Shown one piece after another: positions 1 through 64,000 of a stretch of DNA of 64,000 nucleotides. The notes beneath the pieces were generated by a model. That model was not told where the DNA came from, searched no databases, and was given only the letters and a program-made list of their open reading frames with translations. A program made the position numbers and the translations under genes. Position 1 is the stretch's first letter. Each line of letters opens with the position of its first letter. This DNA is from Escherichia phage vb_EcoM_bov11CS3, in sequence record MT884009.2. One strand, 5' to 3'.

Positions 1-542
1 GGCGGACGAAATGGGAATACTTCTCATTCTTATAATAATTCTCAAATATCGAGGCAGTGAGGCAAATTAATAGGCCAGGCCGTTCACACAGTGGCACAAC
101 ATTTGCAGCCTATCCTGTGTGGATGAATGAGAATACCTATCATTGTGAGAACTGTTATCATTACGGGCAATTTAACATAATACCCATTATGCGCACCACT
201 GGCGATACATACAGGGGTTGATAACATGAGTTACAGTTTACGCATATAACAATCATATTTCTTACTATTTGTGTGGGATATAGTTAGCAGCCAATAGATT
301 AGATATTGACCTGTGGACTTCCAACCGTCTAGACGTCTAAGCGCCCACACAACAAGGGTTATACATACATCGCTGAATGTAAACAGGGCCGCAAAAATGC
401 TACCATACAAGATTGTAAATTTTTCATGCGGCACTTGACAAAGAGGAGAAAAACTTGTCTGACACACTGGGCATACTCAACACACTGGATACAATAACAA
501 TTGTTACTATTGCATGCCTCACTGTTCACGCATAGATGATAA

Positions 543-821
543 GCCATGCCATTCGTTTGCATGATAACGATTAGCAAGTTAATAATCTTTCGCTGGCTAT
601 GCCAGGTGACTAGGTCACCCCTTCGGGTGTTTCTATGACATAATATAAAAGCAGGGCAACTATTAGAAGATCTATAGTTGCCTTGCTTGTTATGTCATGA
701 TTAACTAAATACAAGGCAACTATGATCTGATTAATAGTTTGCAGACAAACTATCACGGGGGTGATGGTTACTGCTTTTATATTATGTCGCGACTCCGTCG
801 CGCCATGCCATTCGTTTGCAT
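543..821. repeat. Composite palindromic element: 20-bp direct repeats (543-562, 802-821) flanking 18-bp inverted repeats (639-656, 771-788) and two 9-10-9 inverted-repeat sites (655-682, 715-742)
   Basis: Direct repeat gccatgccattcgtttgcat twice; inverted repeat gacataatataaaagcag/ctgcttttatattatgtc; half-site GGCAACTAT in inverted pairs with 10-bp spacers; extra palindrome ggtgactaggtcacc at 606-620. Confidence 0.7.
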
Positions 822-1437
822 AGTTGCCTTATTGTTACAGGTAAAATAATTACATTATTAATTATTTCTTATCTTTCTCTTAGTCATCTAATGATTCCAG
901 TCAGTATAGTAATGCACAGTAAACATTAGACGACTAAAGATTTCTCTGTTTATGATAACTCATCGTGATAATTTCGGACTGTTTACGAAAAATGTTGACA
1001 CCTGAGCTGATTTATGTTATGCAGTTTACACGAATAATTATTTTATGCAGGTATTGACTATTCCGTTATTCTGTGGTTGGAATAAATACTTTGCAGGCTA
1101 TAGAATGGCGTGCGTACGTGAATTCTGAGATCTGGCGGCTATAGTTATACTCGATTTTTCGCGTAGAACACGCTTTCGATGCTGTGTAAGTGTATGACTT
1201 ATAAAGATTTTTAGTTGTTGACAAGATATTGGAGATGTGCATCAGGTTAAAATTTGTGCAATAGCGGCATTACGTGCACTTTTGGGAGAGAAAACGGGTA
1301 AAAATGGACTTGCTACCACACAATGAAAAATTATGCAATAGTTATTTTCCATGTATATTTGTACAGTATGTGGGATTGATGGCTAGTCAATTATTCCACT
1401 TGCCAGGTAGGGCCGTTTATGGTAGGAGAAGAGCAGA

Positions 1438-1462
1438 CAAAAAGAAAGGGGCCTAAGCCCCT
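1438..1462 (-). terminator. Rho-independent terminator (minus-strand sense)
   Basis: Hairpin ggggc-ctaa-gcccc followed on the minus strand by a U-tract; immediately 3-prime of ORF 1482-1901. Confidence 0.6.
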
Positions 1463-1481
1463 TGATAATTCAGTTAAAAAA

Positions 1482-1901
1482 TTATAATGATTCGTATATT
1501 TCAAAAATCCGATTTGCCAGGTCGTTACGGTAGCGGAATTTTTCCTCACGTTTGATCATAAGATCTTTATAGCCGTACTCTTTAAGCACTTCATTAACTT
1601 TATGGCGGCATACTTTCATATTATCCTGCGCGTCACCAATAAATCTGTTGCTATGGTGCATGGCTTTAATTTCTTCTTCCAGGACCAGGGCAACTATGCG
1701 GACCGGATCAAGCTGATAGGCGGTAACATCCATGCGGCATTGTAAACGGCTTTTTACGTCTGCCACCGGATATACTGCAACCTCTTCCCCGTCAACATTG
1801 ACAATAATTAGTTTACCATCGATTTCGAATCCTTTCGCCGCCGGACCGTGACAAAAAGCGTTATCAAAGCTATATGCCGGATTATTAGATTTAATGTTCA
1901 T
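1482..1901 (-). CDS. hypothetical early protein (139 aa)
   Basis: ATG start, SD aagagg upstream, sigma70-like promoter at 1951-1978, terminator downstream. Confidence 0.6.
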   Translation of the reverse strand: MNIKSNNPAYSFDNAFCHGPAAKGFEIDGKLIIVNVDGEEVAVYPVADVKSRLQCRMDVTAYQLDPVRIVALVLEEEIKAMHHSNRFIGDAQDNMKVCRHKVNEVLKEYGYKDLMIKREEKFRYRNDLANRIFEIYESL

Positions 1902-1950
1902 GGTGTTTTTACCTCTTAGTTAATTTTCTTACAACTTCCCTTCAAAAAAG

Positions 1951-1978
1951 AATATAGCAAAACTGCCGATCCTTGTCA
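1951..1978 (-). promoter_or_regulatory. sigma70-like promoter (TTGACA-17-TATATT)
   Basis: Reverse complement of 1951-1978 reads attgacaaggatcggcagttttgctatatt. Confidence 0.6.
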
Positions 1979-2046
1979 ATAAGGATAGCATAATTTTTAT
2001 GTGATCAAGGGGCTTTATTGCCCCCCTGATCGTGCAACTTGTTGTA

Positions 2047-2310
2047 TTATTTGTTACTCATCCAGTTTTCCCAAGCTGCCTGATAATCTGCTTCACTGCG
2101 GCGGATCTCTTCTTGCTCTTCAAGTCGGATCTCTTCTTCCAGGTACCCCAGGATATCGGCTTTTTTGGTCTGGCGTAACATCCAATCATCTTTTTTACGG
2201 GTAAAGATCTTATATGCTTTCTCGCAAACCTCTTTTTTGCTACCTTTTTGGACTTCAAGAACTTTGTAGGCCATGTACTGAACTAGTTTGAGCTGATCAA
2301 GACGTTTCAT
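2047..2310 (-). CDS. hypothetical protein (87 aa)
   Basis: ATG start with SD; same strand as neighbours. Confidence 0.55.
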   Translation of the reverse strand: MKRLDQLKLVQYMAYKVLEVQKGSKKEVCEKAYKIFTRKKDDWMLRQTKKADILGYLEEEIRLEEQEEIRRSEADYQAAWENWMSNK

Positions 2311-2370
2311 GATGTTTACCTCTTTATGCGGTTCTGATTAGTGGGCCTTTTGGCCCGTGTCATTATCTTA

Positions 2371-2643
2371 TTACTTATGGCGGCAGAATTCAAGCGTTTT
2401 TAATTGATAATCTTCCTCAGCCTGGAGTACGACCGCCTCGATCATTTCGTTGGCATTGTTAAAGCCATAACCTTTAGCGAAATCATCCGCGCCACCTTCG
2501 TGATCATGTTCTGCGTTCATCGCTTCCACAAAATGGAATTCAAGATTATTGAGGTAAGGGCTTGATGTTCCGTCCTCTTTTTCGATGAGATCCCAAATAG
2601 CATTAAAACGTGATTCGACTTCTTGATTAATCCAGCTTGACAT
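2371..2643 (-). CDS. hypothetical acidic protein (90 aa)
   Basis: ATG start; GC hairpin in 5-prime leader. Confidence 0.55.
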   Translation of the reverse strand: MSSWINQEVESRFNAIWDLIEKEDGTSSPYLNNLEFHFVEAMNAEHDHEGGADDFAKGYGFNNANEMIEAVVLQAEEDYQLKTLEFCRHK

Positions 2644-2853
2644 GATGTTTTCCTCTCTTCTGGTTGTTGTGTGGGCACTTTTGCCCCTTCAAGATAATGT
2701 TACCCCACCCCATGGCAGATGTCAACGGTTTTTATAGTTCTTATATGACAGGCAGGCCCGGTGATTGTCTCCACCCGTCGCCAGGTGCCTGCCGTGTAAT
2801 AAGTATAACAAAAAACAGGACCATAGCAAGCCCTGTTTTGTAGTTTATAAATA

Positions 2854-3045
2854 TTATATTTTTTCGCCTATGTAGTCCGGTCGGTTTTTCTCTGTCATGC
2901 GCTTTAGCAATTCTTGCATGTTACTTATGGCTTGTAGCGTATCCTCTTCCAGACTTGAATCAACATAATCAGGATCGTCTATAACCTTTCTATGATTATG
3001 ATAACGCAGTACCGCCAATACCTTTCTAACTTGTTCGATATTCAT
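2854..3045 (-). CDS. hypothetical protein (63 aa)
   Basis: ATG start; track ORF. Confidence 0.5.
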   Translation of the reverse strand: MNIEQVRKVLAVLRYHNHRKVIDDPDYVDSSLEEDTLQAISNMQELLKRMTEKNRPDYIGEKI

Positions 3046-3057
3046 TTTTATCGCTCT

Positions 3058-3192
3058 TTAAAACAAGGTGCCAACCGTTTCCAATAGATCACTGACTACA
3101 AGGACAATACTGATCAGCACATATCTAACCATAAGGGGGAAGAGCGCCAGCGATCCCGCCACAATCCCCAAGGTGATAATTATCTTTCTCAT
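3058..3192 (-). CDS. small hydrophobic peptide (44 aa), not in ORF track
   Basis: ATG 2 nt after the stop of upstream gene; predicted transmembrane peptide MRKIIITLGIVAGSLALFPL... Confidence 0.3.
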   Translation of the reverse strand: MRKIIITLGIVAGSLALFPLMVRYVLISIVLVVSDLLETVGTLF

Positions 3193-3194
3193 GG

Positions 3195-3479
3195 TTAACG
3201 GTTCACGTAAGTTTTCCCGTTTACGGTGATGGGCAGATCCTCCAGGTCTGGATCTTCCTTAAGGTCGCGAGCAAGTTCACCGCACCGGACACCCTCGAAT
3301 CCGTAGTACTCTGTTGTACCGTCATTAAAAGTTTTAGCGGCAAGGCATAAGCGATAAGTAACCCCGATTTGATTGACGGCATGAATATCCGTTAGATTAA
3401 CCTCTTTTGCCAGCTCTTTAGCCATTACAGGCGCATTAAGTCCAACAACCAGGGCAACCACTGCGATCATCTTTTTCAT
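3195..3479 (-). CDS. small secreted protein with N-terminal signal peptide (94 aa)
   Basis: N-terminus MKKMIAVVALVVGLNAPVMA resembles a Sec signal peptide. Confidence 0.55.
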   Translation of the reverse strand: MKKMIAVVALVVGLNAPVMAKELAKEVNLTDIHAVNQIGVTYRLCLAAKTFNDGTTEYYGFEGVRCGELARDLKEDPDLEDLPITVNGKTYVNR

Positions 3480-3567
3480 TGTGTCTATCCTCTTTCTGCT
3501 ACGTTTAAGGCGGCAACCGCCTGTTTATGCTTTGTTGGTTAATTTTCGGGTATCGGTATAAATTAAA

Positions 3568-3783
3568 CTATGCTGTACGCTCAACTATAACAACGGCTTG
3601 AGGGATCTCACCTTCCACCACTATCAAGGCTTTTTTCTGCGTAATGGATATCTTTACCCGCTTCAGCGTGGCGGTAAAGTCTTTCATTTCGTCGCGTGGT
3701 GTTTTAGTGCAATGCCAGATCTCAGGCTTACCTATTTGCAAGCCGCGTAAAAATTCTGTTTTGCCTGTTTTGTTAGTGATCAT
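3568..3783 (-). CDS. hypothetical protein (71 aa)
   Basis: ATG start; track ORF. Confidence 0.5.
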   Translation of the reverse strand: MITNKTGKTEFLRGLQIGKPEIWHCTKTPRDEMKDFTATLKRVKISITQKKALIVVEGEIPQAVVIVERTA

Positions 3784-3792
3784 TTGCCAACC

Positions 3793-3897
3793 TCACCTGA
3801 TACCGTTGGAAGACAAGATCACATTAGCCATGGTTGCAATCAGGCCAATACCCAGGGCAATAACCAGGATCACCGCATCAATTAATTTCTGTTTCAT
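3793..3897 (-). CDS. small hydrophobic peptide (34 aa), not in ORF track
   Basis: ATG preceded by SD aagagg; sequence MKQKLIDAVILVIALGIGLIATMANVILSSNGIR. Confidence 0.3.
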   Translation of the reverse strand: MKQKLIDAVILVIALGIGLIATMANVILSSNGIR

Positions 3898-3987
3898 TTT
3901 GTTTTCCTCTTCTTGTTCCAGGTGGCGGACCATTCCACCGCCTTATGTATTATGCTTTGTAAGATGGTTGTTTGTTTTCAAACTATT

Positions 3988-4167
3988 TTAACGATAATCA
4001 TCGTACGCTTTATTAACCTGGCGAATATAACATTCAAAAGCCAGATCAATAGATTTATATTCACGGATATACTCACCATAGGAAACCGCATACATTTCTA
4101 TAGCTTCCTCATATGCGAGGAGAATAGAATCCAAGCCTACGATCTCAGTCTTTGCAATAATAGCCAT
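3988..4167 (-). CDS. small protein (59 aa), not in ORF track
   Basis: ATG with SD aagagg; promoter-like TTGACA-16-TAGTAT at 4215-4242. Confidence 0.35.
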   Translation of the reverse strand: MAIIAKTEIVGLDSILLAYEEAIEMYAVSYGEYIREYKSIDLAFECYIRQVNKAYDDYR

Positions 4168-4214
4168 GATTTTTATCCTCTTTGTGGTTGGTGGGGCTTG
4201 CCCCTTTGATTTAT

Positions 4215-4242
4215 ATACTACAGTCTTATATGGTCATGTCAA
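4215..4242 (-). promoter_or_regulatory. sigma70-like promoter (TTGACA-16-TAGTAT)
   Basis: Hexamers read from reverse complement. Confidence 0.45.
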
Positions 4243-4472
4243 CTATTTTCAAAAAATTTTTCTGCTGTAATATTTTTCCCGGTAGGGTTCGCTACTTTCA
4301 AAATTCTATCATGCACCGGACGCCCAAAAGAATAAGCGCCGTACACAGTAAACCAATAATCGCCGTCAGGCTGTACTATTACCGCCGCATATGGTACGCC
4401 TTTTTCGTTTTTGCTGACAAAATAGATCACATTGCCATTAATAGCCTCAGCGCGTTTAATTTGTTCCATCAT
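4239..4472 (-). CDS. hypothetical protein (77 aa)
   Basis: ATG start; track ORF. Confidence 0.5.
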   Translation of the reverse strand: MMEQIKRAEAINGNVIYFVSKNEKGVPYAAVIVQPDGDYWFTVYGAYSFGRPVHDRILKVANPTGKNITAEKFFENS

Positions 4473-4526
4473 GATGATTTACCTCTCTTTATTTTCATAA
4501 TTGGGGCCTTTTCGGCCCCGCCAGGT

Positions 4527-4811
4527 TTATTTATTGATAGCGTGCAGCGGGAAAGGTACGCCAGGTTGATAGATAACTTTTACAACCTCATCAGGGCAAA
4601 AGAAATTGCAGAATTCCCCCTGATAAGCCTCATCCTCTTTCAATTCTTCATCAACATACTCAAAAAAGTAGTCGATGCTTGGATAATCCTGGCCGGGATT
4701 ATAGTCTACCATCGTTAATAACAATTCTTGATCATTCCGTAGGATATGCATACCCGCTTTTAAGTATTTTGCTTCCATTTCCACTACATCGCCAACGGTG
4801 ACAATAGCCAT
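4527..4811 (-). CDS. hypothetical acidic protein (94 aa)
   Basis: ATG start; track ORF. Confidence 0.55.
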   Translation of the reverse strand: MAIVTVGDVVEMEAKYLKAGMHILRNDQELLLTMVDYNPGQDYPSIDYFFEYVDEELKEDEAYQGEFCNFFCPDEVVKVIYQPGVPFPLHAINK

Positions 4812-5037
4812 GATTTTAACTCCTATCTATCCGGTTAATGATTGGGGGGCCGCCCCCACTGACACGTCCTATTATCCATATTGTAGGACTTGATGCAAGT
4901 ACTTCTTTAAAAATTTTTTAAGCGCCTTGGGGCCGCTGTAACGCTAAAATAATAAAGGCCATGCAACCGCATAGCCTTTATGTGATTATATCGCTGCAGG
5001 CCCTGCTAGGGGCCTTATTTTGCATCATTTGCCGGAA

Positions 5038-5337
5038 TTATTCAGAGAAAACATCGTTCACAATGGCTATAACAATGCCGTTCACCTTGTCACGGTCAAC
5101 AATGCACAAATCACCATAGATCATGTGGTAGTCTGGATGATCTTTGACGGAATAGTCGATAAGTGTTTTCTTGTCATCCAGCTTACTAACTTCCATTCTC
5201 ATAACGATATGAGAATCATCAAAGGCATTATTCCGAAAAGTCATAACCTGACCACCAGGGCACCCGGTGATTTCCACCTCCACGCCGTCTACGATCTGAC
5301 CATCAAAGAAATAAAGATTATTAGCCTGGATAAACAT
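5038..5337 (-). CDS. hypothetical protein (about 99 aa; track start 5358 is GTG)
   Basis: Internal ATG with SD aaggag preferred over GTG. Confidence 0.45.
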   Translation of the reverse strand: MFIQANNLYFFDGQIVDGVEVEITGCPGGQVMTFRNNAFDDSHIVMRMEVSKLDDKKTLIDYSVKDHPDYHMIYGDLCIVDRDKVNGIVIAIVNDVFSE

Positions 5338-5381
5338 GATCATTACTCCTTTTTGCACTGATTATTTTAACAGGGTTTAAA

Positions 5382-5425
5382 TTTACTTTATTGATGGCCC
5401 TGGAGTCAAGGCCATCTAAAAATAA
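5382..5425 (-). repeat. 44-bp repeat copy A: promoter-like element with palindrome GATGGCC-N10-GGCCATC
   Basis: Near-identical to copies at 9127-9170 and 9748-9791; minus strand reads TTGACT-N18-TAAATT. Confidence 0.7.
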
Positions 5426-5428
5426 ATT

Positions 5429-5629
5429 TTACAGGCCTACAATCTCTTTAATTCGTTTTACTGCTGCCTCAGCGCCTTGAGGGTAAAAATTATGGTAACC
5501 AATCACGCGAGTGATACTAATCGCCGTTTGATGATCTTCATAATACCCCTTGAATATTTCTTGACCATCAACCAGCACAGCAATTTTTTCTTCTTTTTTG
5601 AAGTTAATAACGCGGATATTGTTGCTCAT
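5429..5629 (-). CDS. hypothetical protein (66 aa)
   Basis: ATG start with SD; hairpin ggggag-tgt-ctcccc in leader. Confidence 0.5.
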   Translation of the reverse strand: MSNNIRVINFKKEEKIAVLVDGQEIFKGYYEDHQTAISITRVIGYHNFYPQGAEAAVKRIKEIVGL

Positions 5630-5730
5630 TTTGTTTCCCCTTCTGGAACTTTGTCTGTGTGGTGGGGAGTGTCTCCCCGTTGATTGTTATTATCCATATT
5701 CAGGACCGGATTGCAACACCCCGGAAGAAA

Positions 5731-5770
5731 AATTTTTTGAAAAAAGTTAGGCCCCCAGGGATCGGGGGCC
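5731..5770 (-). terminator. Rho-independent terminator (minus-strand sense)
   Basis: Hairpin ggcccccagggatcgggggcc followed on the minus strand by a U-rich tract. Confidence 0.55.
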
Positions 5771-5914
5771 GTTATCAGTTACTTACAGAGATAAAATACA
5801 TCCCTACGCCTAACAATATTTCAAGGGCGATGATCTCAAGCCATACCATAACACGGCGCACCTTATCAGCGCATGGCTTATCCTTGGTTGTCATCGTCTC
5901 CCCCTTCCCTCCTG

Positions 5915-6136
5915 TTAGTAGTGACGTGGTTTACAATGGCCCCCAGGAGTCCTATCACCACGCACACCACAAGAAAAATTATCTCCGCTGTTGTTCGATC
6001 CATTGTTATAAAATTCCTCAAGATCAGGCCTGAAAATAAAGCGTTCGTTATTGAATCCGTCACGCCAGGCGGCTGGCTTCAAATCTTCACTAAAGGGATT
6101 AATTAACGTGGCGTTATTTAAACGGCTGGTCCACAT
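5915..6136 (-). CDS. hypothetical protein (about 73 aa; alternative overlapping frame 5878-6063 exists)
   Basis: ATG with SD gagagga; the track start is TTG. Confidence 0.3.
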   Translation of the reverse strand: MWTSRLNNATLINPFSEDLKPAAWRDGFNNERFIFRPDLEEFYNNGSNNSGDNFSCGVRGDRTPGGHCKPRHY

Positions 6137-6486
6137 ATTTTCTATTCCTCTCAAATAGGCGATCCGCCTCAGTTAAACATATCTCATGGGCTTGGTCTCT
6201 GGTTTTAGCCTCATCAAAAACCTGTTGTGCCAGGCTGCAGCGTAGGGAGACTGGAAGATCACTATAATAGGCGTTGACAAACGTTTGTGCGTCATACAGG
6301 TCGGAAAACACTTTACCCTTTCTATTATCGCCCTTGTCAACAATTGCAAGGATAACCAATACAATAGTTGCAACCACTCCCAGGAAAATAGATATAACAA
6401 ACCATAGAAAAGCGGATCTACCTATCTTGCCAGCGATCCAGGCGTTGAACAAGGCAACTACTACAGCCAAAATAATAAATTCCATT
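6114..6486 (-). CDS. small membrane protein (about 123 aa, two predicted TM segments)
   Basis: Internal ATG with SD agagg chosen; the track start 6620 overlaps the upstream gene by 70 nt. Confidence 0.5.
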
Positions 6487-6549
6487 CTATGTACCTCTTT
6501 TGCAGTTCTGTTTAACAATAAGGCGGCAAATATGCCGCCTGTTACCTGA

Positions 6550-6930
6550 TTAAAAATTATCGCCGTAAATCTTTCCGCTTTCTGCCCACACCACCACGCG
6601 GGGCATGTTATCCCATACATCTTGTTTCAGATTTAACGCGTGCAATTCTTCGGTGGTGCTCATACCAGGCACGGGCTGATTGTATACTGCAAAACGACCA
6701 CCTGCATAATCATAGGCCAGAGTTAAATCACACTGAATCATCTTTTTGATCATGGCGTTAAGCATAGCGTTAGCCGCATACTGGTCACGTTTTAAAGGCA
6801 ACTCTTTGATTAGTTTGCGATAGTTTTCGATATGGTCGCACACTGTTTCACGTGGAAGATCTTTCATATCTTCACGGAATGTAACCAGGTTAAACATAAC
6901 GGTGTCAATAGCTTTAGTAGTGTTTTTCAT
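6550..6930 (-). CDS. hypothetical protein (126 aa)
   Basis: ATG start; promoter 6985-7012 and 8-bp hairpin in leader. Confidence 0.55.
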   Translation of the reverse strand: MKNTTKAIDTVMFNLVTFREDMKDLPRETVCDHIENYRKLIKELPLKRDQYAANAMLNAMIKKMIQCDLTLAYDYAGGRFAVYNQPVPGMSTTEELHALNLKQDVWDNMPRVVVWAESGKIYGDNF

Positions 6931-6984
6931 GATGTTTTCCTCTTTGTTTTGTGTGGGGGCAAACGTCTTGCCCCCTTGAGTTTT

Positions 6985-7012
6985 AATATAGCAGGTTTTT
7001 AGGTTATTGCAA
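6985..7012 (-). promoter_or_regulatory. sigma70-like promoter (TTGCAA-16-TATATT)
   Basis: Hexamers read from reverse complement; followed by hairpin gggggcaa-acgtc-ttgccccc. Confidence 0.5.
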
Positions 7013-7020
7013 CACTTTAT

Positions 7021-7644
7021 TTATGAAAAAGTCATCTCACCATATTCATCGACATCAAACCGCCAATCATTGGCCTCGATAAGGCCGATCAGGTTTTCTG
7101 CGGTGAACTGTTCTAGATAGGCCTCCTCCAGGTCTACGTAAACCTTGCGGGATAGCTCCCGTACCGTCTCGGTGATCAGTTCTTCCAGGTCTTCCACTTT
7201 GTTTTCTTGTTTGGCGGTCAGATCTAGCCAAGTGGTATCAATGTACCCGCTTACAGTGTTTTCATGGCTGTAATGGCTGTACTTGTCGCGTTCAACACTG
7301 GCTGATAACTCGCCATCGTGCATTGTGCCGAACAAGTGACGAATTGATCGGAACTTGGTCAGGGCCTTTACTTTACGCAAAAATTTTTCTAAATCCACGT
7401 TTTCAGCACTGATTGACGCGCCGTCACCCTGGCACCAAAAGCCGGACCAATGTACTTCGGTATCTTCAAGGCCGTACTCTGGAAAGATATATTCTTTGTA
7501 GTGTTCAATTACACTTTCTGCAAAAAAGTCATCCCCGCTGTGTTCTTCTCTTTCGCGTACCATTTCAATGGCTTTTTCTTTTTGTTCGTCGGTCAGCACG
7601 TCGAAAGATAAATTGTAACCTGTGGTAATGTTAACGGTGGTCAT
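7021..7644 (-). CDS. acidic protein of unknown function (207 aa)
   Basis: Strongly acidic composition; ATG start; promoter 7702-7729. Confidence 0.6.
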   Translation of the reverse strand: MTTVNITTGYNLSFDVLTDEQKEKAIEMVREREEHSGDDFFAESVIEHYKEYIFPEYGLEDTEVHWSGFWCQGDGASISAENVDLEKFLRKVKALTKFRSIRHLFGTMHDGELSASVERDKYSHYSHENTVSGYIDTTWLDLTAKQENKVEDLEELITETVRELSRKVYVDLEEAYLEQFTAENLIGLIEANDWRFDVDEYGEMTFS

Positions 7645-7701
7645 GATATTTTCTCCTGTTTTCTTTGTTAGTGGCGGTAAGTTTTCCCGCCTGTGTGTTT
7701 A

Positions 7702-7729
7702 ATTATACTTATTGAGATTTACTTGTCAA
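7702..7729 (-). promoter_or_regulatory. sigma70-like promoter (TTGACA-16-TATAAT)
   Basis: Consensus hexamers read from reverse complement. Confidence 0.6.
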
Positions 7730-7979
7730 CACTATTTTTTAAATTATTGTGGCGCAAAATGTTTAAAATCTCCTCAACGTCATCAACACGGCGGCAATTT
7801 TTAAACGCTACCAATTGCCCCATGATTTTAATCACTGGGCGGCCTTGCCAGTGCCCCTGGAGAAAGCGCGCCTTGACTTTATCGGTGGAACTATCACGCC
7901 ACCAAATGGCCTTGTTGTTGCAGTAGTAAAAATTATTCAGGACAACATCAACTTTATCAAAATTTTTTAATTTACGCAT
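7719..7979 (-). CDS. hypothetical protein (86 aa)
   Basis: ATG start; promoter 8011-8038. Confidence 0.5.
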   Translation of the reverse strand: MRKLKNFDKVDVVLNNFYYCNNKAIWWRDSSTDKVKARFLQGHWQGRPVIKIMGQLVAFKNCRRVDDVEEILNILRHNNLKNSVDK

Positions 7980-8010
7980 GGCGTTTACTCCTTTCTCTCT
8001 TTGATGTGGT

Positions 8011-8038
8011 TAGTATAGCTAACCTGTTTAAGATGTCA
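8011..8038 (-). promoter_or_regulatory. sigma70-like promoter (TTGACA-16-TATACT)
   Basis: Hexamers read from reverse complement. Confidence 0.55.
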
Positions 8039-8183
8039 AGCTTTAAATAAAATCACTGTCAATGATATTTTTAACGCCATAAAACGGCCCTAAGCGATGT
8101 TTTCAGGTTAAAGGGGGGCGATTGCATAGGTGGGGCCTTTTTGGCGCTTACAGGGCCAACCAGGGGCGCTATTCGTAGGATAG

Positions 8184-8212
8184 AAATAAAAAGCCCCGCA
8201 CAATGGCGGGGC
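8184..8212 (-). terminator. Rho-independent terminator (minus-strand sense)
   Basis: Hairpin gccccgc-acaatg-gcggggc followed on the minus strand by a U-tract; 3-prime of gene 8221-8418. Confidence 0.65.
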
Positions 8213-8220
8213 GTTGGTTG

Positions 8221-8418
8221 TTATTTGTCTTTATGGCGGTATCGTTCTGCCTGTCGTTCACGTTCCAAAAGTAGGCCAGGCAATTTACGATCATAATGAT
8301 TTCGCCAGATCTTTCCAAATCTTTTTGGCTTATTCAGTTTATTGTTACGCTGGCGTCGTTCCGGCAGCTCTTCGGAATCATGAGATCGCTTTACAATCTT
8401 CTCAAAATTAATCTTCAT
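8221..8418 (-). CDS. small highly basic protein (about 65 aa; track start 8442 is TTG)
   Basis: ATG with SD aagggggg; Arg/Lys-rich. Confidence 0.45.
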   Translation of the reverse strand: MKINFEKIVKRSHDSEELPERRQRNNKLNKPKRFGKIWRNHYDRKLPGLLLERERQAERYRHKDK

Positions 8419-8779
8419 ATATTCCCCCCTTGCTAACTTCAATATTGGCCTGAATAGCCCGGATACGCCGTTTTATAACCTCCTGATCCTTGCAATCATA
8501 TCCCCAAAAGTCTACGATTTTTGCGCCTCCAGCCTTTAGGCGGTATAGTGTTTCTTGCATCTTGTAGGCCGGGATCGGTCGCGGTGTTACCTGGTCGCCC
8601 TTCTCATTCTTGTACTTAATAATGTAGTCTTCATTGTCGTTGAATATCCAAAATGGGTATTCTGTGAGCGCGTTGCTCTCTTTTTCGTTTTTAGATTGGA
8701 TCTTGTTTACAATTAAAGCCGTAGCAATAGCGCCAATAATAAAACTTGCCCCACTGATCATGTTACTTTCTCCTTTCAT
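8408..8779 (-). CDS. membrane-anchored protein (123 aa)
   Basis: N-terminal hydrophobic segment; ATG start. Confidence 0.55.
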   Translation of the reverse strand: MKGESNMISGASFIIGAIATALIVNKIQSKNEKESNALTEYPFWIFNDNEDYIIKYKNEKGDQVTPRPIPAYKMQETLYRLKAGGAKIVDFWGYDCKDQEVIKRRIRAIQANIEVSKGGIYED

Positions 8780-8837
8780 TGTATTGATAAACTATCTTTA
8801 TAGATGGCCCTGCTACCAGGACCACCGAAAAAACAGT

Positions 8838-9083
8838 TTATTTGACGATACCGACAAAACAGATCCCGCCTTCCCCTATATAGGCAATATCGGTAATTTT
8901 ATAATTTGTCAAGATCCGCGTGTTCAGCTCATTAATAAAATCTGTCATCGCGTTGGTGTAGTTGTCTTCCGTGTCTAAGGCATAATCCCAGGTGTAAACC
9001 TTTTTACGTCCGAAGCCTTTTACCATGATACGGGCGCTTTTGGTGTTGGTAGGGGCATAATATTTGGTGATTAGTGCTGCCAT
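8838..9083 (-). CDS. hypothetical protein (81 aa)
   Basis: ATG start; preceded by 44-bp promoter repeat copy B. Confidence 0.5.
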   Translation of the reverse strand: MAALITKYYAPTNTKSARIMVKGFGRKKVYTWDYALDTEDNYTNAMTDFINELNTRILTNYKITDIAYIGEGGICFVGIVK

Positions 9084-9126
9084 GGTTTTAACTCCTATGC
9101 ATTAGTTCAGTGTTAACAGTATAAAG

Positions 9127-9170
9127 TTTACTTTATTGATGGCCCTGGAGTCAAGGCCATCTAAAAATAA
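9127..9170 (-). repeat. 44-bp repeat copy B: promoter-like element with palindrome
   Basis: Minus strand reads TTGACT-N17-TAAACT; palindrome GATGGCC/GGCCATC flanks the -35 hexamer. Confidence 0.7.
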
Positions 9171-9172
9171 TC

Positions 9173-9514
9173 TTACTCGTTTTCTTCCAGCTCCGCAAGC
9201 TCTTCTTTTGCTTCTTCTAGCTCTGTCTGTAATTCCTGGTATTCTTCATCGTCCTCAATATCCAGGCTGTCGATGTAGTCGCTAAATCCGCAGCGGTAAG
9301 CGATAGGATCTAGCTCCTTGAGGATACGCGACGGAAGAAAAGAAATGTTTCCGATCATGATTTCGCCGTAGATCTCGTCTAACCATTCATCATAGTTTTC
9401 GTCGTACTTGTCCTCGTCGATTTCAAAGGTATCGATCTTGTTCTCAAGGTCTGCGATCTGTTTTTTCAGTGCGGCAACCTGAATAGCTTTTTCTGCGGCG
9501 GTCATAGTAGTCAT
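9173..9514 (-). CDS. acidic coiled-coil protein (113 aa)
   Basis: ATG start; promoter 9566-9593. Confidence 0.55.
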   Translation of the reverse strand: MTTMTAAEKAIQVAALKKQIADLENKIDTFEIDEDKYDENYDEWLDEIYGEIMIGNISFLPSRILKELDPIAYRCGFSDYIDSLDIEDDEEYQELQTELEEAKEELAELEENE

Positions 9515-9565
9515 GGTGTTTTCTCCTTTTGTGTGTTCTGGGAAGTTTTCCCGTTTACGGGTTTA

Positions 9566-9593
9566 AGTATACCGATCTAAGTTAGCTTGTCAA
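9566..9593 (-). promoter_or_regulatory. sigma70-like promoter (TTGACA-16-TATACT)
   Basis: Hexamers read from reverse complement. Confidence 0.55.
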
Positions 9594-9713
9594 TTAAAAA
9601 TTTAAGAAAAATTTTGCAAAACTGTTAGCGCTACTCATTAACATTTGCGCCAGGATGTAACCGACAACGCAGACGATAATAGTTACCTTTGTGTATTGGC
9701 GTGTAGTGCCCAT
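9594..9713 (-). CDS. small hydrophobic peptide (39 aa), not in ORF track
   Basis: ATG with SD aggggg; predicted TM segment. Confidence 0.3.
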   Translation of the reverse strand: MGTTRQYTKVTIIVCVVGYILAQMLMSSANSFAKFFLNF

Positions 9714-9747
9714 CTTAAAGCCCCCTTTTTCGCTTAACTGAGATTAG

Positions 9748-9791
9748 TTTACTTTATTGATGGCCCTGGAGTCAAGGCCATCTAAAAATAA
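9748..9791 (-). repeat. 44-bp repeat copy C: promoter-like element with palindrome
   Basis: Identical to copy B. Confidence 0.7.
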
Positions 9792-9793
9792 AC

Positions 9794-10198
9794 TCAATAA
9801 GTTTTTAGTACTTTCCCGTCCAACCTGTCTAGCTGGATCTCAATGGCTGCAGAAAACCTATTATAAACCACGTCGCCCATGGAATCCAACCAGTCTATGA
9901 CGTTATACACTTGCTCTTTGTTCTTGCAGGTCCGGATCCGTTTCATGATGTAAGCCGGATCAATATTGGTACTCTCGTTGGTGTTCCCCTGTACCTGGTT
10001 TGCCGTATTAGCTACATCTTTAATGGCCTTTACCACCACCTGGAAGGGCTTTAAGGTGCCTTTTGCGTTCATCTCACGCGCTTTTGCGGCGCGGTTGTTA
10101 TAGGTTACACAACGGCGGCAAATGTTCACTAAGTGCATGTCAATAATTTTTTCATCGTTTGCCAGTTCGTTCATGATGCGGCGTACGTTCTTATTCAT
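9794..10198 (-). CDS. hypothetical protein (134 aa)
   Basis: ATG start; promoter 10247-10274. Confidence 0.55.
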   Translation of the reverse strand: MNKNVRRIMNELANDEKIIDMHLVNICRRCVTYNNRAAKAREMNAKGTLKPFQVVVKAIKDVANTANQVQGNTNESTNIDPAYIMKRIRTCKNKEQVYNVIDWLDSMGDVVYNRFSAAIEIQLDRLDGKVLKTY

Positions 10199-10246
10199 GA
10201 TCTTTTTCCTTTGTGCTGGCGGGAAACATTCCCGCCTTTTGTGTCT

Positions 10247-10274
10247 AGTTTACTTAAATTTTGCAGCGTGTCAA
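10247..10274 (-). promoter_or_regulatory. sigma70-like promoter (TTGACA-16-TAAACT)
   Basis: Hexamers read from reverse complement. Confidence 0.5.
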
Positions 10275-10280
10275 TGATTT

Positions 10281-10679
10281 TTATTCGTGGGCGCATGTCA
10301 CAATGTGCTTTTTATAGCCCAGGTGGTCAGCAAGTGCCGACAAAAACTCTTCTTCGTAGATCCAGCCGTCGGCAGTGATCCCCATAGCATTTAATGCACT
10401 CTCAAGTGCTGCGTTAGCTTTATCGTAACCGTGACCGCTCGCCTTGCCGCCAGTATAACCGTACTTATTGTTCTTGTTGTCGTGAATCCAAAACACGCAG
10501 TAGTGAGTGTTACCACTGGCGGCGGCATAATACCGGATCTCAGCTACTTCGTGCAAATTATTGTCATCGTCCAGGCCCACCAGATTATAAGCCTTGTAAA
10601 ATCCACGATCACGGCGGCAGTTCTTGACATCAGAAAAAGAAAAGTCCGCATTATCAAAATTAAAGGTAGTGGTTTTCAT
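10281..10679 (-). CDS. hypothetical protein (132 aa)
   Basis: ATG start; track ORF. Confidence 0.55.
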   Translation of the reverse strand: MKTTTFNFDNADFSFSDVKNCRRDRGFYKAYNLVGLDDDNNLHEVAEIRYYAAASGNTHYCVFWIHDNKNNKYGYTGGKASGHGYDKANAALESALNAMGITADGWIYEEEFLSALADHLGYKKHIVTCAHE

Positions 10680-10742
10680 GATTTTATCCTCTTAGTGTCT
10701 TTTGCGATTTCAGTGTATTTTGTGTCAGACCATATGTCAACA

Positions 10743-10939
10743 TTATTTTTTATTAAACCAGTGGTTGATCTGACCTTTTGTCAGGGCGCAACGGTTAAGC
10801 TGTTGCAGGGTATAGCTATGACCGCGACGAAATTTATAAAGGCCTTGCCCGTTGTTGATGGTTACATCCACCCGGCAAATCACTTGATTGGTGACCACCT
10901 GGCGAGTGTTGCGACGTACTTTAATTCCGTAGGCGTTCA
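10743..10939 (-). CDS. hypothetical small protein (about 65 aa; track extends to 11027)
   Basis: Internal ATG with SD agagg preferred. Confidence 0.4.
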
Positions 10940-11026
10940 TGATTTTTTTATCCTCTCTGTTAATTGGTGTGGTGTTGTTCACCTTGCGAGGATAAGAATA
11001 ACAAGAACTGTCCGAGCTGTCAACCA

Positions 11027-11202
11027 TTAGTTAAAATTATTTTTTGGGTAGAATTCTCCAGCCGCCGCCCCTGCCAGGTTAACCATCATTTTTTCGTACT
11101 CTTCTTTATGTTCCAACGCTCCCGCCATAGCCTTTTCAACCAGGGCGATAGCCTCAGCGTCATTAATAGCTACATTTTCCAGGGGGATCATATTACCTTC
11201 CA
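11027..11202 (-). CDS. small protein (58 aa), not in ORF track
   Basis: ATG with strong SD gaggagg. Confidence 0.35.
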
Positions 11203-11467
11203 TTTTTGTACCTCCTCTTCAATTGTTACCTATCCTATAGCATAGGCCCACCAGGTTTGCAAGCCTTCATTCTCTCCTACCTGGTCAGTTAGGCCCTGCC
11301 AGGCTGGCCCCGCCAGGTTGCAGCGGTCAGCGCATCAGGTTAGAAATTTTTTTTTGAAAAGTGTTGACAGCGGCCCCGCCAGGTGGCAAAATATACCTAT
11401 CGAAAGGACGGCAGGCACCGGTGACGGGGGAGACAACCACCGGGGATGGGCGCTGCATGAAATGAGA

Positions 11468-11484
11468 ACGATTATCATTATCGT
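11468..11484. promoter_or_regulatory. Fur-box-like palindromic operator (imperfect)
   Basis: acgattatcattatcgt resembles the GATAATGATAATCATTATC consensus. Confidence 0.35.
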
Positions 11485-11601
11485 CTAAAAATTTATGCAA
11501 AAACTTCTTGCTTTCTTTGTCCTGTGTGTTACTATAATAACAAGCCGGGGCAGTAGGGGCCGGGAGACAATCACCGGGCCTGCCCGTTATTCTGCAAACG
11601 A

Positions 11602-11616
11602 GAATGATTATCATTC
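11602..11616. promoter_or_regulatory. Fur-box-like perfect palindrome GAATGAT-T-ATCATTC
   Basis: Perfect 7-1-7 inverted repeat; 12 of 13 match to the Fur-box core AATGATAATCATT. Confidence 0.4.
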
Positions 11617-11732
11617 AAAATTCTAAATGAGAACTCCTCGCATTTAATAAATTTAATTAGCACGCTAATTACCCTCCGTAACAATTTCCTATAAAATAGT
11701 ATCCACTAAAATATTCCCATATAGAAATTTTA

Positions 11733-11910
11733 AAAATCCATTTCTGAAAACGAAAAATCGATTTCGTCCCCAAAAATTTCAGGTCGAGAGCCGGAACGAT
11801 TTCCAGAAAATCCGATTCAGAAAACGAAAAACAGATCGAGTACTGAGAAATTTATCGAGAAAAATTTTCAGAAAATTCAATCTTTGAAACGAAAAACAGA
11901 TCGAGTACTT
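11733..11910. repeat. Three degenerate 38-bp direct repeats (iteron-like)
   Basis: Copies at about 11733, 11808 and 11873 share gaaaacgaaaaacagatcgagtact. Confidence 0.6.
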
Positions 11911-12219
11911 GGAAAGCTGCGCCACAACTTCAAGGTAGTGGTCGGATTATTACTATAAAAGGTCAAGGGTAAGTGGGGGAAGTTCTAGTAGAAGGGTGTG
12001 AGCATGTGCGGGAAATCTGTAATGGTGGTCTGGAATATGGTGCAGACGATAGGATGAGTGGTTCATCTCGTCGTGCCTGCTCTGAAAAATCCATTTTAGT
12101 TTTCGATCCATTTTCTGATTTTCTAAGGATTTTAAAATATCCTGGTAGGTAAAATATCAAAAGGAGGAAATCCATTTTAGAAATCCTCCTGATCTCTGGC
12201 AACCTGATAACTTAAAATA

Positions 12220-12552
12220 TCAGGCTCCCAGTGTGTTCTTTCCTTTATACAACCGTAAGGGTATAGTTTTTGTAACAGTCCATCTCCCCAGCCCTTCCCA
12301 GTTCCAGTTGTAGGCATGGTACCCGGTTACGCATGCACTGCTGGAGTGATCATAGGCATAAGAGAACGCTATACGCACCAAATGAAACCAGTCTTTCCAC
12401 GGTTGTGGTCCGTAAGCTTTTCTCCAACACCGACACAAGCTAAATGTCTCAAGAATAGGCAGGATAACAAATCCATACACCGCCACCAGAATAGCCAACG
12501 CAATGATTGTCAGGAATACATACCCTGCAGTTGAAACGATGATCTCTGTCAT
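12220..12552 (-). CDS. membrane protein (110 aa)
   Basis: Hydrophobic N-terminal segment; ATG start. Confidence 0.5.
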   Translation of the reverse strand: MTEIIVSTAGYVFLTIIALAILVAVYGFVILPILETFSLCRCWRKAYGPQPWKDWFHLVRIAFSYAYDHSSSACVTGYHAYNWNWEGLGRWTVTKTIPLRLYKGKNTLGA

Positions 12553-12746
12553 TTGTCGTCCCCTTTCTTACGGATATAGATGTGAGAGCCTGCCTGTATA
12601 TAAATTTCTCGACCATCTTCTGCAAAGATATGAAATACACGATCACCTTCATACTCGATACGTGATATCTTCATAATGGTCTTTCCACCTGGGATGCGGA
12701 TCTCATCCCCCACAGCGATGTTCCATGCAGATTTAAGCTTAAACAT
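12549..12746 (-). CDS. hypothetical protein (about 65 aa; track start is GTG)
   Basis: ATG with SD aaggaggg. Confidence 0.45.
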   Translation of the reverse strand: MFKLKSAWNIAVGDEIRIPGGKTIMKISRIEYEGDRVFHIFAEDGREIYIQAGSHIYIRKKGDDK

Positions 12747-12984
12747 CTGCACCCTCCTTTGGGAGCTCTAACTCTGGCATAGCCATATACGCCACAACAG
12801 GGTTGTAATCAAAGTAGAAATGACCGTTAATTATCCCAGTTTTGTGCACATGGTCACCAGATCCTGCAAGAACAATCTCGCAAGCTCCGAAATCAACCTT
12901 GCCATTCTCATCTGCCATGGCTACAATATACTTTCCTAGAGGCATGTTTTCAACGCCGTCTACAAATGTCCACCCTTTGTTCAT
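12739..12984 (-). CDS. hypothetical protein (81 aa)
   Basis: ATG start; track ORF. Confidence 0.5.
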   Translation of the reverse strand: MNKGWTFVDGVENMPLGKYIVAMADENGKVDFGACEIVLAGSGDHVHKTGIINGHFYFDYNPVVAYMAMPELELPKEGADV

Positions 12985-13004
12985 ACTTTATCTCCTGCAC
13001 TTTC

Positions 13005-13337
13005 TTAAGGTAACCAGTAAACAATTTCGCCTTTCAGTTCCATGTCGTTACCGACATAGATTTTCCAGCCATCCATTTTAGCCACTGCAGGAGTGAAGTC
13101 CGTAGAACCACTAACCTCTTTCCAAGTCCCGTAGTCAGGTTGCCAGATATAGAATCCACCTTCCTTGTCCCATGCTCCATATACCACATCAAGAAGGTTG
13201 CCCATTGCAACAATAGTAGGCCGTGGGAATAATACATCTACAGATGCGCCACAATTTCGGGTAGATTTTAAATTACAATCCCAAAAGATGTCTGCCAGTG
13301 TGGCGGCAATAGCTTTACGTCTTTCTAATGTTACCAT
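13005..13337 (-). CDS. hypothetical protein (110 aa)
   Basis: ATG start; track ORF. Confidence 0.5.
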   Translation of the reverse strand: MVTLERRKAIAATLADIFWDCNLKSTRNCGASVDVLFPRPTIVAMGNLLDVVYGAWDKEGGFYIWQPDYGTWKEVSGSTDFTPAVAKMDGWKIYVGNDMELKGEIVYWLP

Positions 13338-13344
13338 ATCATAC

Positions 13345-13536
13345 TCACTTGTTGTTAATAAGTTCTAAAACTTTCTGTCTTACTTTGTCAAGGTCTGTGG
13401 ATTCAAAAACTGTACGGTATCCCCAACTTTGCCCATAGGAGTGACTGCAATCCCCGTAGCACCATTGCTCAATTTGATAGTATTCAAGGAACGGGTGCTG
13501 TCTAACTATGATACCATCCCGGTTAAAAATTACCAT
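13345..13536 (-). CDS. hypothetical protein (63 aa)
   Basis: ATG start; promoter 13568-13595. Confidence 0.45.
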   Translation of the reverse strand: MVIFNRDGIIVRQHPFLEYYQIEQWCYGDCSHSYGQSWGYRTVFESTDLDKVRQKVLELINNK

Positions 13537-13567
13537 AATACATCGCTCTCTGTTAGTTTATGCGTAT

Positions 13568-13595
13568 ATTATACACTGCAGTTTTCAGATGTCAA
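13568..13595 (-). promoter_or_regulatory. sigma70-like promoter (TTGACA-16-TATAAT)
   Basis: Consensus hexamers read from reverse complement. Confidence 0.55.
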
Positions 13596-13599
13596 CCTC

Positions 13600-13851
13600 T
13601 TACAGATTGCTCCAGTACAATCGGCATTTACATTTTGGGCAATGAGGTTCTTTTATATAATAACCATCAGTCTTTGGAACACTTTTTGGTGCAGTTTTAA
13701 GATTGTACCTGGTAAAACATCGGAAGCAGGTTACCTCTCCCACCTGTTGATCGTTGATCCACTCACCAGAGTAAAGTTCTTTCTTGTTTCTCATAATTCT
13801 CTCCCAAATCATCTGCAATCTTATACCAAAATCTCCAGCCAGAAAGCACAC
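13600..13851 (-). CDS. small Cys-rich zinc-ribbon-like protein (start uncertain; track start is GTG)
   Basis: C-terminal CxxC...CxxC pairs; an internal ATG at 13794 is an alternative start. Confidence 0.45.
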   Translation of the reverse strand: MCFLAGDFGIRLQMIWERIMRNKKELYSGEWINDQQVGEVTCFRCFTRYNLKTAPKSVPKTDGYYIKEPHCPKCKCRLYWSNL

Positions 13852-14020
13852 GGGAACACTTTGAGGATTGAATCTTTACTTGGCTCGGAAGTTCTTTTTC
13901 CGTATGGTAGGTAGAAATACCCTCCTGCAGATTCGAATATAGCTCCTTCGGTTGTATCTACCACAGCAAGAATTAAGATTTTAGTCTCCACAGTGCTCTC
14001 CTCTCTTAGTTGTTGTGGAA

Positions 14021-14049
14021 ACTATATCACCTCAGAAGATGGTCGTCAA
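14021..14049 (-). promoter_or_regulatory. sigma70-like promoter (TTGACG-17-TATAGT)
   Basis: Hexamers read from reverse complement. Confidence 0.4.
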
Positions 14050-14543
14050 CACTTTTTGTACTCTACTACAACCACATCAATATCTGTGGTTGCAAGATTA
14101 ATTACATCTTCTACATGTTCCCACTTTAGACCTCCAATACCGCATCCGATTTTAGGAATGTAGAACGGCAATGACATACCTTTGAATACCTCGTTGACTC
14201 GCTCAAAACCTTTCATGATTGAGAAGTATTCAGCATTGGGCCCTGGGTAGAACTGGGTATACAGGTTGATTCCATATACGACCCTGGTCTTGGCAAAATG
14301 CTCCCAACAAGAAAACATACCCAGCTTGTCTAGATTACCATAAGCAGTCTCTTTGTCGGCTGCCAGTGCTTGAGGGAACTCACGGGCAATATCTTTCGCT
14401 ATACCTGCACCCATTGTGTGAAAGCAGTTACAACCGTGGATCATGTGGCCTGACCCTTTCTTGAAAATGGAGATTAGATCTCCCTTTACAGTATCAATAA
14501 TCACGGTATTCCAGCTCCTCTTCTGCAATTTCCAAAAACTCAT
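14046..14543 (-). CDS. macro-domain protein (ADP-ribose binding or hydrolase family), about 165 aa
   Basis: GDL...IHGCNCFHTMGAGIAKDIAREFP parallels the macro motif GDIT...VNAAN...GGGV..AI; second motif PKIGCGIGG; start adjusted to an internal ATG. Confidence 0.65.
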   Translation of the reverse strand: MSFWKLQKRSWNTVIIDTVKGDLISIFKKGSGHMIHGCNCFHTMGAGIAKDIAREFPQALAADKETAYGNLDKLGMFSCWEHFAKTRVVYGINLYTQFYPGPNAEYFSIMKGFERVNEVFKGMSLPFYIPKIGCGIGGLKWEHVEDVINLATTDIDVVVVEYKKC

Positions 14544-14919
14544 CCCAACCCTGTGGCATATTTGAGTTGCCGAAGTGGCTTTCGTAGTAGAGATTTTTAC
14601 CACTTGGAAGGTAGAAATCTGTTACCTCATAGAATCCACAATCGTCGCACTCACCTTCTTCAAACTTGGCCTCAACCTTAATACCGAGGAAGGTGAAAAG
14701 TTTATGAATATCTTCAGTTTCGAACTCCCAGTGAATGTTGTTTTCCGCATCGGTGTAGAACTGGATCAGCAGACCATTGTCCAGTTTACCAAAATACTCT
14801 GTGAAGTAACTTCCTTCCCAGAAATCTTTATGACAAATAATATCCATGCGTTTGCCCATAATAATGGTGTGAGCGTTTTGGGCATCGTCACGAATCAGTT
14901 TTGGCATTTCATAGATCAT
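14494..14919 (-). CDS. hypothetical acidic protein (141 aa)
   Basis: ATG start; track ORF. Confidence 0.55.
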   Translation of the reverse strand: MIYEMPKLIRDDAQNAHTIIMGKRMDIICHKDFWEGSYFTEYFGKLDNGLLIQFYTDAENNIHWEFETEDIHKLFTFLGIKVEAKFEEGECDDCGFYEVTDFYLPSGKNLYYESHFGNSNMPQGWDEFLEIAEEELEYRDY

Positions 14920-14987
14920 CTTAGTTCTCCGGGTTCAACAGGTGGTGGTGCTACAGGAAGATCATAAAACATGGCTATCACAGTCTC

Positions 14988-15185
14988 TTACACAGGAATT
15001 GCTTCAAATAGACCGTTATCTATACCGTCCTTCAGATAGAGATTATATTCTATGTCGGTATCTGTATAAAGGGCAGCATCCAGCATTCTATCTGTGAGTC
15101 CATCCATCGGGTGGAGAAACCACCACCCACGCCAGTCAAAGTAACAGCCTGGTGCATCTTCTCTTACACGGATTCGATAAATCAT
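14988..15185 (-). CDS. hypothetical protein (65 aa)
   Basis: ATG start; track ORF. Confidence 0.45.
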   Translation of the reverse strand: MIYRIRVREDAPGCYFDWRGWWFLHPMDGLTDRMLDAALYTDTDIEYNLYLKDGIDNGLFEAIPV

Positions 15186-15281
15186 GGGCAGTGGCCTCCT
15201 GTTAGTTATACATCCCAGTTTTCTTCGTTCATCACGTCCTCCCGTTCTATGAAGTTATAATTGCACACCTTTCAATCTGTG

Positions 15282-15698
15282 TCAACAGAAAACTTCAACA
15301 AATTCTTCCACAGTTTTAATGTCGTGGGAAAAAGGTTTACGGCTATAACGGGCAATAGCACTATCAACCACCGCCCGGTACTCCAAATCTTCAGAATATT
15401 TCATGAAGCATTGTAGCGTCTCTGGACAGATAGCTAAATAGCTCCACCACCCCTCTTCAGATTGGTAGTCGAATCCCATACTCTCCAACCATGAAGCATA
15501 TACGCCTGCACCCTCAAGCCAGTGAGTGTTTTCATCCAGGAACTTGTTAACAGACATGTGGGCTTCCAAGCATTTATCCAACTCTTTTCCGTTAACCAGC
15601 CACGCACTGACCGTGGCGCATCCAAGGTCTACAGATTGAGTTGACAGGTTGTATTGGTCATAGTTCTCAGGCTTAACAATGATATCTTCTAATGTCAT
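15282..15698 (-). CDS. hypothetical protein (138 aa)
   Basis: ATG start; track ORF. Confidence 0.55.
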   Translation of the reverse strand: MTLEDIIVKPENYDQYNLSTQSVDLGCATVSAWLVNGKELDKCLEAHMSVNKFLDENTHWLEGAGVYASWLESMGFDYQSEEGWWSYLAICPETLQCFMKYSEDLEYRAVVDSAIARYSRKPFSHDIKTVEEFVEVFC

Positions 15699-15715
15699 TT
15701 TTCAGATCTCCTTAT

Positions 15716-15745
15716 ACAAAAATGCCCCACCCTTTCGGGCAGGGC
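15716..15745 (-). terminator. Rho-independent terminator with GAAA tetraloop (copy 1 of 2)
   Basis: Minus strand reads gccctgccc-GAAA-gggtggggc followed by a U-tract; identical hairpin at 26452-26478. Confidence 0.65.
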
Positions 15746-15760
15746 TATGTTAACTAGATG

Positions 15761-16339
15761 TTAGAAGTATTCATAGAGGTATCCATCGGGAGCTGGAATT
15801 TTTTCATGAATGTAGTAATCAACACATATCCCTGTTTCTCTTCGGCAAGAATTGTGGGATACCCATTCTTTAAGAACGTTACCATTCATGTCCAGCCTCC
15901 TTACATTTTTACATCGTCTACCGCTGGTGCTTCTATGCAACAGAATATCCTCCGTCTGCTTATCTTTATTTTCTCCCCAAGTCGTTAAACAGATATTATC
16001 AAAAGAGTACCCTTTGAAATCATCTATCCTGTCACAAGAAGGCTTTTTCCTTTTGTCGTATCCGCTGGCTACCCACTGATCATACAACTCTTTGTAACCG
16101 TTAAGGTATAGCCACTCCTTAAACTCTTTTTTGGTGTAAGTCGGAGGAGGGTGACCTCTTTGCTTGCTGTTGCACTTTTGAGCCTTGTACAACACACGTA
16201 TTACACCTTTTTCTGAAGAGTCTTTAGCAAATTGGTCAGCCTCCCTGCTGGCCTTCTTGCAACACTCTTTGCACGTTGATTTGTTACTGGTGTAGAAGTC
16301 GGGGGCCTCCTTGTCCTCTCCACAACGTTTGCATTTCAT
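15761..16339 (-). CDS. putative degenerate HNH-family (I-HmuI-like) endonuclease-like protein (192 aa)
   Basis: N-terminal CxxC...CxxC; core DRIDDFKGYSFDNICLTTWGEN resembles the HNH DN-L-x-x-T-x-x-EN core with the histidines replaced. Confidence 0.45.
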   Translation of the reverse strand: MKCKRCGEDKEAPDFYTSNKSTCKECCKKASREADQFAKDSSEKGVIRVLYKAQKCNSKQRGHPPPTYTKKEFKEWLYLNGYKELYDQWVASGYDKRKKPSCDRIDDFKGYSFDNICLTTWGENKDKQTEDILLHRSTSGRRCKNVRRLDMNGNVLKEWVSHNSCRRETGICVDYYIHEKIPAPDGYLYEYF

Positions 16340-16347
16340 AACTGACC

Positions 16348-17574
16348 TCAGAAAGGGATCGAGTCATCGAACTCATACTGTGCTGGATTCTGATCCATCG
16401 GGTCATCTTCCTCGTCATTTACAGGAGGAGCGTCTACAGTGTTTTGCTGTGGAGCTGCTTCCTGTTTGGCAGCTTGAGGTTCTTGATGGTCAGTGGACCC
16501 AGCACCGTTCTTGATCCAATCGTACAACGGCTCAGCCAGATTAGTCAAGACATCTTTTGCTTCTGCAGTAATTGCCGCTGCAAAATCATCAACTTTCGTT
16601 TTCTTGTCAATACGGCGACAAGCGTTCAACACCGCATTACCGACACTGGCACCTACTTCATCTTCAGTTCGGTTGGTGGCTTGAGCATACTCTTTCTTAA
16701 GCTCAATGGTGACTACGTGCAGTGTTTTAGCCACGCCCAGTGGGTCGTCTACCTTAAACCCGCGATCCAGGATGATCTGCAACGCATTGATGCTATGCCC
16801 CGTTTCCACACCGATAGGGTCGTAAGAGGATTTACGCTTGCCACCGGAGCCTTGAGTGCCGTTCTCTGCCTTAGGAGGATAGGCTTTGAAACCACTGATA
16901 ATGTTTCCGGTGTCTTTGTCAACAATGGCTGCAACACGACCACCTACCACCAGGTCTTTAAGCTGCTCATCAGTTACAACCATAGCACCTTCGCCAATCT
17001 TGTGGTCATTAACAGTAACCACGTTGCCAACAATCTGAGTCACATCGCCATAGATGCGTAAAACGTCCTGATTGGCATTCTGCTGAGGTTTCTGCTTCTG
17101 GCCTTGTGATTGTGCACCTTGTTGCTGTTTTTGCTGCTGAGTCGCTGCTGGAGCCTCTCCTGCACCCAGCTTAACCATCTTAGCCAGTGAGCCTTTGTAA
17201 TAGGTCTTACCGTTATGCTCGTTTGCCTTCAAAGGGATATTTACGATCCATCCTGGCGTTACGGTTTCCCACTTGTCATCAATCTTAACAGAGACAGAGT
17301 CTTGATGACCCGGTTTAAGCAGTTTATCACCCATGCTGATCCAGACTTCTTCACCACCTTGAAGCAGGTTATCAGAGGAATCCAGTTCAGAAATCAGTAA
17401 AGAGATGGTGTGGCTGGATTCAATTTTCTTACCTTGCCACACAGTGGTTTTAATACCTGTTGTAGGATCAGCACCTTTGATAGGCTTGATGCTGACACGT
17501 TTAATCATGCCGTGAGCCAGTAAAACAGTTTCACGCGGATTCATCGGGTTAGCGAATTGTTGGATAACGCTCAT
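16348..17574 (-). CDS. SSB-like single-stranded DNA-binding protein (408 aa)
   Basis: Acidic C-terminal tip ...YEFDDSIPF like the SSB DDDIPF tail; Gln/Gly-rich linker. Confidence 0.5.
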   Translation of the reverse strand: MSVIQQFANPMNPRETVLLAHGMIKRVSIKPIKGADPTTGIKTTVWQGKKIESSHTISLLISELDSSDNLLQGGEEVWISMGDKLLKPGHQDSVSVKIDDKWETVTPGWIVNIPLKANEHNGKTYYKGSLAKMVKLGAGEAPAATQQQKQQQGAQSQGQKQKPQQNANQDVLRIYGDVTQIVGNVVTVNDHKIGEGAMVVTDEQLKDLVVGGRVAAIVDKDTGNIISGFKAYPPKAENGTQGSGGKRKSSYDPIGVETGHSINALQIILDRGFKVDDPLGVAKTLHVVTIELKKEYAQATNRTEDEVGASVGNAVLNACRRIDKKTKVDDFAAAITAEAKDVLTNLAEPLYDWIKNGAGSTDHQEPQAAKQEAAPQQNTVDAPPVNDEEDDPMDQNPAQYEFDDSIPF

Positions 17575-17939
17575 TATTTGTCTCCTTGTTCTTCGTTAGT
17601 GTTTGCCGTGTGTGCAAACCCTGCTTGAATTAATTTGTCCTGAACTTGAGCCAGCAGGCCCATTGCAAAACTTGTGGTCCCAGAGAGGGCCATCAGCATA
17701 TCCCGTTGTTGAGCTACCCAACCTAAGGCATAGTCCAAACGACGATATTTTTCTTCTTCACGCAGAGCCTGGAATAATTGTTCAGCCTCTGGCTGTTGTG
17801 TAAGCTCCTGAAGTCTTCCCATGAAAGAAGAAAGCACTAGCAGAAGAGACACTTGATCTTTACTTAACCCTAAGAAAAATTCTTGAGGTTGTTCTTGCTC
17901 GTTCATCGCAACCGACGCTTGATCGTTCATTTGTTCCAT
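17574..17939 (-). CDS. hypothetical protein (121 aa)
   Basis: ATG start; track ORF. Confidence 0.5.
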   Translation of the reverse strand: MEQMNDQASVAMNEQEQPQEFFLGLSKDQVSLLLVLSSFMGRLQELTQQPEAEQLFQALREEEKYRRLDYALGWVAQQRDMLMALSGTTSFAMGLLAQVQDKLIQAGFAHTANTNEEQGDK

Positions 17940-18022
17940 TATGGAATCTCCGATTTTATTTGAACAACATAGAAGGAGACACTATTTTAGCATCCCCTTC
18001 TGTAAATTACAATAGATATTTG

Positions 18023-18268
18023 TTAGCCAATCACTTCAAAAGTTCCCCAATTCCCGTCCAGCAGGCAGGTGATCGGATCCCCATCGTCGTCAAAGATTTC
18101 AAAGTTTTCAGCATCCAGGATGTGGCCCTCGAACACAATACTTTCGTCGCCACCACCAGAAATAACAGCGTATTCCTTACCTTGAGTCAAGTTTTGACAC
18201 CCTTTGCCACCAAAACCTACTTCAACACAACGTACTTTCTGTCCTGCGCGAGCAACTACTTCAGTCAT
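18023..18268 (-). CDS. hypothetical protein (81 aa)
   Basis: ATG start; track ORF. Confidence 0.5.
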   Translation of the reverse strand: MTEVVARAGQKVRCVEVGFGGKGCQNLTQGKEYAVISGGGDESIVFEGHILDAENFEIFDDDGDPITCLLDGNWGTFEVIG

Positions 18269-18285
18269 CTTAAGGTCTCCTGATA

Positions 18286-18606
18286 TTAATCGTCAAGTTC
18301 AAAATAGATTTTAACAGCTTCATCAAAGATTGGAATCCCGATGTTGTTGATAAGCTGCCAAACTACCATATCTTTACCTGGATCTGGGAGAATGTCAACC
18401 TTTCTCCATGCGCTGTATACCCAGTTCGGACCGCCTTCTGCACTAACTGGCAGATTTTCACCAGCTTCCTGTAGATACTTATACAGCAAAAGATATTCTG
18501 GATACTCTAGAACACTGTCCTCTGTAGTATATAGCAGTTCACGGTATACTTTTAAGAACCCTGCTGGGGTAATGTTTTCAGTCTTCATTTGCCGCTTCTC
18601 CTGCAT
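18286..18606 (-). CDS. hypothetical protein (106 aa)
   Basis: ATG start; track ORF. Confidence 0.5.
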   Translation of the reverse strand: MQEKRQMKTENITPAGFLKVYRELLYTTEDSVLEYPEYLLLYKYLQEAGENLPVSAEGGPNWVYSAWRKVDILPDPGKDMVVWQLINNIGIPIFDEAVKIYFELDD

Positions 18607-18967
18607 TCATCAGGTCTGCCATAGCGTCACCCACGAAGAGAACAACCACATCGTTGACAGCGTCAGCATCATCTTTGTTGACGTTGCTGAATTTAGGACA
18701 CACAGCAATGATCATATAGACACCGTTACCCACCTGAACTGTCCGTGTGGTGCACATCATGGCTGTATTTGTGCCTTCTTTGAAGGCGAAGCCTTGAAGA
18801 CGCTCCTCTAAAGTGTTACCGGTAGATTTCAGAAGCGCCAGCTCGTCCAAGGCATAGATGATATCTCCTGAAGTTAGTGTTGCCTTGCCATCAGACACCA
18901 TAATCACTCCATCAGCACCGTCAAGCTTAGAGGCTTCAAAGATATCAATATCCCAAATATTTTTCAT
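18578..18967 (-). CDS. hypothetical protein (about 129 aa)
   Basis: ATG one codon inside the track GTG start. Confidence 0.5.
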   Translation of the reverse strand: MKNIWDIDIFEASKLDGADGVIMVSDGKATLTSGDIIYALDELALLKSTGNTLEERLQGFAFKEGTNTAMMCTTRTVQVGNGVYMIIAVCPKFSNVNKDDADAVNDVVVLFVGDAMADLMNAGEAANED

Positions 18968-19239
18968 CACGCTTCCTCGTCGTCTAAGTAATCATCAAGA
19001 GAGGTGAAGATTTCACCGAAGTATTCTAAGATTTCTAGCTCACGTGTGGTGCAGAAAACACAGTCACCGTTGTCATCCTCGATAACGGCCTTTTTACCCA
19101 GCACATCTACTTCAAGTTTATCGTTCAACAGGACAGCTCCTGTGTAAACTTTGTCGGCTGTACAGTCCCGAAAAGCAGAATCCTTCTCCAGATAGTCTGG
19201 CTTAACCTTGGCTTTAATTCGTTGATATTGTTTAGTCAT
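18967..19239 (-). CDS. hypothetical protein (about 90 aa; track start 19299 is TTG inside a promoter)
   Basis: ATG with SD aagggg; the track TTG start overlaps the promoter at 19271-19299. Confidence 0.45.
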   Translation of the reverse strand: MTKQYQRIKAKVKPDYLEKDSAFRDCTADKVYTGAVLLNDKLEVDVLGKKAVIEDDNGDCVFCTTRELEILEYFGEIFTSLDDYLDDEEA

Positions 19240-19270
19240 TGCTGTGGTCCCCTTTCGTTTTGATAGGGCC

Positions 19271-19299
19271 ATTATATTAGGCCCCATCACTGTTGTCAA
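19271..19299 (-). promoter_or_regulatory. Consensus sigma70 promoter (TTGACA-17-TATAAT) with the -10 inside palindrome GGGCC-N9-GGCCC
   Basis: Perfect consensus hexamers read from reverse complement; palindrome at 19266-19284. Confidence 0.6.
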
Positions 19300-19302
19300 G
19301 TA

Positions 19303-19557
19303 TTAATGTTCAGGTTTTACAAAAACTACTTCGTTAACAGTGCACCAGACAGAATCTCCTTCGTCATCTTTAAAGGTAAGGCACTGGGCTGAGTTTTCCA
19401 GCTCATCAATCTCTTCTTGTGATAAAGGAGCCCCTTCTTCCAAAAGGGCTTTTACTAAAGGGTTCTCACAAAACTCTGCTTCATAAATAGCACCAAGCGT
19501 GCAATCTTTAAAAGCTCGGTCATTTGCAACGCATGCTGGTTTCAACATGATTTTCAT
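19303..19557 (-). CDS. hypothetical protein (84 aa)
   Basis: ATG start; track ORF. Confidence 0.5.
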   Translation of the reverse strand: MKIMLKPACVANDRAFKDCTLGAIYEAEFCENPLVKALLEEGAPLSQEEIDELENSAQCLTFKDDEGDSVWCTVNEVVFVKPEH

Positions 19558-19633
19558 TTTAGCAGTCTCCTCAATTATTTAAAAATCAACTCTCTGTTTG
19601 TGTGAAGCATCTTATATCTAATCTTACTTCTTG

Positions 19634-20005
19634 TCAATGACTATTTTCAATCAGCCACACAGGGTCGAGGTAAATTTGTTGGCGTGTTGCCCAATGACAA
19701 ACTTCATTGTACGTCTGAACCTCTTTGTCTGTCAATTCACGAATAGGCTCATCTATACCCTCATTTTTGTGGTAATCCCAGTCGGCATCGATTTCCCACA
19801 GCCATGACTTGTTGTCACCACGCTTACGCACACAGAAGTCACCAGGACGGCCTGCCAGTGCATTTAAGAACTCGTTCTCTGCTCGCTCCTGAAGAATGCT
19901 AAGGAGCAAAACGTTGGAGCATGACCGTAAAATATGCTTCAGCTCGCAGTCATCAATCTCAACTTCAATACGTTGTTTGACTGTGTGGGTACCTTTTACT
20001 AACAT
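19634..20005 (-). CDS. hypothetical protein (about 123 aa; track start is TTG)
   Basis: ATG with strong SD gaggagg. Confidence 0.5.
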   Translation of the reverse strand: MLVKGTHTVKQRIEVEIDDCELKHILRSCSNVLLLSILQERAENEFLNALAGRPGDFCVRKRGDNKSWLWEIDADWDYHKNEGIDEPIRELTDKEVQTYNEVCHWATRQQIYLDPVWLIENSH

Positions 20006-20015
20006 TCTACCTCCT

Positions 20016-20210
20016 CTATACAAACTCTGCAAGTGTTGTGTTGTTCACTGCACCGCAGTAAATGGAGTATCCCAGCCCATTAGGGTGCAGAAACCACGGC
20101 GTGCCGAAATTATCTTTCACGTAGACATCGCCGTTGCTTGTAAAGGGCCAATATTCTTCACCAAGGGTGAAATACCTACTCATGCCCTCAGCCAGATACT
20201 TTACTTTCAT
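20016..20210 (-). CDS. hypothetical protein (64 aa)
   Basis: ATG start; track ORF. Confidence 0.45.
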   Translation of the reverse strand: MKVKYLAEGMSRYFTLGEEYWPFTSNGDVYVKDNFGTPWFLHPNGLGYSIYCGAVNNTTLAEFV

Positions 20211-20434
20211 AGGTCCTCTTCAACAGCTACAAACTTGGCAAGCAGGGTGGTTCCGTAGATATGATACTCACCGTTTGCCAGATGGGAGATAAACCAGGCA
20301 ATCCCTTCCTCGTCTTTAATCATCTTGTTTGCACGAGCTTTATCGTAATAAACCTCGTAGGTCTTTCCTTCTTTAAAGAATGACAGGTCTGTCATCTTTT
20401 CTTCTACAAAGGTAGCTTTAACCAAAGTCGTCAT
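20207..20434 (-). CDS. hypothetical protein (75 aa)
   Basis: ATG start; overlapping stop/start with neighbours. Confidence 0.5.
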   Translation of the reverse strand: MTTLVKATFVEEKMTDLSFFKEGKTYEVYYDKARANKMIKDEEGIAWFISHLANGEYHIYGTTLLAKFVAVEEDL

Positions 20435-20715
20435 TGATCAGTCTCCTTCTTGTTAAGTCTGAATACTGCAATAATAGCATTCCCAAGGTGCAGTGTCAAA
20501 TCATTTCCAAGATACCACAGCATTCCACGGTCATCTTTGATGAAAGGGTGACAATCTGGTGCCTTCCAGACATTGTACACTTTCCCAACCTGAAAGAAAT
20601 CAGGCCCTGTTGGGATTTTAGTGCCTGGCCACACTTGAGATACCTGAACACACTCCACCTGCATAATAACAGGGATAGTCATGGATGTAAATGTTTTTGT
20701 TGGTTCTACTACCAT
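20431..20715 (-). CDS. hypothetical protein (about 94 aa; start uncertain)
   Basis: Internal ATG with SD agaggag preferred over the track GTG at 20805. Confidence 0.4.
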   Translation of the reverse strand: MVVEPTKTFTSMTIPVIMQVECVQVSQVWPGTKIPTGPDFFQVGKVYNVWKAPDCHPFIKDDRGMLWYLGNDLTLHLGNAIIAVFRLNKKETDQ

Positions 20716-20764
20716 AAAAGTCTCCTCTTTGCTCAACAACACTTCCATGTGTTGATAGTTTACA

Positions 20765-23542
20765 TTAGTGACAATCACCCCAATTACGACCACACAGGTA
20801 TTCACCTGTGATCTGGAACGGGACGCCCATCATTTTAGAAGCTTGCCAGAAGCAATGCACCACCATTTCACCCACAGGGCTCCAGATAAGTTCAAGCTTT
20901 CCGTCATCGTTCAGGATAGGATCGTACACCGTGTTTCCGTCTCTGTCAACCACTTCGTTTCCGTCCTCATCCTTGCGTGCCTTTTTGTACTTATGACCGT
21001 CGAACACATGAAGTTTGGCCTCCTGCTCTGCCTTAAATGCTTCCAGTTCTTCGATTGTGTCGAAGGTGTACACAGTCTTATACTTCGGTGTGTCAGGGAC
21101 TTGAAGCTGATATTCGTCATGGTAATAGATAATACGACGAACACCTTCATCGTACCACCCACGCTTCACCATTTGATGGTGCATGAGTATCCCAACTAAG
21201 TCACACAACGATGCGCCGCCATTTTGTTGGTATGCATTAAGTAAAGAGTGTTTAGATCGGGTCCAGATAGCATGACCATCAAAAGAGTAGATAAACTTCT
21301 TACCCGTTGCTTCCCAGAACTTCTCCAGATCTTCTTTACGCCCCTTAAGACCAGGGTTGGCATCCCAGAGTGCATCGATTACCCTTTGTCCCAACTCTGG
21401 AGAGATGTCCAGCATATCTGCAACTTTATCTTTTTGTGCCCCATACATAACCCCATACGTGATAGGTTTACCGTCGTTACGAGACACCTCTCTACCTGCT
21501 ACTTTTGTATATGCCTCAGCATTGTTTTGGTGTGCGTCCCCGTTACTTACAACATCGTAATACAGGCCGTTGTCGAACTCAAAGGCACCCCAAGCCCCGA
21601 TAAGCTGCTCTAAGTTGGACCCGTCAATACCGATCTCAAAGTATCCTGGAGGAACACCCCACAGACTACGCATCTCTTTACCCATAACCACTTTAGGAGA
21701 TGGTTTAGGCATGTTTGCACAAATACTGTGTTTCTGTCGGGAAGTGTTTGTTAATCCAGAACTTTTAGCAGGAAGCTTATGGTCAATCTTCAAACGTGGG
21801 TGATTAAGAAGACCAGTATCAACCTTATCCTCCTTGATTGGATCAAGGACCGATCTGCGGTTTCGCAATGATAACCACAAGACGATATCTTTAGCCATCT
21901 CTCCGTTCAATTTTTCAAGATTCGGGCATAGGTGTCCAAACGTATCTTTCAGTTGCGGAGAAGTAATAAGTGCCCTAGCTTTTCTACGTATTTTCCCGAA
22001 TACTTCCTTTTTAATCCTTTCGGAGTTAGGAAAGCTTCGGAACTTGTGCACGGTTGTCTGGAACTTAGCATCAGTTTTGTTCCAGAAGTTGATAATTAGG
22101 TCACAATACTCTGACTCTAAAAGCTCGTCCATATATGCATACACTCGTGCATCAACATCTGCATCAGGTAGAGCTTTCTTCTTGCTGTCTTTAGTTACAT
22201 CCTTAGTTCTCCACATTGTCGGAAGCCAACCAGCACTGATCAGGTATCGCTTAATATCGTCCTGATTGCTGATTTTCATAGGTATCTTGCAGTCAGGCAT
22301 TCGCTTCTGCTGTAGATCACTTATTGCCTGATCCATTAGCTCTTTAGGTAAAGGTTGTGGTGTGGAGGTGCCCTTGATATAGCCCCTCAAGAAATCCGCC
22401 ATCTTATCAGGGTCTTTACAGCCCATCTCTTCACACCATTTTATCCCCATCTTACTGACATCTCCTGTGGAGGTAAATGCTCGCTTAGGAGGAGCTTTGA
22501 ATTCTAAAGCACTCATGTCCACAGGGTAGCCAAGCTTGTCTTTTAACCATTTCCAACCATTATTGGAGATTGTCCCATCCTGGTTAAACGGCTTTTCAGG
22601 GAACTTAGGCCGCTGAGACATTGATAACTCTTTTAAAGGAAGTTGTGGTTCAACACGATCAGCGATCTCTTTCATCCACGCATCGCAGCGGTCACGTAAA
22701 GCAATAGCCCCATCTATGTCGAAATACACACCCTGTCGAGCCTGCAGCTCCATCAGGAAATGCTGCAGCATGCCTCGGCGTAATGCATTCTTCCAGGTAA
22801 TCTTCTTGAATCCTTTAGGCTTCTCTTTGGCAGGGTCATACATAAAGTTCTGCATGTCAGATTTGCCGTAGAATACACCTTTTGATTCCGCTACCAACTC
22901 TTTCCAGAGCAACTCCTGGATGATAACGTCCTCGAACACACGATCCACATATTTCCACAGCGGAAGATCGCGCCAGTCATCAATTTGAACTTTCTGGTTA
23001 CCAAGGGCGTAGCCCCATGCCATAAGGCCGTGAGGACCAACAGGTTGCATTTTCTTAGTAACCGGGTTGAATACAGCGTCCGGACAACCTTTTGGTAAAG
23101 GGCGATCAGGCCACAAGATTCGGCTCATAGCCAACGTATCAAACAGGTTAACCTGGTGGTCGTTGATAGTCCCCATGCATTTAGGATCACGGAACATATC
23201 AAAATGAATACCGGATAATCTTTCCATTAGCATAAAGTCATAACTGTAGCAGTTATGGCAGTTCAAAGCTGTTGGTGACCAGTCAGAATTGCCTGTAAGC
23301 CAACCTTCCAACTCCGAAAAATCTGCTATGCGAACTTCAAAATCTTTATAAAGAGTTTTCTTTGCCAGAATGAAGTTCTTAGCCTTTTCTATATCCTCCT
23401 CGGAGTAGTGTGTGCGGTCATTTAGAGGAAGGAACAGCATAAAACGGTTCTTATTCAGCTCTTTAAACAGACCGCAGTGATAATAAAGATCTGGGTCTTC
23501 CAGCAAACCGGATGACTCAAAATCGAAAGACCACATACTCAT
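20765..23542 (-). CDS. DNA polymerase, family A (Pol I-like), 925 aa
   Basis: Motif B-like RNDGKPITYGVMYGAQ and motif C-like YYHDEYQ; ATG with SD aaggaga. Confidence 0.9.
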   Translation of the reverse strand: MSMWSFDFESSGLLEDPDLYYHCGLFKELNKNRFMLFLPLNDRTHYSEEDIEKAKNFILAKKTLYKDFEVRIADFSELEGWLTGNSDWSPTALNCHNCYSYDFMLMERLSGIHFDMFRDPKCMGTINDHQVNLFDTLAMSRILWPDRPLPKGCPDAVFNPVTKKMQPVGPHGLMAWGYALGNQKVQIDDWRDLPLWKYVDRVFEDVIIQELLWKELVAESKGVFYGKSDMQNFMYDPAKEKPKGFKKITWKNALRRGMLQHFLMELQARQGVYFDIDGAIALRDRCDAWMKEIADRVEPQLPLKELSMSQRPKFPEKPFNQDGTISNNGWKWLKDKLGYPVDMSALEFKAPPKRAFTSTGDVSKMGIKWCEEMGCKDPDKMADFLRGYIKGTSTPQPLPKELMDQAISDLQQKRMPDCKIPMKISNQDDIKRYLISAGWLPTMWRTKDVTKDSKKKALPDADVDARVYAYMDELLESEYCDLIINFWNKTDAKFQTTVHKFRSFPNSERIKKEVFGKIRRKARALITSPQLKDTFGHLCPNLEKLNGEMAKDIVLWLSLRNRRSVLDPIKEDKVDTGLLNHPRLKIDHKLPAKSSGLTNTSRQKHSICANMPKPSPKVVMGKEMRSLWGVPPGYFEIGIDGSNLEQLIGAWGAFEFDNGLYYDVVSNGDAHQNNAEAYTKVAGREVSRNDGKPITYGVMYGAQKDKVADMLDISPELGQRVIDALWDANPGLKGRKEDLEKFWEATGKKFIYSFDGHAIWTRSKHSLLNAYQQNGGASLCDLVGILMHHQMVKRGWYDEGVRRIIYYHDEYQLQVPDTPKYKTVYTFDTIEELEAFKAEQEAKLHVFDGHKYKKARKDEDGNEVVDRDGNTVYDPILNDDGKLELIWSPVGEMVVHCFWQASKMMGVPFQITGEYLCGRNWGDCH

Positions 23543-23600
23543 ATACAGTTCTCCTTAAAGGGGAGGCGGTTGTACTACCCCTCCCACTCTTTGTTAAACA

Positions 23601-25679
23601 TTAAAAAGGCGTTTCATCATCCTCAAAACCAGGGACCGGGTCAGAGGATGGATCATCGTACTGGAGGTCTTCCTGCGTGTCAACAGGCTTAACAGTAGGA
23701 GTTACAACCTTATCAGCCACAACCTTGCCCATAGGTGTTTCTACAACTGCATGCTCCTGATCCTCAAACATAGCCTGAGGTCTCCAAACAACCTCCCCAC
23801 CTTCTCCGTCTGTAAACATTTGCATTTCTTTGTCCCAGTACCAATTACTGGCATCATGGAACTTACCTGTGTGCGGGTCCATAACCAAAGTGTCAGCAAT
23901 ACCTAAAGTTTTTGCTGGACGGTTTTTAAGACCTACCAGACGGACACGTCCACGAGAACGATCCACCATTTCTTCGGCCTCGACACCTATGACTACCCAA
24001 CTCAACTGTTCAAGCCCCGCCGATCCTCGCAAATTCTCTTTTCGCACAGGATACCAGAAAGGTAACGGGTTACCATCCTTGTCCTTAGGAGGCACAATCT
24101 CTGTACGTTTGAGGTGAGCGATCACCAAGATAAACACGTTAAACTGCTTACAAAACGCAGCCAGCTGAGTCATAGCCATGTCCAGTTCTTTTCGCTCATC
24201 CTTAACATTAAGCCCTGAAATTACCATGGACAGGTGATCCAGCACAATATAACGGCAATGGTACAGGCAAACCATTTGCTTAAGCTTGGTAATCAACTCG
24301 TCCACCGGAATAGATCCGAAATGTTTGAACACTTTGATTTTTCCAGCTTTTGCCCATGATTGGTGAATCTCTGCGTGTTCTTGATCAGTTAAAAACTGGC
24401 TAGGATCTTCAACAAACTCTTTAACATCAAACCCTAACTGGTTTGCATACAAGGAGTTAATTGCTTCCTCTGGGTCCTCCTCAAGATGGATCATACATAG
24501 ACGATCATCCTCTTCATAGTCATCAGCCTTCGGGCATGTCGGGTCCATTAGGTATCTTGCAATACAATGTTCCAGTTTTTTAGCTACAGTTGTTTTACCG
24601 CCCCCTGATGGCCCTGTAAGCATTACGAGTGTCCCTTTGTGCAAGCCTTTTAGCATTTTTTGCAGTTTTGGGAACTCTGCGCTGATATCTACCCCGTTGG
24701 AAGTCTTTTTCCGCAAAGACTCGATAGAGAAGTCTTCTAAGTCCGACACAGCATCAGGCACATATTTAACAGGATGCCGGAACATGTTGACAATATCTTC
24801 CAGCTTTTTAGCCTTCAGCATGTCTCGGATATCTTTTACACCGTCAGGGTCGTTTACTTCACCAGGGTATTCTACGTGGTAAACGTTATCAGCCATCAAA
24901 AATGCTGCGATATTGTGCGTGGCCTCAACACCTTTAATGACGTGTTTTTGCTTCTCTACCTCGTTAGCTGCATCGTTATCCATTGCCAGCACAACTGTTC
25001 CATAGCTACGGATAAACTTCTCATTGTTTGCAAAAGTATCTACTGCGTTTGCACATCCACAGTTAATTCCAACAAAAGGTAGGCAGGGTTTTCCTGCCAG
25101 ATCACCACCGTTGATAACTGCGTCGATCCCGTCCTGGACCTCTTTAGCCCACTGCTTCACCTTTGCCGGGGCTTTAGCGTTGGTGAGAATCCCTTTTACT
25201 TGTATCTGATATGCAGCCTGCCATGCTGCAATAACATCACCTTCTCCCTCACAAACGTTAATCTGCTTACGGTTGTTGGAAGATGCACACAGCTTTTGAC
25301 CAAACATCTGGGAGTTGGCCTTTACGATGCCAACAACGGAGAAATGGCCCCTTTGCTCTTTAGGAATAGTCCAGTCACGCTTTTTGAAACCAGACAGATT
25401 TCCGTAGCGGTCGTAATATGGGAAATATGTTGCAGTGACTGTCACACCGTCTTCTTGGGACAATGCTGATCGCACACCAAAATATTGTGCAGCCATCAGA
25501 CCGATATTTTGTTGTGGGACAGGGACAATTTTAGTATTTTCTAAAACAGTCTCTACAGTTTCAACTTCTTTTTCATCACGATAGTCTCGTTTCACACTTC
25601 CCCCACTTTTATACTTAGTTGCTTTCGGGTTTGGCTCACCGAAACGGTTGTATGCAGATGCCATAAATTTACTTCCCAT
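23601..25679 (-). CDS. Primase-helicase (T7 gp4-like; TOPRIM plus DnaB-type helicase), 692 aa
   Basis: TOPRIM-like VCEGEGD and AMDNDAAN; Walker A LTGPSGGGKTT; ATG with SD aaggag. Confidence 0.9.
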   Translation of the reverse strand: MGSKFMASAYNRFGEPNPKATKYKSGGSVKRDYRDEKEVETVETVLENTKIVPVPQQNIGLMAAQYFGVRSALSQEDGVTVTATYFPYYDRYGNLSGFKKRDWTIPKEQRGHFSVVGIVKANSQMFGQKLCASSNNRKQINVCEGEGDVIAAWQAAYQIQVKGILTNAKAPAKVKQWAKEVQDGIDAVINGGDLAGKPCLPFVGINCGCANAVDTFANNEKFIRSYGTVVLAMDNDAANEVEKQKHVIKGVEATHNIAAFLMADNVYHVEYPGEVNDPDGVKDIRDMLKAKKLEDIVNMFRHPVKYVPDAVSDLEDFSIESLRKKTSNGVDISAEFPKLQKMLKGLHKGTLVMLTGPSGGGKTTVAKKLEHCIARYLMDPTCPKADDYEEDDRLCMIHLEEDPEEAINSLYANQLGFDVKEFVEDPSQFLTDQEHAEIHQSWAKAGKIKVFKHFGSIPVDELITKLKQMVCLYHCRYIVLDHLSMVISGLNVKDERKELDMAMTQLAAFCKQFNVFILVIAHLKRTEIVPPKDKDGNPLPFWYPVRKENLRGSAGLEQLSWVVIGVEAEEMVDRSRGRVRLVGLKNRPAKTLGIADTLVMDPHTGKFHDASNWYWDKEMQMFTDGEGGEVVWRPQAMFEDQEHAVVETPMGKVVADKVVTPTVKPVDTQEDLQYDDPSSDPVPGFEDDETPF

Positions 25680-26433
25680 TAATTCTGCTCCTTACTACAG
25701 GCTCGTTTGCTAAGAATACGGCTTTTGCCCAGCCACGTGGTGTGAGGCTTCGAATCATCTTCGTTCTTGCACTCTTTCCACCCAGCTTGGCGTGTTGCAT
25801 GGAATACCCGCTAACCACGTCAACTATTTGCGGGACAGGTTTTGTGGCCGGGATTATAAATCCATTACCTATCCAGCCGCAAGTTATTTTTGGATAGGCA
25901 TCACGTGGAGCTATAAATTCAGGAAACCATGGGTTTACATCATCTTCCGGTAAATACCCGCCATAATCCGAAGGGTGAAAACGGTAATCAGGTTTGCGCC
26001 ACAGTGTGGACATAACACCCACAGGGTTCTCTACATGCCACGGGCAATCGTAAATCTCTCCCAGCTCTTCCGCAACCCGAGCATCCTTTACAGCATTAAT
26101 TTGGATCATGGGGTCCTTAGCCAGCTTTTTCTTAAAATGTGCAGCACCTGATACCGCTAAATGCGTGCACGGAGGAAATGCAAGAATAAAGTCTGGAGCC
26201 GGATACATGCAAAAAGTTTCCTGTGGGAACCACGGGTCAATCCAATAGTCCACATAGTGAATGTTGGGATGATCGGTGATCACCTCTGCATAACTGCCGT
26301 GATCAGCGCCTTCTGCATTAAAGCACAGGCACAGGTACCCAGCTTTTGCCCAGTCAATGACTGCACCACCAGACCCGTCAAATAGACTCCACACAACACC
26401 TTTGTGGTAGTGCTCTTTGTAGATAAATTTCAA
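25669..26433 (-). CDS. DNA cytosine-C5 methyltransferase-like protein (about 254 aa), probable TTG start
   Basis: Motif I LFDGSGG, motif IV-like FPPCTH (PCQ-like), motif VI-like VENPVG; TTG with SD aggaga; the track GTG lies inside the terminator stem. Confidence 0.5.
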   Translation of the reverse strand: MKFIYKEHYHKGVVWSLFDGSGGAVIDWAKAGYLCLCFNAEGADHGSYAEVITDHPNIHYVDYWIDPWFPQETFCMYPAPDFILAFPPCTHLAVSGAAHFKKKLAKDPMIQINAVKDARVAEELGEIYDCPWHVENPVGVMSTLWRKPDYRFHPSDYGGYLPEDDVNPWFPEFIAPRDAYPKITCGWIGNGFIIPATKPVPQIVDVVSGYSMQHAKLGGKSARTKMIRSLTPRGWAKAVFLANEPVVRSRINGK

Positions 26434-26451
26434 TTTGCTGTCTCCTAATGC

Positions 26452-26478
26452 AAAAAGCCCCACCCTTTCGGGCAGGGC
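26452..26478 (-). terminator. Rho-independent terminator with GAAA tetraloop (copy 2 of 2)
   Basis: Same hairpin as 15716-15745; 3-prime of gene 26485-26967. Confidence 0.65.
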
Positions 26479-26484
26479 CTAGTG

Positions 26485-26967
26485 TTAAACCCGGATACCT
26501 ATTGTATACTCGGTGGATACCAATGTCAAATCTAAATTTAAAATTTCTTGCATCTCATAATATGCGTCCAGGGTTAGATACATTTCCCCATCCTTTTCTG
26601 CATACTTGTCCAAGTGCTTAAGGCATTTCGGATAACTATCGAGTGCAGCTTTCAGACACTCAAATTCTGTGCTGTTAATGAATCCTTCCATCTTAGCTAC
26701 CCGTTCTGGAGTAACGATAGCACTGTAGTGAGATTTAGCTTCCTGAATGCAATGGGTCCAAGCATCAACTTTCTCTTCGAAAAGCCCGAAGAACTTCTTT
26801 TTGGTGAGCTTCAAATTCTTTAAGTGCTTAAGCACTCGGTTGCCGATCACAGCCACATCACGAAACTTAAGGATCACTTTGTCGATATCCTCGCGGCCTA
26901 TTTTCACAAAGCAAGCCTCGCACATTTCAGGAGTGGCATAGCCTACTTTCCACATAAAATCTGACAT
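26485..26967 (-). CDS. hypothetical protein (160 aa)
   Basis: ATG with SD aaggagag. Confidence 0.55.
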   Translation of the reverse strand: MSDFMWKVGYATPEMCEACFVKIGREDIDKVILKFRDVAVIGNRVLKHLKNLKLTKKKFFGLFEEKVDAWTHCIQEAKSHYSAIVTPERVAKMEGFINSTEFECLKAALDSYPKCLKHLDKYAEKDGEMYLTLDAYYEMQEILNLDLTLVSTEYTIGIRV

Positions 26968-26979
26968 AACACCCTCTCC

Positions 26980-27375
26980 TTATTCCTGAAAAGCAACGAT
27001 ATCATATGAACTTGCAGATGATCCTGGTGAAGAATGACTCCAGTCTAGGTCATCAGAGTAGTCAGCGTACTGTGCACCACTACGTAGTTTGTATTTTACC
27101 CACTTGCCTGGTGCAGGGTTTTCACCACCTTCCCATACTTCCCAGCCTTCTGGCAGGCCGTCCTGGGGGTAGTCATCCACCTCACTAATAATCTTAGGGT
27201 TTGGCACCAAGATCCCTGCAGGCTCTTCCTTCCGGATAAGTGTCCACACAGCGTAGGTGTCTGAGCAGGCGCATGATAGCAAAGTATATCCACTATTCAG
27301 AACTTCTGCAAGCTCTTTCTCAGCATCTTCCAACTTGGTTAAGTGGTATTGGACAATCTTCACATCTGTAATCAT
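26980..27375 (-). CDS. hypothetical protein (131 aa)
   Basis: ATG with SD gggagg. Confidence 0.55.
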   Translation of the reverse strand: MITDVKIVQYHLTKLEDAEKELAEVLNSGYTLLSCACSDTYAVWTLIRKEEPAGILVPNPKIISEVDDYPQDGLPEGWEVWEGGENPAPGKWVKYKLRSGAQYADYSDDLDWSHSSPGSSASSYDIVAFQE

Positions 27376-27719
27376 CAGAAACCTCCCACTTCTTCGGCAA
27401 ATGCAGCTGCTGTCGTCGCTGCATCAAGATAGGACTCTAGTTCACGGGCTGCACGTTTGTAAATTGAGTGGCGCATATCGTTTGGCAGTTTGTGGAAGTC
27501 CACCTCTTCACCGTTGTGGTAAACATGCACATCAGTGATCTGTCTAAATCCATAATAGTCAACATCAGAATCACGACACTCCGGGTCTGGCAACTGGACA
27601 ACTGCCTGAGCTTCCACAGTGAACATATCGTCAAGTTCGAAATCGATTTCAAAAGTGTATGGTTTATAACGTTTCATCATTTGATTGTACTCTTTATTGA
27701 TCAGACTTATCTTTCGCAA
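27375..27719 (-). CDS. hypothetical protein (114 aa by track; TTG start, alternative ATG at 27680)
   Basis: Track ORF; start uncertain. Confidence 0.45.
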   Translation of the reverse strand: MRKISLINKEYNQMMKRYKPYTFEIDFELDDMFTVEAQAVVQLPDPECRDSDVDYYGFRQITDVHVYHNGEEVDFHKLPNDMRHSIYKRAARELESYLDAATTAAAFAEEVGGF

Positions 27720-29019
27720 CTAAGGCCGGGGCAAGTTTGTAATAACGGAAGCCACCACCACCTTGCCAGTTTACAGACTTAGAAATACCACCTTGATCTT
27801 CGCCATCGATCACTTTTTCCAAGCGCGGAATAATATGGGTATGACAATGATCACCTAGCTCGATTGAGATCCAGCGTCTTTTCATCTTATGAGCTACAGC
27901 AGCAGTAGTTCCCGAACCACCGAATGAATCCAATACCAAATCGCCTTCTCGCGTACACATTTCGAAAATCCGCTTCAAAAGCGCTTCTGGTTTTTTCCCA
28001 TTTTTGAAACTAACGCCGCCTTCATTTGCTATTCCATTCCAACTAATGTCTGTCCAAACATCAGTTATTAGTTCCGCAGGTTGCATCTCACCGTCAATTT
28101 CCAAAAGCCTATTGGAGTAAAAGACCATTTGCCTACCATTTGCGATATAAAATCCTTCAACATCCTCATTTGGATGTACATAAACCTTATCCCTATCTTT
28201 CTTTGACTTCTCGATAGTTTCTTTTCTCTTTATTTTAGCACCACCACCAATTGCAACAGATTGAAATACACGTTCTGCATTATCAATTGCGAATTGTGCT
28301 AATTCATCATCGAATGTGTCAGGCAGTTTTTTCTTGGCTTCTTTTGCATCCTTATAGCCATTGGCCTTTGCAAACGCATCGGCAATACCGCACCACGTCC
28401 AATTTTTATAATGGTCATCCGGGTTTAATAGGTATTTGTTATATCCTGTATCGTACCCTTTAGGTATATAGATTTTGTTAAGCGGTTTCTGGGTGCGATC
28501 TTTTGCATATACAAGCAAAAAGTTTGCTGTGGAGAAAACTGTGGCTCCTGTTGCCTTAAATCCTGAAGGGGAATTTGTGGTCATCGATATGGTATTTAAC
28601 TGATTTGCACGACCAAAAATCTCGTCCATCAAAACTTTTAAATACGCCATTTCGCAATCATCTAAGTGAACGAATATTACCCCATCATCACTTAGAAGAT
28701 TACGAATTATTTCTAACCTATCCCTCATTAAGCCCAGCCAAATGGAATGCTCCAGGCTATCATCGTAGTGCTCAAAAGCCCTCCCGGTATTGAATGGCGG
28801 GTCTATGTAAACACACTTCACTTTGCCTGCATACTCTTGCTCTAGCGCCTTCAATGCTAATAAGTTATCTCCAAAAATCAGTTTATTATCAAAAATATCG
28901 TTTTCTGTCACTTTCTGGCTGCGGTAAGACTTGCTAGAATCTTCTAATAAAATGTGCGGCTCTAACTTTTTGCGCTCGTTTTTACCTATCCAGGTAAGTT
29001 CTAATTTGGTTTTGCTCAT
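27694..29019 (-). CDS. DNA methyltransferase, beta-class N6-adenine/N4-cytosine type (Mod-like), 441 aa
   Basis: Motif IV VYIDPPFNTG precedes motif I DSFGGSGTT; ATG with SD taaggagag. Confidence 0.85.
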   Translation of the reverse strand: MSKTKLELTWIGKNERKKLEPHILLEDSSKSYRSQKVTENDIFDNKLIFGDNLLALKALEQEYAGKVKCVYIDPPFNTGRAFEHYDDSLEHSIWLGLMRDRLEIIRNLLSDDGVIFVHLDDCEMAYLKVLMDEIFGRANQLNTISMTTNSPSGFKATGATVFSTANFLLVYAKDRTQKPLNKIYIPKGYDTGYNKYLLNPDDHYKNWTWCGIADAFAKANGYKDAKEAKKKLPDTFDDELAQFAIDNAERVFQSVAIGGGAKIKRKETIEKSKKDRDKVYVHPNEDVEGFYIANGRQMVFYSNRLLEIDGEMQPAELITDVWTDISWNGIANEGGVSFKNGKKPEALLKRIFEMCTREGDLVLDSFGGSGTTAAVAHKMKRRWISIELGDHCHTHIIPRLEKVIDGEDQGGISKSVNWQGGGGFRYYKLAPALVAKDKSDQ

Positions 29020-29080
29020 CGTTTGGTGCTCTCCTTAGTTTTTTGTGGGGAGGAGGCCTCCCCTTTATACTCACATCTTA

Positions 29081-29422
29081 CTACTCAAGGTCTTCAGAGT
29101 CAAGCTCAAAAAGAATCAAACTGTGCATGCCTGCAGATAGATTAACACACCCTGCAACAATAAGGGTCTGATAGTAAGGTTCAGCACCCTCGATGTCTTC
29201 GTTAAAATCCACAACAAGGTAGTCACCTTTGTTAAAGGTGTATTTGTCCGATGTAAACGCAAAACCTGCCCAGTCCCCTACTGCAGGGTCTTTATCGGTC
29301 ACCTTTGTTAACAGTAGATCTTTTTCACGGGATCTTTTAGTAAAATCGTGAATCACAACATCCTTCTCTTCAGGAGTTGGATTGCCACACACGTAGTTAA
29401 CTATATTTCTCCACAAACTCAT
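29081..29422 (-). CDS. hypothetical protein (113 aa)
   Basis: ATG start; overlapping stop/start with the helicase. Confidence 0.5.
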   Translation of the reverse strand: MSLWRNIVNYVCGNPTPEEKDVVIHDFTKRSREKDLLLTKVTDKDPAVGDWAGFAFTSDKYTFNKGDYLVVDFNEDIEGAEPYYQTLIVAGCVNLSAGMHSLILFELDSEDLE

Positions 29423-30789
29423 ACGTCCCCCTCTTCGGCTCTGGTTTCAAAATCTTTCCTGACAATTTTGTCTAAGTCAGGGAATGTTGTATTGTAAAAC
29501 TCTACGACTCGCGGGTCAACAATAATGTCAACTTCTCTTAGTGGACGCAACAAGTTTATTCCTTGTATTGTCTTAACCCTACTCAAAGCAACATACGTCA
29601 TCCCAGGAGAGAAAGCTCCGTTCTTTCCAAGGTCCAGGTTGTAACAATCTAGCGTAAGTCCTTGACTTTTATGAGATGTTACGGCATACCCAGATTTCAG
29701 AGGAAGTTGCCTGTATGACCCAATCACTACCCTCTCTATAAACTTCTCCATCTTCCTTTCTGCAATGTTGTATCTCTGAGATGGCTTATACTCGTTATTC
29801 TCCCACAACCTTTGCTCTATGTCAACCTGTGTTCCATCTTCAAGCTCTACCACCACTGCCTTGTTCTTAAATTTAACAATTGTGGCACGTGTTCCGTTAA
29901 CATAATAAGGTACTTTGTGCGTCGGGTCAACATCGTTGGCGGTTATCATAACTTTCATGCCAATTTTCAACTTCATCTCCTGCTCAACTGGCAGGGTGGA
30001 GGGAAACTTACCCTTCATTTCACCAGTGTATACCTTCTCTGGGGCGTTGATGGCATCATAGAACCTTCTGTTCACTTCCTCTGCTTGTTTGTTGGTGGCG
30101 CAAATTGTGAGAGCATCTGTTGGTACACCACCTTTGTAACAGCGAGCATTAAGTTCTGCTACAACCTCTTTTATGCGACGACCCTCACGAACACAGTTGA
30201 GCATTGTGGCAAATCGAATAGACTCCTGTCGGAACTGGTCTATTAGGGCTATGTTGTGAAGGTCAAGCTCTTTCCAAGATTCGGTATAGCAACATAGGTC
30301 TGTGTGGTAGAAGTTGAAGTAGGCCTCCTTCTCCATAGAAGAGACAACAGGAGGTGCCTGGTAAAAATCGCCAAACAATATGACCTGTATGCCTCCGAAA
30401 GGTTTGTCATTTTTTCGAAGGAAGCGGAGTTTCCTATCCATCTCTATAAACTTATCAGCACGGATCATAGAGATTTCATCGATAATTAGGATGGTAAATG
30501 CCTTGCTTTTCAAAGGCTTTGCTGTTTTTGCCCTTATTGCAGTCCAGTCAGACTCCATGCTCACACCTGCTGCAAGATCGAAGGTTCGGTGTGCTGTTGC
30601 TCCATTAACGTTTAAAGCGGCTACCCCTGTCGGGGCAACCGTTATGCAAGAGTCTCCATACATTGACTGGATCATGTTGATGAGGTACGTCTTCCCACAA
30701 CCTGCGGGTCCTGAAACGAAGACATTCTCACCGCTCATGATTGCAACGAGGGCAGCATCTGTGCCTACATCATACTGCCCTTTTTCCAT
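29419..30789 (-). CDS. SF1B DNA helicase (Dda/PIF1/RecD-like), 456 aa
   Basis: Walker A VSGPAGCGKTYL and motif Ia APTGVAA; ATG with SD gaggagg. Confidence 0.85.
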   Translation of the reverse strand: MEKGQYDVGTDAALVAIMSGENVFVSGPAGCGKTYLINMIQSMYGDSCITVAPTGVAALNVNGATAHRTFDLAAGVSMESDWTAIRAKTAKPLKSKAFTILIIDEISMIRADKFIEMDRKLRFLRKNDKPFGGIQVILFGDFYQAPPVVSSMEKEAYFNFYHTDLCCYTESWKELDLHNIALIDQFRQESIRFATMLNCVREGRRIKEVVAELNARCYKGGVPTDALTICATNKQAEEVNRRFYDAINAPEKVYTGEMKGKFPSTLPVEQEMKLKIGMKVMITANDVDPTHKVPYYVNGTRATIVKFKNKAVVVELEDGTQVDIEQRLWENNEYKPSQRYNIAERKMEKFIERVVIGSYRQLPLKSGYAVTSHKSQGLTLDCYNLDLGKNGAFSPGMTYVALSRVKTIQGINLLRPLREVDIIVDPRVVEFYNTTFPDLDKIVRKDFETRAEEGDV

Positions 30790-31994
30790 TACGCCTCCTC
30801 GTAAAGAATGTCGATAGTGTTGCCGTCTCGGTCAACCACGTATTCAATCGGGTCTCCGTCCTTGCGTGCTTCCGGAGCTACCACAATCTCATAGCGGCAT
30901 GCACGGCACTTAGCGCTATTGTGTTGGTATGGCACACTAACCACATCTGCAGGGTCAACCATAACAGTCATTACAGTGCCGTAGCTCTTTGCATACTCTT
31001 TGCTGGCGCAGTGTAAGCCATAGGAGCACGCAGCTTCAGGATCATCCTCTACAAAGTTACGAGGCATGGATACAAAAGCACCTTGGTATTGTGGGACTTT
31101 ACCACTGTGCCAATCCACCCACTTGCTGCCGTTAAACTGAACCCCTTTGTAGCAAATGATTCGACCATCTTCTGCAATCTGGATATCGTTGGCCTGCATA
31201 AAATCGTAGAGCATGTTTACAGATTTTGCAGAAGGATTGCGTAGCAGGCGAACGAGGAATTTCACATAGCGGTCATCCAGTGTTCCGTCTGCATAGTCTT
31301 TCTCAATTTTCTTTGCAATGGTGGATCGCATCTCTACACCGTAGTAGTAGAGCTTACCATCTTTCATGATCAGGTTGTCTGCAAGTGTGGTGAACTCATT
31401 CTTGCGTTCCAGCCAGACAAGGATTTCACCAATTGCCTCATCATATTCCTGAACAGAGATATGGTCGAAGACTTTCTGGTAAACTTCCTCACTTTCGCTG
31501 CGGCGAATTTCAAAAATGCCTTCGTTGCAGGTGATCTGGAGGAGTTCCCCACAAATAACTACTAAAGGCTCGATGCTTCGAGTCTGTTGCTGAGACACAC
31601 TGCTCACCACCTCCAGCACCGGGTCTTTGACTTCTACTAAAGGTTCTTCTGACTTGATTGCCACCCCAGTGAACCCCACACCGTGAACAACACACAGTGG
31701 GTATACCACGCCCCAACGTTTAACGGAACCTTCGCCTAAGTCTAAGATCATGGCGTACTTACCATTATCTTCCAGCCCATATCGAAATAGACGGGCCTCT
31801 TCACGGGTTTCAAAATCCTCACGGGTGTAGCAGACGCTGTCACGGTCAGGATCGAACAACTCTGGGGCACCAACTGCCAGTGTCCAGGTTGTGTCGCCTT
31901 TCTCAATGGCACATGTGAAACCCTTCTTCTCAAGTTCTGCACGGCGGTCGCGTGCTTCTTTACGAGTTTTGAAGTGTTCGTAGATGAAAATCAT
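30789..31994 (-). CDS. hypothetical protein with tandem N-terminal repeats (about 401 aa; track start is TTG at 32030)
   Basis: ATG with SD aaggaga; two similar N-terminal segments of about 35 aa. Confidence 0.5.
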   Translation of the reverse strand: MIFIYEHFKTRKEARDRRAELEKKGFTCAIEKGDTTWTLAVGAPELFDPDRDSVCYTREDFETREEARLFRYGLEDNGKYAMILDLGEGSVKRWGVVYPLCVVHGVGFTGVAIKSEEPLVEVKDPVLEVVSSVSQQQTRSIEPLVVICGELLQITCNEGIFEIRRSESEEVYQKVFDHISVQEYDEAIGEILVWLERKNEFTTLADNLIMKDGKLYYYGVEMRSTIAKKIEKDYADGTLDDRYVKFLVRLLRNPSAKSVNMLYDFMQANDIQIAEDGRIICYKGVQFNGSKWVDWHSGKVPQYQGAFVSMPRNFVEDDPEAACSYGLHCASKEYAKSYGTVMTVMVDPADVVSVPYQHNSAKCRACRYEIVVAPEARKDGDPIEYVVDRDGNTIDILYEEA

Positions 31995-32004
31995 AACTGT
32001 CTCC

Positions 32005-33987
32005 TTATTTGGTGTTATTCTTTGTATCAATCAGCTCACGGTATTCAATCATAGCAGGGGTGTCCCAATATTTCAAGCCTACATGCTTCAAAAGTGGGTA
32101 TTTCTTTTCCAATCTTGCAATATAGGCCTTCCCGCATTTAACTCGGTTGGCGATTAAGATTTTGGCACGATGATTTAGCTCACTGTGCTTCCACGTGGTG
32201 TTACCTTCCCACTTGTGGAAATGTGGCCGATAATTTCCAAAATCTTGCATGGGAATAATTTTCCCTAATTGTCTATACAGGCTGTCATAAGAAGTCTCAT
32301 TTGCTGCACGGGTCAGTAAGAATTTCCAAGCATCCTCTTTCAACAGGTGCTCCACATTCTTCTCTGTAACATACTGGCAATCAGGATCAGTCCAAAGCAG
32401 ACGAGATTCAGATACCAGATACAGATCTTCACCTTCAGGAATCTGAAGTGCCGCACGTACACGGTCATAATCTTGCTGGTAGATGTTACTCATCTGCCCC
32501 AGCCAACAACTTCCACGTTGGATATCACCCTCATAAGGGATGCAGTGTTTAATCTTCCGGAACTCTGCCTTAGTAATACGCTCACGGCGGAAGTAACCAT
32601 CCTTCTCAAGTTTTTTAACCCAATAGCCTGGCTCATAATGAGTTTTTGTTTCACCTTTCTTCGCAGGTCGGCGAGGGAGCTCTGATAACAATTTGATCGT
32701 ATCTGCAAAGAACGGGTGGTGTGCTGCCTCTTTAAACTCTTTCACCAGATCAGTGTTCCGGCAATAGAAAACGTTGCGTCCGGTGATCTCGCTTAAGTAG
32801 TTACACTTATTTCGGTTATATTTGCCGTCTCCGTCGTTAAATACTAAATAAACTCCCCGTAAGAATTCTACCTTTCCGTAACAAGCGTAACCTATGCGGC
32901 CTTTATTTAAGCCGCCAGCGAAGATCTCACAGTCCCCCAAATTTCCTAGGCCTGTCTCTTCCCATCGTTCCCACATAAAATTCTTACCGAAGATGTGCCC
33001 GAACACTCCACTGTTCTTCATCATCTCGCGTGCTTCTGAGGATGTTTTTGCTGTCTCCAATTCCGCAACAACTTCTGCCCCACGTAAACGGATACCCTCT
33101 TTGACAAAAGCCTCCAGGCGATCCTGGAATCCACCGTCGTCATGGCCCTCTATGGTCCATTCGCGCCCAGGGTTAATATTGCAATCCCCAATAGGAATCT
33201 CTACACAGATTGCAGGGTAGTCTGTCAATGTTTCCAGGAATTTAGATCGGTAAGGTTGGTGACCCATTACCACGCGACTCTCGTCAGAGCTGGTATAACC
33301 TTTCAGGATAGTCATTTTCCAACCATCTTTCTCGTAGCGATACTGCGCCTCAACCTTGTCACCTTCCAGCATCTTACTGGTCATAGGGTCGGTAACGGTA
33401 AACGGAAACTTTGCATAGCGTAGGCATGACGCAATAGCAGTGCGATATTTCAGAACATGCTCTTTCTTAACATGGAACTGAACTTTTACCCCGTTGTGCT
33501 CTTCAGTCTTCCGCTCGCGGATCTTGGTAACGTTTGGGATACCCTGATCCAAGAACAATAGATATGTGCTTTCAACACCGTTGTGCACACTAATCACATC
33601 GAAAGTGTCCACCATGCTGAACGGGGCCTTTGAACCTACACCTTTATTACCTACCAGAGCGTTGCTGTTGCGCTTGGTTGACTCCCCGAGGTTCATGAAA
33701 GTGTTGCGGACCATCTCTTCTGACATACCCAATCCAACGTCCTGCACAAAGAAGTATGGTTCAAGGTCTGTAGGGGAGTGAATGATGATCGGTACATCAC
33801 CCCGTCCAGACTCAACATGGGAGTCCACAGCATTGAAGATTGGTTCACGGCAGCTTGCCAGCACCTTATCTTCGTAAATCCCTTTAATGATTAGCCCAAA
33901 AGTCTCTTTGTTCAGAGAAATTGAGCCCCTGGTGACCTCCATATTCCCGGTTAGTACTGCTTTAGTTTCATTACTGTTTACAATCAT
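32005..33987 (-). CDS. GHKL-superfamily ATPase (Hsp90/MutL/MORC-like fold) of unknown function, 660 aa
   Basis: Bergerat motifs EPIFNAVDS, VQDVGLGM...NLGESTK, GNKGVGSKAPF; ATG with SD aaggag. Confidence 0.6.
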   Translation of the reverse strand: MIVNSNETKAVLTGNMEVTRGSISLNKETFGLIIKGIYEDKVLASCREPIFNAVDSHVESGRGDVPIIIHSPTDLEPYFFVQDVGLGMSEEMVRNTFMNLGESTKRNSNALVGNKGVGSKAPFSMVDTFDVISVHNGVESTYLLFLDQGIPNVTKIRERKTEEHNGVKVQFHVKKEHVLKYRTAIASCLRYAKFPFTVTDPMTSKMLEGDKVEAQYRYEKDGWKMTILKGYTSSDESRVVMGHQPYRSKFLETLTDYPAICVEIPIGDCNINPGREWTIEGHDDGGFQDRLEAFVKEGIRLRGAEVVAELETAKTSSEAREMMKNSGVFGHIFGKNFMWERWEETGLGNLGDCEIFAGGLNKGRIGYACYGKVEFLRGVYLVFNDGDGKYNRNKCNYLSEITGRNVFYCRNTDLVKEFKEAAHHPFFADTIKLLSELPRRPAKKGETKTHYEPGYWVKKLEKDGYFRRERITKAEFRKIKHCIPYEGDIQRGSCWLGQMSNIYQQDYDRVRAALQIPEGEDLYLVSESRLLWTDPDCQYVTEKNVEHLLKEDAWKFLLTRAANETSYDSLYRQLGKIIPMQDFGNYRPHFHKWEGNTTWKHSELNHRAKILIANRVKCGKAYIARLEKKYPLLKHVGLKYWDTPAMIEYRELIDTKNNTK

Positions 33988-34484
33988 TTATTGCGCTCCT
34001 TGTAGTAGATATGACTCCCGAATTGAGCTGTCCTCTGCATCTTTTTTGCCCATTTCGGTCGTACTTTGGTTGTATGGTAGTGTGTTGCTCCACCTGTTAT
34101 GTCCATAGCCATGTATGCAACATGGTTGTTATTATAGACCTTTAGAAGCATCTTTGCAAGACTTTTAGCGTGATCCCATGAATCTTTTTCTGTCACCTTA
34201 AAAGTTTTGCCGTGGTTTGTCCACGAAAACTGGTTAGGTTGGTAGACAATCTTTCTTATAGTGTCTGGGTATTTGGGGTGAGATTTCCTGTTTAGTGTGG
34301 CAAACCCTGATGCCAGCATACCCATCGTGCCATCCCCTCTAGCCTCCCTGTAGATATTGCATGCCAGAATGTTTTCCTTAGTATCTGAGGGCTTGCAAGT
34401 ATGATATACTTTTTGTTTTGGTGCTGCAACAACAGGCAGCGATAAAAATGCGCTCAAAATAATAGCAAAGATCTTAATTTTCAC
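33984..34484 (-). CDS. Secreted cell-wall hydrolase (SleB/CwlJ-like), candidate endolysin, 166 aa, GTG start
   Basis: Signal peptide VKIKIFAIILSAFLSLPVVAAP; NIYREARGDG resembles the SleB EARGE motif. Confidence 0.55.
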   Translation of the reverse strand: MKIKIFAIILSAFLSLPVVAAPKQKVYHTCKPSDTKENILACNIYREARGDGTMGMLASGFATLNRKSHPKYPDTIRKIVYQPNQFSWTNHGKTFKVTEKDSWDHAKSLAKMLLKVYNNNHVAYMAMDITGGATHYHTTKVRPKWAKKMQRTAQFGSHIYYKERNK

Positions 34485-34493
34485 AATAACTCC

Positions 34494-34520
34494 AAATAGA
34501 AAATCCCCGCCGAAGCGGGG
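34494..34520 (-). terminator. Rho-independent terminator; hairpin ccccgccgaagcgggg (copy 1 of 2)
   Basis: 6-bp stem with 4-nt loop followed on the minus strand by a U-rich tract; identical hairpin at 60949-60964. Confidence 0.6.
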
Positions 34521-34533
34521 GAGGTCTTAGAAA

Positions 34534-34914
34534 TTAATCGTAGTGTGCCAAAATCTCTCCATCGTTGCAAGTTCCCTCTACAAAGTTATGAAGATTCATG
34601 CACTCATCTTGATAGAAGAATTTACCGCTTTTCAGCCGTAAGCCAAACAACTCCGCATCTCCACGATGGCAAGCCTCTACAAGTTCATAGATTTCATACG
34701 GCAACTCTCCGTCGTCATGGAAGAACCCAGCCTTATCGTTGACATAGATGAAGAAATAATCACTGCTATCGCAAGCGTCCAATATTTTAAACCAGATTTC
34801 ATCTACATCTTTTTCTCGGATATCAATCACGCAAGTGGAGCTGCATTCGTACTCCTTCTCCGGCTCCTCGGTCAATACCACCCGGTAATTTCCCCGCTTA
34901 CCTACTTTAGCCAT
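34534..34914 (-). CDS. hypothetical acidic protein (126 aa)
   Basis: ATG start; track ORF. Confidence 0.5.
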   Translation of the reverse strand: MAKVGKRGNYRVVLTEEPEKEYECSSTCVIDIREKDVDEIWFKILDACDSSDYFFIYVNDKAGFFHDDGELPYEIYELVEACHRGDAELFGLRLKSGKFFYQDECMNLHNFVEGTCNDGEILAHYD

Positions 34915-34923
34915 ACAACCCCC

Positions 34924-36108
34924 TTAAGCTTTAGCTAAAATGGCGCTAAACTCTTCACCAAACTCTTTTACAATCTTCATCAGGTTTGGGTACGCTTTGA
35001 TCAGTTGAGCAACGATCTTGTCACGCCCTTTACCGATAAGCAAGGCATTTCCTAAGGCATTAGGTTTCATCATCGCCATAAAGACTGAGAATACAAAATC
35101 TCGGTTCTCGTCCTTGAAGTTTTCCCAAAGGAAATCGAGGAAGTTTGCCACGCAGCTGACAAGATCTTCATCTGAGATACTTGCATTTTCCATCATATTA
35201 CGAATAGCGATACAACCTTCAGATCCAAGAATCCACAAGATGTCTGGCTGCTTAGGACCTACGTATTCTTTGCAACCCCCTGCCATAATCCGACCGATTT
35301 CCGGTAAATTGCGTTTCTTGGTGTGGTAGGTCCAGATCTCTACCGCTGCAGTGTGACCAATAGCACCTTGCAGAAGAACACGGGCCATAGCGTCAGAAAT
35401 AATACCGCTGTCAAAATCGTGCAGGATATCAGATGCAGCAACCCAAGATCGCGGTGTGGCAAAAGATGGGCAATTAATCTCAGCCATAGCCTCATAATTA
35501 TCAATAGCTGACGGAACTCTTTTCAGATACCCAATTACAGAGGAGTGCACTCCATTAAGGAATGCGTAGTCCTCAATAAACACCTCTGCATTGCTTGTAA
35601 CTTCTACAATGATAAAACGGTTAGCCAGAGGGGCTTCAAGCGCCGAAAGAACCGCACCATCTGTAGAACGGTTACCTGCAGCTACAAAAACAGAGCCCTT
35701 AGGGAATGCATAGGTGCCGCACTTGTGGTCGAGCATAATTTGCATTGCAACCTTTTGCAGGTAATTATCTGCATGAGTAAGCTCATCCAGAAAGATAATT
35801 CCGCTCCAGTCCGGATCTGCAGGCCAGAATTCTGGAATTGCAAACACTGTACGTGTAGTTCCATCCGCTTCTACAGGGATAGGTAGCCCAGATAAGTCGG
35901 CAGGATCTTTATCTGACAGTCGCACGTCAACCAGGTTGTCATCTCGCTCACCGAACATATTATCGGCGATCTGCTTCATCACCTGGCTCTTCCCCACGCC
36001 CATTGGTCCTAAAATCAGGACAGATCGGTTATGACGTTGGGCAAACTGAATGATAGCTGGCAACTCACGGACAGTGATTTGACCACTTTCAAATACGTTT
36101 CTTGACAT
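34924..36108 (-). CDS. MoxR-like AAA+ ATPase, 394 aa
   Basis: Walker A VLILGPMGVGKSQ and Walker B IIFLDE; ATG start. Confidence 0.8.
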   Translation of the reverse strand: MSRNVFESGQITVRELPAIIQFAQRHNRSVLILGPMGVGKSQVMKQIADNMFGERDDNLVDVRLSDKDPADLSGLPIPVEADGTTRTVFAIPEFWPADPDWSGIIFLDELTHADNYLQKVAMQIMLDHKCGTYAFPKGSVFVAAGNRSTDGAVLSALEAPLANRFIIVEVTSNAEVFIEDYAFLNGVHSSVIGYLKRVPSAIDNYEAMAEINCPSFATPRSWVAASDILHDFDSGIISDAMARVLLQGAIGHTAAVEIWTYHTKKRNLPEIGRIMAGGCKEYVGPKQPDILWILGSEGCIAIRNMMENASISDEDLVSCVANFLDFLWENFKDENRDFVFSVFMAMMKPNALGNALLIGKGRDKIVAQLIKAYPNLMKIVKEFGEEFSAILAKA

Positions 36109-36416
36109 TAGTAAAAGTCCTCTACTTGTGTGTAAGTGTTTTCAAAGTTTTCCAAAACAGATGCCACATCGGATCTGTCAATATCGTACACAACTTCCCA
36201 GTTGTATGCAACCCTTTCTGCTGTTGCTTCTTCAGGACTTAGCCGTCTACTGGGGTGAAAGAATGTTGGGGTACACCTTCTTAGTTGTCTTCCGGTTTTC
36301 CCATAACAATATCTGTGGATAACTTTGTCAAAATTTAACTCTTTTTCTGCACAAAGTTCGTGTTTCTGGTATAACATGTTTATTACTCTTCTAAGCGGCA
36401 TCCCTGCCACCACCAC
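36108..36416 (-). CDS. hypothetical protein (102 aa)
   Basis: Track ORF; overlapping stop/start. Confidence 0.5.
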   Translation of the reverse strand: MVVAGMPLRRVINMLYQKHELCAEKELNFDKVIHRYCYGKTGRQLRRCTPTFFHPSRRLSPEEATAERVAYNWEVVYDIDRSDVASVLENFENTYTQVEDFY

Positions 36417-36419
36417 CTG

Positions 36420-36800
36420 CTAGAATGCAGTTCGAATCCAGACAAGGTTCTTATCTGCCCAATCATAGAGGCAAGTCATTGCGCTATTGAATTGCTCACA
36501 CGGAGGATAATCTTCTTCCATCTGGCGCATAGCAGATCCTTGTGGGTAAAGCTCCCGTGCTGCAAGCCACGCATCGTAGTCATCCACGGTATCGAAGTAG
36601 TATACAACATCCTCCAACTCAGGATCGAACTTTGAATTATCAGGATCCAGTTGTTCAGGGAACTTGGAGCGTAACTTGCCAGCCACAATGCTTGCCAACT
36701 CGCTAACATGCTTATTGTCCCACTCTACTAGTTTCCCGTCTTCAGCGATGCGTCCTAACCACTGATCATGAAGGTCAACTGTTGTCTTCCACCGGGCCAT
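36420..36800 (-). CDS. hypothetical protein (126 aa)
   Basis: Track ORF. Confidence 0.5.
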   Translation of the reverse strand: MARWKTTVDLHDQWLGRIAEDGKLVEWDNKHVSELASIVAGKLRSKFPEQLDPDNSKFDPELEDVVYYFDTVDDYDAWLAARELYPQGSAMRQMEEDYPPCEQFNSAMTCLYDWADKNLVWIRTAF

Positions 36801-36802
36801 TA

Positions 36803-37060
36803 TCAGTCCACCTCTTCTTCTCGTTGCAGTTCAAGATACCCGTAGGTCTGGATATCTTCAAGGGTGTGGAAATCCCCATCTGCCGCTAAGGCACGAACAA
36901 CTTGGCACAAAACTTTATGAGGAACTTCATCCAGACCCAGATTCAGTGCAGGGAACACCTTATCTAAGTCAACAAAATAAACGAACTGTAGCTCACCAGC
37001 TTCAAAAGGTGTATCTTCAATAAACATCTTCTCGGCATTAGTCAAGATCTGCACTTTCAT
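36803..37060 (-). CDS. hypothetical acidic protein (85 aa)
   Basis: Track ORF. Confidence 0.5.
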   Translation of the reverse strand: MKVQILTNAEKMFIEDTPFEAGELQFVYFVDLDKVFPALNLGLDEVPHKVLCQVVRALAADGDFHTLEDIQTYGYLELQREEEVD

Positions 37061-37437
37061 TATTCTGCCTCCTCTTCTTTTTCTTCGGCGTTAGTTTCAG
37101 TGCTACCCCACTCTGGAGTTTCCACCTCGATAGTAAACTCACGCACTACACGGTAATTGCCCATGAAGCGCTCCACCTCGTCAAGGCTTATGGCGAGGCC
37201 ATTGGCAACCAGGTCTGCAGCACCCTCTTCTACCAGATAGTCCAGATTGGCTTCCAAAGCTTCAGGCTCGAACCCTGTCAATGCAATCAGATAACCTTTC
37301 CCTTCATCAGGTAGGACAATACAGCCCAACTGATTTTCTTTAAAAAGGCAGTGACCATCATTATTGATGGGGTGTTCATTGCAGTAAATAGCTGCACGAT
37401 AAGTAGCTTTAGACATCGGTAAGGCCTCCTTAGGCAA
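37060..37437 (-). CDS. hypothetical protein (125 aa)
   Basis: Track ORF. Confidence 0.5.
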   Translation of the reverse strand: MPKEALPMSKATYRAAIYCNEHPINNDGHCLFKENQLGCIVLPDEGKGYLIALTGFEPEALEANLDYLVEEGAADLVANGLAISLDEVERFMGNYRVVREFTIEVETPEWGSTETNAEEKEEEAE

Positions 37438-37708
37438 TTGTCATTTTACATTCTTGAAATTTTAACACAAGACGGTGATTGTGTCTAGTGTCTAAAAAGA
37501 TTTTTTCAACCATCAGGCACACGGTATAACCGTCCATCTTGTTAACAACAAAATCTCCAAGGTGAGGGAGGATGTCCCCTGGATTGGGGAAACATAACCC
37601 GCTCAAGAAGGCATCATCGGTGGTGGACTTAATGGATTTCCACACATTGTCTGCCTGAACATTTTCACCCACATAGTATACACTACCACATGCCTTCATC
37701 ATAGTCAA
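37430..37708 (-). CDS. hypothetical protein (92 aa)
   Basis: Track ORF. Confidence 0.5.
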   Translation of the reverse strand: MTMMKACGSVYYVGENVQADNVWKSIKSTTDDAFLSGLCFPNPGDILPHLGDFVVNKMDGYTVCLMVEKIFLDTRHNHRLVLKFQECKMTIA

Positions 37709-38604
37709 ATCTCCGCGTAAATTAAACTGGAATCAGTATACTTCTTTAACGGGTAAATATCCTGTCCATAGATGCCGTCATTAAACACCTCATCTACCCA
37801 AAGGCTACACTTATATCCCATCATTTCTAAAACGCCCATCTCTTCTTCGGTGAACTTATCACCGCTCTTGCAAGATGTCAATACCTCATTCTGTACTCTT
37901 GCTACCTCGAAGCGGTTATTGGCAATATCACTATTGGCAATCAAATACTCACCTAAAGGGTGTGCAGCATTAAAGATGCACAGTGGACGGTTGACGTAAT
38001 AGTCTCCTGGTGTATAAAAATTGTTGAGATCCTTCACCAGAACATTCTTATCAGTCACTTCATTTATAACATCATGCATATCACACATCTTTATATGTTT
38101 GAGGATTCCATCCCCCATCACAAAATAAAAACTTGCTGAGACACTCTCGGCATAGATCTTACTAGATCCGTTGTAGTTGTATTTTACGCGAATGCTTACA
38201 GGGGTTTTGCCTGTCGCGTTAGCCATCATCCAAAGGAACGGAAGTTCAAACCTCTCCTCTGAGGAAACAAAAGGTGAAGTTGCCAGAGATCGGAAACCTC
38301 CAGAAAAGTTGAAAGTTACAGAGCCGCTCCGGCGATATGATACCGCATATTCTACTTTTATATCGACATAGCCGTTGGAGTAAGTGTGGCCTCCATTATC
38401 CAGATATGTCCACTTATCAGATCCGGATACCAGCCTACGCTCAATAACCTTCATTACTATAGGAATTAGCGGGTTGGTACAAACCGATTTTGAAGTAGCT
38501 TTATCATCCAAAGCCTCATAAATTGCAGAAAGGATATCACCTGCTGAGAGATTGGTTGTGATATCTTGTTTCCACCGAGTGCTAAAGCTGTTAAGATTTG
38601 CCAT
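37705..38604 (-). CDS. hypothetical protein (about 299 aa; track GTG start 38646 lies upstream of the predicted promoter)
   Basis: ATG with SD aggag; first gene of the minus-strand unit. Confidence 0.5.
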   Translation of the reverse strand: MANLNSFSTRWKQDITTNLSAGDILSAIYEALDDKATSKSVCTNPLIPIVMKVIERRLVSGSDKWTYLDNGGHTYSNGYVDIKVEYAVSYRRSGSVTFNFSGGFRSLATSPFVSSEERFELPFLWMMANATGKTPVSIRVKYNYNGSSKIYAESVSASFYFVMGDGILKHIKMCDMHDVINEVTDKNVLVKDLNNFYTPGDYYVNRPLCIFNAAHPLGEYLIANSDIANNRFEVARVQNEVLTSCKSGDKFTEEEMGVLEMMGYKCSLWVDEVFNDGIYGQDIYPLKKYTDSSLIYAEI

Positions 38605-38644
38605 GATTAAGTGCTCCTGTGTTCGTTTTCTTTCGAATGGGTGC

Positions 38645-38715
38645 ACTATATCGTAGATTTATAGTAAAGTCAACACGTTTTTGAGGTTGACATCTGTCGA
38701 GGCACTTGATAAGAT
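38645..38715. promoter_or_regulatory. Divergent promoter region (minus TTGACT-17-TATAGT at 38645-38673; plus TTGACA-17-TAAGAT at 38687-38715)
   Basis: Back-to-back sigma70-like hexamers at the strand switch. Confidence 0.45.
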
Positions 38716-38746
38716 TTCTTCACCTGCAGAGCACGAGAGACAACTC

Positions 38747-39724
38747 ATGAATCTTGAAAAATATTATACACCAGAAGAGTTAGAGCGCCTGCTCAAAAAA
38801 TACAGACGCAAACAAAATAATGCACGGAAACGAGATATAGAGTTCAACCTGTCATGGGAAGAATACCTCCTATTTGGTAAAAAACTTTTAGGAGAGGGGG
38901 TATGCGACTATACCCTTATACCTTTCGACATGCACACAGATGAAAACGGGCTGGGGAATCCTTTCTACCCATCTCTGGAGCGGATAGATGATGAAGGTCC
39001 TTACGCAATTGACAATTGTTGTGTGGTAGGGTTGAGGTGCAACGCTCTGAAAGACTGTCTGGTAGATAAAAAGACTGCAATATTGATAAAAGACAAAACT
39101 GATCGAAAAATTGTCCAGCAGATGATGCTTCACCTGAGCGAAGAGCGTATGGAGAAATTGAAAGGTGATTATACTTTTGAAGATTTCATCTTGCAATATG
39201 GGACAGAAGAAGATAAACTAGCACTTTTTGACGAAGAGGAAGAAGATATGTCACCAATGCAGGACTTTAAAAATTTCATGGCTGATCGTGCAGCCAACAA
39301 ACACATTTCAGACATCGTAAACGAAACTGTGACAGAAGAAATTGGAGAACAGAACTCTGAAGAGGAAAAAGAGCCTCAGGAGGTCGAAGAGGAGATTGCA
39401 GAAGAGGTTCCTGCACTGCCTGATGATGTTGAGGTTGCTAAGGCTTACACTTTCTATTGTCAAACGTTCTACGATGCAGGTATGAAAGTTGATCTGTCGT
39501 TCAGCCAATTTAAGAGTTCGTATGTTCGCAAATGCTGTGCTTTAACTGGTGAACGTCTCGGAGCTGGACTTAAGCCCCTGTTAGTGACCGACTGGAATAA
39601 AGGTTTCACCAAAGGTAACTTTATGGTAGTATCTCCAATTATGGAGAAAGCTATGACAGATCTTATGAAGACCACCCGCATGACAATGACAGAGTTGGCA
39701 GGTATTTTCAAACACGTTAAATAA
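38747..39724 (+). CDS. Tandem HNH-like domain protein (about 325 aa; track start is TTG at 38681)
   Basis: SLERIDDEGPYAIDNCCVVGLRCNALK and C-terminal CALTGERLG...LVTDWNKGFTKGN; acidic linker; ATG with SD gagaga. Confidence 0.4.
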   Translation: MNLEKYYTPEELERLLKKYRRKQNNARKRDIEFNLSWEEYLLFGKKLLGEGVCDYTLIPFDMHTDENGLGNPFYPSLERIDDEGPYAIDNCCVVGLRCNALKDCLVDKKTAILIKDKTDRKIVQQMMLHLSEERMEKLKGDYTFEDFILQYGTEEDKLALFDEEEEDMSPMQDFKNFMADRAANKHISDIVNETVTEEIGEQNSEEEKEPQEVEEEIAEEVPALPDDVEVAKAYTFYCQTFYDAGMKVDLSFSQFKSSYVRKCCALTGERLGAGLKPLLVTDWNKGFTKGNFMVVSPIMEKAMTDLMKTTRMTMTELAGIFKHVK

Positions 39725-39757
39725 TGACAGGGGCCATTGGCCCCTTCTGGAGTTTTA

Positions 39758-41218
39758 ATGGATAGCAGAAGTTCAGAAATCATTGCCTCACAAAAAGATG
39801 ATGCCCTGAGAATGTTGCAGGCTGCACGTATGTATCTCCTTGAAAAGCTGCCGTTTTACGGCACACTGCTGTCAGGGTTGCAGTTCGTAGAAAACCACAC
39901 ATGGTGCTCCACCATGGCAACCGACCATAAACGCATCTACTACAGCCCCGAATTCATTATGGGATTGGCAGATGAGCGCAAAACAATTCTTAAAGCATCT
40001 CTGACTGACGAGCAGTTTGAAATGGCTGAGGTTTTCTATTCCCCTAAATCTGTGAAAGAGGTGGCCTTTCTTCTGTCACATGAGGTGGGGCATATTATCT
40101 GTGATCACCTAGTCCGTGGTAAAAGCTTTGAGCCAGAGCTGTTCAATATTGCTTGTGATCACGTTATCAACACAGGCCTTGTGGTGGACTTTAGCAAGCC
40201 TCCTTGTGTTTTCTTCCCGAAGGGGAAAAGCACTACGTTCGTAAAAGGTAAGCCTTTTGGTTTCTTAGCCAGCTGCTACTGCGACATGAGGTTTCATGGA
40301 TGGATTGCTGAGAACGTCTATGCAGTTCTTGATAAGCAAAGAGATCAGAATAACGGTAAAAGTAAGAGTGGTAAAGGTGATAACTCTCAGGGGGATAAGC
40401 GACAAACCGATGATCACATGAGTGGGAACGGTGGCACCAGTGATGATCTCGGAAAGGCTATGGGGTATGATCAGCCACAACCTGTAATCAGCCAATCTGA
40501 TAAAGATCAGGCCATGCAAGACTCTGGTGACATGCTGGAAGCAGCAATGCAAGCTTCTGGAGGTAGTTGCCCTGAGGCGGTGCGTGAGTTTGTCAAGAAC
40601 AGAGGTAAGCCTGTAATCAACTATATAGACATCATTAAGCAACGTATGTTGTCTAAACGAAAGGCTGAACTAACCTACAGAAAGCCTGGTCGCCGATCTG
40701 GATCTTTGACCAGCACAATGCGAAAAGTTGGGGCTATAAACAAGAACCAGCACGTTATTGTTCCTGGTCGTAATCCGGAAAACACTATAGATATTGTGGT
40801 GGCTTTAGACGTTTCTGGCTCGATCTCTCAAAGAACTTTAAAGAAAATGTTCAATGAGATCACCGGATTGTGCAATCTGTATAAAGAGTTTAAGGTTACG
40901 ATGTTCTGTTGGTCAACCGAGGTTGGAGAGGTCAAAGTATACACTCGCGGCAACATAGACGAGATGATCAACTATGAGGTCCACTCAACATGGGGCACAA
41001 CAGCTGCTTGCGTGTTCGAGTATCTGGATGCCAATATACCGAATGCAAAAGATGTCATCGTCCTGACCGACCTATACTTTGAGCATAACTTTGAACAAAA
41101 GGCTGTTGACAACAAGTGGAAAAAGTACGATACTTTATGGGTTCTCACCGAGGGGTATAATAAAAATTATATCCCGAGCTTTGGGAAAACTGTGGAATTA
41201 ATCGAATACGCCAAGTAA
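39758..41218 (+). CDS. VWA-domain protein with N-terminal HExxH metallopeptidase-like domain (about 486 aa)
   Basis: HEVGHIICDH zinc-binding-like motif; MIDAS-like VVALDVSGSIS; ATG with SD ggag; the track TTG start is upstream. Confidence 0.75.
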   Translation: MDSRSSEIIASQKDDALRMLQAARMYLLEKLPFYGTLLSGLQFVENHTWCSTMATDHKRIYYSPEFIMGLADERKTILKASLTDEQFEMAEVFYSPKSVKEVAFLLSHEVGHIICDHLVRGKSFEPELFNIACDHVINTGLVVDFSKPPCVFFPKGKSTTFVKGKPFGFLASCYCDMRFHGWIAENVYAVLDKQRDQNNGKSKSGKGDNSQGDKRQTDDHMSGNGGTSDDLGKAMGYDQPQPVISQSDKDQAMQDSGDMLEAAMQASGGSCPEAVREFVKNRGKPVINYIDIIKQRMLSKRKAELTYRKPGRRSGSLTSTMRKVGAINKNQHVIVPGRNPENTIDIVVALDVSGSISQRTLKKMFNEITGLCNLYKEFKVTMFCWSTEVGEVKVYTRGNIDEMINYEVHSTWGTTAACVFEYLDANIPNAKDVIVLTDLYFEHNFEQKAVDNKWKKYDTLWVLTEGYNKNYIPSFGKTVELIEYAK

Positions 41219-41233
41219 GAGAGGACGTTATTT

Positions 41234-41491
41234 ATGGCAACAGAAGTAGTAATCAAATCTGAACGCCCAGTTAAAAAAGCTATCAACACGTTCCCTGTGG
41301 GAACCATTGTGAGCATGATCACAGAGTCAGGCCGTGTATCTACGCTGCTGATTGTGAAATCTGCATGTTCTTCTTGTGTGTGGGCTTACGATCTGGACGA
41401 GAAAGAACTAAAAGATTTTGTTGGGGAGCTGAAAGCAACAGAGCTCGATGCTCGTATCGAAGTATTTGGTGAAACTGTGGAGGAAGAGTAA
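41234..41491 (+). CDS. hypothetical protein (85 aa)
   Basis: ATG with SD aagagagg. Confidence 0.5.
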   Translation: MATEVVIKSERPVKKAINTFPVGTIVSMITESGRVSTLLIVKSACSSCVWAYDLDEKELKDFVGELKATELDARIEVFGETVEEE

Positions 41492-41754
41492 TGACCACGA
41501 AAATCACTATTGCAGAACCGAAAGCTAACACGCAACCTATCGAAAAATTTAAATGTGGTGAGGTGGTAACATTTACACCAGATAATGAGGATGCTAAGAT
41601 TTTCGCCATGGTCACAGCTGAGTGGATGTGCGACAATACCACACAGGTTCTGCGTTTTGACACCTATCTTACAGATGAAATCAGGAACGACAAGATCGTG
41701 ACTGGTGTTGATACTGAAATTGTTTTCTACAAGAGCTTTTTAGAGGGTTTCTGA
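41491..41754 (+). CDS. hypothetical protein (87 aa)
   Basis: ATG with SD ggaggaag; overlapping stop/start. Confidence 0.5.
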   Translation: MTTKITIAEPKANTQPIEKFKCGEVVTFTPDNEDAKIFAMVTAEWMCDNTTQVLRFDTYLTDEIRNDKIVTGVDTEIVFYKSFLEGF

Positions 41755-41755
41755 T

Positions 41756-41989
41756 ATGGCAAAAATTCGTAAATTATCCAACAATCAGGTTGTGAAAGAC
41801 TTTGAATCTGGAGAGATTCTTTATGTTCGTGATGCAGATGACGAAGGTGAAGATCTTGTTATGTTGGTAGGGCACGCTGAGGACGGATGCATCCAAGCTG
41901 TTTTTCTTGAAACAGCTATGGTGCACTGGATAGAGCTGGACCTGAAAGCACGAAAACCTAAAGCAGAAATCTTGATTTACGAAGATTAA
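41756..41989 (+). CDS. hypothetical protein (77 aa)
   Basis: ATG start; track ORF. Confidence 0.5.
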   Translation: MAKIRKLSNNQVVKDFESGEILYVRDADDEGEDLVMLVGHAEDGCIQAVFLETAMVHWIELDLKARKPKAEILIYED

Positions 41990-42005
41990 CAAAAAGGAGA
42001 GAGCC

Positions 42006-42455
42006 GTGTTGAGCAAACGTGAATGCGACAGCATTAGCCTAAATTCTTATAAGAAACAATGGTTTGGGGTGGAAGTTTGCCGACTGCGGCTAGGCTCCTA
42101 CCTGAACTTCGTTTATTATGAGAGCGACAGCCGTATCGTTTCTTATGAAGTGTTCTACACTAAGAACACATTCGAACTGCGCCGTAAAGCAGAGGGAGGG
42201 AGAACTACCACCCAGAATAATTGGGAAACTATTCTGCCTCCAGATGTTATAGGAAGTCCCCTGAATGTATCTGAAGATGAAAATCTTATGGTTCATGCTA
42301 TGATGGGACTTGACAGCTTAGAGCTGGCGATCTATGATATGTCCATCGAAGCAGTTAAGCTGGACTACATCGAAAACACTTTAGAGGAAGGTATCAAGAA
42401 GTTTCTCAGTGAGAAATTAAAAGATCACTTTCATAAGGAGCTATACCTGTTATGA
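42006..42455 (+). CDS. hypothetical protein (149 aa), GTG start
   Basis: GTG with SD aaggaga. Confidence 0.5.
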   Translation: MLSKRECDSISLNSYKKQWFGVEVCRLRLGSYLNFVYYESDSRIVSYEVFYTKNTFELRRKAEGGRTTTQNNWETILPPDVIGSPLNVSEDENLMVHAMMGLDSLELAIYDMSIEAVKLDYIENTLEEGIKKFLSEKLKDHFHKELYLL

Positions 42456-42697
42456 AGACTCGTAAAGAACGTAACAAAATTTTACCTGGAGCTCTCGAAC
42501 ACCTGATGAAGTGCAGATCTATTTGGCACTCTGCCAAGGAAGGGCAGAAGGTGGTTGTGGTTAGTGACAATACCAACCCGTTTGGAGATTATACCACTAT
42601 GATGGCCCCATATGTCCGTGATGGCGTTGTGGAAGTGGTCCCTTACAACGGTCTGCATGAACGGCACTTTGAAAGCACTTTGCTAGTGGAGCTATAG
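42452..42697 (+). CDS. hypothetical protein (81 aa)
   Basis: ATG with SD taaggag. Confidence 0.5.
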   Translation: MKTRKERNKILPGALEHLMKCRSIWHSAKEGQKVVVVSDNTNPFGDYTTMMAPYVRDGVVEVVPYNGLHERHFESTLLVEL

Positions 42698-42699
42698 TC

Positions 42700-43266
42700 A
42701 TGGCGGTCAATGTGGCTTACAACACAGGAAAGCTTGACAGAGACATTGGGTGTCTTGTCCTTTCAGATACAGAAGAGTATTGGGGTTATGGGTTGCTGTC
42801 AGACCCACACCCGAGCAACCTTGTATCAACAGTGCTATACCGCTACGACCCTGTGCCAACGGTACACGACAAAGACATTCACGACCTTCGGATCAAGTGT
42901 CTGGAAGATCTGCTGAACAATGGTTGCAACGATCTGCAGGTAGCCAAGGAGAAGCTTACAAACATTCACAAAGAGGAAGTGATGAGCACCCTTAGTAAAA
43001 GATCAGTGCACAAAAAGATGATGCTGAACTTTGCAATGGGTATCTACATGGACGGGTATAAGGGAGGGGATCCGATCCTCAAGCTTCGCTGCCCAACACT
43101 GTGGGAAAGAGTGGTTGACAGTAAGGACGGTACTGCCCTGCTCGAACTCCACACTGCAGGTTGGATTTGGCGGTATGTAGACGGATACCCTTTATGGGCA
43201 TGTGGGCCAGGGGAATTTGTTGACAGACCTAGCGCGGTGGTGGATTTACTATTGCAGTTTGAATAA
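42700..43266 (+). CDS. hypothetical protein (188 aa)
   Basis: ATG start; track ORF. Confidence 0.5.
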   Translation: MAVNVAYNTGKLDRDIGCLVLSDTEEYWGYGLLSDPHPSNLVSTVLYRYDPVPTVHDKDIHDLRIKCLEDLLNNGCNDLQVAKEKLTNIHKEEVMSTLSKRSVHKKMMLNFAMGIYMDGYKGGDPILKLRCPTLWERVVDSKDGTALLELHTAGWIWRYVDGYPLWACGPGEFVDRPSAVVDLLLQFE

Positions 43267-43323
43267 AAAGGTGAGTTATAAGGTATTCATACACCTACCA
43301 ACAATACAACAGGGGAGACTGAC

Positions 43324-43599
43324 ATGACAAAAGAAGAGGCCGACGTATTAGATTTTGCACTAGAGGCTACGCAGGAGGCTTTGGTGTTAGCTTGGAAAAT
43401 GAACCAGCGTGCTGCAGAATGCAACCACCGCATCAATGAGATTCTGGGAATGTCTATGTATGATTTCACTATGCATGCCGGAGAGATTCCTGAATTAACT
43501 GCAGAGATGAATGATCTTGACAATAAAATTAATATCATTCTGAAGACAGCAGAAACAACTCACCAAACCGCCCGTAAATTTATCAACGAGAAGGTGTGA
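43324..43599 (+). CDS. hypothetical protein (91 aa)
   Basis: ATG with SD ggggaga. Confidence 0.5.
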   Translation: MTKEEADVLDFALEATQEALVLAWKMNQRAAECNHRINEILGMSMYDFTMHAGEIPELTAEMNDLDNKINIILKTAETTHQTARKFINEKV

Positions 43600-43601
43600 A
43601 T

Positions 43602-44066
43602 ATGGACTACAGCTACTGCGGGGAAGAAGTTCCTTTTAACTACAGCAATCTTACCACGAGCAATCCATATGAGACTCGCCACGGCACACACATCATTGCC
43701 ATTGACTTTGATGGAACGTTTAATGCGAGCCCTTTCATCTTCTCCCGCCTGATCAGGGATCTGAAGAAGGAGGGGTGGACAGTCTACCTTGTGACTTCCA
43801 GATTCATTACTCAAGACAATGTAGACATTGAGTATTGGCGCAAGGAGCTTGATGTTGGTGTGTTTTATACTGGAGGTGTTCAGAAGGCAGCCTATCTGGC
43901 GCAGTTTGATATCTACCCAGATATCTGGATTGATGATTCTCCGGCATGTATTCCGGCTAAGAATCAGTTAGAGTTTGCAATGAAGGAGATCGAGTATAAG
44001 TCTGAGGCTAAGCGGAACGGATGGCCCTTTATTATTGAAGATTACCCAGATCCTGAACCGGAGTAA
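43602..44066 (+). CDS. HAD-superfamily phosphatase-like protein (about 154 aa)
   Basis: Motif I IIAIDFDGTFN (DxDGT); ATG two codons inside the track GTG start. Confidence 0.5.
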   Translation: MDYSYCGEEVPFNYSNLTTSNPYETRHGTHIIAIDFDGTFNASPFIFSRLIRDLKKEGWTVYLVTSRFITQDNVDIEYWRKELDVGVFYTGGVQKAAYLAQFDIYPDIWIDDSPACIPAKNQLEFAMKEIEYKSEAKRNGWPFIIEDYPDPEPE

Positions 44067-44071
44067 GAGCC

Positions 44072-44242
44072 ATGAGGCGAAGATATCATTACCTGATGTG
44101 GAAGTTATATCAAAATGCTGCCAAAGCCTATCATATCATGTTTGGCAATGACGATCACTACATCATGTTACATCTCACCGCTATTAAGCATCACAATGAG
44201 TGGATTCATGCAATCGTGGCAGGTGATAAAGACTTTAAGTAA
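44072..44242 (+). CDS. small His-rich protein (56 aa), not in ORF track
   Basis: ATG with SD ggag overlapping the upstream stop. Confidence 0.35.
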   Translation: MRRRYHYLMWKLYQNAAKAYHIMFGNDDHYIMLHLTAIKHHNEWIHAIVAGDKDFK

Positions 44243-44369
44243 GATATGCCTTAAAACGCAACAGGAGTCCCTGTAGCGCACTTAACTCACCGCAGGTATA
44301 AGATTGCATTGCTGGGTAGTTTTGTGCGTTATTTTTAGTTACATAGCTTTCTAGACGGAGACCGATTAA

Positions 44370-44750
44370 ATGTGCAAGTGCAAATCCTATAATTGGAAAG
44401 TGAAAGGTGCCAAGCATCCAAATGTTATCGTTGATGTGCCTAAAAAACTTCGAGACGGCAAAAAACGTGTGTGCCTTGATAAGTGCATGGCTAAGCCTAT
44501 CATGAGTCTATGGGCGGCAGGATTGAAAACTCTAAACTGCTGCTGTGGTCATAACAAAGATGTTCCAAGCATCATTATCCCAGAGGATGCAGACCCTAAA
44601 GCTTATGCCAAAATATTGACCCGCTACCCCAGCACCTTTCTGATCGGAAAATGGTGTCACGATGAACTTCAATGGTGGATAGCGTACGGCAGTGTAGGTG
44701 CTGCTTTTGGCTTCCCAGCTTTGTCAGAGCGCTACGTCAAAGCATCATAA
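44370..44750 (+). CDS. Cys-rich protein (126 aa)
   Basis: Multiple Cys clusters CKCK, CLDKC, CCCGH; ATG with SD ggag. Confidence 0.5.
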   Translation: MCKCKSYNWKVKGAKHPNVIVDVPKKLRDGKKRVCLDKCMAKPIMSLWAAGLKTLNCCCGHNKDVPSIIIPEDADPKAYAKILTRYPSTFLIGKWCHDELQWWIAYGSVGAAFGFPALSERYVKAS

Positions 44751-44856
44751 TCTGTTTTAAGGCCTCAAACGAGGCCTGTGCCTTCAATAACTCTACCCTC
44801 CCTTGTGATTACACCCACCTTTCAAAAAACTTCCCCAAAACGCTTAAAAAATGTTG

Positions 44857-44886
44857 TTGACAGCACACACCCCAGTTTGCTATTCT
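44857..44886 (+). promoter_or_regulatory. sigma70-like promoter (TTGACA-18-TATTCT) with A-rich upstream tract
   Basis: Hexamers read directly on the plus strand; 34 nt upstream of gene 44920. Confidence 0.45.
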
Positions 44887-44919
44887 CATTATCACAGATA
44901 CAGAACGGAGTAACAAAAA

Positions 44920-45249
44920 ATGGCACATGTGAATATTAAACTACATTATCATGGTAGAAAACCAAAATATCCAATGCATAAAGTATTTTGGGGGTTGCAT
45001 ATCCAAGAAAAAGAAGGTATTGGTTACTGGTTTTGTGACCACGATAGACAATGGCATACCCATGAAGAAGTGTGCACTATGATAGAGCAGGGTATTAAAT
45101 TTAATTTCTCAAACTATGATCATGGTGTTAATTGCATTCGAAAATTGAAACGATTTCTTAGAAAGAATCCTGAACTTAAAGGGCTTACATTCTTTATGTC
45201 TCATAACTACATGGGGTATAGCGCTACTGTAACTGCAAGGATTAAGTAA
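44920..45249 (+). CDS. hypothetical protein (109 aa)
   Basis: ATG with SD ggag. Confidence 0.5.
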   Translation: MAHVNIKLHYHGRKPKYPMHKVFWGLHIQEKEGIGYWFCDHDRQWHTHEEVCTMIEQGIKFNFSNYDHGVNCIRKLKRFLRKNPELKGLTFFMSHNYMGYSATVTARIK

Positions 45250-45250
45250 T

Positions 45251-45469
45251 ATGAGCAAAGTAAAATTTGTTAAATTTAAAAATCCTAACGGAATAACAGC
45301 CCTTATGATGGGTGTACACTTTACACCGGGCAAAGAGTATGAGGCAGATGTATACAATGGGATAGATGGTAAAGTTGGGATAGGTGTGTGGACAAACCGT
45401 GGAGAAAGATACTTTATCAAGGATATGGATGCTCACTGGGGTATTTGGGAAGTTGTTGGAGATCTGTGA
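45251..45469 (+). CDS. hypothetical protein (72 aa)
   Basis: ATG start; track ORF. Confidence 0.5.
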   Translation: MSKVKFVKFKNPNGITALMMGVHFTPGKEYEADVYNGIDGKVGIGVWTNRGERYFIKDMDAHWGIWEVVGDL

Positions 45470-45538
45470 TGATGAAATGAAATACTGTTTCTTCGGCAAT
45501 ATGTAATATAGATTGGTTAAATATGGAGACTGATAGAG

Positions 45539-45739
45539 ATGGCTGATTTTTGTAAAGACTGTTCTGAAGAGTTGTTTGGTCGTGACTGCGGAGATCTGAA
45601 AGGATTGATCACGGAGAAGCAGTGGAAGGAAGGTTATGCGGCACCTGTTATCTGTGAAGGCTGTGGTTACACCTATGTCGATCATGAAGGTAAGCGTGTC
45701 CAGCCGTCTGAAGATGGGTCGTGTTGGGAATATTACTAA
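45539..45739 (+). CDS. small zinc-ribbon-like protein (66 aa)
   Basis: CKDC...CEGC Cys pairs; ATG with SD ggaga. Confidence 0.5.
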   Translation: MADFCKDCSEELFGRDCGDLKGLITEKQWKEGYAAPVICEGCGYTYVDHEGKRVQPSEDGSCWEYY

Positions 45740-45750
45740 TTATAAAAAGA

Positions 45751-45778
45751 AAGGGGCCAAACGGCCCCTTTTTATTTT
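45751..45778. terminator. Bidirectional rho-independent terminator between convergent blocks
   Basis: Hairpin aggggcc-aaac-ggcccct with A-tract upstream and T-tract downstream. Confidence 0.8.
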
Positions 45779-45785
45779 CCTCCTG

Positions 45786-48700
45786 TTAACTAGGGAAGTT
45801 TGTATAAGCTTCGAGATGGTATTGCTGGTTACCAGGTAGCATAACACCTATGCTTGCAATACCTAATGTTCTACCACCAGGGTTCCACTGAAACTTAAAT
45901 CCAATCCAACCCGAGCTTCTGGCTGCATCAATGTTGTCACTGTACCCAAAAGTGGCTAGACCATCAACACCTGCTCCGAAAAGCAGTTGTATCTGGTTCC
46001 TTGGTAGGCCAATAATTTCAGGTATGTAAGCACCAAAAAATGTAGGGTTGGTGGTTGTGGTCGGATTGTTCATTACCGGACCGGTAAAGACCCTCATATT
46101 AGACGTTCCTGCAGGTCTAGGGTAGGCCCCGTCAAGAGGATTTCCTTCCCAAATAAACCACTGAGGTGCCATCTGTTTGACAGTGAATGATGTTGAGGAC
46201 GTTTTGCGGCCTGCATCATCTGTAACTACAAACTTTATGGTGACATTCCCAGTAGCTTTAAATGTTACCAGTCCTGTGGTAGCATCCACTGTTGCAATGT
46301 TGGTATTGCTACTTTCCCAAGTCTTTCTAATCCCAGATACGTTGGAAGGGGTAATAGAAGGTTCCTGCATCTGCAGTTGACCACCCACAATCCCTATGCC
46401 GTTGCCAGGATTATACAGTGCACCAACCTCGTCTATAATGTTCCCTGCTTTGAGACTATACTTCCTTGAGAAATTGTAGGTTCCGTTATAAGTGTGTGTC
46501 CCTGAGAAGGTGACATCTGCCTTCCCGTAAGAGATGCAAACCAACGCATACTTCCTGTCAGGCAACGTTTCTCCAGTCTCTGGGTGAGTTTTACCCACCT
46601 GGAACACGCTCGGGTCAGTAGAGTCGTGACTATCGCTAATGGAGCTTGGACCGCCCATCAACTGTGACAAACAATTCCTTACCCATGTCCAGTTATTATC
46701 ACTGGAGAAGTCCACAGTCAAATCAAACACAACCCACTCATTCGGCTTCCACACAGGTGTTGCAATGGACTTGCCTACACCGCCTCCTTGGAGTGTTGCC
46801 GACTGTTCGGTGATCAGGGCCGCATAGGCCAGAGTCCCTAAACTCAGAGTCTGGCTTGCTGTCCTTACTACCTTAGAATCAGCATCTGTGAAGTTGTTGA
46901 TGATTTGGAATGTGCCATAAGTGTTTTTACAGGTAATTCTGGCGTTCAGTGTGTCAATCTTCCTCACATCTGCCATAGCAGTGTTAGACACAGAGAAGTC
47001 AGAAGCTTTAGCTGAGTTTGCCGCAACAGCAGGATCAACGTTAAGAGTTGCGTTGAACTGACAGGCAGGGGTAACCAGCAGCTTGTTATCACCTATTTGC
47101 TTCCATGAAACACTTTGAACAGGGAGATTCCATTTAATACCTGAGAAAACCTTAGCAACCCTTGGCCCCAAAGCTCCAGTCCTGTTGTCTTTACAGCACA
47201 TAGACATGGTGATCGTTGACGGAGTGGCCTGACCAAATAATTGCTGTGCTTTTGCAGAGGACATGGTGTAGAAATTGTCCTTAACAAACTCATCAGCGGC
47301 TAAAGATCCATCAGCCCTCCACCACTGGACCTGATACCCCGTTTTATCCCAACCACCGACCTGCTTCAAGTCCTCCCAGGAGATTTCCAGATCCCCAGTG
47401 GTAGGGTTGATTGCAGCAGTTCCCGGTGCTCCTGGTGACCACAATGGGATATCGAACCACGCTGGTTTAACCGACTGCACTGCATTAGGACCTATTGCAG
47501 CAGCAAGTTGTTGACCCATCAGCACGCGAGCATCTTTCACCAGGCCCCATTCTATCATAGACCCAGAGTAACCTTCTTTCTTGTAGGCAGAGGATCCGTT
47601 CAAATGGATGAGCCTGCTGCAGTCGAAGCCATACGCTCCACCACCGTTAGGATCTGCAAAGTTGGTTATGATTCTATCCCTAATATTTTTCCATGCCCTA
47701 CCTCCAATCTCGTAGTCATGGTCATAACATCTTTGCAACGTTGTCCAGCAAATGATTGCCATTCTTCTGCCACCTGTGAACCCGAAAGCGCCGTCATTCA
47801 GCTCTTTCCACAGGTAACAGTTGGTTGTCCACATAGCCCTGTGGATATTGAACCAGTTTATAGATTTAGCGGAGTTGTTCCACTGAGTTCCGGGTAATTC
47901 AGGCCACACTGCATTGACTAGCATGTCCTCTGTACCGGCATCCATTAAGAAACCTCTTACCTTCTTGCCCATACCTACCCTGTCTTTAGCAATCCAATTG
48001 CCAAACAGTCTCAGTTTTGGACCATAAACAACATCCTCTGGGTGCTCAAAAGAGACATACTTTAAATAGATTGTTGGGTCACCGTAGGTGCCATCACAAA
48101 CACTTTTGTGCATGTTTTCGCCAAGGTCTAGACGAAGCCCCGTCACTACTTTAGACGTGTCGGTGAATTTGTCTGTTAAGTCAAATTCATACCACCACCA
48201 CCCGCCACCTAGCATAAATTTCTTGCATCGCACAGCGTCTGTGTCAGATATTCTCTTATCCCCTGCAAAAGGTGAATCAGCAAACTGATAGTGCAGAGCA
48301 GTCTCAAATAGGTGGGTGGAAGTTCCGTTCTCTGCAAGAACTTGCTTACCTATCAGATCGCACTTAATGATCATCACAACACGCTTGTATCCGTTTGTTA
48401 CCGGAACTTGCATAGATATGGATGTTCCATCCATGTTCGATCTTAGATCACTCATGATGATATAGGGGTCGACAGCGTTACCTAAAGTTTCAGGCCCTGG
48501 AATTATCTTGTATTTCTTGACCTGGCCCATAAATCTGTCACTGGCGTAAGTTGCAGCCTCAAAACAAGAGCCACCACCAGGTAATTCTCCAGGTCCCCAG
48601 AAAAATGCCCCGTAGCAGTTATAGAACCACTTATTAGGATCGTATTTGTTCTTGAAGGTCTGGACCTCGTTGGCCTGTTTTGTCAAGAAAACCTGCGTAT

Positions 48701-51413
48701 CTGTAAAGATTGCAGGATTTACCCTTGCCTGACGCGGAGGGTAACCTGTAGTTTGGTTAAACCACAAATTACAAGAGTAATCCCTCATATAGTCATAATC
48801 AGAGTATTTGTTTACATCTTCGTTCCAACACATGTTTAGGTTGGTACCGCCCATGCATACAATATATTCTGCGACATACTTATCACTTCTGGTAGGAATA
48901 CCTATGAACCATCTGTTAACAGGCTCATCCCAAGCTGTGCGCTCATCTTTAACGCAGATAGCAATCCAGTCATGTGTTCCTGTTTTCTTGCACACATCGC
49001 GCTTCATACCGTAGTAGAACTCTTTAGTATTTGGCTCAGGTGCGCTTATCAGGTAGCTCCACGCCTGGTCTGCATAGGTTCCGTTGGTGCGAGGGTCATG
49101 ATCAAAGGCATACATGATGATCCTTTCCCCACCAAGATGTTCGCCAAGAGTAACTTTGACATTAACATCGCCGTAACCGTTGCGAACAACATCCATATTG
49201 TCAATAGAGATGCCTCTAGGGGTATAGGCAATCTTCAGCGAGTTATCCTCACTAGTGCCACCAAGTGTAATCCCTATGTTATTTGTTGTCCCGTCGGCAT
49301 ATCTTACTGTAGCTTCCCAGCGTATTCCGAAATATCCTACATCATGGCTGACAATTTTCAGTGTACGAGCGCCAGGGTGAGGTTTTCCAGGATCAGGCCA
49401 GGGGTCTGGGTGTTCGTGGACAGTCAACGACGTTCCGTTTTGCTCGTTAACCTGCAACATTTTACCACCTCTGCCGTTAGGGTTGAACTCCCATACGGCC
49501 TGTGTCTGCACCAAGTTGTTGTAGGTATTTCGTCTCTGATCATAAATCTCTTGGGTAACATCATAAGTGACTGATCCAGCATCCATTCTGTGGAGTCTGA
49601 CCATATACGATGTATCCCCTTCTACTGCAGGCTGAGTCCCATTCAGTCCGAAGTATACAGTATCGTTGACATGGAACTGTTTGTTTCTACCGACAGTATG
49701 CCACTTGCCGTTGGACGGATACGCAGGAACTATGGTGTTCCAGTTCAAAGTCCTTGTCGTGTAAGTTCTGCCTGTGCCATGCTTGTCATGATAGGTTATT
49801 TTTACAGAGTACAGGCCACGTCTGTTAACATTTCTGTTATACTGGGTAACAACAACTTCGTTGGCCCCGCCGTGGTTCCAGTTGGTGGAGAATTGGTAAT
49901 TTGCATCTGTAACAACCGTGCCTGCAGCATTTACCAGCTCAATCTTGTCAATAATGAACGTAGCCCCTTCTGGCTGAGGCTTCAATTTCATCTTGACCGT
50001 GTCACCAATGTAAATATTGCTAACGCTGCTAACACCGTTAACGTCGAAAATATCATCAACACCCCAACTGTCTACTGGGACATTTTTATACCAATTCTCA
50101 GGAACCTCTGTGAACCCCTGACTGTTAAGTCTGCCGCCAAACAGGTTGTTAGAGCCTGCAAAACTTCCCCTTGGGATGCCTGACCACCAAAGTTTACCAT
50201 TAACAACAGTAAAGGTCCCTAAGAAGCCTTCCCTGTGGATGCCTTGGAAATAAACACTCTCTGTCCAGCTAACTGGCAGGCGTTGCTCAACATATTTAGC
50301 TGTAGCAAGAGCTTGATAGTGGATAAAATTGGCCCTAGGGCTATTGTTTGCAGATTGTGCACCAATATCATTACACAAGTTGCGAGAGAATCCACGATAC
50401 TGCTTAGTGCCATTATTGAAGAAAATGCCACTTGTGCCGTACCCACGAGCCATTATTACCTCATGGGTGTAGGTGATATTTAAGGAACGCCATGTGTCAT
50501 CTCCCCAAACGTCTTGCCCGTAGAATACGTTAACAAGCTGCTGGTCATCGGGTCTATGCATCCTCTGTGTGGCAATTATTGCCCCGTTAGGACCACACAT
50601 AAACCCTTTCCACTCCTCATCTGCAGGAATGCCCCTCAAATCGTTACGAGTGATCTGCACAGGAGGCCAAACAAGGTCGTTTCTACTGTTATTTCTCAGA
50701 AAGTCGTATCCAGCAATCCAGAAGCCCCTAGGGCCACCGAAAATAACAGAGTTGTCATGCACCTCGCAGTTGATGCTTGGGTTTTTCCAAGGGCCTGTTT
50801 CAGGATTTTCCGATGTCTCACCGATCTTTACAGGGGTTGCATGCTGATTTTTGTCAACATGAAGAGAGCCGTAAGTATTATTGCCAGAGCCGTACAGGTG
50901 AAGCATACCATCAGCCTCTGGTGCAGCAATTACCCACACTGTATTGTTTACGCCACCCATTACTTCAACAAGTCTCTCAGGATGGGTGTCCAAATGCAAC
51001 CCTGTTACGATCTGTTCCGGCAAAGGTGTCCACTCTCTGACACAAACATCGTTTCCACCTGCTGCCTCCGATCCGATAAGACCAGCTGTGCAACCAATAT
51101 AGAAAAATTTATTATCGAATGTGCGGATTACAAATGCACGGTCAGCTCTCCAAACATGGTCTACGTTCCAAGCTGCCTCATTAGGATAGTTTATTGTATC
51201 AAGATCTCCAGTCCGACACTCTCCGAACCTATTATAGCCAGTAATATTAAGCTGACCATCATCAAAAAGTATAGCTAAGCTATTTACATAGGATACTGTG
51301 TTGCTTGTACCATCACTGTTGTCTATTGGGTATGACAGAACAGCAAGTTCCTTAATTCCACCCCTCTTATCGAGGAAATGACGACCAAGTTTTAGCAAAG
51401 GGATTGGAAGCAT
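45786..51413 (-). CDS. Large virion structural protein (1875 aa), putative tail fibre or adhesin with Ig-like domain
   Basis: C-terminal segment WESSNTNIATVDATTGLVTFKATGNVTIKFVVTDDAGRK resembles a bacterial Ig-like (Big_2) domain; ATG with SD ggaga. Confidence 0.7.
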   Translation of the reverse strand: MLPIPLLKLGRHFLDKRGGIKELAVLSYPIDNSDGTSNTVSYVNSLAILFDDGQLNITGYNRFGECRTGDLDTINYPNEAAWNVDHVWRADRAFVIRTFDNKFFYIGCTAGLIGSEAAGGNDVCVREWTPLPEQIVTGLHLDTHPERLVEVMGGVNNTVWVIAAPEADGMLHLYGSGNNTYGSLHVDKNQHATPVKIGETSENPETGPWKNPSINCEVHDNSVIFGGPRGFWIAGYDFLRNNSRNDLVWPPVQITRNDLRGIPADEEWKGFMCGPNGAIIATQRMHRPDDQQLVNVFYGQDVWGDDTWRSLNITYTHEVIMARGYGTSGIFFNNGTKQYRGFSRNLCNDIGAQSANNSPRANFIHYQALATAKYVEQRLPVSWTESVYFQGIHREGFLGTFTVVNGKLWWSGIPRGSFAGSNNLFGGRLNSQGFTEVPENWYKNVPVDSWGVDDIFDVNGVSSVSNIYIGDTVKMKLKPQPEGATFIIDKIELVNAAGTVVTDANYQFSTNWNHGGANEVVVTQYNRNVNRRGLYSVKITYHDKHGTGRTYTTRTLNWNTIVPAYPSNGKWHTVGRNKQFHVNDTVYFGLNGTQPAVEGDTSYMVRLHRMDAGSVTYDVTQEIYDQRRNTYNNLVQTQAVWEFNPNGRGGKMLQVNEQNGTSLTVHEHPDPWPDPGKPHPGARTLKIVSHDVGYFGIRWEATVRYADGTTNNIGITLGGTSEDNSLKIAYTPRGISIDNMDVVRNGYGDVNVKVTLGEHLGGERIIMYAFDHDPRTNGTYADQAWSYLISAPEPNTKEFYYGMKRDVCKKTGTHDWIAICVKDERTAWDEPVNRWFIGIPTRSDKYVAEYIVCMGGTNLNMCWNEDVNKYSDYDYMRDYSCNLWFNQTTGYPPRQARVNPAIFTDTQVFLTKQANEVQTFKNKYDPNKWFYNCYGAFFWGPGELPGGGSCFEAATYASDRFMGQVKKYKIIPGPETLGNAVDPYIIMSDLRSNMDGTSISMQVPVTNGYKRVVMIIKCDLIGKQVLAENGTSTHLFETALHYQFADSPFAGDKRISDTDAVRCKKFMLGGGWWWYEFDLTDKFTDTSKVVTGLRLDLGENMHKSVCDGTYGDPTIYLKYVSFEHPEDVVYGPKLRLFGNWIAKDRVGMGKKVRGFLMDAGTEDMLVNAVWPELPGTQWNNSAKSINWFNIHRAMWTTNCYLWKELNDGAFGFTGGRRMAIICWTTLQRCYDHDYEIGGRAWKNIRDRIITNFADPNGGGAYGFDCSRLIHLNGSSAYKKEGYSGSMIEWGLVKDARVLMGQQLAAAIGPNAVQSVKPAWFDIPLWSPGAPGTAAINPTTGDLEISWEDLKQVGGWDKTGYQVQWWRADGSLAADEFVKDNFYTMSSAKAQQLFGQATPSTITMSMCCKDNRTGALGPRVAKVFSGIKWNLPVQSVSWKQIGDNKLLVTPACQFNATLNVDPAVAANSAKASDFSVSNTAMADVRKIDTLNARITCKNTYGTFQIINNFTDADSKVVRTASQTLSLGTLAYAALITEQSATLQGGGVGKSIATPVWKPNEWVVFDLTVDFSSDNNWTWVRNCLSQLMGGPSSISDSHDSTDPSVFQVGKTHPETGETLPDRKYALVCISYGKADVTFSGTHTYNGTYNFSRKYSLKAGNIIDEVGALYNPGNGIGIVGGQLQMQEPSITPSNVSGIRKTWESSNTNIATVDATTGLVTFKATGNVTIKFVVTDDAGRKTSSTSFTVKQMAPQWFIWEGNPLDGAYPRPAGTSNMRVFTGPVMNNPTTTTNPTFFGAYIPEIIGLPRNQIQLLFGAGVDGLATFGYSDNIDAARSSGWIGFKFQWNPGGRTLGIASIGVMLPGNQQYHLEAYTNFPS

Positions 51414-51463
51414 TGTGTTCTCCAGATAAGAAAACCGCCCCGTCAGGAGCGGTTAGATATATA

Positions 51464-53209
51464 TTAACGTTGTGCAATTACTACGTCTACGATATCACCA
51501 ACACCACAATATGTTAATTGCAGCAAGGTAACACTATTAGCCTTGTTATTAATAACAGGCGTTGCCGACAGGATAGCATACTTATCGTGCAAAGTCACGT
51601 TGTGACCTACAGCATCCTGAATGACATAGATAACCGCAGTGAATGGATAAGGTTTATCTTCCGCTGATGTACCAGGCCATTGTCCTATTGTAAAATCCCC
51701 TTTCGCGTGGACAACATACATACTGGCCTGCCCGTTAGGTGTCCATGTCCCACTGGACGCGTCAACCTCCTCTAAATCAAAATCTACCTTTCCTGCGTGG
51801 AAAGTAGGGGCAGTAATGGTTTTACCCGCCTCAATTTCTTGAGAGGTGGTTATCTTGCCACTGGAGTTAATGCCATTACAAACAAAGTTGACATTAGAGA
51901 AGTCTGGCAGCCACCCAGTCACTGTGCCGGATATTTCAAGGTTGTGAAGGTAGGTGGTGCCCGTCCCTGCTGCGTTTAAACTAACATCTCCATTTACCTG
52001 CAAGTTTCTGGTAACGTTGCAGTTTTCAGAGTTTGCAGTTGTTGCAGTTAAAGTAGTGGTTGTCAGCTCGGTAATTACACCTTTGTTGGCTGTAAGCCCT
52101 TCCCCTTCAAAAGTTGCACGCTCATTGACTCTTAGGGTATTCAGAGCTATGTTTTGGATAGAGGCTGTACCTCGAATAACTACAGATCCGCCAACTTCTA
52201 AATCACCATTTATTAATGCGTCCCCCGTGCTTTCAATATAGCTAGGGTAAATCATGGTGCCATCGACAGAGTAGGTTATCCCTGTAACAGTGCCTGTCAC
52301 CTCAAGGTTCTTAACCTTGGTGGTTCCATCTACCTGCAATGTCGGTTCGGTTGCTGCCTTCATGGCATTACCACGAATGTACACGTAGTCAAAAAAGTTA
52401 TTACCTAGACCATCAAAATGCACATCGTTATTATTAGCCACTGGTTTCCCAGAAGTTATAGTGTCAGCTATAACCCTGTGGGTGGACACTTCATGAGGTT
52501 GCAGCTCTGTGCTTCTCCAGTCTGCATGCTTAGGATCACTCCACGCAAAAGTAAGTGTAGAAGTATTTGCCGTGAGGATTAGGTTCCTGAAGCGTGCAGT
52601 AGAATCTGCTCCATTAACAGGCCCATGTAAGGTGAGTGTGCCACCAACTATAGTGTTAGCAAGTTCTGTAAGACCTTTTACCACCAAAGACCCTACAGTA
52701 ACTTTCATTCCCTCCATGGCTTCAAATATGCTATCCACATAGTCAACAACAAACTCTGTGTTTGCTATAGACTCGGATTTGTCGTCCATTGGAGGCGTAG
52801 GTACTCGCGGGTCACCTTCGAACCTCGGACTGTTAAGTTTTGCGTAGTATTTTGCCATTACTGCAGAATCGGTATATAATCTCCAGTTTGGAGATTGTGA
52901 AGGATCTGCTGGCATTCTAACCGGGTTAGATTTTGATGCTGCGGGAGCGTACCACCACTGAGGGCCTGTGTCCCCTTTAAACTCGTACAGCTGGTTAAAA
53001 ACTGTTGTGGATGCACCATACGCCCAAGGGATCGGTGGCGTTTTAAAATAAAGGGTGTCAAGCATGGCTTTTCGTACCGTAGGGATGGTGGTCCCATCCT
53101 CTACGACAACTTCATCCACAGCGTTACCGTTGACAATCAGGTGCAAACGTTCAGAATCAACAATTACTTGATCTACCGCCTGCTCAAAGCTTGTCATGTC
53201 TTGCGCCAT
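51464..53209 (-). CDS. Putative tail fibre or tailspike protein (581 aa)
   Basis: Thr/Gly/Asn-rich beta-strand repeats; ATG with SD aaggaga. Confidence 0.55.
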   Translation of the reverse strand: MAQDMTSFEQAVDQVIVDSERLHLIVNGNAVDEVVVEDGTTIPTVRKAMLDTLYFKTPPIPWAYGASTTVFNQLYEFKGDTGPQWWYAPAASKSNPVRMPADPSQSPNWRLYTDSAVMAKYYAKLNSPRFEGDPRVPTPPMDDKSESIANTEFVVDYVDSIFEAMEGMKVTVGSLVVKGLTELANTIVGGTLTLHGPVNGADSTARFRNLILTANTSTLTFAWSDPKHADWRSTELQPHEVSTHRVIADTITSGKPVANNNDVHFDGLGNNFFDYVYIRGNAMKAATEPTLQVDGTTKVKNLEVTGTVTGITYSVDGTMIYPSYIESTGDALINGDLEVGGSVVIRGTASIQNIALNTLRVNERATFEGEGLTANKGVITELTTTTLTATTANSENCNVTRNLQVNGDVSLNAAGTGTTYLHNLEISGTVTGWLPDFSNVNFVCNGINSSGKITTSQEIEAGKTITAPTFHAGKVDFDLEEVDASSGTWTPNGQASMYVVHAKGDFTIGQWPGTSAEDKPYPFTAVIYVIQDAVGHNVTLHDKYAILSATPVINNKANSVTLLQLTYCGVGDIVDVVIAQR

Positions 53210-53218
53210 GATTTCTCC

Positions 53219-53485
53219 TTAAGCTTTTTGCTCTTCGTTTTTAACGTGGTCAGGGTGCTGGCAACCCCACCGGAGCGAGATGAATTTGCTAATAAGCTGG
53301 GGGCAAGCTACTGAAGGCGCGTATATCCACGCATACCATTCAGGAAGCGTATCATTATACCCCATATGAATAAACACCCCAGTCATCACCGCCATGCCTA
53401 TGTTCGACCATAGCTTAGATTGGGACACTTTCGTAGGGTCATCAGATGCCGCAACCAGTCCCCATAAAAACTGAGTTAGTTTCAT
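53219..53485 (-). CDS. small membrane protein (88 aa)
   Basis: Hydrophobic segments; ATG with SD aagaggg. Confidence 0.45.
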   Translation of the reverse strand: MKLTQFLWGLVAASDDPTKVSQSKLWSNIGMAVMTGVFIHMGYNDTLPEWYAWIYAPSVACPQLISKFISLRWGCQHPDHVKNEEQKA

Positions 53486-53496
53486 TTACCCTCTTT

Positions 53497-54540
53497 TTAA
53501 GCATAAGATATAGTGATCCATTGACCATTTACAAGTTTTTGGATAGCACCTGTCCAGTAATCACCTTGATAAGGGTGTTTATAAGCGTAGTTACCAGAGC
53601 ACATCACATGTCCAGGGTAGACTCTTGACTCTCTGTAGGTGGTTTTAAAACGGTTTGCTATCCTTACATCATCAACCCCTCTGCTAGGCATAGGGATAGT
53701 AAGGTTACCGCTACTGTCTGCGCCGTTACCATTTACCCTGCGGACCACGTTTCTTCCACCAACTGTTGCATATTGGCCCCTGACGGTTTCATCGTTACAA
53801 TCAACTCTTCCACCTATTTGAGCGCTTCCGCAGGATTGTTGTCCATTAACAGTGGCTCTTGGTATAGTAACTGCATTGGCATTTGCAGAGGAACTTTTTG
53901 CATCGTTGCATTCAAGATTTCCTTGGATAGCCAGTCTTGCACGGTTGGCAGTTATAGCATTGAGCTTCATAGCCGAAAACACAGGCTGCCCACCAGAAGG
54001 CTGAAATCTCCAACGGAACCCGTCTATTTGGTGAGAAGGATCATCAAGGTCTGTGCCGTCAGCACCACCGATGTTGTCCATAATCCAGAAATCCATAGTC
54101 GTCTTGTCTGGCGTTATGGTGGTATATATTGCCGCACTGTCTGTTGACGCAGATGCAAACTCGATTCTTTGGAGACCTAAAGTTTGAGTCTGAGTCATTA
54201 TGTCTCCAGACTTGTCAACATATAGATCGTCCATTTCTTCAGGTGAGTATACATTGAGAACTTGACGTGCAGCAGCTTTGTCTGGAACGTCTGCTAGATT
54301 ATTAGTGACCCTTAAGAATCTATTATCCCATCCTGGGACAACATCTTCTGTTAAATGCTTTAACCACGCAGAAAGCATGTGAAGTTCAAAGTTAACAACT
54401 TCACATGCCATTCTTTGTGTCATATCCCAACCTTTCAATCTCTCTTCTTTTTTTGGTTGAGACTTATTCAACTCTCCCGTATTTTCAAGCACAACATCCT
54501 GATTGGCCCAAATATCAAGAGGGATAACTGGTTTAGTCAT
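53497..54540 (-). CDS. Tail fibre or receptor-binding protein, paralogue 1 (about 347 aa)
   Basis: Paralogous to 55555-56595: shared N-terminus PL(D/E)IWA and C-terminus QKLVNGQWIT(I/V)(S/N)YA; ATG with SD aggaga. Confidence 0.6.
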   Translation of the reverse strand: MTKPVIPLDIWANQDVVLENTGELNKSQPKKEERLKGWDMTQRMACEVVNFELHMLSAWLKHLTEDVVPGWDNRFLRVTNNLADVPDKAAARQVLNVYSPEEMDDLYVDKSGDIMTQTQTLGLQRIEFASASTDSAAIYTTITPDKTTMDFWIMDNIGGADGTDLDDPSHQIDGFRWRFQPSGGQPVFSAMKLNAITANRARLAIQGNLECNDAKSSSANANAVTIPRATVNGQQSCGSAQIGGRVDCNDETVRGQYATVGGRNVVRRVNGNGADSSGNLTIPMPSRGVDDVRIANRFKTTYRESRVYPGHVMCSGNYAYKHPYQGDYWTGAIQKLVNGQWITISYA

Positions 54541-54629
54541 CACGTTCTCCTGAGAAAATTCCTTAGGACTATTTTAACACTTTAGAGAACAAAATGCAAG
54601 AACGGAGTCCTTTCCGTTCTGACCTTTGT

Positions 54630-54944
54630 TTACCTTTTACTATGCTCTACGAGCATGTGCAAAATCTTTTGTACATCAGCTCGGATGCCGGAGACATCTG
54701 TCCTGACATCCTGCTTAAGGTCGTTAATATCGGCCTCTAGCTTGCTTAACCGGGTCTCGATAACGGAATCAAGTCTATCTTTTGTAACCATACTGTTTTT
54801 CACTAAGATGAGGTCTTTCTCCAGCTCATCTAACCTCTTGGAAATGCCTTTCCATTTGGTGTGCCACTGGTTGAAAGCCCATACACAGATCGGGACAACG
54901 GTACCCATGCAGATACCGTATAATGCCGCCAAATCCAACTCCAC
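54630..54944 (-). CDS. membrane-anchored coiled-coil protein (104 aa), GTG start
   Basis: N-terminal TM segment; GTG with strong SD gaggagg. Confidence 0.45.
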   Translation of the reverse strand: MELDLAALYGICMGTVVPICVWAFNQWHTKWKGISKRLDELEKDLILVKNSMVTKDRLDSVIETRLSKLEADINDLKQDVRTDVSGIRADVQKILHMLVEHSKR

Positions 54945-54955
54945 AACACCTCCTC

Positions 54956-55540
54956 TTAGAGGGTAGGTCGCTCCGGGAAGAAAATGTCAGGGGCTTTAGA
55001 TGTATCTATTTCAAGAAGTTTTACCCTGTACATTTTCAAATCTCTGATGTTACGTTTCTGGTCATCAGTAAGATCATATTCAAGGTCAATCATGTCTTGA
55101 TAGGCACCAATTCTAGCAGTAGCCCAAGCAAGTTCTGTCTCTATGACACCCTCTGCCTGTTGAACAAAGAATTCATTGTCTGTGACAAATTCATCACCAA
55201 CTAAACGCAAAGCGTCGTGGTGAAGCATAATGTTTTCTGGTACCTCTTCTTTTTTGGCGATAACCACACGAAGACCTGGAGCAGGCCATAAGGCATCAGG
55301 TTCTTCTGTAGATGTCTTAAGAATTCCCTTTTCGTCAACAAGTAGGAAGATACAACCCGGATTTTCTTGTCGTAATGTTCGTGACTGCACATACCAATCG
55401 CCATCATCATTACGTAAAAAATACCCAGTGTATGCGGTGTAATCCTCAACCTCTTGAGGGGTCAGCTCTTTGGTTTCCTTGTTGGCGTGGTATTCGCCAG
55501 ATCCCGGCTGGTAAAGTTTAAACTCTTGAAGTATTTTCAT
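54956..55540 (-). CDS. hypothetical protein (194 aa)
   Basis: ATG start; track ORF. Confidence 0.5.
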   Translation of the reverse strand: MKILQEFKLYQPGSGEYHANKETKELTPQEVEDYTAYTGYFLRNDDGDWYVQSRTLRQENPGCIFLLVDEKGILKTSTEEPDALWPAPGLRVVIAKKEEVPENIMLHHDALRLVGDEFVTDNEFFVQQAEGVIETELAWATARIGAYQDMIDLEYDLTDDQKRNIRDLKMYRVKLLEIDTSKAPDIFFPERPTL

Positions 55541-55554
55541 GCTAGTCCTCCGAT

Positions 55555-56595
55555 CTATGCATAATTAACAGTGATCCATTGACCGTTTACAAGTTTTTGT
55601 AAAGGTCCTGCCCAGTAAGTTGAACCACGCATCTCTTTTTTGTCACCGAAATGCCAGCCTGTGACAACGTAGCCGTTGCGGATTGGAGATTCAGAAACGC
55701 CGTCCACAAGTCTTGCACCGATTCTGATGTCTTGCACACCTGTCTGCGGGATAGTGATCGTTACATCACCGTTACCGTTAGCCGTCACTCCGTTCACAGA
55801 GCGAACCACATTTCTGTTACCGACAACACAGTGCTGGCTTCTTACAACCATACTGTCACAACTTGCACCACCATTAACATATACTGACCCAGCAGTCAAT
55901 TGACTAGCCACATTACAGTTGGTGAATGTTGCGGTATTGCTGATAGTAAGGTTATTACACCTCATGTTATCGACAACTTCAACATTGCCTACCACTTTCA
56001 ACAGCGCACGGTTAGCTGTGATCGCGTTAAGGTACATCAAAGTGAACTCTGGATTAATATCCGGCTGAGTTGGCTGGAATCTCCAACGAAACGCATCTAT
56101 TGTAGATGTGCCACCATCATCAAACGACCCAAAATTATCACTTAACCCAAAGTCGAGAGTTGTCTTATCTGGGCCAATAGTTGTCTCTATCCAAGCCTTA
56201 TCTGTCTCGGCAGCTTTAAAGTTGATACGTTGCAAACCCAATGGGCCTGTCATTGTATCACCTGTAACTTTTACATACCTGGCGTCTGCCTCTTCCTTGG
56301 TAATAATCCCAAGGTTTCTACGGGCAACAGGAATGTTCAAAAGATCACTCAAGTTATTATCACGTACCAGATAACGGCCTTCTTGAGCGGGGATCTGCTC
56401 GTCAGCAATGTATTTTGCCCAAGTTCCGAGCATATTGAAAATATAGTTAAGTTCTTCACATGAGGGCTTTTGACCAAGATCCCAACCTTTTCTCCACAAA
56501 TCATCAATCGGGCGTAGCCTGTTCTGTCTGTGGGTGTTAGGCAGAACCTGATCCTCCTCTGCCCAAATCTCTAATGGAAAACTAGGTTTTGACAT
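55555..56595 (-). CDS. Tail fibre or receptor-binding protein, paralogue 2 (346 aa)
   Basis: Paralogous to 53497-54540. Confidence 0.6.
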   Translation of the reverse strand: MSKPSFPLEIWAEEDQVLPNTHRQNRLRPIDDLWRKGWDLGQKPSCEELNYIFNMLGTWAKYIADEQIPAQEGRYLVRDNNLSDLLNIPVARRNLGIITKEEADARYVKVTGDTMTGPLGLQRINFKAAETDKAWIETTIGPDKTTLDFGLSDNFGSFDDGGTSTIDAFRWRFQPTQPDINPEFTLMYLNAITANRALLKVVGNVEVVDNMRCNNLTISNTATFTNCNVASQLTAGSVYVNGGASCDSMVVRSQHCVVGNRNVVRSVNGVTANGNGDVTITIPQTGVQDIRIGARLVDGVSESPIRNGYVVTGWHFGDKKEMRGSTYWAGPLQKLVNGQWITVNYA

Positions 56596-56607
56596 TTTAT
56601 CTCCTGA

Positions 56608-58680
56608 TTATGAGAAGTCTGGCGGGACAACATCTTCTACATACCCTTTCAGAGCAACCTGCCCCATATGAAGCACGGTAGAATCTCTAGCGGTAACAGT
56701 GATGCTGTCAGACATTACTTGCGGGTATGCCCACACATACTGTTTTACCTCAGGGTATCTATACTCTATAGTTGCCATGTTTCCGCAAATACATCTCCAT
56801 AAAAATTCTTGGTAATTCCTAGTTGGGTCGTAGCCATATACCGGAGCAAGCTCTTTACTAGGAACGAACCCTGCAAGGTATTGTATTTCAGACGGTTGCC
56901 AACCTAACTTAACGATAGGTATGTTTACAGACTCTTTTGCCTTTTCAATACCTCCCTGCATCACCCAATCGTAGCACTCGGTGCAGAAGAAATCAAGAGC
57001 ACCTGCTTCCTTTTTATATTGGTCAGCAAGGTTCAGCTTTTGTGTAAGCTCAGTTTCCATAATGGTTGGGAAAAACAACAAAGCTGTCATCTGAGCTGAT
57101 GCAGCGTGTGCCTTTATTGCCTTTGAAATAGCCGCAATACGAGCGCCAAGCTTACCACGACAAAATGCTACATACTTGTCGTAAACACCGCCAGTTTTAG
57201 GATCGTCAATAGTCCCAATATCTAATGCATACTCACCTGTCTCATCATAAAACGCCTGTTTTGTAGGGTAATCATAAATACAAGGTCTACGAGTATCGGT
57301 ATTGTACCACCACCACGGTTCACCAACCTGCATAATCACTGGCAGGTTGTTTCTCATAGCGGCTGATGCAAAATTCTTAAATACTGCAGTAAGGAAATTC
57401 ATACCCTCTTCAATGGTTGGAGACAGGAGGTAGCTACAAGGTGTATACCCTGTTTTAGCGTAATTATCGTTCCAGTCTCTTTGGGTCCATTCCAACGGGC
57501 AGGCATCGCTGAAAAGCTCAAAACTTACAGATTGCATAACGTCGAAGTTATGTCGTTTGGCATTGTACATAAAATCATCATGCCATTTATAAGCTGCAGC
57601 GTTTAGCGCTCCTGTTCTGTTTATAGACCATTGAGTTCCTGACCATGTGTAGTCATAATAATGACTCATACCAACATAATGGTTTATGGTTCCGGTATAG
57701 CCCAGACGCTTGATATTGTTCAACACCCTTAAAGGAGATACGTTCCACATATCGTCATATGCGGTGCAGATCCCAACGTCGTGCTCTCTCACCTGAATAT
57801 TGTTAAGTTGCATCATTTTCCAGCCTGTGTCTGGCTGAAGCAGATCTAGGCGCAACTCACACTCTACGTTTTCCGTTCTCGGGTCTGTGCTGTTACTTAC
57901 CCAGTCTTTAGGCATAAGCGGTATTAAAATCCTTCTCACCTGCCGAGGATCAACACCCATCATGCTGTTGTTCTGGTCCATCCCGACGCAGTCCTCAAAA
58001 TCAATATGAATTTCTGCAACATTCTTATCCTCTGAGATGCTGACAGCATATTGAGCTAAAGGAACATAGATGATTGTGCCATCAACAAGGTCTACAGTCA
58101 TAATCATCTTTTCAGGAGTGGAGAAGTTGCTGGCGTTGGTTATTGACATTCTGAACCAAAGCTTGGTATTTCTCATCTCATAATGATCATCAAACCCAAT
58201 ACCGAAATGATCATACTTGTCAACTGTTTCCCAAATGCACCCGGCCATACCTCCATATGTTCTTGACACTAAACGGTTAATACAACAGTTATTATCTGCA
58301 ACAATACAGGTACTTTCAGTCTGCTGAGTAGTTGTAACCCAATATCTTGGGTGGAACATTCTCTCCTCAACAGTATCCCAAGATATCCTGTCAAGATTCT
58401 CATCTGAAACTATTGTACATTTCGCCCTTTGTGTTCCAATCATCACCCCTTGGGATTTTGATGAAAACTCCATAAAGAAGCTTCTTGGCAACCTATTGGG
58501 TAATTTGTCAACAATTTCCACCGGGATCTCAATACTGGTTGCCCCAATTGGGATAGTTACATCGCCCTCAACATGATTATAATCCCTACCAGGAACGGCA
58601 GTATCCTGAACTGTTCGGTAATGAAACTGTGCAGCCATTGTAGAGTAATCACGGTAAGGTTTAAAAACAGCTGTTGCCAT
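56608..58680 (-). CDS. Putative virion structural protein, tail or baseplate associated (690 aa)
   Basis: Located between the baseplate-associated protein and the tail-fibre paralogues. Confidence 0.5.
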   Translation of the reverse strand: MATAVFKPYRDYSTMAAQFHYRTVQDTAVPGRDYNHVEGDVTIPIGATSIEIPVEIVDKLPNRLPRSFFMEFSSKSQGVMIGTQRAKCTIVSDENLDRISWDTVEERMFHPRYWVTTTQQTESTCIVADNNCCINRLVSRTYGGMAGCIWETVDKYDHFGIGFDDHYEMRNTKLWFRMSITNASNFSTPEKMIMTVDLVDGTIIYVPLAQYAVSISEDKNVAEIHIDFEDCVGMDQNNSMMGVDPRQVRRILIPLMPKDWVSNSTDPRTENVECELRLDLLQPDTGWKMMQLNNIQVREHDVGICTAYDDMWNVSPLRVLNNIKRLGYTGTINHYVGMSHYYDYTWSGTQWSINRTGALNAAAYKWHDDFMYNAKRHNFDVMQSVSFELFSDACPLEWTQRDWNDNYAKTGYTPCSYLLSPTIEEGMNFLTAVFKNFASAAMRNNLPVIMQVGEPWWWYNTDTRRPCIYDYPTKQAFYDETGEYALDIGTIDDPKTGGVYDKYVAFCRGKLGARIAAISKAIKAHAASAQMTALLFFPTIMETELTQKLNLADQYKKEAGALDFFCTECYDWVMQGGIEKAKESVNIPIVKLGWQPSEIQYLAGFVPSKELAPVYGYDPTRNYQEFLWRCICGNMATIEYRYPEVKQYVWAYPQVMSDSITVTARDSTVLHMGQVALKGYVEDVVPPDFS

Positions 58681-59366
58681 TAACCCTCCTGTCTAGTTGC
58701 GTTTACTGTAATACTTTCACAATAAATGGTTGTGGTGTCCCAATCAGGTCTTACGTCAGGAACATACAGCAAAGTAGCCAGCCCACCAACTCCGAATTGG
58801 TTTTCTTCCCACACTGATCCGAAGCCAAGAGCTGTAGAGTCCCCTTCAAAACCAAAAGCTTGCCCTTGCGATTCTGTAAGACGCAAATGACAAGGTAATG
58901 GTAGCATATCTAAGATCTGATCGATAGACTGCAATATGTCAAAGCAAGTTTTTCTAATATTTATGTCAAACCTGAAGTTGTCTCCTTTCCACGTATCGAA
59001 ATTGTCTCTTCCGAACAATTGTCGCAAGGTGGAGATGACATCTTCGCGAGTCCCGCCCCTTGATGCTGCGGCCTGCTGAATAATTAGTGTGGCACGAAAA
59101 TCAGCATCTGAAAGTCCATTCCTAAGAATACCAAGTTGATTACCAACTTCGTCAAGGTATCTTCCGCTGGCATTGTTAAGCAATCTTCCTTCAGCCAAAC
59201 CTACCAGCATCTTATCAACATCCTCCAACCTTTTAAGGTATACGGTTAAGAATGTGACTAAATTAACCTTCTCAGCCAGAAAATCTCCAGGTAGGTAGTC
59301 AAGACCTCCCTGAACAAAATCTGGCAGAGTGTGGATGTGGTTAACATCCGACTTAATCTCTGCCAT
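58680..59366 (-). CDS. Putative baseplate-associated protein (228 aa)
   Basis: Directly downstream of the baseplate J-like gene with overlapping stop/start. Confidence 0.45.
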   Translation of the reverse strand: MAEIKSDVNHIHTLPDFVQGGLDYLPGDFLAEKVNLVTFLTVYLKRLEDVDKMLVGLAEGRLLNNASGRYLDEVGNQLGILRNGLSDADFRATLIIQQAAASRGGTREDVISTLRQLFGRDNFDTWKGDNFRFDINIRKTCFDILQSIDQILDMLPLPCHLRLTESQGQAFGFEGDSTALGFGSVWEENQFGVGGLATLLYVPDVRPDWDTTTIYCESITVNATRQEG

Positions 59367-59377
59367 ATCTCGCCGCC

Positions 59378-60868
59378 TTAAATAGTTTGTTGGAAAGTTA
59401 TATTACTTTCGTCGAGGTCAAACACCTCGGTCATGTTCGCAACAATATCGTTTGTAGTGTAAGCTTCATCAGAAGCTCCTACGGATTTAACTTGAATTAC
59501 CAGTCTATTAAATCTGCCTATTGACACAGCAGCGGATGCAGCACCGACCAATTGGATATTGTATAACGTATCTGCAACATCCAGTCCGTTAACAACCTGC
59601 AAAAGAGCCTCTACAATGGCATCTTTTTCGGTTGTGGAAAGCGCAGCACCGGAGTAGGTAATTCTTACATCCAAGCGGTAGGTATTTGCCTTGGAGTAAT
59701 AAATTCTTTCAGTTTGACCGTCAGATGTAATGACATCGTAGAAAATATTACCATAAGTCCTGTTCGTACAGGCTATAGTTTGGTAAAGTGCTTGGCAAAT
59801 GTCCTCCGTTGCACCACCAAACACAACCACTTGGAACTTGTAAGGAGGTATACCTTTAGCATCAGTTTTATCAGTGTTGTTGGAGAACACTCTCACTTTC
59901 TCAACACCTTTCACCTCGCTTACAGCGCTAAGGATTGCAGGACGGGTAGCCTTCGATGTTAACTGTTTTGTGCTGGAAGCTCTTAAGCGATACTCTGAGT
60001 CTTTCTCAACATCCCTGCCCTCATTGAATCTTTCTCTGTTGGTAAGCTTGATAAATCCACTGGGAGTAGGTGACATTGTTGTCACGGTTTCTGCCTCTCT
60101 TGACAGCTCACCAGCCTCGTTAGCGATAACATCTAGGGTGATAGTTCTTTCCCCTACAATCGGAGATACTCTGAAATCTACCCTACTATTAAGTCCAACT
60201 TGATCAAGATTCGAATTGTACCCTATCCACAACGTTCCTGTCAACATATCGATCTGAATCAAATCGTCGTTCAACAGGGTTGTATTATCGACAATGAACT
60301 GCTTAATCTCTCCGTAAAAGCTTGGCAGATCAGAGGAGTCCAGAGACTTATCTGTTAAAACCAGACTTTTTGTTTTGATACTTCCATCTGTCTGGTTGGT
60401 GATTTGAAAGTTGTATTTACCAATCCTTAGGTCTGGAGCATTTATTCTGTGGGCAATAAGATTCCCTGCCACCTGCACATCATTGCTAAGAATAAAGTTG
60501 CCACTATCCAGCGTATAAGTTTTGGAATCATAAATCATATTGTACGGCACAGTTGTGTTGATTGTCAACTGGCAGGTACCTGATGATTTAGAACGGCCTC
60601 TTCGGTAAATACCCTGTCTTCCAAGAAGCTCATCTAGGTAAATACCTTCTGCCCCATACAGCGTCTGTGATGCGTATACAGATGCTGCCATAAGAATAAG
60701 TTGATACTCTCGCTCGTTGAAGATAGTGGTCAGCTTATCTGCAACGGAGTTACTCTGTACGTTGAAGTTTTCGCCAAAAGCACGGATCAGGCTTTGCTTA
60801 GTTTCAACGATTAGGTCATTTAGGGTTGGTATAACGAAACCAGCCTCTGTCAATCCATACTTAGCCAC
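59378..60868 (-). CDS. Baseplate J-like protein (496 aa), GTG start
   Basis: N-terminus MAKYGLTEAGFVIPTLNDLI resembles baseplate J family proteins; GTG with SD ggagga. Confidence 0.65.
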   Translation of the reverse strand: MAKYGLTEAGFVIPTLNDLIVETKQSLIRAFGENFNVQSNSVADKLTTIFNEREYQLILMAASVYASQTLYGAEGIYLDELLGRQGIYRRGRSKSSGTCQLTINTTVPYNMIYDSKTYTLDSGNFILSNDVQVAGNLIAHRINAPDLRIGKYNFQITNQTDGSIKTKSLVLTDKSLDSSDLPSFYGEIKQFIVDNTTLLNDDLIQIDMLTGTLWIGYNSNLDQVGLNSRVDFRVSPIVGERTITLDVIANEAGELSREAETVTTMSPTPSGFIKLTNRERFNEGRDVEKDSEYRLRASSTKQLTSKATRPAILSAVSEVKGVEKVRVFSNNTDKTDAKGIPPYKFQVVVFGGATEDICQALYQTIACTNRTYGNIFYDVITSDGQTERIYYSKANTYRLDVRITYSGAALSTTEKDAIVEALLQVVNGLDVADTLYNIQLVGAASAAVSIGRFNRLVIQVKSVGASDEAYTTNDIVANMTEVFDLDESNITFQQTI

Positions 60869-60938
60869 GTCACTCCTCCGGTATGAAAATCTCTACAAGG
60901 TATTTTACCAAATTTTGTAACAATAGTCAATCTGAGCA

Positions 60939-60964
60939 TAAAAATAAACCCCGCCGAAGCGGGG
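60939..60964 (-). terminator. Rho-independent terminator; hairpin ccccgccgaagcgggg (copy 2 of 2)
   Basis: Identical hairpin to 34505-34520; U-tract follows on the minus strand. Confidence 0.6.
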
Positions 60965-60973
60965 CTTTAAAGG

Positions 60974-63900
60974 TTAGTCGTGAGACTCGTTCCAAGGTCC
61001 CTGGAAGCTTGAGTTAGAACGACTAACGATCACAGTGGGACAGGAGATTGTGACACCTGTCACGCTAGACGTTGACCACGGTGTGTAAATCTCGATAACA
61101 ATGTCTATAGTTTGTTCACCCAGACCTGTTATCCCTACCGCACACATGCCGTTGTTGTCGTTAAAATACTTCTTGCCAGCAAGGATCTGATGACCAGCTA
61201 TCCATGCATTCAATTGGGAGCTGGCAAGAGTACCATTCAGTTTAAAGAAGAATGTTACGTTCTTACCCTGACCTGAAACGTTATCTACGTATCTCCACCT
61301 CCAACGGCAAACCCTTTGCTGGGAGTTATATACTGGAGCACAATCCCCGTAAGTCCTGTGTGCAACAATTGCACCTTCGAACTGGTTAGCGCGGATAACA
61401 GAAGCTTCTACACGACCACGGAAGGTACCTCCGGTTGCATCTATGGTGCCTCTAAAGCTACCATTATTGGCATAAACATCCCCACGGAAGGTACCGCTAG
61501 TGGCGTTAACTGCCCCTGTGAAGTTACCAGAACTGGCGTTGATGTTGCCTTTCACCCACACATCCATAAATTGGGCGTGCCCGTTCTTGTTAATATACCA
61601 ACCGTATTTATGGTACCCGTTGCCATCGTAGTTGTTTGACGAAATTTCTTGTGCGATCTTGGCAGAGGAGATCGTGCCATTCTCTATAAAAGCGTCTTTC
61701 AAGAACGCTTGGTTGTTCTTGATTGCGAAAGCAAGGGTTGCTGTTCCATTGCCAGGGTTGTATACCGCAAAATTGTTTGCGCTAACCATGAAGTAGGATT
61801 GAACTTGGCCTCCAGACCCTTCCATCCCCAACTGAATACCTGCAACATATTTATTCCCTGCGGAGTCTACCTGTATTTTTGTGCCCCATTGAGCATTTAC
61901 TTTACCCTCTAAGTCGGTTACAGCCTTAGATGTTGTAGCTACTGCAGCCCTGATCTCAGACACATCCCCAACATCATCAATGATCTCCTGCTTAGCAACA
62001 GCAAGTTCTTGACGAATAGCTGACGCTGTGCCGTTGATAAGGTCCACAGTGGCTTTGTTGGTATCGGAAATTGTAGCATCCAGCGCTGTTTTTGTGGAGG
62101 TCAGTTTTCCATCCAAAGCATCAATCGCTTGCTTGTTGGTAGAAATCTCCCCACGTGCAGAAGTTATCTGCTCTGACAGTGCAGATGTTTTCTGATTCAG
62201 CAAGTCAGTTGTGGCCTTGTTGGTATTGGCAATCAAGGTGTTGAGGTCAGTTTTTGCGGTAGTTATCTTGCCGTCAAGGGTGGTATAGTTTTTAGATACC
62301 GTCGCGTTTGTCTGACTAATCTTTTGATCCAGAGTTTCAGATGTCCTGTTCAAAAGATCTACAGTGGCTCGGTTAGTGCTCAAGATGCTTGCGTCAAGTT
62401 CTGTTCTCTGAGTATTGATCTTACCATCCAGAGTTTTATCTCCGGCTAAATACCCGCTCTCAACTCCCTCTATCTGCTCTACCAGCTCACCTTTGGCGGC
62501 AACCAATTTCTCATCTAAAGCCTCTGTCTTTTTGTTCAGAAGATCAGTAGTTGCTTTATTGGTTGTCTCAATCAGGGATGCCAATCTTCCACTTTCAGTG
62601 TTCAGATCGTTGGTGAACTTGTTCTGTGCAGCAACAAGTTTCCTATCCAGCGCTGTGATATTGCCATTGACATCCTCAAACTTCTGAGTTGTCTCTGTAA
62701 CTACCGCACCTATTCTGTCTCCAAGTTGCTGGAATGCCTCATCTACCCTACCATCCATGTACCTGTTAAGTTCTGTGACCCTATTTTCAACCTCTTCAAT
62801 AGATGAATCTAAAGTGCTCATCAACTCTTTATAAGTTTCTGTCTTTTTAAATTCAGCATCTATCTGAGGCATCAAATCCTCAATAGAGGTGTAGCAGCGT
62901 GCAGCGCATTCTACAAACTGAGAACTACCAAAAGCGTTTGTGGTTCGAATATACCAATAATAAACCTTATCGTTCTGCAGACCTTCAGATGTCCAAGTTG
63001 AACCAACACCCATACGGGTGGCGTTTGAAGTAACGGTTGCATCACTGGTGTCGGGCAACCTTGTCATACCGGATGTCCAAAAGTCATACTGGGTGCTAAC
63101 ACTTGCTAAATCCCTACTATGCGGAATCAAGGTGATAGCAAAGTATCCTTGCTTAACCTCTACAGAAACCGGAGCTTCAGGTGCCTGAATGTTAAACTCA
63201 CAATACGCTTCTGGAGATACACCACCTTTATAAGATGTTGCAACCACGGTTGCTGTGTATGACCCTTTTGTCAAACCTTCTACTCTGACAAACTGCTCAA
63301 CTGTCTGTGCTGTCCAAACAATCTCTCCGTTCTTTCTTACCTGCACAATGTTTTGAGCATAAGTCCCAACGTTGTCCCAAGCCAAAACACCGTGAGTTAC
63401 TTCCCCAGCTTGGAGAACGGAGTATCTGAAGTTTTGCGGCTGAGCTACACCGGACGGGGATATCGGAATATCTACATCGCCGGAATCCGGAAGTTGCCCT
63501 GTGGCATCATTCCACTCTTTAGCATCTTGACGAAGTTTTACCTTGACACCGCCCTTTTTGGTGAACTCCCATTCAAGAACCCTCATTTCTTGGCCCACTA
63601 TACCAATACTTGGAAGATCCATTGTGACGTAACGACCAGGCTTAAATTTAAAACCTCGCATATTGCAGGTGACTTCAATAATCCTGCCAGCTCTGGCACG
63701 TCTTAAGAATATTGCAGAAACACGCTGAGCTTGATAAGGGCTGGTAACAAAGCGATAGTCTATATCGATTATCTTTCTTTCTCCATCCTTCTCTATCCAC
63801 TCTGGGACAAACACTGATGGAAAATCTGTTTCAGAATACCCTTTGGTCGGACTAGTGAATCTGCCAGTTATTGTGTTAGATCTTTTGTCAAATGAGGCTT

Positions 63901-64000
63901 CAGGATAGATCTTAACCTCACCGCAGACACAATCCTCACTTAGTGTCATTGTTGCCGGGCCATAGTATGCACCTACCAGCAGTCCATACTTACCAGCTAC
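60974..64000 (-). CDS. Tail fibre or central fibre protein with repeated coiled-coil segments, 5-prime end beyond the window
   Basis: Track ORF 60974-63949; the frame stays open upstream to position 64000; repeated NKATTDLLN segments; C-terminal GxFxG repeats. Confidence 0.65.
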   Translation of the reverse strand, partial: VAGKYGLLVGAYYGPATMTLSEDCVCGEVKIYPEASFDKRSNTITGRFTSPTKGYSETDFPSVFVPEWIEKDGERKIIDIDYRFVTSPYQAQRVSAIFLRRARAGRIIEVTCNMRGFKFKPGRYVTMDLPSIGIVGQEMRVLEWEFTKKGGVKVKLRQDAKEWNDATGQLPDSGDVDIPISPSGVAQPQNFRYSVLQAGEVTHGVLAWDNVGTYAQNIVQVRKNGEIVWTAQTVEQFVRVEGLTKGSYTATVVATSYKGGVSPEAYCEFNIQAPEAPVSVEVKQGYFAITLIPHSRDLASVSTQYDFWTSGMTRLPDTSDATVTSNATRMGVGSTWTSEGLQNDKVYYWYIRTTNAFGSSQFVECAARCYTSIEDLMPQIDAEFKKTETYKELMSTLDSSIEEVENRVTELNRYMDGRVDEAFQQLGDRIGAVVTETTQKFEDVNGNITALDRKLVAAQNKFTNDLNTESGRLASLIETTNKATTDLLNKKTEALDEKLVAAKGELVEQIEGVESGYLAGDKTLDGKINTQRTELDASILSTNRATVDLLNRTSETLDQKISQTNATVSKNYTTLDGKITTAKTDLNTLIANTNKATTDLLNQKTSALSEQITSARGEISTNKQAIDALDGKLTSTKTALDATISDTNKATVDLINGTASAIRQELAVAKQEIIDDVGDVSEIRAAVATTSKAVTDLEGKVNAQWGTKIQVDSAGNKYVAGIQLGMEGSGGQVQSYFMVSANNFAVYNPGNGTATLAFAIKNNQAFLKDAFIENGTISSAKIAQEISSNNYDGNGYHKYGWYINKNGHAQFMDVWVKGNINASSGNFTGAVNATSGTFRGDVYANNGSFRGTIDATGGTFRGRVEASVIRANQFEGAIVAHRTYGDCAPVYNSQQRVCRWRWRYVDNVSGQGKNVTFFFKLNGTLASSQLNAWIAGHQILAGKKYFNDNNGMCAVGITGLGEQTIDIVIEIYTPWSTSSVTGVTISCPTVIVSRSNSSFQGPWNESHD

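Follow-up and report, generated by a model that had tools for sequence, protein, structure and literature searches.

A stand-alone macrodomain protein of an rV5-like Vequintavirus, homologous to T4 Tk.4/AdfM and predicted to act against DarT2 on DNA

The gene at positions 14046-14504 (minus strand) of the window, that is, of the first 64 kb of an rV5-like Vequintavirus genome, does encode a macrodomain; it had been annotated before and belongs to a known and very common kind. It has a GTG start and, stop codon included, encodes a 152 amino acid homologue of T4 Tk.4/AdfM (GenBank QNR53128.1). By analogy with its relatives, this protein is likely to be a stand-alone, catalytically competent ADP-ribosyl hydrolase of the ALC1-like class (TARG1/DarG/SCO6735/Poa1p), the Vequintavirus counterpart of Tk.4/AdfM, which would counter DarT2 on DNA. 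On the basis of homology, an orphan, antitoxin-like DNA de-ADP-ribosylase directed against DarT2 is its most likely function.

An earlier note on this DNA had recognized in the ORF a phage macrodomain with both halves of the signature, and had suggested a Pfam search and a structure comparison with DarG. Its identification was borne out. The match to Macro (PF01661) was above the gathering threshold (26.5 bits versus 22, E 6.5e-6) and extended over two stretches, and the two halves of the signature are present as the H23-A36 and P117-G125 motifs. PHROG 335 was the best PHROG match (E 6e-60), as it also is for T4 Tk.4 and PhiKZ gp104. The best matches in NCBIfam and PADLOC were to the macrodomain part of DarG, and all sequence matches in the PDB were macrodomains, of the TARG1/DarG/Poa1p/SCO6735 group. 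An AlphaFold2 model of the 152 residues (mean pLDDT 96.5, pTM 0.91) was compared with the PDB using Foldseek. Human TARG1/OARD1 (4J5R/4J5S) came first (E 1.7e-10, TM 0.79, rmsd 2.4 Å), then Poa1p, DarG and SCO6735; the model superposed on DarG (5M31, 5M3E, 5M3I) with TM values of 0.74-0.78. All 17 of the top 17 matches were natural macrodomains, with a probability of 1.00 and the three-layer alpha/beta macro fold. The source GenBank record already labels the gene Macro/Poa1p-like, and no second macrodomain gene was found in the 135.9-kb genome.

The ORF ends with a TGA at 14046-14048 (minus strand) and is open upstream as far as a GTG at 14603. Started at this GTG, the ORF would share 110 nt with the upstream gene (14494-14919, minus strand), in full agreement with the earlier note. 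The earlier note was right in discarding this long start, but the internal ATG that it preferred (14541-14543, minus strand, 14543 marking the first in-frame ATG of the long ORF) is not the start either: the codon is read as Leu in rV5, and in Bas58 an in-frame stop separates it from a conserved GTG, 18 nt downstream of that stop. Comparison with rV5, Bas58, Brandy and T4 excludes both candidates. By the same comparison, the true start is the GTG at 14502-14504 (minus strand), and the coding sequence is 14046-14504, not 14046-14543. This GTG is kept in rV5 and Bas58, and the ATG of T4 and of the Krischvirus phage Brandy aligns with it. All 18 of 18 aligned homologues begin with MII or MIV at this position or at most approximately three residues away. 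The GenBank record already has this start. Met21, the only ATG downstream of 14504, was rejected, as starting there would remove the first beta-strand. A Shine-Dalgarno-like GAGGAG, read off the sequence, is present 10 nt upstream of the GTG (14515-14520, minus strand), and its context, GAGGAGCTGG-ATACC, is common to rV5 and Bas58. The GTG overlaps the last codons and stop of the upstream gene, in GTGATTATTGA, and this 11-nt overlap suggests translational coupling.

The upstream gene encodes 141 amino acids (phrog_8157, function unknown) without a Pfam match; its ortholog in Bas54 is non-essential. In a consensus scan, a sigma-70-like promoter candidate was found at 15257-15285 (minus strand; TTGACA, 17-nt spacer, AATTAT, extended TG, 10 matches out of 12), upstream of 14988-15185, 14494-14919 and the macrodomain gene. 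A second candidate, also with 10/12 matches, lies at 15070-15042 (minus strand). On the same strand, perfect 12/12 promoters were found by the scan at 19299-19271 and 13595-13568, the latter coinciding with P205 as annotated in rV5, which indicates that the region uses host-type promoters. Judged by these sigma-70-like promoters, the location of the gene in an early region is plausible. Further upstream, ahead of the gene block, a strong hairpin resembling an intrinsic terminator was detected by consensus scan (15724-15745, minus strand; stem of 9 pairs including 7 G-C pairs, then a T-run), and it probably delimits the transcription unit holding the macrodomain gene. The neighbours are small phage ORFs, and no darT is found beside the gene. 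Of ten ORFs flanking the gene, Pfam recognized just one domain, a small zinc-binding one at 13600-13794, and in PHROGs these ORFs matched just "unknown function" families and one "endonuclease VII" family. No functional link to neighbouring genes was thus found by Pfam or PHROG. Scans of the 64-kb window for tRNAs and Rfam families were both empty.

The protein has the motifs of the ADP-ribose pocket (N26, G32-A-G34, G120-x-G122-x-x-G125), with a conservation of at least 90% among 121 homologues; the pocket geometry itself is inferred from alignments. The N-terminal half, H23-G-C-N26-C-F-H-T-M-G-A-G-I-A36 (14397-14438, minus strand), contains the conserved macrodomain Asn26 (14427-14429, minus strand) and the first Gly-rich loop. 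Within it, H23, G24, C25, N26, C27, F28, M31, G32, A33, G34, I35 and A36 are each conserved in at least 90% of the 121 homologues, and it aligns with H-V-C-N27 of SCO6735 and with H23-S-C-N of Poa1p. The C-terminal half, P117-K-I-G120-C-G122-I-G-G125 (14130-14156, minus strand), corresponds to the diphosphate-binding loop and aligns with IGCGLD of TARG1 and IGCGLAGG of SCO6735; in the same set, conservation is at least 90% for P117, I119, G120, G122 and G125. Between the two halves lies Y82-T83-Q84 (14253-14261, minus strand), which does not vary among 19 aligned sequences and reaches at least 90% conservation in the 121 homologues. Where DarG (K80) and TARG1 (K84) have their catalytic Lys, and SCO6735 its essential Gln85, the phage protein has Gln84. 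This placement was obtained from HMMER alignments to M. tuberculosis DarG (FPTK), TARG1 (ITKK), SCO6735 and BT1257 (IGQH). The motifs K60-L-G and Y82-T are invariant in the phage family and peculiar to it.

The best sequence and profile matches in the PDB were SCO6735 of Streptomyces coelicolor (5E3B) and BT1257 of Bacteroides (2FG1/2AFC). Like the phage protein, these are stand-alone macrodomains with an H-x-C-N motif, a Gln instead of the catalytic Lys and no Asp partner; they differ in being cellular proteins, with only approximately 23-25% identity. By profile-to-sequence alignment, N26 and Q84 correspond to N27 and Q85 of SCO6735, the numbering offset having been checked via K34, G87 and K89. 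SCO6735 cleaves the thymidine-linked ADP-ribose made by DarT on DNA, and removes ADP-ribose from proteins too; its Q85A mutant is dead and N27S nearly so (PMC9411070). The lysines K89 and K94 of SCO6735, part of its extended, basic mobile loop for DNA binding, have no clear equivalents in the phage protein: against this mobile loop, the loop following Q84 (FYPGPNAEY) is gapped, the alignment is unreliable there, and no equivalent lysines are seen.

DarG (NCBIfam NF048014) is the best curated-family match, has the same fold and conserved Asn, and the same predicted substrate. However, the catalytic Lys80 of the T. aquaticus and M. tuberculosis proteins is replaced by Gln84 (FPTK versus LYTQ), and the phage protein, with 152 amino acids versus approximately 340, is devoid of the C-terminal DarT-binding domain. 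Its score with the NF048014 model was 46 bits versus a cut-off of 250, and only positions 2-144 of 338 were matched. DarG proper is therefore excluded, as the catalytic Lys, the C-terminal domain and a darT neighbour are all missing. TARG1 was likewise excluded as a model for the chemistry. Although a member of the same ALC1-like class, it is a eukaryotic enzyme acting on proteins and OAADPr, and its catalytic dyad Lys84/Asp125 is absent from the phage protein, in which Gln84 and Gly124 occupy these positions.

A protein of this kind might also inhibit by binding DarT2 or its product, and not by catalysis, since the catalytically dead Q85A mutant of SCO6735 still inhibits DarT in vitro (PMC9411070). 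The missing DarT-binding domain, with a DarG match confined to the N-terminal part of the model, argues against such a role, and the family hardly varies at the Asn, the Gln and the two Gly loops, which points to selection on catalysis. We give this possibility hardly any weight.

Experimental support for an action against DarT2 is available from other phages. Over its full length (residues 1-150 versus 1-152), the protein is 40% identical to T4 Tk.4 (67% positives, E 1e-44). In T4, tk.4 was the sole hit of a transposon screen on DarTG2, a clean knockout made the phage DarTG2-sensitive, and the gene was named adfM; this genetic evidence was reported in a 2025 preprint (bioRxiv 10.1101/2025.11.20.689424). 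Tk.4/AdfM probably confers resistance to DarTG2 by stripping ADP-ribose from DNA. The proposal of the earlier note, that the gene might reverse a host defence based on ADP-ribosylation, thus gains support by analogy with this 40%-identical protein, whose deletion leads to DarTG2 sensitivity. The two proteins are both stand-alone macrodomains of approximately 152-155 amino acids belonging to PHROG 335, and have in common the HGCNCFHTMG, KLG, NLYTQF and IG-GIG motifs, including the Gln at the position of the DarG catalytic Lys. Both are non-essential on K-12, the Vequintavirus copy as judged from its Bas54 ortholog. They differ in their surroundings: the T4 gene is part of the vs-tk cluster, whereas the Vequintavirus copy lies among ORFs of unknown function, with a GTG start and predicted coupling to an unrelated upstream ORF. 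The Vequintavirus copy is closer to those of Krischvirus (RB49-like) phages than to T4 Tk.4, with 68% identity to the Brandy gene found in the tk.4 position. An identity of 40% to Tk.4 is no guarantee of the same substrate.

A second phage macrodomain, gp104 (AdfM) of PhiKZ and the chimalliviruses, was shown in vitro to free oligonucleotides of thymidine-linked ADP-ribose, and it protects its phage against DarTG2 (PMC13309987). It is also an orphan with the same best PHROG, and the same job, removal of the thymidine-linked ADP-ribose made by DarT2, is predicted for the Vequintavirus protein. The two are however only approximately 21% identical (E 5e-4). PhiKZ AdfM is of the DarG type, with an FPTK78 motif and 137.8 bits with the NCBIfam DarG model versus 46 for the Vequintavirus protein; it is a late protein that is imported into the phage nucleus (PMC13309987). 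The MAFFT and BLASTP alignments with PhiKZ gp104 are unreliable at the catalytic position, and therefore the HMMER alignments with DarG, TARG1 and SCO6735 were used instead, together with the residue numbers of the paper. T4 AdfM and the Vequintavirus protein have an Asn/Gln site of the SCO6735 type, and PhiKZ AdfM an Asn/Lys site of the DarG type.

The database labels "Poa1p-like", "A1pp" and "phosphatase", found in T4, rV5 and the source record, derive from yeast Poa1p, an ADP-ribose-1''-phosphate phosphatase (PDB 6LFQ-6LFU). A phosphatase of this kind could end an NAD-dependent RNA repair: the phage sirtuin would act on cleaved tRNA and take off a 2'-phosphate in the form of ADPr>P, whose cyclic phosphate would be opened by cREC; dephosphorylation of ADPr-1''P by the macrodomain would be the last step. 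The profile match to Poa1p (55 bits) was about as strong as that to DarG, the fold is similar (TM approximately 0.71), and the H23-x-C-N-C motif is common to both proteins. Crystal structures of Poa1p H23A and S30A exist, according to PDB entry titles. Among the residues probed in Poa1p, H23 is kept and invariant in the 19-sequence alignment, S30 is replaced by T30, a variable position, and F152 by Gly, the last of these counting against a phosphatase; Poa1p also differs by its length, 180 amino acids with insertions. At 96.7-99.8 kb, the same genome encodes Metallophos, PNK-like kinase, Rnl1-type RNA ligase, cREC and SIR2 proteins, a cluster described for phage V5 and predicted to make ADPr>P (PMC9503650). 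The macrodomain gene is however located approximately 85 kb from this cluster, and the authors of that study saw no Macro gene linked to it (PMC9503650). The phyletic patterns differ as well: sirtuin homologues were present in 1,007 records, among the matches listed largely T5-like phages (approximately 110 kb) and Vequintavirinae, and macrodomain homologues in 2,733, the matches listed coming for the most part from T4-like phages, Felixounavirus and others. Linkage to the sirtuin RNA-repair cluster was downgraded on these two grounds, distance (85 kb) and phyletic pattern. To our knowledge, T4 has neither a sirtuin nor KptA, which also speaks against the phosphatase. Finally, the phenotype of the T4 tk.4 knockout is specific to DarTG2 (bioRxiv 10.1101/2025.11.20.689424). 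Altogether, a Poa1p-like function appears quite unlikely.

A broader or different ADP-ribose eraser would act on proteins or RNA modified by host transferases (e.g. RNA-targeting ARTs), or on O-acetyl-ADP-ribose produced by the phage Sir2. In its favour, the nearest structure, TARG1/OARD1, is that of a protein de-ADP-ribosylase and OAADPr deacetylase, SCO6735 works on both protein and DNA (PMC9411070), and Sir2 is encoded in the same genome. Many homologues are also named "O-acetyl-ADP-ribose deacetylase" by JGI, but this is an automatic COG label, and the TARG1 dyad is replaced, as described above. No homologue of T4 Alt, ModA or ModB was detected by tblastn against the complete 135,884-bp genome (best E 0.34), which argues that the macrodomain is not an eraser for phage ARTs of the T4 type. 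In T4, no condition other than DarTG2 has been reported to select for tk.4 (bioRxiv 10.1101/2025.11.20.689424). We consider this alternative unlikely. Nevertheless, the substrate range of a DNA-directed enzyme may be broader, by analogy with SCO6735, which also de-ADP-ribosylates proteins.

The earlier note had also envisaged the processing of an NAD-derived signal. The protein would then degrade or sequester an immune signal such as the cADPR isomers of Thoeris or His-ADPR. Binding of such signals by macrodomains has a precedent in ThsA of type II Thoeris, whose macrodomain binds His-ADPR, and soluble derivatives were predicted in a 2022 survey to be the main targets of the ADPr-processing domains of phages (PMC9503650). 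Nothing found here points to Thoeris: the protein has no homology to known anti-Thoeris proteins, and in PADLOC and NCBIfam it matches DarG only. Moreover, both characterised phage macrodomain counter-defence proteins target the DarTG2 pathway, one of them directly on DNA adducts. An action on immune signals is therefore very improbable.

Homologues were found in 2,733 of 50,697 phage records (approximately 5%), and approximately 40% of myoviruses were reported to encode a macrodomain (PMC9503650). The ortholog in the BASEL phage Bas54 (bas54_0092) is identical at 151 of 152 residues. On K-12, transposon insertions in this ortholog were obtained at 31 of 31 TA sites and the gene was scored non-essential, as expected for a counter-defence gene needed only under certain conditions. 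A literature search on DarTG2 and Vequintavirus found no test of a Vequintavirus against DarTG2. A cellular origin beside DarT was considered and not retained: the one bacterial homologue checked, a 40%-identical protein of Pelagimonas, stands alone among unrelated genes.

We propose the following scheme for the de-ADP-ribosylase. The gene would probably be cotranscribed with other small genes of the early or middle class, from promoters of the host type, and its translation would probably begin at the GTG at 14504, coupled to the upstream ORF. In infected E. coli carrying DarTG2, DarT2 would ADP-ribosylate thymidines of single-stranded phage DNA, and replication would be blocked. The pocket of the phage enzyme (Asn26 and the Gly-rich loops 31-36 and 119-125) would take up the ADP-ribose, and hydrolysis of the thymidine-ribose bond would release free ADP-ribose and restore the DNA, the enzyme behaving as an "orphan antitoxin". 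The chemistry is predicted to be SCO6735-like rather than DarG-like: Gln84, held by Asn26, would position the distal ribose for a water-mediated reaction, and neither a catalytic Lys, nor an Asp partner, nor a C-terminal DarT-binding domain would be involved. The biochemistry behind this model is that of PhiKZ AdfM, a Lys-type enzyme approximately 21% identical, and of the bacterial SCO6735. As regards a role confined to DNA, two observations point the other way: His23, a residue probed in Poa1p, is kept, and the sirtuin/cREC/RNA-ligase cluster could generate ADP-ribose-1''-phosphate.

More speculatively, the PHROG 335 macrodomains of the T4/rV5 type, with their invariant YTQ, could form a lysine-less, SCO6735-like anti-DarT lineage, separate from the DarG-derived PhiKZ AdfM and maybe acting on wider substrates: DNA and protein or RNA adducts and, in rV5-like phages, also ADP-ribose-1''-phosphate from the sirtuin/cREC pathway. 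We regard this as improbable as a whole; if it were true, one small enzyme would serve two counter-defence routes.

The finding is otherwise an ordinary one, on a gene already annotated; what is added here is the correction of the start codon and the difference in the active site. The AdfM papers cited here describe Tk.4 just as DarG-like, and in them the Gln/Lys difference passes without remark. On the reading of the protein as a counterpart of Tk.4/AdfM, rV5-like phages, which include O157 typing phages and phage-therapy candidates, are predicted to be intrinsically DarTG2-resistant, a prediction of modest practical value. Given Asn/Gln sites in T4 and Vequintavirus, and an Asn/Lys site in PhiKZ, the recruitment of anti-DarT2 macrodomains by phages seems to have occurred on at least two occasions.

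The macrodomain gene lies on the minus strand of the window, in a long open reading frame of 185 codons that runs from GTG 14603 to the TGA at 14046-14048 and, as the earlier note observed, shares 110 nt with its upstream neighbour, likewise on the minus strand (14494-14919). That note took an internal ATG for the probable start; the first in frame, at 14543, is its end coordinate. GenBank annotates a CDS at 14046-14504 (QNR53128.1, 'phage T4-like protein... with Macro domain, Poa1p_like family'), beginning with the GTG at 14502-14504, which has GAGGAG 10 nt upstream (14515-14520) and overlaps the stop of the upstream gene within GTGATTATTGA. Comparison with relatives spoke against the ATG: its position is a Leu codon in rV5, and in Bas58 (HeinrichReichert) only 18 nt of frame are open 5' of the conserved GTG. 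An ATG stands exactly at the GTG-aligned position in the T4-like phages Brandy (MIIDT) and T4 (MIVKY), and each of the 18 homologues in the alignment begins at the GTG 14504 position or no more than about 3 residues from it. Met21, the only downstream ATG, was rejected as a start, since a protein begun there would lack the GD motif and the first strand. Together, these comparisons indicate that the protein is 152 aa long and begins at GTG 14504.

That it is a macrodomain protein was confirmed, well past chance, by profile and structure searches. Its sole Pfam match is Macro (PF01661; 26.5 bits for a threshold of 22, E 6.5e-6, in two stretches), and PHROG 335 ('phosphatase') covers the whole protein (E 6e-60). 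The AlphaFold2 model, built on an alignment of 121 homologues, has a mean pLDDT of 96.5 and a pTM of 0.91. Its closest PDB match by Foldseek is TARG1 (E 1.7e-10, TM 0.79, rmsd 2.4 Å), followed among the best by yeast Poa1p, the T. aquaticus and M. tuberculosis DarG macrodomains, BT1257 and SCO6735, each protein with a probability of 1.00. The earlier note's call of a macrodomain is thus correct.

By megablast, positions 13000-16000 are 100% identical, at identical coordinates, to Escherichia phage vb_EcoM_bov22_2 (MT884010.2), an rV5-like Vequintavirus of species slur16 from cattle faeces; aligned with the opening 64,000 bases of that record, the window shows one mismatch only, at base 58747. 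The same 3-kb stretch is matched by 121 phage records, 112 of them over at least 80% of its length. Sixteen GenBank records titled 'Campylobacter phage' (host C. jejuni) also match it, and among the matches listed phage C2 (~140 kb) shows ~96% nucleotide identity; contamination or host mislabelling seems likely for these records.

The gene sits in an extended run of small minus-strand ORFs, downstream of the replication genes (DNA polymerase, 20765-23542; primase/helicase, 23601-25679). Two perfect (12/12) sigma-70 consensus promoters (TTGACA, 16 or 17 nt, TATAAT) are present on its strand, at 19299-19271 and 13595-13568, the latter coinciding with P205 annotated in rV5. A consensus scan gave two further candidates on that strand (10/12 positions, 15285-15257 and 15070-15042), and promoter-like sites between 12000 and 19500 number 25, versus 13.5 +/- 4.3 in shuffled controls, about a two-fold excess. 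Because of these promoters and candidates, early or middle transcription by host RNA polymerase is plausible. A sequence scan also found a strong terminator-like hairpin on the minus strand at 15745-15724. Scans of the whole 64-kb window returned no tRNA and no Rfam family, and the GenBank annotation leaves positions 1-1481 and 11204-12005 without a gene.

Flanking ORFs are devoid of Pfam domains, with the sole exception of a 64-aa protein (13600-13794, minus strand; Phage_zn_bind_2, PF23903, E 8e-23), whose rV5 homologue is annotated as similar to an RB49 protein. The minus-strand ORF at 15761-16339, variously labelled 'endonuclease VII', 'endonuclease' or 'putative homing endonuclease', matches phrog_1035 (endonuclease VII) and no Pfam family at E<=0.01; it measures 579 nt in the window and 624 nt in rV5 and Bas54, and is non-essential in Bas54. 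Among the replication genes, a 'type III restriction-modification system methylation subunit' (27694-29019, minus strand) is possibly a self-protective DNA methyltransferase. Bacterial SSB ends in the acidic tip DDDIPF. A similar C-terminus (...AQYEFDDSIPF) is found in a 408-aa protein without Pfam matches (16348-17574, minus strand; phrog_4477, function unknown), which has a Gln-rich low-complexity centre. It could be a phage SSB, or else imitate the host SSB tail so as to recruit replication or repair proteins of the host; HIDEN-SEQ classed the Bas54 ortholog, bas54_0087, as Essential, with insertions at 8 of 57 TA sites (bioRxiv 10.1101/2025.11.20.689424).

The macrodomain gene family is among the commonest accessory families of myoviruses. 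Homologues (E<=1e-5) occur in 2,733 of 50,697 phage records, from T4-like phages, Vequintavirus, Felixounavirus, Ackermannviridae-sized genomes and Pseudomonas, Vibrio and Acinetobacter phages, and phage-sized contigs predominate among the 377 homologue clusters of a large protein search. At the bacterial locus examined, in Pelagimonas, the gene stands alone among unrelated neighbours. In rV5 the gene carries the annotation 'tk.4; phosphatase; similar to RB49 Tk.4', and the Bas54 copy, bas54_0092, is identical at 151 of 152 residues. T4 Tk.4 (NC_000866, 60922-61389) aligns from residue 1 to 150 with 40% identity and 67% positives (E 1e-44), whereas the copy of the Krischvirus Brandy, in the canonical regB-vs-tk.4 position, reaches 68%. 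Several genes nearby (12220-15698, minus strand) have rV5 annotations as 'similar to RB49 (Krischvirus)' proteins. These neighbours and the closeness to Brandy suggest that accessory early genes have been swapped between rV5-like and RB49-like phages.

A counter-defence role, raised in the earlier note, is supported in direction by T4. There, tk.4 is the single gene depleted by transposon sequencing on a DarTG2-expressing host, and its clean knockout makes T4 DarTG2-sensitive, hence the name adfM; with insertions at 45 of 46 TA sites in tk.4 and at 31 of 31 in bas54_0092, both genes are scored non-essential on K-12 (bioRxiv 10.1101/2025.11.20.689424). Independently, PhiKZ gp104, also called AdfM, was found to strip thymidine-linked ADP-ribose off oligonucleotides and to be needed for growth on DarTG2 hosts (Morgan et al., PMC13309987). 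T4 lacking both AdfA and AdfN is still DarTG2-resistant, and T5 is sensitive (PMC11825919). The gene of the window is thus an already annotated one with an experimentally characterised homologue, its own anti-DarTG2 function being predicted by homology. For the other proposal, involvement in Thoeris or in NAD-derived signalling of another kind, this analysis found no support.

The older 'phosphatase/Poa1p-like' label would make ADP-ribose-1''-phosphate the substrate. A possible source exists in bov22_2, outside the window: a cluster (MT884010.2, 96698-99823) of Metallophos (calcineurin-like phosphoesterase), PNK-like kinase, T4 Rnl1-type RNA ligase, cREC_REC and SIR2 genes. Iyer et al. (PMC9503650) described such a sirtuin-centred, NAD-dependent RNA-repair neighbourhood in phage V5, predicted to generate ADPr>P; however, by their account the cluster has no linked Macro gene, and here 85 kb separate the two. 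Moreover, of the 1,007 records with a sirtuin homologue, those listed are largely T5-like phages and Vequintavirinae, whereas macrodomain homologues come mainly from T4-like and other myoviruses. A search of the MT884010.2 genome detected no Alt/Mod-type gene, which makes it unlikely that the protein erases marks set by phage-encoded transferases of this type.

The active site can be compared with those of other macrodomains. In HMMER alignments, Y82-T83-Q84 falls opposite FPTK of M. tuberculosis DarG, ITKK of TARG1 and IGQH of SCO6735 and BT1257; Gly124 takes the place of TARG1 Asp125. Q84 and N26 correspond to Q85 and N27 of SCO6735 (numbering corrected for a 20-residue tag offset), an enzyme that cleaves thymidine-ADPr made on DNA by DarT, by a proposed water-mediated mechanism. 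Its Q85 is the structural equivalent of DarG K80 and TARG1 K84; Q85A abolishes activity and N27S nearly does (Hlousek-Kasun et al., PMC9411070). Across 121 sequences of the phage family, conservation of N26, Y82, T83 and Q84 is 90% or higher, and a smaller set of 19, T4 among them, shows no variation at these positions. In contrast, PhiKZ AdfM, only ~21% identical, has N23 and FPTK78, and scores 137.8 bits with the NCBIfam DarG model, versus 46.0 for the 152-aa protein and 30.3 for T4 Tk.4. From these alignments and scores we infer that phage 'AdfM' comprises two lineages, a DarG-like Lys type and a SCO6735-like Gln type, a division unstated in the cited papers, and that the gene of the window falls in the latter. 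The sole, slightly new point is that the predicted catalytic centre is of the SCO6735 type, not the DarG type.

Follow-up and report, generated by a model that had tools for sequence, protein, structure and literature searches.

What does the 254-aa reading frame on the minus strand encode, directly upstream of the primase/helicase gene of this phage, and what would its product do? The initial annotation had proposed a short protein resembling cytosine-C5 methyltransferases and translated from a TTG codon. We analysed the frame in its window (the whole 64,000-nucleotide stretch of DNA) and conclude that it very probably encodes an orphan, phage-borne, S-adenosylmethionine-dependent DNA cytosine-C5 methyltransferase of a compact 'phage Dcm-like' family (PHROG 757). 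The gene is already known: it is ordinary in rV5-like coliphages and belongs to a named, widespread family. Its value as a discovery is small, because near-identical phages are already annotated and a member of the family has been studied.

The frame runs from TTG (26431-26433) to a TAA stop (25669-25671); the longest possible form of the frame shares this stop and opens at a GTG (26461-26463), giving 264 aa. The region is 100% identical to that of Escherichia phage vb_EcoM_bov22_2 (MT884010.2), an rV5-like Vequintavirus, and the coordinates coincide; GenBank record MT884010.2 has a CDS at exactly 25669-26433, labelled 'hypothetical protein'. The BASEL phage WalterGehring (MZ501111.1) carries a 99%-identical gene, again at 25669-26433, with the label 'Dcm-like C5 cytosine methyltransferase', and 114 rV5-like records carry the gene intact. 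The ORF is real: a chance ORF is excluded by its 3,552 homologues at E ≤ 1e-3 in a collection of 5.8 billion proteins (2,012 representatives after clustering at 50%), the best non-self relatives having E-values of about 1e-146 to 1e-75.

The gene lies within a replication module that includes DNA polymerase, the primase/helicase (with matches to DnaB_C and AAA_25), a 441-aa N6_N4 methyltransferase, a helicase and rIIA/B. Its stop overlaps the start of the primase/helicase gene (Table 1), which suggests co-expression with the replication genes. In other phage families the homologous gene likewise adjoins helicase genes. None of the three small ORFs upstream has a match in a Pfam scan, and we saw no conserved neighbour able to provide a recognition domain in trans.

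Table 1. Features of the methyltransferase-like gene and its surroundings (positions in the window)
Feature	Coordinates	Strand	Basis
CDS, very probable compact cytosine-C5 DNA methyltransferase	25669..26433	-	ORF list; same annotation in MT884010.2 and MZ501111.1; PHROG 757; fold
Overlap of 11 nt between the methyltransferase stop and the ATG of the next gene downstream, the primase/helicase (23601-25679)	25669..25679	-	sequence
IRSLTPRG, conserved C-terminal motif before a long terminal helix	25732..25755	-	residue conservation
DAYPK, motif VIII-like, Lys182 in place of QxRxR	25888..25902	-	D178, Y180 and K182 >90% conserved
Motif VI, ENP (variant of ENV), residues 135-137, Glu135	26023..26031	-	translation
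Motif IV, FPPCTHLAVSG, residues 86-96, predicted catalytic Cys89	26146..26178	-	translation; aligns with HhaI GFPCQAFSISG and DNMT3B SPCNDLS
Motif I, LFDGSGG (FxGxG, S-adenosylmethionine-binding loop), residues 17-23	26365..26385	-	translation; aligns with motif I of DNMT3B, HaeIII and HhaI
Ribosome-binding site AGGAGA, 7 nt upstream of TTG	26441..26446	-	read from sequence
Terminator-like G+C-rich hairpin followed by a U-run; 3' arm holds GTG 26461-26463	26455..26480	-	terminator scan, 11-pair stem
Near-consensus sigma-70 promoter-like site TTGACA-17-TACAAT, within the 3' end of the preceding ORF, hairpin downstream	26501..26529	-	promoter scan, 11/12 matches

The start of translation had been placed at the TTG, behind a good ribosome-binding site and immediately after a terminator hairpin containing the GTG of the longest frame; the site and the hairpin are both present as described (Table 1). 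The 66-nt stretch that includes the hairpin (26425-26490) has an RNA folding energy of -22.8 kcal/mol (z = -2.98). Two relatives are informative here. In L005 (79% protein identity) the hairpin is conserved, since the base changes in its 3' arm (T to C and C to T) keep the stem paired by turning G-U into G-C and G-C into G-U; past the hairpin come GGAGG and, a few codons farther in, an ATG. In L006 (80% protein identity) a GTG start with AGGAGG occupies the codon homologous to TTG 26431-26433, and the first 11 codons differ at seven bases, three of these changes being synonymous. We rejected the GTG at 26461-26463, which is buried in the hairpin stem without a ribosome-binding site, and also the only other in-frame candidate, a GTG at 26394: it too lacks a ribosome-binding site, and a start there would shorten the first strand. 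The AGGAGA, the hairpin that buries the upstream GTG, the starts in L006 and L005 and the lack of a ribosome-binding site at 26394 together make the TTG a well-supported candidate for the translation start. The hexamers and spacing of the candidate promoter are identical in L005.

In the translated protein, motifs I, IV and VI follow one another as they do in cytosine-C5 methyltransferases, in agreement with the initial annotation; motif IV (PPCTH, residues 87-91) and motif VI are in the variant forms PCT and ENP. Motif VIII (QxRxR) is not recognizable, as the corresponding strand reads DAYPKIT, without the Gln or Arg pattern, and the residue following Lys182 is Ile183, as against Lys in most relatives. 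The C-terminal IRSLTPRG resembles motif X of DNMT3A (GRSWSVPV) and also the canonical motif IX (RxLTPRE), and may correspond to either; it is not assignable to IX or X by sequence, because the profile search and the hhalign comparison covered motifs I-IV only, with weak statistics. We verified in PDB chains that the C-terminus of DNMT3A consists of GRSWSVPV followed by a helix, an arrangement resembling the IRSLTP-helix of our protein, and the PCN-DL of DNMT3B motif IV resembles the PCT-[DH]-L of the family.

The 264-aa form matches PHROG 757 ('DNA methyltransferase') with an E-value of 4.7e-87 (residues 10-261 against profile positions 3-226 of 247). A search with the HMM of PF00145, which had been proposed as a check, gave a divided answer: the 254-aa protein itself has no match even at E ≤ 10, but three relatives with about 55% identity (P0054, P0068 and P0070, the last from a Salmonella phage, as tblastn showed) score 24.7-28.5 bits against a gathering cut-off of 22, over motifs I-IV only. 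A scan of the 254-aa protein against NCBIfam gave nothing relevant. Of 50,697 phage records, 1,503 contain the family. Most of these belong to phages of Escherichia, Klebsiella and Salmonella, several phage families being represented, and the genes are often annotated there as cytosine methylase or Dcm. Pfam and NCBIfam miss this widespread family, and therefore the record of the phage says 'hypothetical'; it could be re-annotated.

All elements of the family signature are found in the 254-aa protein: FPPCT[D/H], ENP, D-x-Y-x-K, [IL]RSxTPxG and a length of about 210-260 aa (the median is 234 aa among the representatives). Among 118 diverse representatives, Cys89 is kept in 110 (it is invariant in our set A1), Thr90 in 101, Glu135 in 115, Asn136 in 109 and Pro137 in 116; further towards the C-terminus, Asp178 is kept in 108, Tyr180 in 113, Lys182 and Arg228 in 109 each, Pro232 in 108 and Gly234 in 107. 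C89, E135, N136, P137, K182 and R228 are thus each conserved in at least 92% of the set. It follows from these counts that PCT, ENP, the Lys of motif VIII and IRSxTPxG are the consensus of a family and not a peculiarity of one phage. The replacement of PCQ by PCT, which the initial annotation had singled out, is indeed there, but it is not particular to this protein, the family consensus being PPCT[D/H]. The absence of a target-recognition domain is likewise common to this whole family of ~230-aa proteins. A scan of the longer members for recognition or DNA-binding domains fused to the enzyme showed an extra domain in one only (HNH).

The AlphaFold model of the protein (pLDDT 89) has the fold of a C5-methyltransferase catalytic domain, and its top structure matches are exclusively cytosine-C5 methyltransferases, DNMT3A and DNMT3B first (12-16% sequence identity and a TM-score of ~0.5 to their catalytic domains). 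These matches, with the PHROG assignment and the conserved catalytic residues, bear out the C5-methyltransferase-like interpretation. Searches by sequence reach less far: single-sequence and profile searches of the PDB return solved methyltransferases only at non-significant E-values of 0.2-1, the family-profile search matching DNMT3B and HaeIII exclusively, again without significance, and the single-sequence PDB search with P0070 has no match. The hhalign comparison with M.HhaI pairs LFDGSGG...FPPCTHLAVSG with FAGLGG...GFPCQAFSISG.

In the model a 19-residue helix (residues 233-251, pLDDT ~96) closes the protein. Only ~38 residues (190-227), with little secondary structure and lower pLDDT, separate the motif VIII strand (184-189) from the C-terminal helices, so a separate target-recognition domain is absent; the initial annotation, noting a length of only ~254 aa, had likewise seen no obvious one. 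Two loops are strongly conserved, one at 153-183 (a 30-residue insertion relative to HhaI) and the other at 190-227; judging from this conservation, they are probably the elements that read the DNA.

M.HhaI, M.HaeIII and E. coli Dcm, the canonical enzymes (PF00145), share the fold and the order of motifs I, IV and VI with the 254-aa protein. However, they are 320-480 aa long, have a target-recognition domain of ~100 aa and carry PCQ, ENV, QxRxR and GN, where the phage protein has PCT, ENP, the motif VIII Lys and IRS. The DNMT3 enzymes (~285 aa) retain the RxR of motif VIII and ENV, and act on CpG as DNMT3L- or self-associated oligomers. Counting against the C5-methyltransferase reading are the missing Pfam and NCBIfam matches of the protein itself, the lack of significance of its sequence matches to solved methyltransferases, the non-canonical state of the motif VIII arginines and of the motif X GN, and the replacement of K176 (in the numbering of the relative described below) by Ile.

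The closest comparison with a studied enzyme is provided by the 711-bp 'Dcm-like' gene bas06_0055 of phage KarlJaspers (MZ501090), whose 236-aa product is 54% identical to our protein over 235 residues (E = 3e-86). Phage K42 is a KarlJaspers strain, with a genome 95.4% identical to Bas06 (10.1101/2023.08.16.553469). The KarlJaspers/K42 enzyme shares FPPCT, ENP, DxYxK, KxGGKSxRTKMIRSLTPRG, the compact size and the lack of a target-recognition domain with the 254-aa protein, and its C82, E128, K175 and K176 align with C89, E135, K182 and I183 (residue numbering of P0070 is the same as that of the K42 enzyme). The two proteins differ in that ours has an extra 11-residue leader at the N-terminus and a 10-residue tail at the C-terminus, His instead of Asp after PCT, and Ile183 instead of Lys176; the host phages differ too, a Vequintavirinae myovirus in our case and a Drexlerviridae siphovirus in the other.

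Four out of four K42 mutants escaping retron Ec86 were mutated in the 711-bp dcm gene, and K42 dcm was toxic when expressed alongside the retron but not without it (10.1101/2023.08.16.553469). By LC-MS, 5mC in the msDNA was reported to be raised by the wild-type K42 enzyme and not by the C82A/E128A/K175A/K176A mutant, K175 having been picked by superposition on DNMT3A (10.1101/2023.08.16.553469). The family assignment and the expected chemistry of the 254-aa protein lean on this tested relative of 54% identity.

By analogy with canonical C5-methyltransferases, we infer that Cys89 (of FPPCT) would attack C6 of a flipped-out cytosine, with Glu135 (of ENP) assisting at N3/N4 and Lys182 standing in for the arginine of motif VIII. 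The LFDGSGG loop and the C-terminal IRS-helix would hold S-adenosylmethionine, whose methyl group would be transferred to C5, after which the enzyme would be released. The position in the replication module, the TTG start and the overlap with the primase/helicase gene point to a probable role in marking phage DNA as it is replicated, the most plausible purpose being to blunt host restriction. Activation of retron Ec86/Eco1 may be a side effect, as seen for a relative. A literature search for methylome, restriction or modification data on rV5-like phages or their virion DNA found none.

The most durable of the other explanations, which we nevertheless consider highly improbable, is a catalytically dead remnant that does no more than bind DNA or S-adenosylmethionine, perhaps acting in regulation or luring host defences as a decoy. 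The non-canonical motifs VIII and X, the lack of a target-recognition domain and of a Pfam match, and the Ile in place of K176, which belongs to the set of four residues altered in the K42 mutant, would all fit such a protein. Against this, the catalytic Cys, ENP, Lys182 and the FxGxG loop are kept and are strongly conserved across hundreds of lineages, and a relative with the same non-canonical motifs has been reported to be active (10.1101/2023.08.16.553469).

Still less probable is a DNA cytosine C5-carboxymethyltransferase of the CmoX type, which would use carboxy-S-adenosylmethionine (the product of E. coli CmoA) and make 5-carboxymethylcytosine. CmoX enzymes have an Arg at the position of HhaI Asn304, and R228 in the C-terminal motif might be its equivalent (N304/R350), but DNMT3A, the best structural match and a genuine user of S-adenosylmethionine, likewise has Arg-Ser there (GRSWSVPV), and therefore the Arg does not imply the use of Cx-SAM. 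SpCmoX (Synechococcus phage S-B43, PDB 8yf3), an enzyme of this kind, is 333-372 aa long, has the signature SPPC and is usually encoded beside CmoA and an amide ligase, whereas our protein has FPPC, and its neighbours (the three upstream ORFs without a Pfam match and the downstream primase/helicase) show no CmoA or ligase domains. The product measured by LC-MS for the 54%-identical relative was 5mC (10.1101/2023.08.16.553469). An RNA (tRNA) cytosine-C5 methyltransferase of the DNMT2 type, or another non-DNA methyltransferase with this fold, is the least probable reading of all, being disfavoured, like the dead enzyme, by the ranking of the fold matches, the conservation of the catalytic residues and the reported activity of the relative.

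If the protein is, as we favour, a DNA cytosine-C5 methyltransferase, its target sequence becomes the main point of remaining interest: the specificity of minimal enzymes that have no recognition domain. MG1655 has a host dcm gene. The K42 experiments were done in MG1655, without discussion of the host dcm, and the retron was not activated in the absence of the phage enzyme (10.1101/2023.08.16.553469). As the retron stays silent in a host that has dcm, the phage enzyme may differ from Dcm in its site, in the form of its substrate or in its expression level. CCWGG as a target is a proposal made for the K42 relative only, where it was assumed by analogy with E. coli Dcm; mutation of CCTGG in the msDNA abolished defence (10.1101/2023.08.16.553469). 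A plain CCWGG (Dcm) specificity would fit the K42 enzyme poorly. CCWGG occurs at 132 sites in the window, ~0.8 of expectation; the site is not avoided, and the count is uninformative on specificity.

Tentatively, and with considerable doubt on our part, the family may comprise the smallest known cytosine-C5 DNA methyltransferases, which lack a target-recognition domain and are perhaps not equivalents of Dcm (CCWGG), having instead a very short or relaxed specificity or a preference for single-stranded or hairpin DNA. Such a relaxed or structure-specific activity, if real, would explain why retron Ec86 is activated by the relative even though the host has its own Dcm; the enzymes would then serve against restriction across a broad spectrum and might be of use as minimal methyltransferases. 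Retron Ec86/Eco1 is known to be triggered by this family, and rV5-like phages may be sensed alike.

The TTG start of the compact C5-methyltransferase is preceded by a module of predicted promoter, terminator-like hairpin and ribosome-binding site. The predicted promoter (TTGACA-17-TACAAT) is a near-consensus sigma-70 promoter, matching at 11 of 12 positions, and lies upstream, not downstream, of the hairpin; the predicted transcript start falls ∼15–20 nt ahead of the hairpin and its U-run. The same module is found in the relative L005 (whose methyltransferase shares 79% protein identity), where bases of the stem have changed relative to the window and pairing is kept; it is missing from another relative, L006. 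The module may act as an attenuator, or may supply a stabilising stem-loop at the 5' end.

Features of the methyltransferase region and of the corresponding loci in relatives
Feature	Sequence	Coordinates	Strand	Remarks
Predicted promoter + terminator-like hairpin	window	26455-26529	minus	counterpart at L005 2899-2976
Three consecutive small ORFs (160 + 131 + 101 aa)	window	26485-27680	minus	
N6_N4_Mtase, 441 aa	window	27694-29019	minus	PF01555, E=4e-42
Small homing-endonuclease-like gene	L005	3747-4264		DUF723 / T5orf172/GIY-YIG-like types among relatives
Small homing-endonuclease-like genes	L001	742-1248, 3809-4543		DUF723 / T5orf172/GIY-YIG-like types among relatives

A second DNA methyltransferase gene, that of the N6_N4_Mtase, is located four genes upstream of the C5-methyltransferase gene. 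Its product is annotated in sister phages as type III Mod-like or as an N6-adenine methyltransferase, and no restriction partner is evident nearby. The three small ORFs between the two methyltransferase genes have no Pfam match, and are 'hypothetical' in all sister phages compared.

Within the C5-methyltransferase family the cofactor-binding motifs have diverged: in most distant family members LFD-[YHR]-[TS]-G replaces the canonical FxGxG (positions 18–22 of the window protein in the family alignment) and the residue at its position 39 is Asp, whereas the enterobacterial-phage clade, including the window protein, has the canonical FDGSG and an invariant Asn39.

In relatives, homing-endonuclease-like genes have been inserted so as to separate the methyltransferase gene from that of the primase/helicase, or lie within and adjoining the DNA polymerase gene; none is found at the methyltransferase–primase/helicase junction of the window phage. 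The PIF1 helicase of L005 contains an intein.

Among GenBank phage records, 16 labeled as 'Campylobacter phage' (e.g. MG065655.1, 140 kb) are ∼98% identical to the window between 25000 and 27500. The window is from an E. coli rV5-like phage; the host labels of these records look doubtful.

Follow-up and report, generated by a model that had tools for sequence, protein, structure and literature searches.

A MoxR-type ATPase and a metallopeptidase-VWA protein encoded on opposite strands of an rV5-like phage as probable partners

The window analysed here is a 64,000-nucleotide stretch of the genome of Escherichia phage vb_EcoM_bov11CS3 (MT884009.2). This phage is rV5-like (Vequintavirus), with a genome of 136 kb, and is thus a non-jumbo myovirus. 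Two genes were considered, one encoding an AAA+ ATPase and the other a protein of the DUF2201 family (Table 1). A sequence-only reading had located them on opposite strands, about 3.6 kb apart. Both ORFs are present at the positions it gave, with a spacing of 3.63-3.65 kb. Their neighbourhood contains rIIA/rIIB, a helicase gene and an Srd-like gene.

Table 1. Positions of genes, motifs and candidate signals, counted from the first nucleotide of the window.
Feature	Coordinates	Strand	Evidence or remark
MoxR-class AAA+ ATPase gene, 394 aa, phrog_1297, N4 gp24 family	34924..36108	-	ORF; PHROG 1.4e-110
Walker A GPMGVGKS, aa 34-41	35986..36009	-	G37, G39, K40, S41 invariant, 46 sequences
Walker B IIFLDE, aa 104-109	35782..35799	-	L107, D108, E109 invariant, 46 sequences
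Small ORF, 100 aa	36108..36410	-	stop overlaps ATPase start (TAATG)
Divergent intergenic region, ~140 bp	38605..38746		two back-to-back sigma70-like promoter candidates
Leftward promoter candidate TTGACT-17-TATAGT	38673..38645	-	sigma70-like consensus match, 10/12 positions
Rightward promoter candidate TTGACA-17-TAAGAT, extended TG	38687..38715	+	sigma70-like consensus match, 10/12 positions
GC-rich palindromic hairpin AGGGGCC-ATT-GGCCCCT	39729..39745		between Srd-like gene and DUF2201 gene
DUF2201 gene, phrog_1314, N4 gp25 family	39758..41218	+	ORF, Pfam; 486 aa from ATG 39758
HEVGHIICDH (HExxHxxxxH), putative zinc-binding/catalytic motif	40079..40108	+	invariant in 41 sequences
MIDAS DxSGS, D358/S360/S362	40808..40822	+	completed by T421 and D445

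The coding strand switches at ~38.6-38.75 kb, where the GC skew also changes sign. The two genes had been described as flanking a divergent promoter region at about 38.65 kb. The strand switch and the candidate back-to-back promoters agree with this description, but neither gene is immediately next to the region: six genes separate it from the ATPase gene and one from the DUF2201 gene. Promoter-like sites are not in excess in the region (17 in total versus 13.6±3.5 in shuffles). The intergenic position of the two predicted 10/12 sites is the sole hint of promoter function and is suggestive. On the leftward arm, the 100-residue ORF is possibly co-translated with the ATPase, as judged from the overlapping codons. 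It matches phrog_13164, labelled 'ATPase', though its sequence has no P-loop. No homologue of this ORF was detected beyond close relatives, and its membership of an ATPase-VWA system is uncertain.

The ATPase is composed of an AAA+ module (residues ~1-270) and a family-specific C-terminal helical extension (residues ~271-394). Besides the Walker motifs, sensor 1 (N146), the arginine finger (R164, in LANRF) and sensor 2 (R220, in PRSW) are intact and invariant in 46 sequences. The sequence-only reading had called the protein MoxR-like. Its own Pfam AAA_5 score does not bear this out (16.7 bits for a cut-off of 22), and every other AAA match is also sub-threshold. NCBIfam gave nothing significant, and a sequence search of the PDB returned only P-loop-local matches to ClpB/ClpC. 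With AAA_5 below the cut-off, the protein was assigned to the MoxR class from its homologues and its structure. Proteins homologous to it at 31-36% identity (E ~1e-45) carry AAA_3, AAA_5 and bpMoxR domains (PF07726, PF07728, PF20030). The AF2 model (pLDDT 84) contains an H2-insert hairpin at residues 75-90 (strands E75-81/E84-90) and a pre-sensor-1 hairpin at residues 129-134. When this model was submitted to Foldseek, ranks 1-16 were all NorQ or CbbQ/CbbQ2, proteins of the MoxR class. Transitive homology and the predicted fold therefore support placing the ATPase in the MoxR class, as do its motifs.

The DUF2201 protein consists of a zincin-like metallopeptidase domain, a low-complexity linker and a VWA/MIDAS domain, in this order. 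The longest ORF, 39737-41218(+), encodes 493 residues from TTG 39737, a codon that falls within the GC-rich hairpin. Translation probably begins at ATG 39758, as annotated in the record and with a GGAG 7 nt before it; residue numbers are nevertheless given from TTG 39737. Membership of the DUF2201 family (PF13203 and PF09967) is indicated by two domains above their gathering scores, DUF2201_N (E=1.2e-27, 97.7 bits, cut-off 23.2) and DUF2201/VWA-like (E=2.9e-11, 44.0 bits, cut-off 26.4). H115, E116, H119, H124 and D141 are invariant in 41 DUF2201 sequences, so that all putative catalytic residues of the zincin-like domain are intact, and the HExxHxxxxH motif recurs in six distant phages (EcP1, 2L372X, BF, AR9, phiYS40 and Paride). 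The MIDAS residues D358, S360, S362, T421 and D445 are likewise invariant in 41 sequences, and a VWA (Rossmann-like) fold is present. The best PDB matches are to NorD, the partner of NorQ. In these fold searches the VWA domain dominated the results and left the N-terminal domain unplaced; profile searches with the latter gave weak matches only, to selecase, BepA and HtpX. Pfam and the invariant motifs support a zincin-like N-terminal domain with putative peptidase activity, and together with the fold they support the VWA domain. The two domains expected from the sequence, an N-terminal HExxH metallopeptidase-like domain and a VWA domain, are thus both recovered, the first with its HEVGH motif and the second with a complete MIDAS.

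Evidence that the two genes belong together comes mainly from other genomes. Of 71 informative viral contigs, 68 have the DUF2201 gene immediately downstream of the ATPase gene, on the same strand; so do 9 of 10 genome contigs and 9 of 11 ATPase lineages. The lineages surveyed include N4-like gp24/gp25, jumbo phages, AR9, Thermus phiYS40 and bacteria. Since 91 of the surveyed loci fall in one ATPase cluster, these counts correspond to some 11 independent lineages rather than to about 100 observations. One locus (L041) seemed to lack a partner despite 1 kb of room after the ATPase gene; it was dropped from consideration as a partner-less case, as a radical-SAM-like ORF after the ATPase runs to the contig end. 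The two genes are the only components conserved across lineages, with no constant third one. A divergent split was found only in the rV5 clade (Vequintavirus, Henunavirus and BIS47-like phages); the sister genus Certrevirus keeps the two genes together. At the level of gene order, the split in the rV5 clade is shown to be derived, the ancestral layout being an operon in which the adaptor gene comes after that of the ATPase. The proposal that two separated genes encode partners is strongly supported by the adjacent, co-directional homologues in almost all other lineages and by the match of the two subunits to NorQ and NorD.

We consider that the two genes encode a functional MoxR-VWA pair, with a probability of roughly 0.7; the interaction itself is inferred from synteny and from the NorQ-NorD matches. 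Both subunits would form one conserved phage remodelling machine of the N4 gp24/gp25 family. The ATPase would assemble into a MoxR-type AAA+ ring. Its partner would be a NorD-like adaptor/effector, with an N-terminal domain, a flexible linker and a VWA domain, whose N-terminus is a zincin-like peptidase. If NorQ-NorD is taken as the model, the VWA domain would dock on the ring, possibly via a conserved segment that contains RPxRR and directly precedes this domain, and via the C-terminus of the partner. An acidic residue of the target protein would be held at the MIDAS. ATP hydrolysis could then put the linker under tension, by which the target would be remodelled and/or offered to the HExxH site for cleavage. 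This detailed ATP-coupled cleavage mechanism, taken alone, is tentative and stands somewhat below even odds. In the rV5 clade, the ATPase would be expressed from the leftward arm and the adaptor from the rightward arm of the divergent promoter region, an arrangement that would still permit simultaneous expression, with timing deduced from context. The split itself counts against pairing: it has left the two genes in different transcription units, and the candidate promoters are consensus matches only.

Our literature searches found no experiments on the interaction of the two proteins, no relevant work on DUF2201 and nothing linking rV5 with MoxR. Neither the CRISPRi-ART paper nor a transposon-mutagenesis preprint mentions the pair or rV5-type phages, and the ATPase/DUF2201 genes are likewise absent from the phAPEC6 virion paper.

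Several other interpretations were considered. In the first, the pair is the same but acts late, as a chaperone and co-chaperone for tail or head assembly with processing of structural proteins. A role in virion assembly was proposed for the jumbo-phage pair by Iyer et al. 2021, by analogy with the Acidianus two-tailed virus (PMC7824862). In Serratia phage BF, moreover, the pair comes after three 'virion structural protein' genes and an Hsp70 gene. The context in the present phage is different, with sigma70-like candidate promoters in a divergent region and rIIA/rIIB, helicase and Srd-like genes nearby. In addition, N4 gp24/gp25 are middle transcripts (PMC4193335), AR9 g028/g029 lie behind a promoter annotated as early, and neighbours in other lineages are mostly replication-related (5'-3' exonuclease, thymidylate synthase, helicase, DNA polymerase). 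For the homologues on bacterial chromosomes there is no virion to build. Early expression would still be compatible with a function in assembly. Overall, the early/middle expression context is weakly in favour of a role in takeover or replication, in which proteins would be remodelled or processed, rather than in late virion assembly, which we regard as unlikely.

A second possibility is a chaperone for metal-cofactor insertion, of the NorQD, CobST, BchID or CoxDE type, in which HExxHxxxxH/D would bind a metal and supply it to a metalloenzyme of the phage or the host, and no peptide would be cleaved. Metal insertion or metalloenzyme activation is the function of most characterised MoxR/VWA pairs (PMC13036017, PMC9976466). 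The nearest structures of the two subunits, NorQ and NorD, point the same way, and bacterial homologues have thioredoxin and ferrochelatase genes nearby. However, the HExxH glutamate, which serves zincins as catalytic base, is invariant, as would be expected of a hydrolytic site rather than of one that only binds metal. No metalloenzyme gene is a conserved neighbour across lineages. We find this role improbable.

The two proteins could also have become independent after the rearrangement in rV5-type phages, the ATPase working with another partner, for instance the possibly co-translated 100-residue protein, and the DUF2201 protein acting alone. Location on opposite strands in separate transcription units would fit, as would a coupling of the small ORF to the ATPase gene. 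Vibrio pv27 encodes a distant, related AAA_5 ATPase that has a different downstream neighbour. Yet every split-layout genus sampled has kept both genes and all motifs, down to ~44% identity. MoxR ATPases characteristically require a VWA partner, and Pfam and PHROG revealed no second VWA gene in the region. The small ORF, for its part, is not conserved past close relatives. Independence thus seems slightly more improbable again than metal insertion.

The least probable alternative is a conflict system for superinfection exclusion or anti-defence, for which MoxR-vWA ternary systems with peptidase effectors offer a precedent (PMC7159879) and the early, accessory-rich location beside rII a context, but the third (VMAP) component is not conserved next to the pair and core status in N4-like phages is easier to reconcile with an essential than with an accessory function. 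A known defence system was rejected, as PADLOC gave no match above noise.

Returning to a MoxR-VWA pair with a zincin-like effector, a more specific proposal can be made, which we hold to be unlikely as it stands. The pair would be a trans-acting ATP-driven protease, an 'FtsH in two pieces', that remodels and cuts one particular conserved host or phage protein, required for takeover or replication, in early or mid infection. Its users would be at least six unrelated phage groups and some bacteria. If true, this would reveal a step of infection that is general and has escaped recognition until now, rather than a helper of virion assembly, and the rV5 clade would indicate that the two halves need co-expression, not co-transcription. 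An ATP-driven processing protease would also be a new class of phage-encoded proteostasis machinery.

More than 700 sequenced phage genomes contain the module, which is a core pair of N4-like phages and occurs also in jumbo phages, rV5-like therapeutic candidates, Bacillus AR9 and Thermus phages. As the partner is often annotated as 'HNH endonuclease', recognition of the split rV5 pair corrects a widespread mis-annotation. The split pair suggests that the partnership outlives the loss of operon linkage. Both rV5-like phages and N4 are tractable E. coli systems in which to look for the target.

Among cellular systems, NorQ-NorD, CbbQ-CbbO, RavA-ViaA, CobS-CobT and BchI-BchD share with the phage pair a MoxR ring and a VWA/MIDAS partner built of an N-terminal domain, a linker and a VWA domain, although sequence identity is only 9-21%. 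The phage pair differs from them by its zincin-like HExxH N-terminus, by the extra C-terminal helical domain of the ATPase and by the absence of a metalloenzyme client nearby. In FtsH and Lon, an AAA+ domain is fused to a protease, and the FtsH peptidase is a zinc HExxH enzyme. The likeness to the phage pair is conceptual only, an AAA+ motor coupled to a peptidase, and the two are not homologous as a unit: the phage components are separate polypeptides that the VWA domain would bridge, and they belong to another AAA+ clade than FtsH and Lon as regards the motor. The MoxR-vWA-VMAP ternary systems (Kaur et al. 2020) have a third component that was not found beside the pair.

The closest relatives are viral. 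N4 gp24 and gp25 (vWFA), core genes of Schitoviridae, belong to the same two families. They are middle genes, adjacent and co-directional in N4-like phages (PMC4193335), and the gene for the HExxH-VWA protein comes after that for the ATPase. EcP1 gp33/gp34, annotated as similar to them, match both HMMs. The rV5-type genes, in contrast, are split between strands, and identity is only ~29% and 22%. The pair of group 2.2 jumbo phages (Iyer et al. 2021, PMC7824862) has the same MoxR and metallopeptidase-vWA architecture, and the jumbo phages BF, slurp01 and GAP32 are matched by both queries. There the genes are adjacent, whereas the present pair is divided, lies in an early-type region and belongs to a smaller phage. 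The viral pair cited as precedent, p618 (MoxR) and p892 (VWA) of the Acidianus two-tailed virus (PMC7824862), was compared by description only; it belongs to an archaeal virus, acts in extracellular tail development and has no peptidase domain. Set against the definition of the phage MoxR/metallopeptidase-vWA pair, both components are present in one genome, but adjacency with the ATPase upstream is not observed. Adjacency is typical of this pair and not essential to its definition. Pairs of this type have been described before (N4 gp24/gp25; Iyer et al. 2021), and the rV5-type pair is a rearranged member of the group.

Two open reading frames on opposite strands, 3.6 kb apart, encode the putative ATPase and its candidate partner, as the sequence-only reading had described. 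The region is 100% identical, at the same coordinates, to Escherichia phage vb_EcoM_bov22_2 (MT884010.2; Vequintavirinae, Vequintavirus, rV5-like), where both genes are annotated as 'hypothetical protein'. In relatives, they are named 'MoxR ATPase', 'putative metallopeptidase' or, wrongly, 'HNH endonuclease'. The genes had also been described as flanking a divergent promoter region. They do lie on either side of it, but six genes stand between the switch and the ATPase gene and one between the switch and the partner gene. GC skew changes sign at the strand-switch gap, which contains a leftward TTGACT-17-TATAGT and a rightward TTGACA-17-TAAGAT with an extended TG, each matching 10/12 positions of the sigma70-like consensus. 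Because promoter-like sites are not enriched across the region (17 versus 13.6±3.5 in shuffles), these two sites are candidates only. Both GC and AT skew are positive only at ~38-46 kb and negative in the remainder of the 64 kb window. The positive stretch marks a short rightward-transcribed block within a mostly leftward-transcribed window.

Features of the region around the strand switch
Feature	Coordinates	Strand	Remarks
SleB-like cell-wall hydrolase	33984-34484	-	Pfam Hydrolase_2, 2e-19
ATPase gene	34924-36108	-	394 aa ORF
100-aa ORF	36108-36410	-	stop overlaps ATPase ATG (TAATG)
Strand-switch gap (~140 bp)	about 38605-38746		two back-to-back sigma70-like sites
Srd-like gene	38747-39724	+	directly upstream of DUF2201 gene
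Perfect GC-rich palindrome, AGGGGCC ATT GGCCCCT	39729-39745		between Srd-like stop codon and DUF2201 Shine-Dalgarno
Partner (DUF2201) gene	39758-41218 (ATG) or from TTG 39737	+	ORF

The expected AAA_5 domain is not detected directly in the ATPase, which scores 16.7 bits against a cut-off of 22. Pfam yields generic AAA matches only, all sub-threshold, and NCBIfam and PDB sequence searches retrieve only the P-loop. The MoxR-class assignment is nevertheless supported by several other observations. Homologues at 31-36% identity (E about 1e-45; 5,693 homologues found) carry AAA_3, AAA_5 and sometimes bpMoxR, and the protein matches phrog_1297 (1.4e-110). Walker A, Walker B, sensor 1 N146, the arginine finger R164 of LANRF and the sensor 2 R220 of PRSW are invariant in an alignment of 46 sequences. 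Foldseek ranks 1-16 are all chains of NorQ or CbbQ2, MoxR ATPases that have VWA partners; an extra helical domain of ~120 C-terminal residues lies outside the coverage of these chains (roughly 250-270 residues). In the AlphaFold model (pLDDT 84.3), helix 2 is followed by a beta-hairpin insert (aa 75-90), the feature that defines the MoxR-like clade (PMC13036017), and sensor 1 is preceded by a short hairpin (aa 129-134). The 100-aa ORF is predicted to be translationally coupled to the ATPase. Its family, phrog_13164, is labelled 'ATPase' although the sequence has no Walker A motif, so that some records annotate two ATPases.

The partner is most likely 486 aa long, starting at the annotated ATG 39758, since GGAG lies 7 nt upstream and TTG 39737 falls within the GC-rich hairpin. 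Residues are numbered here from the TTG. Both predicted domains exceed the Pfam threshold (DUF2201_N, 1.2e-27; DUF2201, a VWA-like domain, 2.9e-11). A set of 41 sequences, some as low as 22% identity, shows no variation at H115, E116, H119, H124, A139 and D141, which form HExxHxxxxH...D in the N-terminal part, or at D358, S360, G361, S362, G420, T421, T444 and D445, which form a complete MIDAS motif. In the model (pLDDT 83.5), a helical N-terminal domain is followed by a disordered Gly/Ser/Asp/Lys-rich linker (aa 209-234), further helices, a lower-confidence segment (about 311-346) with a near-invariant RPxRR, and a compact VWA domain. Fold search gave no placement for the N-terminal domain; profile search gave weak matches around HExxH to selecase (MJ1213), BepA and HtpX. 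The observation is thus confirmed with two corrections, to the start codon of the partner and to the AAA_5 score.

The family of these zincin-like-VWA proteins, phrog_1314, is labelled 'HNH endonuclease' although its members have HExxH and not HNH, and this label, also in the form 'homing endonuclease', has spread to many RefSeq/GenBank phage records. Among the family's members are 39758-41218 in the window, NC_041869, NC_019485 (EcP1 gp34), NC_041917 (BF gp213) and OR805295 (Paride_0139). 'DNA repair ATPase', 'anti-sigma factor' and 'virion RNA polymerase' are also in use.

Comparison across genomes supports the interpretation as a MoxR-VWA pair. By tblastn, 818 phage records contain the ATPase and 723 contain the partner, with nearly equal counts per host genus (ATPase/partner: Escherichia 213/214, Pseudomonas 108/104, Pectobacterium 26/26, Cronobacter 17/17, Achromobacter 17/17). 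Eighty IMG/VR loci were fetched by ATPase alignment, and in 71 of them the sequence continues downstream for about 200 nt or more. The DUF2201 gene directly follows on the same strand in 68 of these 71 (gaps of -58 to 517 nt, mostly <150 nt); of the other three, two are rV5-type splits and L041 carries an inserted radical-SAM-like ORF. In the genome collection, adjacency holds for 9/10 loci. These loci are not independent, and clustering at 50% ATPase identity leaves 11 lineages. Nine have the adjacent layout, the rV5 clade is split, and Vibrio pv27, whose ATPase is a more distant AAA_5 member, has a different neighbour. Adjacent pairs occur in N4-like EcP1 (whose two genes are annotated as homologues of N4 gp24/gp25) and FSL SP-058, in jumbo Serratia phage BF, Aeromonas 2L372X and Thermus phiYS40, and in Bacillus phage AR9, where the partner is annotated 'zincin-like protease fused to vWA domain'. 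On bacterial chromosomes, for example Sulfurivermis fontis AP018724, an AAA_5 gene precedes a DUF2201 gene. No gene of the 13 kb region other than these two is still detectable across families. In L041, a freshwater viral contig, the radical-SAM-like ORF (CNFNCSFC motif; about 2940-4004) occupies the usual DUF2201 place directly after the ATPase and reaches the contig end.

One layout is common to Vequintavirus, Henunavirus (Erwinia pEp_SNUABM_01) and a BIS47-like Klebsiella phage: from the divergent gap, DUF2201 and the Srd-like gene are read in one direction, and the ATPase, SleB, rIIA and rIIB are read in the opposite one. Certrevirus, of the same subfamily, keeps the pair together, with a 40 nt gap in one locus and the order MoxR, genuine HNH_3 homing endonuclease, DUF2201 in phiTE. 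Gene-order comparison indicates that the split is the derived layout. Both genes are intact across split lineages, down to about 44% identity, which argues that the partnership does not need operon linkage. The phiTE insertion is phiTE_059 (8226-8738 of that locus; HNH_3, 1e-24). In Paride, the distance from the ATPase to the downstream partner is 2.9 kb, with inserted genes that include Paride_0138 (10405-11901 of that locus), annotated 'homing endonuclease' with weak REase/Vsr-like matches. From these two cases, the pair junction seems to be a recurrent insertion point for endonuclease genes.

The single gene between switch and partner is the Srd-like gene, annotated 'anti-sigma factor' or 'anti-termination'. 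Its best PHROG is phrog_3118 ('HNH endonuclease'), with weaker matches to endonuclease VII, Srd anti-sigma and sigma70-decoy PHROGs; it has no Pfam match. Its position is constant in all split-layout lineages and none was detected in phiTE. The palindrome that follows has no clear T-run and could thus serve in attenuation, RNA stability or processing. The SleB-like hydrolase, with a signal-peptide-like N-terminal segment (MKIKIFAIILSAFLSLPVVAAP), belongs to the early-type leftward arm, where it has the ATPase block on one side and rIIA on the other, and is conserved in Henunavirus and BIS47-like phages. Over the 8 kb tested, sixteen 'Campylobacter phage' records (MG065644-MG065690) are 95-96% identical to the present E. 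coli rV5-like phage, and their assignment to Campylobacter jejuni appears doubtful.

Iyer et al. proposed a late role in virion assembly and processing (PMC7824862). The neighbours of the pair are structural genes in phage BF, and an assembly role is compatible with early expression. However, the divergent sigma70-like region, with rII, a helicase and the Srd-like gene as neighbours, points to earlier expression here, N4 gp24/gp25 are middle transcripts (PMC4193335), a promoter annotated as early lies upstream of AR9 g028, and neighbours elsewhere belong to replication or nucleotide metabolism. We consider remodelling early or midway in infection somewhat more likely than late assembly. PADLOC found no defence-system match for the pair, and our literature search found no fitness or proteomic data on its genes. 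The module is widespread and core in some phage families. This type of pair is already published; the rV5-type pair is a new, rearranged case.

In the NorQ-NorD cryo-EM structure, the VWA domain is seated in the concave face of the ring; from its N-terminal edge, a NorD finger reaches into the pore and touches the H2 inserts, and the NorD C-terminus binds a post-sensor-1 loop (PMC13036017). The linker leading to the N-terminal domain is twisted and stretched as ATP is hydrolysed, and the authors suggest the MIDAS site as the place where the client binds (PMC13036017). Like NorD, the phage partner has the order N-terminal domain, linker, VWA, with a candidate finger-like segment ahead of the VWA; on this shared arrangement we propose that ATPase and partner may form an ATP-driven remodelling device. 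Unlike in NorD, the N-terminal domain would be a zincin with an intact predicted catalytic motif, by which a client protein could be cleaved or processed in step with remodelling.

Follow-up and report, generated by a model that had tools for sequence, protein, structure and literature searches.

Why does a phage keep two short tail fibre genes of one family? This question is raised by a locus of Escherichia phage vb_EcoM_bov11CS3 (MT884009.2), which we studied within a stretch of 64,000 nucleotides (hereafter, the window). The locus, with its two short tail fibres, is that of an rV5-like myovirus of the genus Vequintavirus. Phages of this kind are in wide use against pathogenic E. coli, as members of O157 typing sets and of therapeutic cocktails and as "bred" phages, and the terminal-receptor step of their infection is attributed to these short fibres. 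The paralogous pair has been known since 2013 from phage rV5, whose gp30 and gp33 share 42.3% identity and were both detected when virions were analysed by mass spectrometry (Kropinski et al., 2013, Virol J, PMC3606486), and "short tail fiber" paralogues are likewise described for the BASEL Vequintavirus phages (Maffei et al., 2021, PLoS Biol, PMC8594841, S5C/D Fig). Also published are the lack of allelic variation and the homology with phi92 and Mu GpS/GpU (PMC3606486, PMC8594841). Our additions are incremental: a domain-resolved comparison of the pair, the N terminus and the promoter of the second fibre, STF-B, and a related locus, L009, from an uncultured phage, all of which are absent from the available parts of the rV5 and BASEL accounts. 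What retains some interest is the reason for keeping two fibres. We suggest, with a probability of about 0.7, that the locus encodes two co-expressed short tail fibres, served by a single chaperone, that are permanent components of the virion and are not switched.

The locus and its two fibres

A preliminary description of this DNA had reported a 347-aa and a 346-aa gene with two small genes between them, and both the sizes and the coordinates proved right. Every ORF from 51464 to 60868 could be assigned to a fibre, a chaperone, a small membrane protein, or a baseplate protein. The features considered here are as follows.

59378..60868, minus strand: baseplate wedge protein, 496 aa, equivalent of phi92 gp145 and phiTE "wedge 1"
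55555..56595, minus strand: STF-A, short tail fibre paralogue A, 346-aa ORF, equivalent of rV5 gp33
54956..55540, minus strand: Tfa, tail fibre assembly chaperone of the Mu U/lambda Tfa type, 194 aa, equivalent of rV5 gp32
54630..54944, minus strand: protein of 104 aa, transmembrane helix at its N terminus, coiled coil predicted
54599..54620, minus strand: terminator-like hairpin, AGAACGGAAAGGACTCCGTTCT then TGCATTTTGT (consensus match), closing the STF-A/Tfa/104-aa unit
54570..54579, minus strand: late-promoter-like motif TGTTAAAATA (consensus match), upstream of STF-B
53497..54540, minus strand: STF-B, short tail fibre paralogue B, 347-aa ORF, equivalent of rV5 gp30
53219..53485, minus strand: small hydrophobic protein of 88 aa (PHROG 1322, E 2.7e-32), conserved downstream

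The STF-B reading frame spans 53497-54543 and gives 348 aa when read from a GTG and 347 aa when read from the ATG at 54540, the start used in all annotated relatives. A 5.5-kb query with the locus was 100% identical to MT884010.2 (Escherichia phage vb_EcoM_bov22_2); it was covered to at least 80% by 111 records, and 115 of 115 matching records were 90-100% identical. The wedge protein is named "baseplate protein" in the BASEL and rV5 records, and its PVP-SE1 and phi92 homologues are equally placed. The 104-aa protein falls into PHROG 5345 (unknown function; E 1.5e-48), has its hydropathy maximum at residues 1-25, and is 31% identical to PVP-SE1 gp44 (E 1e-18). It is conserved in the Vequintavirinae and keeps its position after the chaperone in PVP-SE1, in Avunavirus, and in the loci L006 and L009. 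The 88-aa protein shares 53% identity with PVP-SE1 gp42 and 35% with phi92 gp144; relatives' annotation makes it a membrane protein, and a hydropathy scan found no 19-residue segment above 1.4.

The two large proteins had been described as paralogous receptor-binding fibres, and the family matches bear this out. Both cover positions 1-342 of the 342 in the profile of PHROG 4465, "tail fiber protein" (E 2e-171 for STF-A and 2e-166 for STF-B). At the N terminus, the phiTE short tail fibre (PDB 9CUY) matches residues 1-108 of STF-A (E 1.4e-19) and residues 1-83 of STF-B (E 1.1e-9). At the C terminus, residues 440-501 of Mu S (5YVQ) match residues 286-343 of STF-A (E 8e-7), and STF-B alone gave no significant sequence match to Mu S. 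A family profile searched against the PDB recovered 9CUY (E 1.8e-34), 9ZD7 (E 2.2e-23), Mu S (E 9.4e-13), and the Mu S/S' entry 8JU3 (E 4.5e-6); the STF of 9ZD7 was also matched in PDB sequence searches. AlphaFold2 monomers were used for a Foldseek family check alone (mean pLDDT 64 for STF-A and 60 for STF-B). With these low-confidence models the top match was 5yvq_A, at low TM-scores (E 4.5e-6 for STF-A and 2.7e-6 for STF-B), and the Mu S-U complex was the only significant match for either one; domain boundaries taken from them are approximate. Three residues, Q333, G338, and W340, do not vary within the family, and the C-terminal QKxxNGxW end is present.

T4 gp12 was not among the matches: PDB sequence searches returned no gp12 chain (E <=1 with each protein, E <=0.01 with the profile), and gp12 was absent from the Foldseek matches of both models. 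HHpred similarity of rV5 gp30 and gp33 to T4 gp12 has been reported at probabilities of 97-98% (Kropinski et al., 2013, PMC3606486), a similarity that our PDB and Foldseek searches did not reproduce.

The Tfa gene lies directly downstream of STF-A, and STF-B is without a chaperone of its own. Tfa matches Pfam PF02413 (Caudo_TAP; E 8e-12, residues 121-192) and PHROG 136 (E 2e-36). No second chaperone was found in the window by tblastn, and the GenBank relatives have one Tfa copy per Vequintavirus genome. In rV5 the chaperone, gp32, was itself detected in virions by mass spectrometry (PMC3606486). We assume that this one chaperone serves both tips, only 26% identical to each other, via the C-terminal motif.

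Duplication, divergence, and the predicted STF-B unit

STF-A and STF-B are true paralogues. The pairwise alignment proposed in the preliminary description places their similarity far above chance, with 43% identity over the full length (BLASTP, E 7e-95) and a global alignment score of 709 against -81 +/- 20 for shuffled sequences (z = 39). That description also held that the ends are conserved and the centre divergent. The ends are indeed conserved, at 50% identity over the first ~30 residues and 80% over the last 15 (...QKLVNGQWITxxYA), but the centre turned out to be the best-conserved block (residues ~106-205, up to 70% in 30-residue windows), and the divergence is found in three segments, ~46-105 (27-37%), 206-255 (24%), and 293-331 (26%). 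The last segment is hypervariable across the whole family, and the scaffold flanking it is 54-80% identical between STF-A and STF-B.

Because the STF-A and STF-B clades are sisters on both full and core alignments, and because the other Vequintavirinae records listed have one fibre copy each, the pair appears to stem from a duplication inside the lineage. That STF-B was acquired by transfer, from a distant fibre, is not favoured, since the two are sisters in the core region and each other's best match in residues 126-205. No third paralogue was found in the window by tblastn with full-length, N-terminal, or C-terminal parts. Both genes are under strong purifying selection (dN/dS 0.02 for STF-A and 0.04-0.06 for STF-B) and both are functional; the value for STF-B, together with its detection in rV5 virions (PMC3606486), rules it out as a decaying copy. 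Between STF-A and STF-B, synonymous change has reached saturation (pS 0.83), so there is no ongoing recombination between the two in the phage studied. Recent gene conversion was rejected for the window and for L006 on the same value and on a nucleotide identity that stays flat at 32-62%. An IMG/VR scan yielded only 4 close loci, and the population-level analysis comprises ~10 sequences and GenBank identity counts.

STF-B probably forms a unit of its own behind a terminator and a late promoter, as judged from consensus matches. The motif TGTTAAAATA differs at one position from the rV5 late motif TggTAaAAtA (PMC3606486), and is followed by a predicted RBS, AGGAGAA (54552-54546), ahead of STF-B. 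There are 17 matches in the window against 7.2 expected, with an exact copy upstream of the wedge gene (60910-60901). In L009 the promoter's place is taken by TGCTAAAATA, and a terminator-like element is similarly placed; in addition, the Gotham record has a promoter annotated somewhere in the matched 5.5-kb region. STF-B occupies the place of a 4-TM membrane gene in relatives (PVP-SE1/Avunavirus), of which no remnant was found in the window.

Docking, receptor, and rival readings

On comparison with single-copy relatives, the N-terminal baseplate-docking domain of STF-B is remodelled and that of STF-A is canonical. STF-A keeps 78 of 89 family-conserved columns. Within residues 1-62, 12 of ~30 family-conserved positions are changed in STF-B and 1 in STF-A, for example, PIDDLW, near-invariant in every single-copy relative, reads PKKEER in STF-B. 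Over residues 1-70, STF-A is 60-69% identical to single-copy relatives and STF-B 40-44%; over residues 71-125 and 256-292 the two are equally close to them. Residues 3-92 of the phiTE STF bind wedge 1 (PMC11972413), and the phi92 fibre docks on a homologue of the wedge protein (PMC13450770); by analogy, the 496-aa wedge protein is the likely docking partner of STF-A and STF-B. These comparisons suggest that the docking domain, besides the tip, sets the two fibres apart.

The paralogues of L009 have a common tip (85% and 100% identity) and N termini that are 37% identical. Synonymous sites in that tip are saturated (pS 0.77), so the common tip is old and has been held by selection, not by recent gene conversion. 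Since the same tip is joined to different N termini, L009 hints at two distinct docking positions. No cultured phage with this arrangement was found in the phage collection (best match 45.7%). STF-B might then represent a second structural class of fibre, its joint seated at a site or partner other than the canonical wedge site of STF-A, a tentative reading to which we give somewhat less than even odds. If it is true, rV5-like baseplates carry two non-equivalent Mu-S-type fibre sets, e.g., 12 trimers versus 6, and L009 is a stage where both sets still bear the same receptor-binding tip.

For receptor specificity, the preliminary description had proposed a difference between the two fibres, and this is plausible from tips that are 26% identical over residues 293-331. 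The terminal receptor of the genus is Glc-I of the LPS outer core (PMC7229145, PMC8594841, bioRxiv 10.64898/2026.07.23.740414). From host genetics on whole phages, which gives Glc-I as the one terminal receptor genus-wide (PMC7229145, PMC8594841), we infer that the LPS core is the terminal receptor that STF-A and STF-B bind. With this single genus-wide receptor, two specificities are not required.

Both fibres could instead compete for the same six wedge sites, which would give each virion mixed fibres for two LPS-core chemotypes and a wider host range across E. coli core types. We regard this as possible but rather unlikely. It agrees with the contrast between the tip, hypervariable family-wide, and its well-conserved flanking scaffold, and with the proposal that rV5 gp30 and gp33 recognise "two chemotypes of LPS" (Kropinski et al., 2013, PMC3606486). 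The wedge protein, moreover, gives no sign of an extra docking domain, being of the same length whether a phage has one fibre or two (496 aa in the present phage; ~497 aa in both PVP-SE1 and Avunavirus 24-2-1; ~495 aa in phi92). Changes at near-invariant positions of the STF-B docking domain are, however, not what competition for one site would predict, a second specificity leaves unexplained why the L009 paralogues kept the same tip under selection on different N termini, and host genetics points to one common terminal receptor, Glc-I (PMC7229145, PMC8594841). A further alternative, in which STF-A and STF-B co-assemble (as A2B or AB2) into a single kind of short fibre, seems to us improbable. 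Their near-equal lengths, the same predicted order of secondary structure, the conserved central blocks, and the 80% identical C-terminal initiation motif would suit a mixed trimer, as would the single chaperone and the presence of both proteins in virions (PMC3606486), but homologues are modelled as single-protein trimers (the phiTE STF, PMC11972413; phi92 gp147, by prediction, PMC13450770). Single-copy relatives clearly function as homotrimers, the N-terminal joint (40%) and the shaft at 206-255 (24%) have diverged too far for obvious three-fold symmetry, and a predicted promoter of its own uncouples STF-B from the stoichiometry of STF-A. The S fibre of Mu, too, is a homotrimer.

The preliminary description had also raised host-range switching, with alternative cassettes inverted, recombined, or exchanged between phages. 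A distant relationship of the family to Mu S, with a profile match to the Mu S/S' entry 8JU3, lends this some appeal, since the C-terminal part of Mu S is switched by G-segment inversion, and the 3' ends of the two genes carry a 63-nt direct repeat, 83% identical. This repeat, however, simply encodes the conserved C-terminal motif, and the pair consists of two complete genes read from one (minus) strand. In 53000-57000 we found no inverted repeats flanking the pair, the only ones there being three matches of 14-18 nt and 78-86% that do not bracket it. There was also no serine invertase (Gin/Cin) among the ORFs of 51464-60868, and, at the locus, none of the anatomy of the Mu G or P1 C segment, i.e., opposed 3' parts between inverted repeats. 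A diversity-generating retroelement of the BPP-1 Mtd type was not found either: the mismatches in the 63-nt repeat are not adenine-specific, and the locus has no RT-like ORF. Among ~113 Vequintavirus genomes, identity is 98-100% for STF-A and 95-100% for STF-B, a near-invariance that means no exchanged alleles; the suggested cassette comparison with related phages thus showed no allelic exchange (see also Maffei et al., 2021, PMC8594841, S5C Fig), and gp30 and gp33 occur together in rV5 virions (PMC3606486). With co-directional genes, no inverted repeats, no exchanged alleles, and dN/dS of 0.02-0.06, we consider switching refuted as far as the sequence reaches and its residual probability close to nil. 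For engineers, so fixed, co-expressed, and constrained a pair means that host-range variation of the genus is to be sought in the large lateral fibres, not here.

Under the reading that we prefer, two co-expressed fibres with a single chaperone, each paralogue would probably form a trimeric, downward-pointing fibre of the type of phi92 gp147 ("fibre III"), the phiTE STF, and Mu GpS. An N-terminal globular joint (residues ~1-90) would plug into the baseplate wedge and lead into a short shaft, and the C-terminal Mu-S-like domain would present receptor-contacting loops at residues ~293-331. The near-invariant QKLVNGQW... motif is probably where the Mu-U-like chaperone starts C-terminal trimerisation of both fibres. 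On binding the LPS core (Glc-I region), the fibres would signal to the wedge and bring about contraction. After the duplication, STF-A would have retained the ancestral docking domain, and STF-B would have been set behind its own terminator and late promoter, at the place of the relatives' 4-TM gene. STF-B would then have evolved about twice as fast, with remodelling of its docking domain and, in rV5-like phages, of its tip too. We infer the trimer state, the docking partner, the receptor variants, and the different docking sites from these comparisons, and suggest that STF-A and STF-B most likely sit at non-equivalent positions or recognise two LPS core variants.

Comparison with known systems

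The closest system is rV5/V5, which has the same genes in identical order and an STF-A counterpart that is 99.4% identical; nothing material differs from rV5 or the BASEL phages, and the present phage is another isolate. The phi92 locus has a matching order (wedge, baseplate protein, fibre, Tfa, and small TM/coiled-coil protein). Its gp147, "fibre III", works with the gp148 chaperone, points downward on the C-terminal domain of the wedge, and is proposed to bind irreversibly (PMC13450770). STF-B can be aligned with gp147 almost from end to end (99% of its length, 23.7% identity), and the N- and C-terminal parts of STF-A share 48% identity with gp147. Unlike the rV5-like pair, compared with it here by sequence, the phi92 fibre is a single copy, of low overall identity to STF-A and STF-B. 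The phiTE STF (PDB 9CUY/9MJN) has a homologous N-terminal joint and the same terminal motif, QKxVNGxW, but is a 554-aa protein with a long coiled coil and Ig-like domains (PMC11972413). It, too, is a single copy, and in this flagellotropic phage its authors propose a role in initial binding (PMC11972413).

T4 gp12 has an analogous role, irreversible binding to the LPS core that triggers contraction. It is folded under the baseplate, whereas the phi92 and phiTE homologues point downward, and its chaperone system differs.

Mu GpS/GpU (PDB 5YVQ) has a homologous C-terminal domain, with a Caudo_TAP chaperone encoded immediately downstream, and GpU remains bound to the fibre tip. In Mu, Gin-mediated inversion of the G segment selects S/U or S'/U'; only one of these variants is made at any time, and each has a chaperone of its own. 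Unlike Mu, the phage studied here expresses two full fibre genes together, has a single chaperone, and lacks inversion anatomy.

The paralogous fibre pair and its locus

The locus has two small genes between the paralogues, as the preliminary description stated; in coding order it reads:

55555-56595, minus strand, STF-A, short tail fibre, 346 aa, first in coding order
54956-55540, minus strand, 194-aa tail fibre assembly chaperone gene, after STF-A
54630-54944, minus strand, 104-aa small protein inside the tail-fibre module (one transmembrane helix plus coiled coil), after the chaperone gene
53497-54540, minus strand, STF-B, short tail fibre, 347 aa, ATG start as in annotated relatives (the mechanical ORF begins at a GTG one codon ahead)
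53219-53485, minus strand, 88-aa protein inside the module, annotated as a membrane protein

STF-A and STF-B are 43% identical over their full length (BLASTP, E 7e-95), and their global alignment score lies 39 standard deviations over shuffled controls. Hence, the proposed paralogy is real and does not reflect chance similarity. The claim of conserved ends around a divergent centre held for the ends (50% identity for residues 1-30 and 80% for 332-346) but not for the centre, where a 30-residue window at ~121-150 reaches 70%.

Identity of STF-A to STF-B by segment (STF-A residue numbering)
1-70: 40%
71-125: 42%
126-205: 54%
206-255: 24%
256-292: 54%
293-331 (tip): 26%
332-346: 80%

PHROG 4465 ('tail fiber protein') covers both proteins over their whole length (E 1e-166 for STF-B and 1e-171 for STF-A); a Pfam scan returned no match for either. 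Compared with solved structures, both proteins resemble the Pectobacterium phage phiTE short tail fibre (PDB 9CUY) over their N-terminal ~100 residues (STF-A E 1.4e-19, STF-B 1.1e-9). A short repeat-like motif, NLxDVxxxxxARxNL, has its counterpart in a further phage short tail fibre (9ZD7), and STF-A aligns over its C-terminal ~60 residues with Mu tail fibre protein S (5YVQ, E 8e-7). A 32-member family profile strengthened all three matches over the single queries (9CUY 1.8e-34, 9ZD7 2.2e-23, Mu S 9.4e-13) and also matched the Mu S/S' entry 8JU3. AlphaFold2 monomer models were poor and of low confidence (mean pLDDT 64 and 60), as can be anticipated when single chains of a trimeric fibre are modelled; for both low-confidence models, the Mu S-U complex was the sole significant PDB match in Foldseek (E 4.5e-6 and 2.7e-6). 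From the PHROG 4465, 9CUY, and Mu S matches, a receptor-binding fibre is a reasonable prediction.

The 194-aa product belongs to the Caudo_TAP family of tail fibre assembly proteins (PF02413 E 8e-12; PHROG 136 E 2e-36), with one chaperone gene per genome. The 104-aa protein (PHROG 5345) begins with a transmembrane helix, and the rest of it looks like a coiled coil. Proteins of this type are kept in both PVP-SE1 and Avunavirus; in phi92 the same slot is taken by gp149, which is similarly built but gave no match by tblastn. The 88-aa type is kept in PVP-SE1, Avunavirus, and phi92 (gp144). Directly upstream of STF-A, a 690-aa gene (56608-58680) carries Calx-beta, NCTSP_N, and NCTSP TIM-barrel domains, which are N4 gp65-like ('non-contractile tail sheath protein'). 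Its phi92 homologue, the fibre gp142, is credited in recent work with binding the NGR polysaccharide, which serves this genus as primary receptor. Downstream of the pair lies a 581-aa lateral fibre (51464-53209), 82% identical to its homologue in one Logan assembly (L006). Its homologues carry Phage_phiTE_241_N/C Pfam families in precomputed gene tables, and our own scan of the window protein gave no Pfam match at E <= 0.01.

Over the 5.5 kb around the pair, Escherichia phage vb_EcoM_bov22_2 (MT884010.2) has 100% identity with matching coordinates, and 115 records, nearly all rV5-like (genus Vequintavirus), are 90-100% identical. BASEL phage EduardKellenberger labels the four genes, in order, 'short tail fiber protein', 'tail fiber chaperone', 'hypothetical protein', and 'short tail fiber protein', and rV5_ev147 uses 'tail fiber protein' and 'tail fiber assembly protein'. 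The MG0656xx GenBank records ('Campylobacter phage', host Campylobacter jejuni; 16-21 per search) share 98-100% identity at the locus with rV5-like or phi92-like phages of E. coli, which suggests wrong host labels or E. coli phages co-carried in the preparations. Elsewhere in the window, GC skew and AT skew flip sign at ~38000-46000, coinciding with a plus-strand ORF block (38681-44066) in an otherwise minus-strand segment.

Fixation of the pair and origin of STF-B

The pair is fixed and co-expressed, and is neither a switch nor an exchangeable cassette. Both genes are complete and run in the same direction, the region around them (53000-57000) has no flanking inverted repeats, and its sole long direct repeat (63 nt, 83% identity) is the coding sequence of the common C-terminal motif. 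Each neighbouring ORF could be assigned to a fibre, a chaperone, a small membrane protein, or a baseplate protein. Among the matches listed, every Vequintavirus record has both genes, and all other Vequintavirinae have a single copy, as do phi92-like phages. Across ~113 Vequintavirus records, STF-A is 98-100% and STF-B 95-100% identical, with pairwise dN/dS within the genus of 0.02 and 0.04-0.06, respectively; the sample outside GenBank is small (four IMG/VR loci, three Logan assemblies, and two ENA metagenome contigs). The suggested host-range switching module is thus wrong, with next to no chance left to it, and the near-invariance of both copies likewise speaks against cassette exchange in related phages. 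Between the two paralogues, synonymous sites have reached saturation (pS 0.83); therefore, the duplication is old and the copies are not recombining.

In Seunavirus PVP-SE1 and one Avunavirus, the order is fibre, chaperone, 104-aa membrane protein, 157-aa four-TM protein, ~88-aa membrane protein, and lateral fibre. STF-B with its upstream elements (53497-54629) occupies the exact slot of the 157-aa gene (PVP-SE1 gp43; 6186-7255 and 6209-7272 in the relatives' loci L003 and L005), and no remnant of the four-TM gene is left in the window. The 86-nt gap ahead of STF-B holds three elements:

54620-54599, minus strand, terminator-like hairpin (consensus match)
54579-54570, minus strand, late-promoter-like motif TGTTAAAATA, one mismatch to the rV5 consensus (consensus match)
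within the gap, minus strand, strong ribosome-binding site

The rV5 late-promoter-like motif TGGTAAAATA, at one mismatch or fewer, has 17 matches on both strands of the window versus 7.2 expected (for example, 60901-60910, 54570-54579, 52848-52857, and 57300-57309), 10 of them on the minus strand, which codes for the structural genes. The only exact copy (60910-60901) lies just upstream of the gene for the baseplate wedge protein. STF-A and STF-B clades are sisters by neighbour-joining on full and core alignments, which points to duplication inside the lineage and not to import of a foreign fibre.

Docking end and tip in the two paralogues

We defined a set of 89 alignment columns with conservation of 88% or more among single-copy relatives. 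Of these, 78 are retained in STF-A and 66 in STF-B; 12 of the 23 departures in STF-B, and 1 of the 11 in STF-A, fall in residues 1-62, the docking joint, where a near-invariant PIDDLW has become PKKEER in STF-B. Identity to single-copy relatives is 60-69% for STF-A versus 40-44% for STF-B in residues 1-70, 44-51% versus 46-47% in 71-125, and 53-59% versus 47-65% in 256-292. Beyond the N-terminal joint, then, the aligned sequences place the paralogues equally near to these relatives.

Three Logan assemblies carry the pair (STF-A 87%, STF-B 78% identical to the window), as does an uncultured metagenomic contig, L009 (ENA ERZ15185469 NODE_327, 116-3254; STF-A 73%, STF-B 46%). L009 has the same gene order and hairpin/late-motif gap, and its chaperone is just 45% identical to that of the window. 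Among cultured phages of the GenBank collection, none comes close to L009, with 45.7% for the best match. Its paralogues are 85% identical at the tip (residues 293-331) and 100% over the last 15 residues but 37% at the N-termini, and its STF-B has the same 'B type' N-terminus. Synonymous sites in the common tip are saturated (pN 0.12, pS 0.77), so selection, and not a recent gene conversion, upholds the likeness. Since L009 tips are alike and N-termini unlike, the docking end is the lasting paralogue difference, and the tip differs too only in rV5-like phages.

Possible roles of two fibres and known systems

STF-A and STF-B probably form trimeric short fibres that the virion carries at all times. 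The family shows no variation at Q333, G338, and W340, and each genome has one chaperone gene; one Mu-U-like chaperone therefore probably serves both fibres via the common C-terminal motif. The N-terminal joint would dock on the baseplate wedge, the C-terminal domain is predicted to bind the LPS core around Glc-I, and binding would be relayed to the wedge to trigger contraction. We put at about 0.35 the probability of a different docking site or partner for STF-B, giving two non-equivalent fibre sets, as the changed joint might suggest. The published idea of one docking site and two LPS chemotypes fits the unlike tips of rV5-like phages but not the like tips of L009, and we consider it only slightly less likely than distinct docking. 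STF-A/STF-B heterotrimers would be a long shot. All of these estimates are approximate and need not add up to one, since the distinct-docking and same-site readings overlap.

The pair was already in print, so our finding is a re-discovery of a feature described in 2013 and 2021, with incremental additions: Kropinski et al. 2013 (PMC3606486) liken rV5 gp30 (347 aa) and gp33 to short tail fibres, and Maffei et al. 2021 (PMC8594841) describe a paralogue pair without considerable allelic variation. Phages of the genus use the first glucose (Glc-I) of the LPS outer core as terminal receptor (PMC7229145; PMC8594841; bioRxiv 10.64898/2026.07.23.740414). The phiTE short fibre docks on wedge 1 by a globular joint made up of residues 3-92 (PMC11972413). 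Work from 2026 recognised the phi92 homologue, gp147, as 'fibre III', a downward-pointing trimer on wedge protein gp145, with a proposed role in irreversible binding and the start of contraction (PMC13450770).
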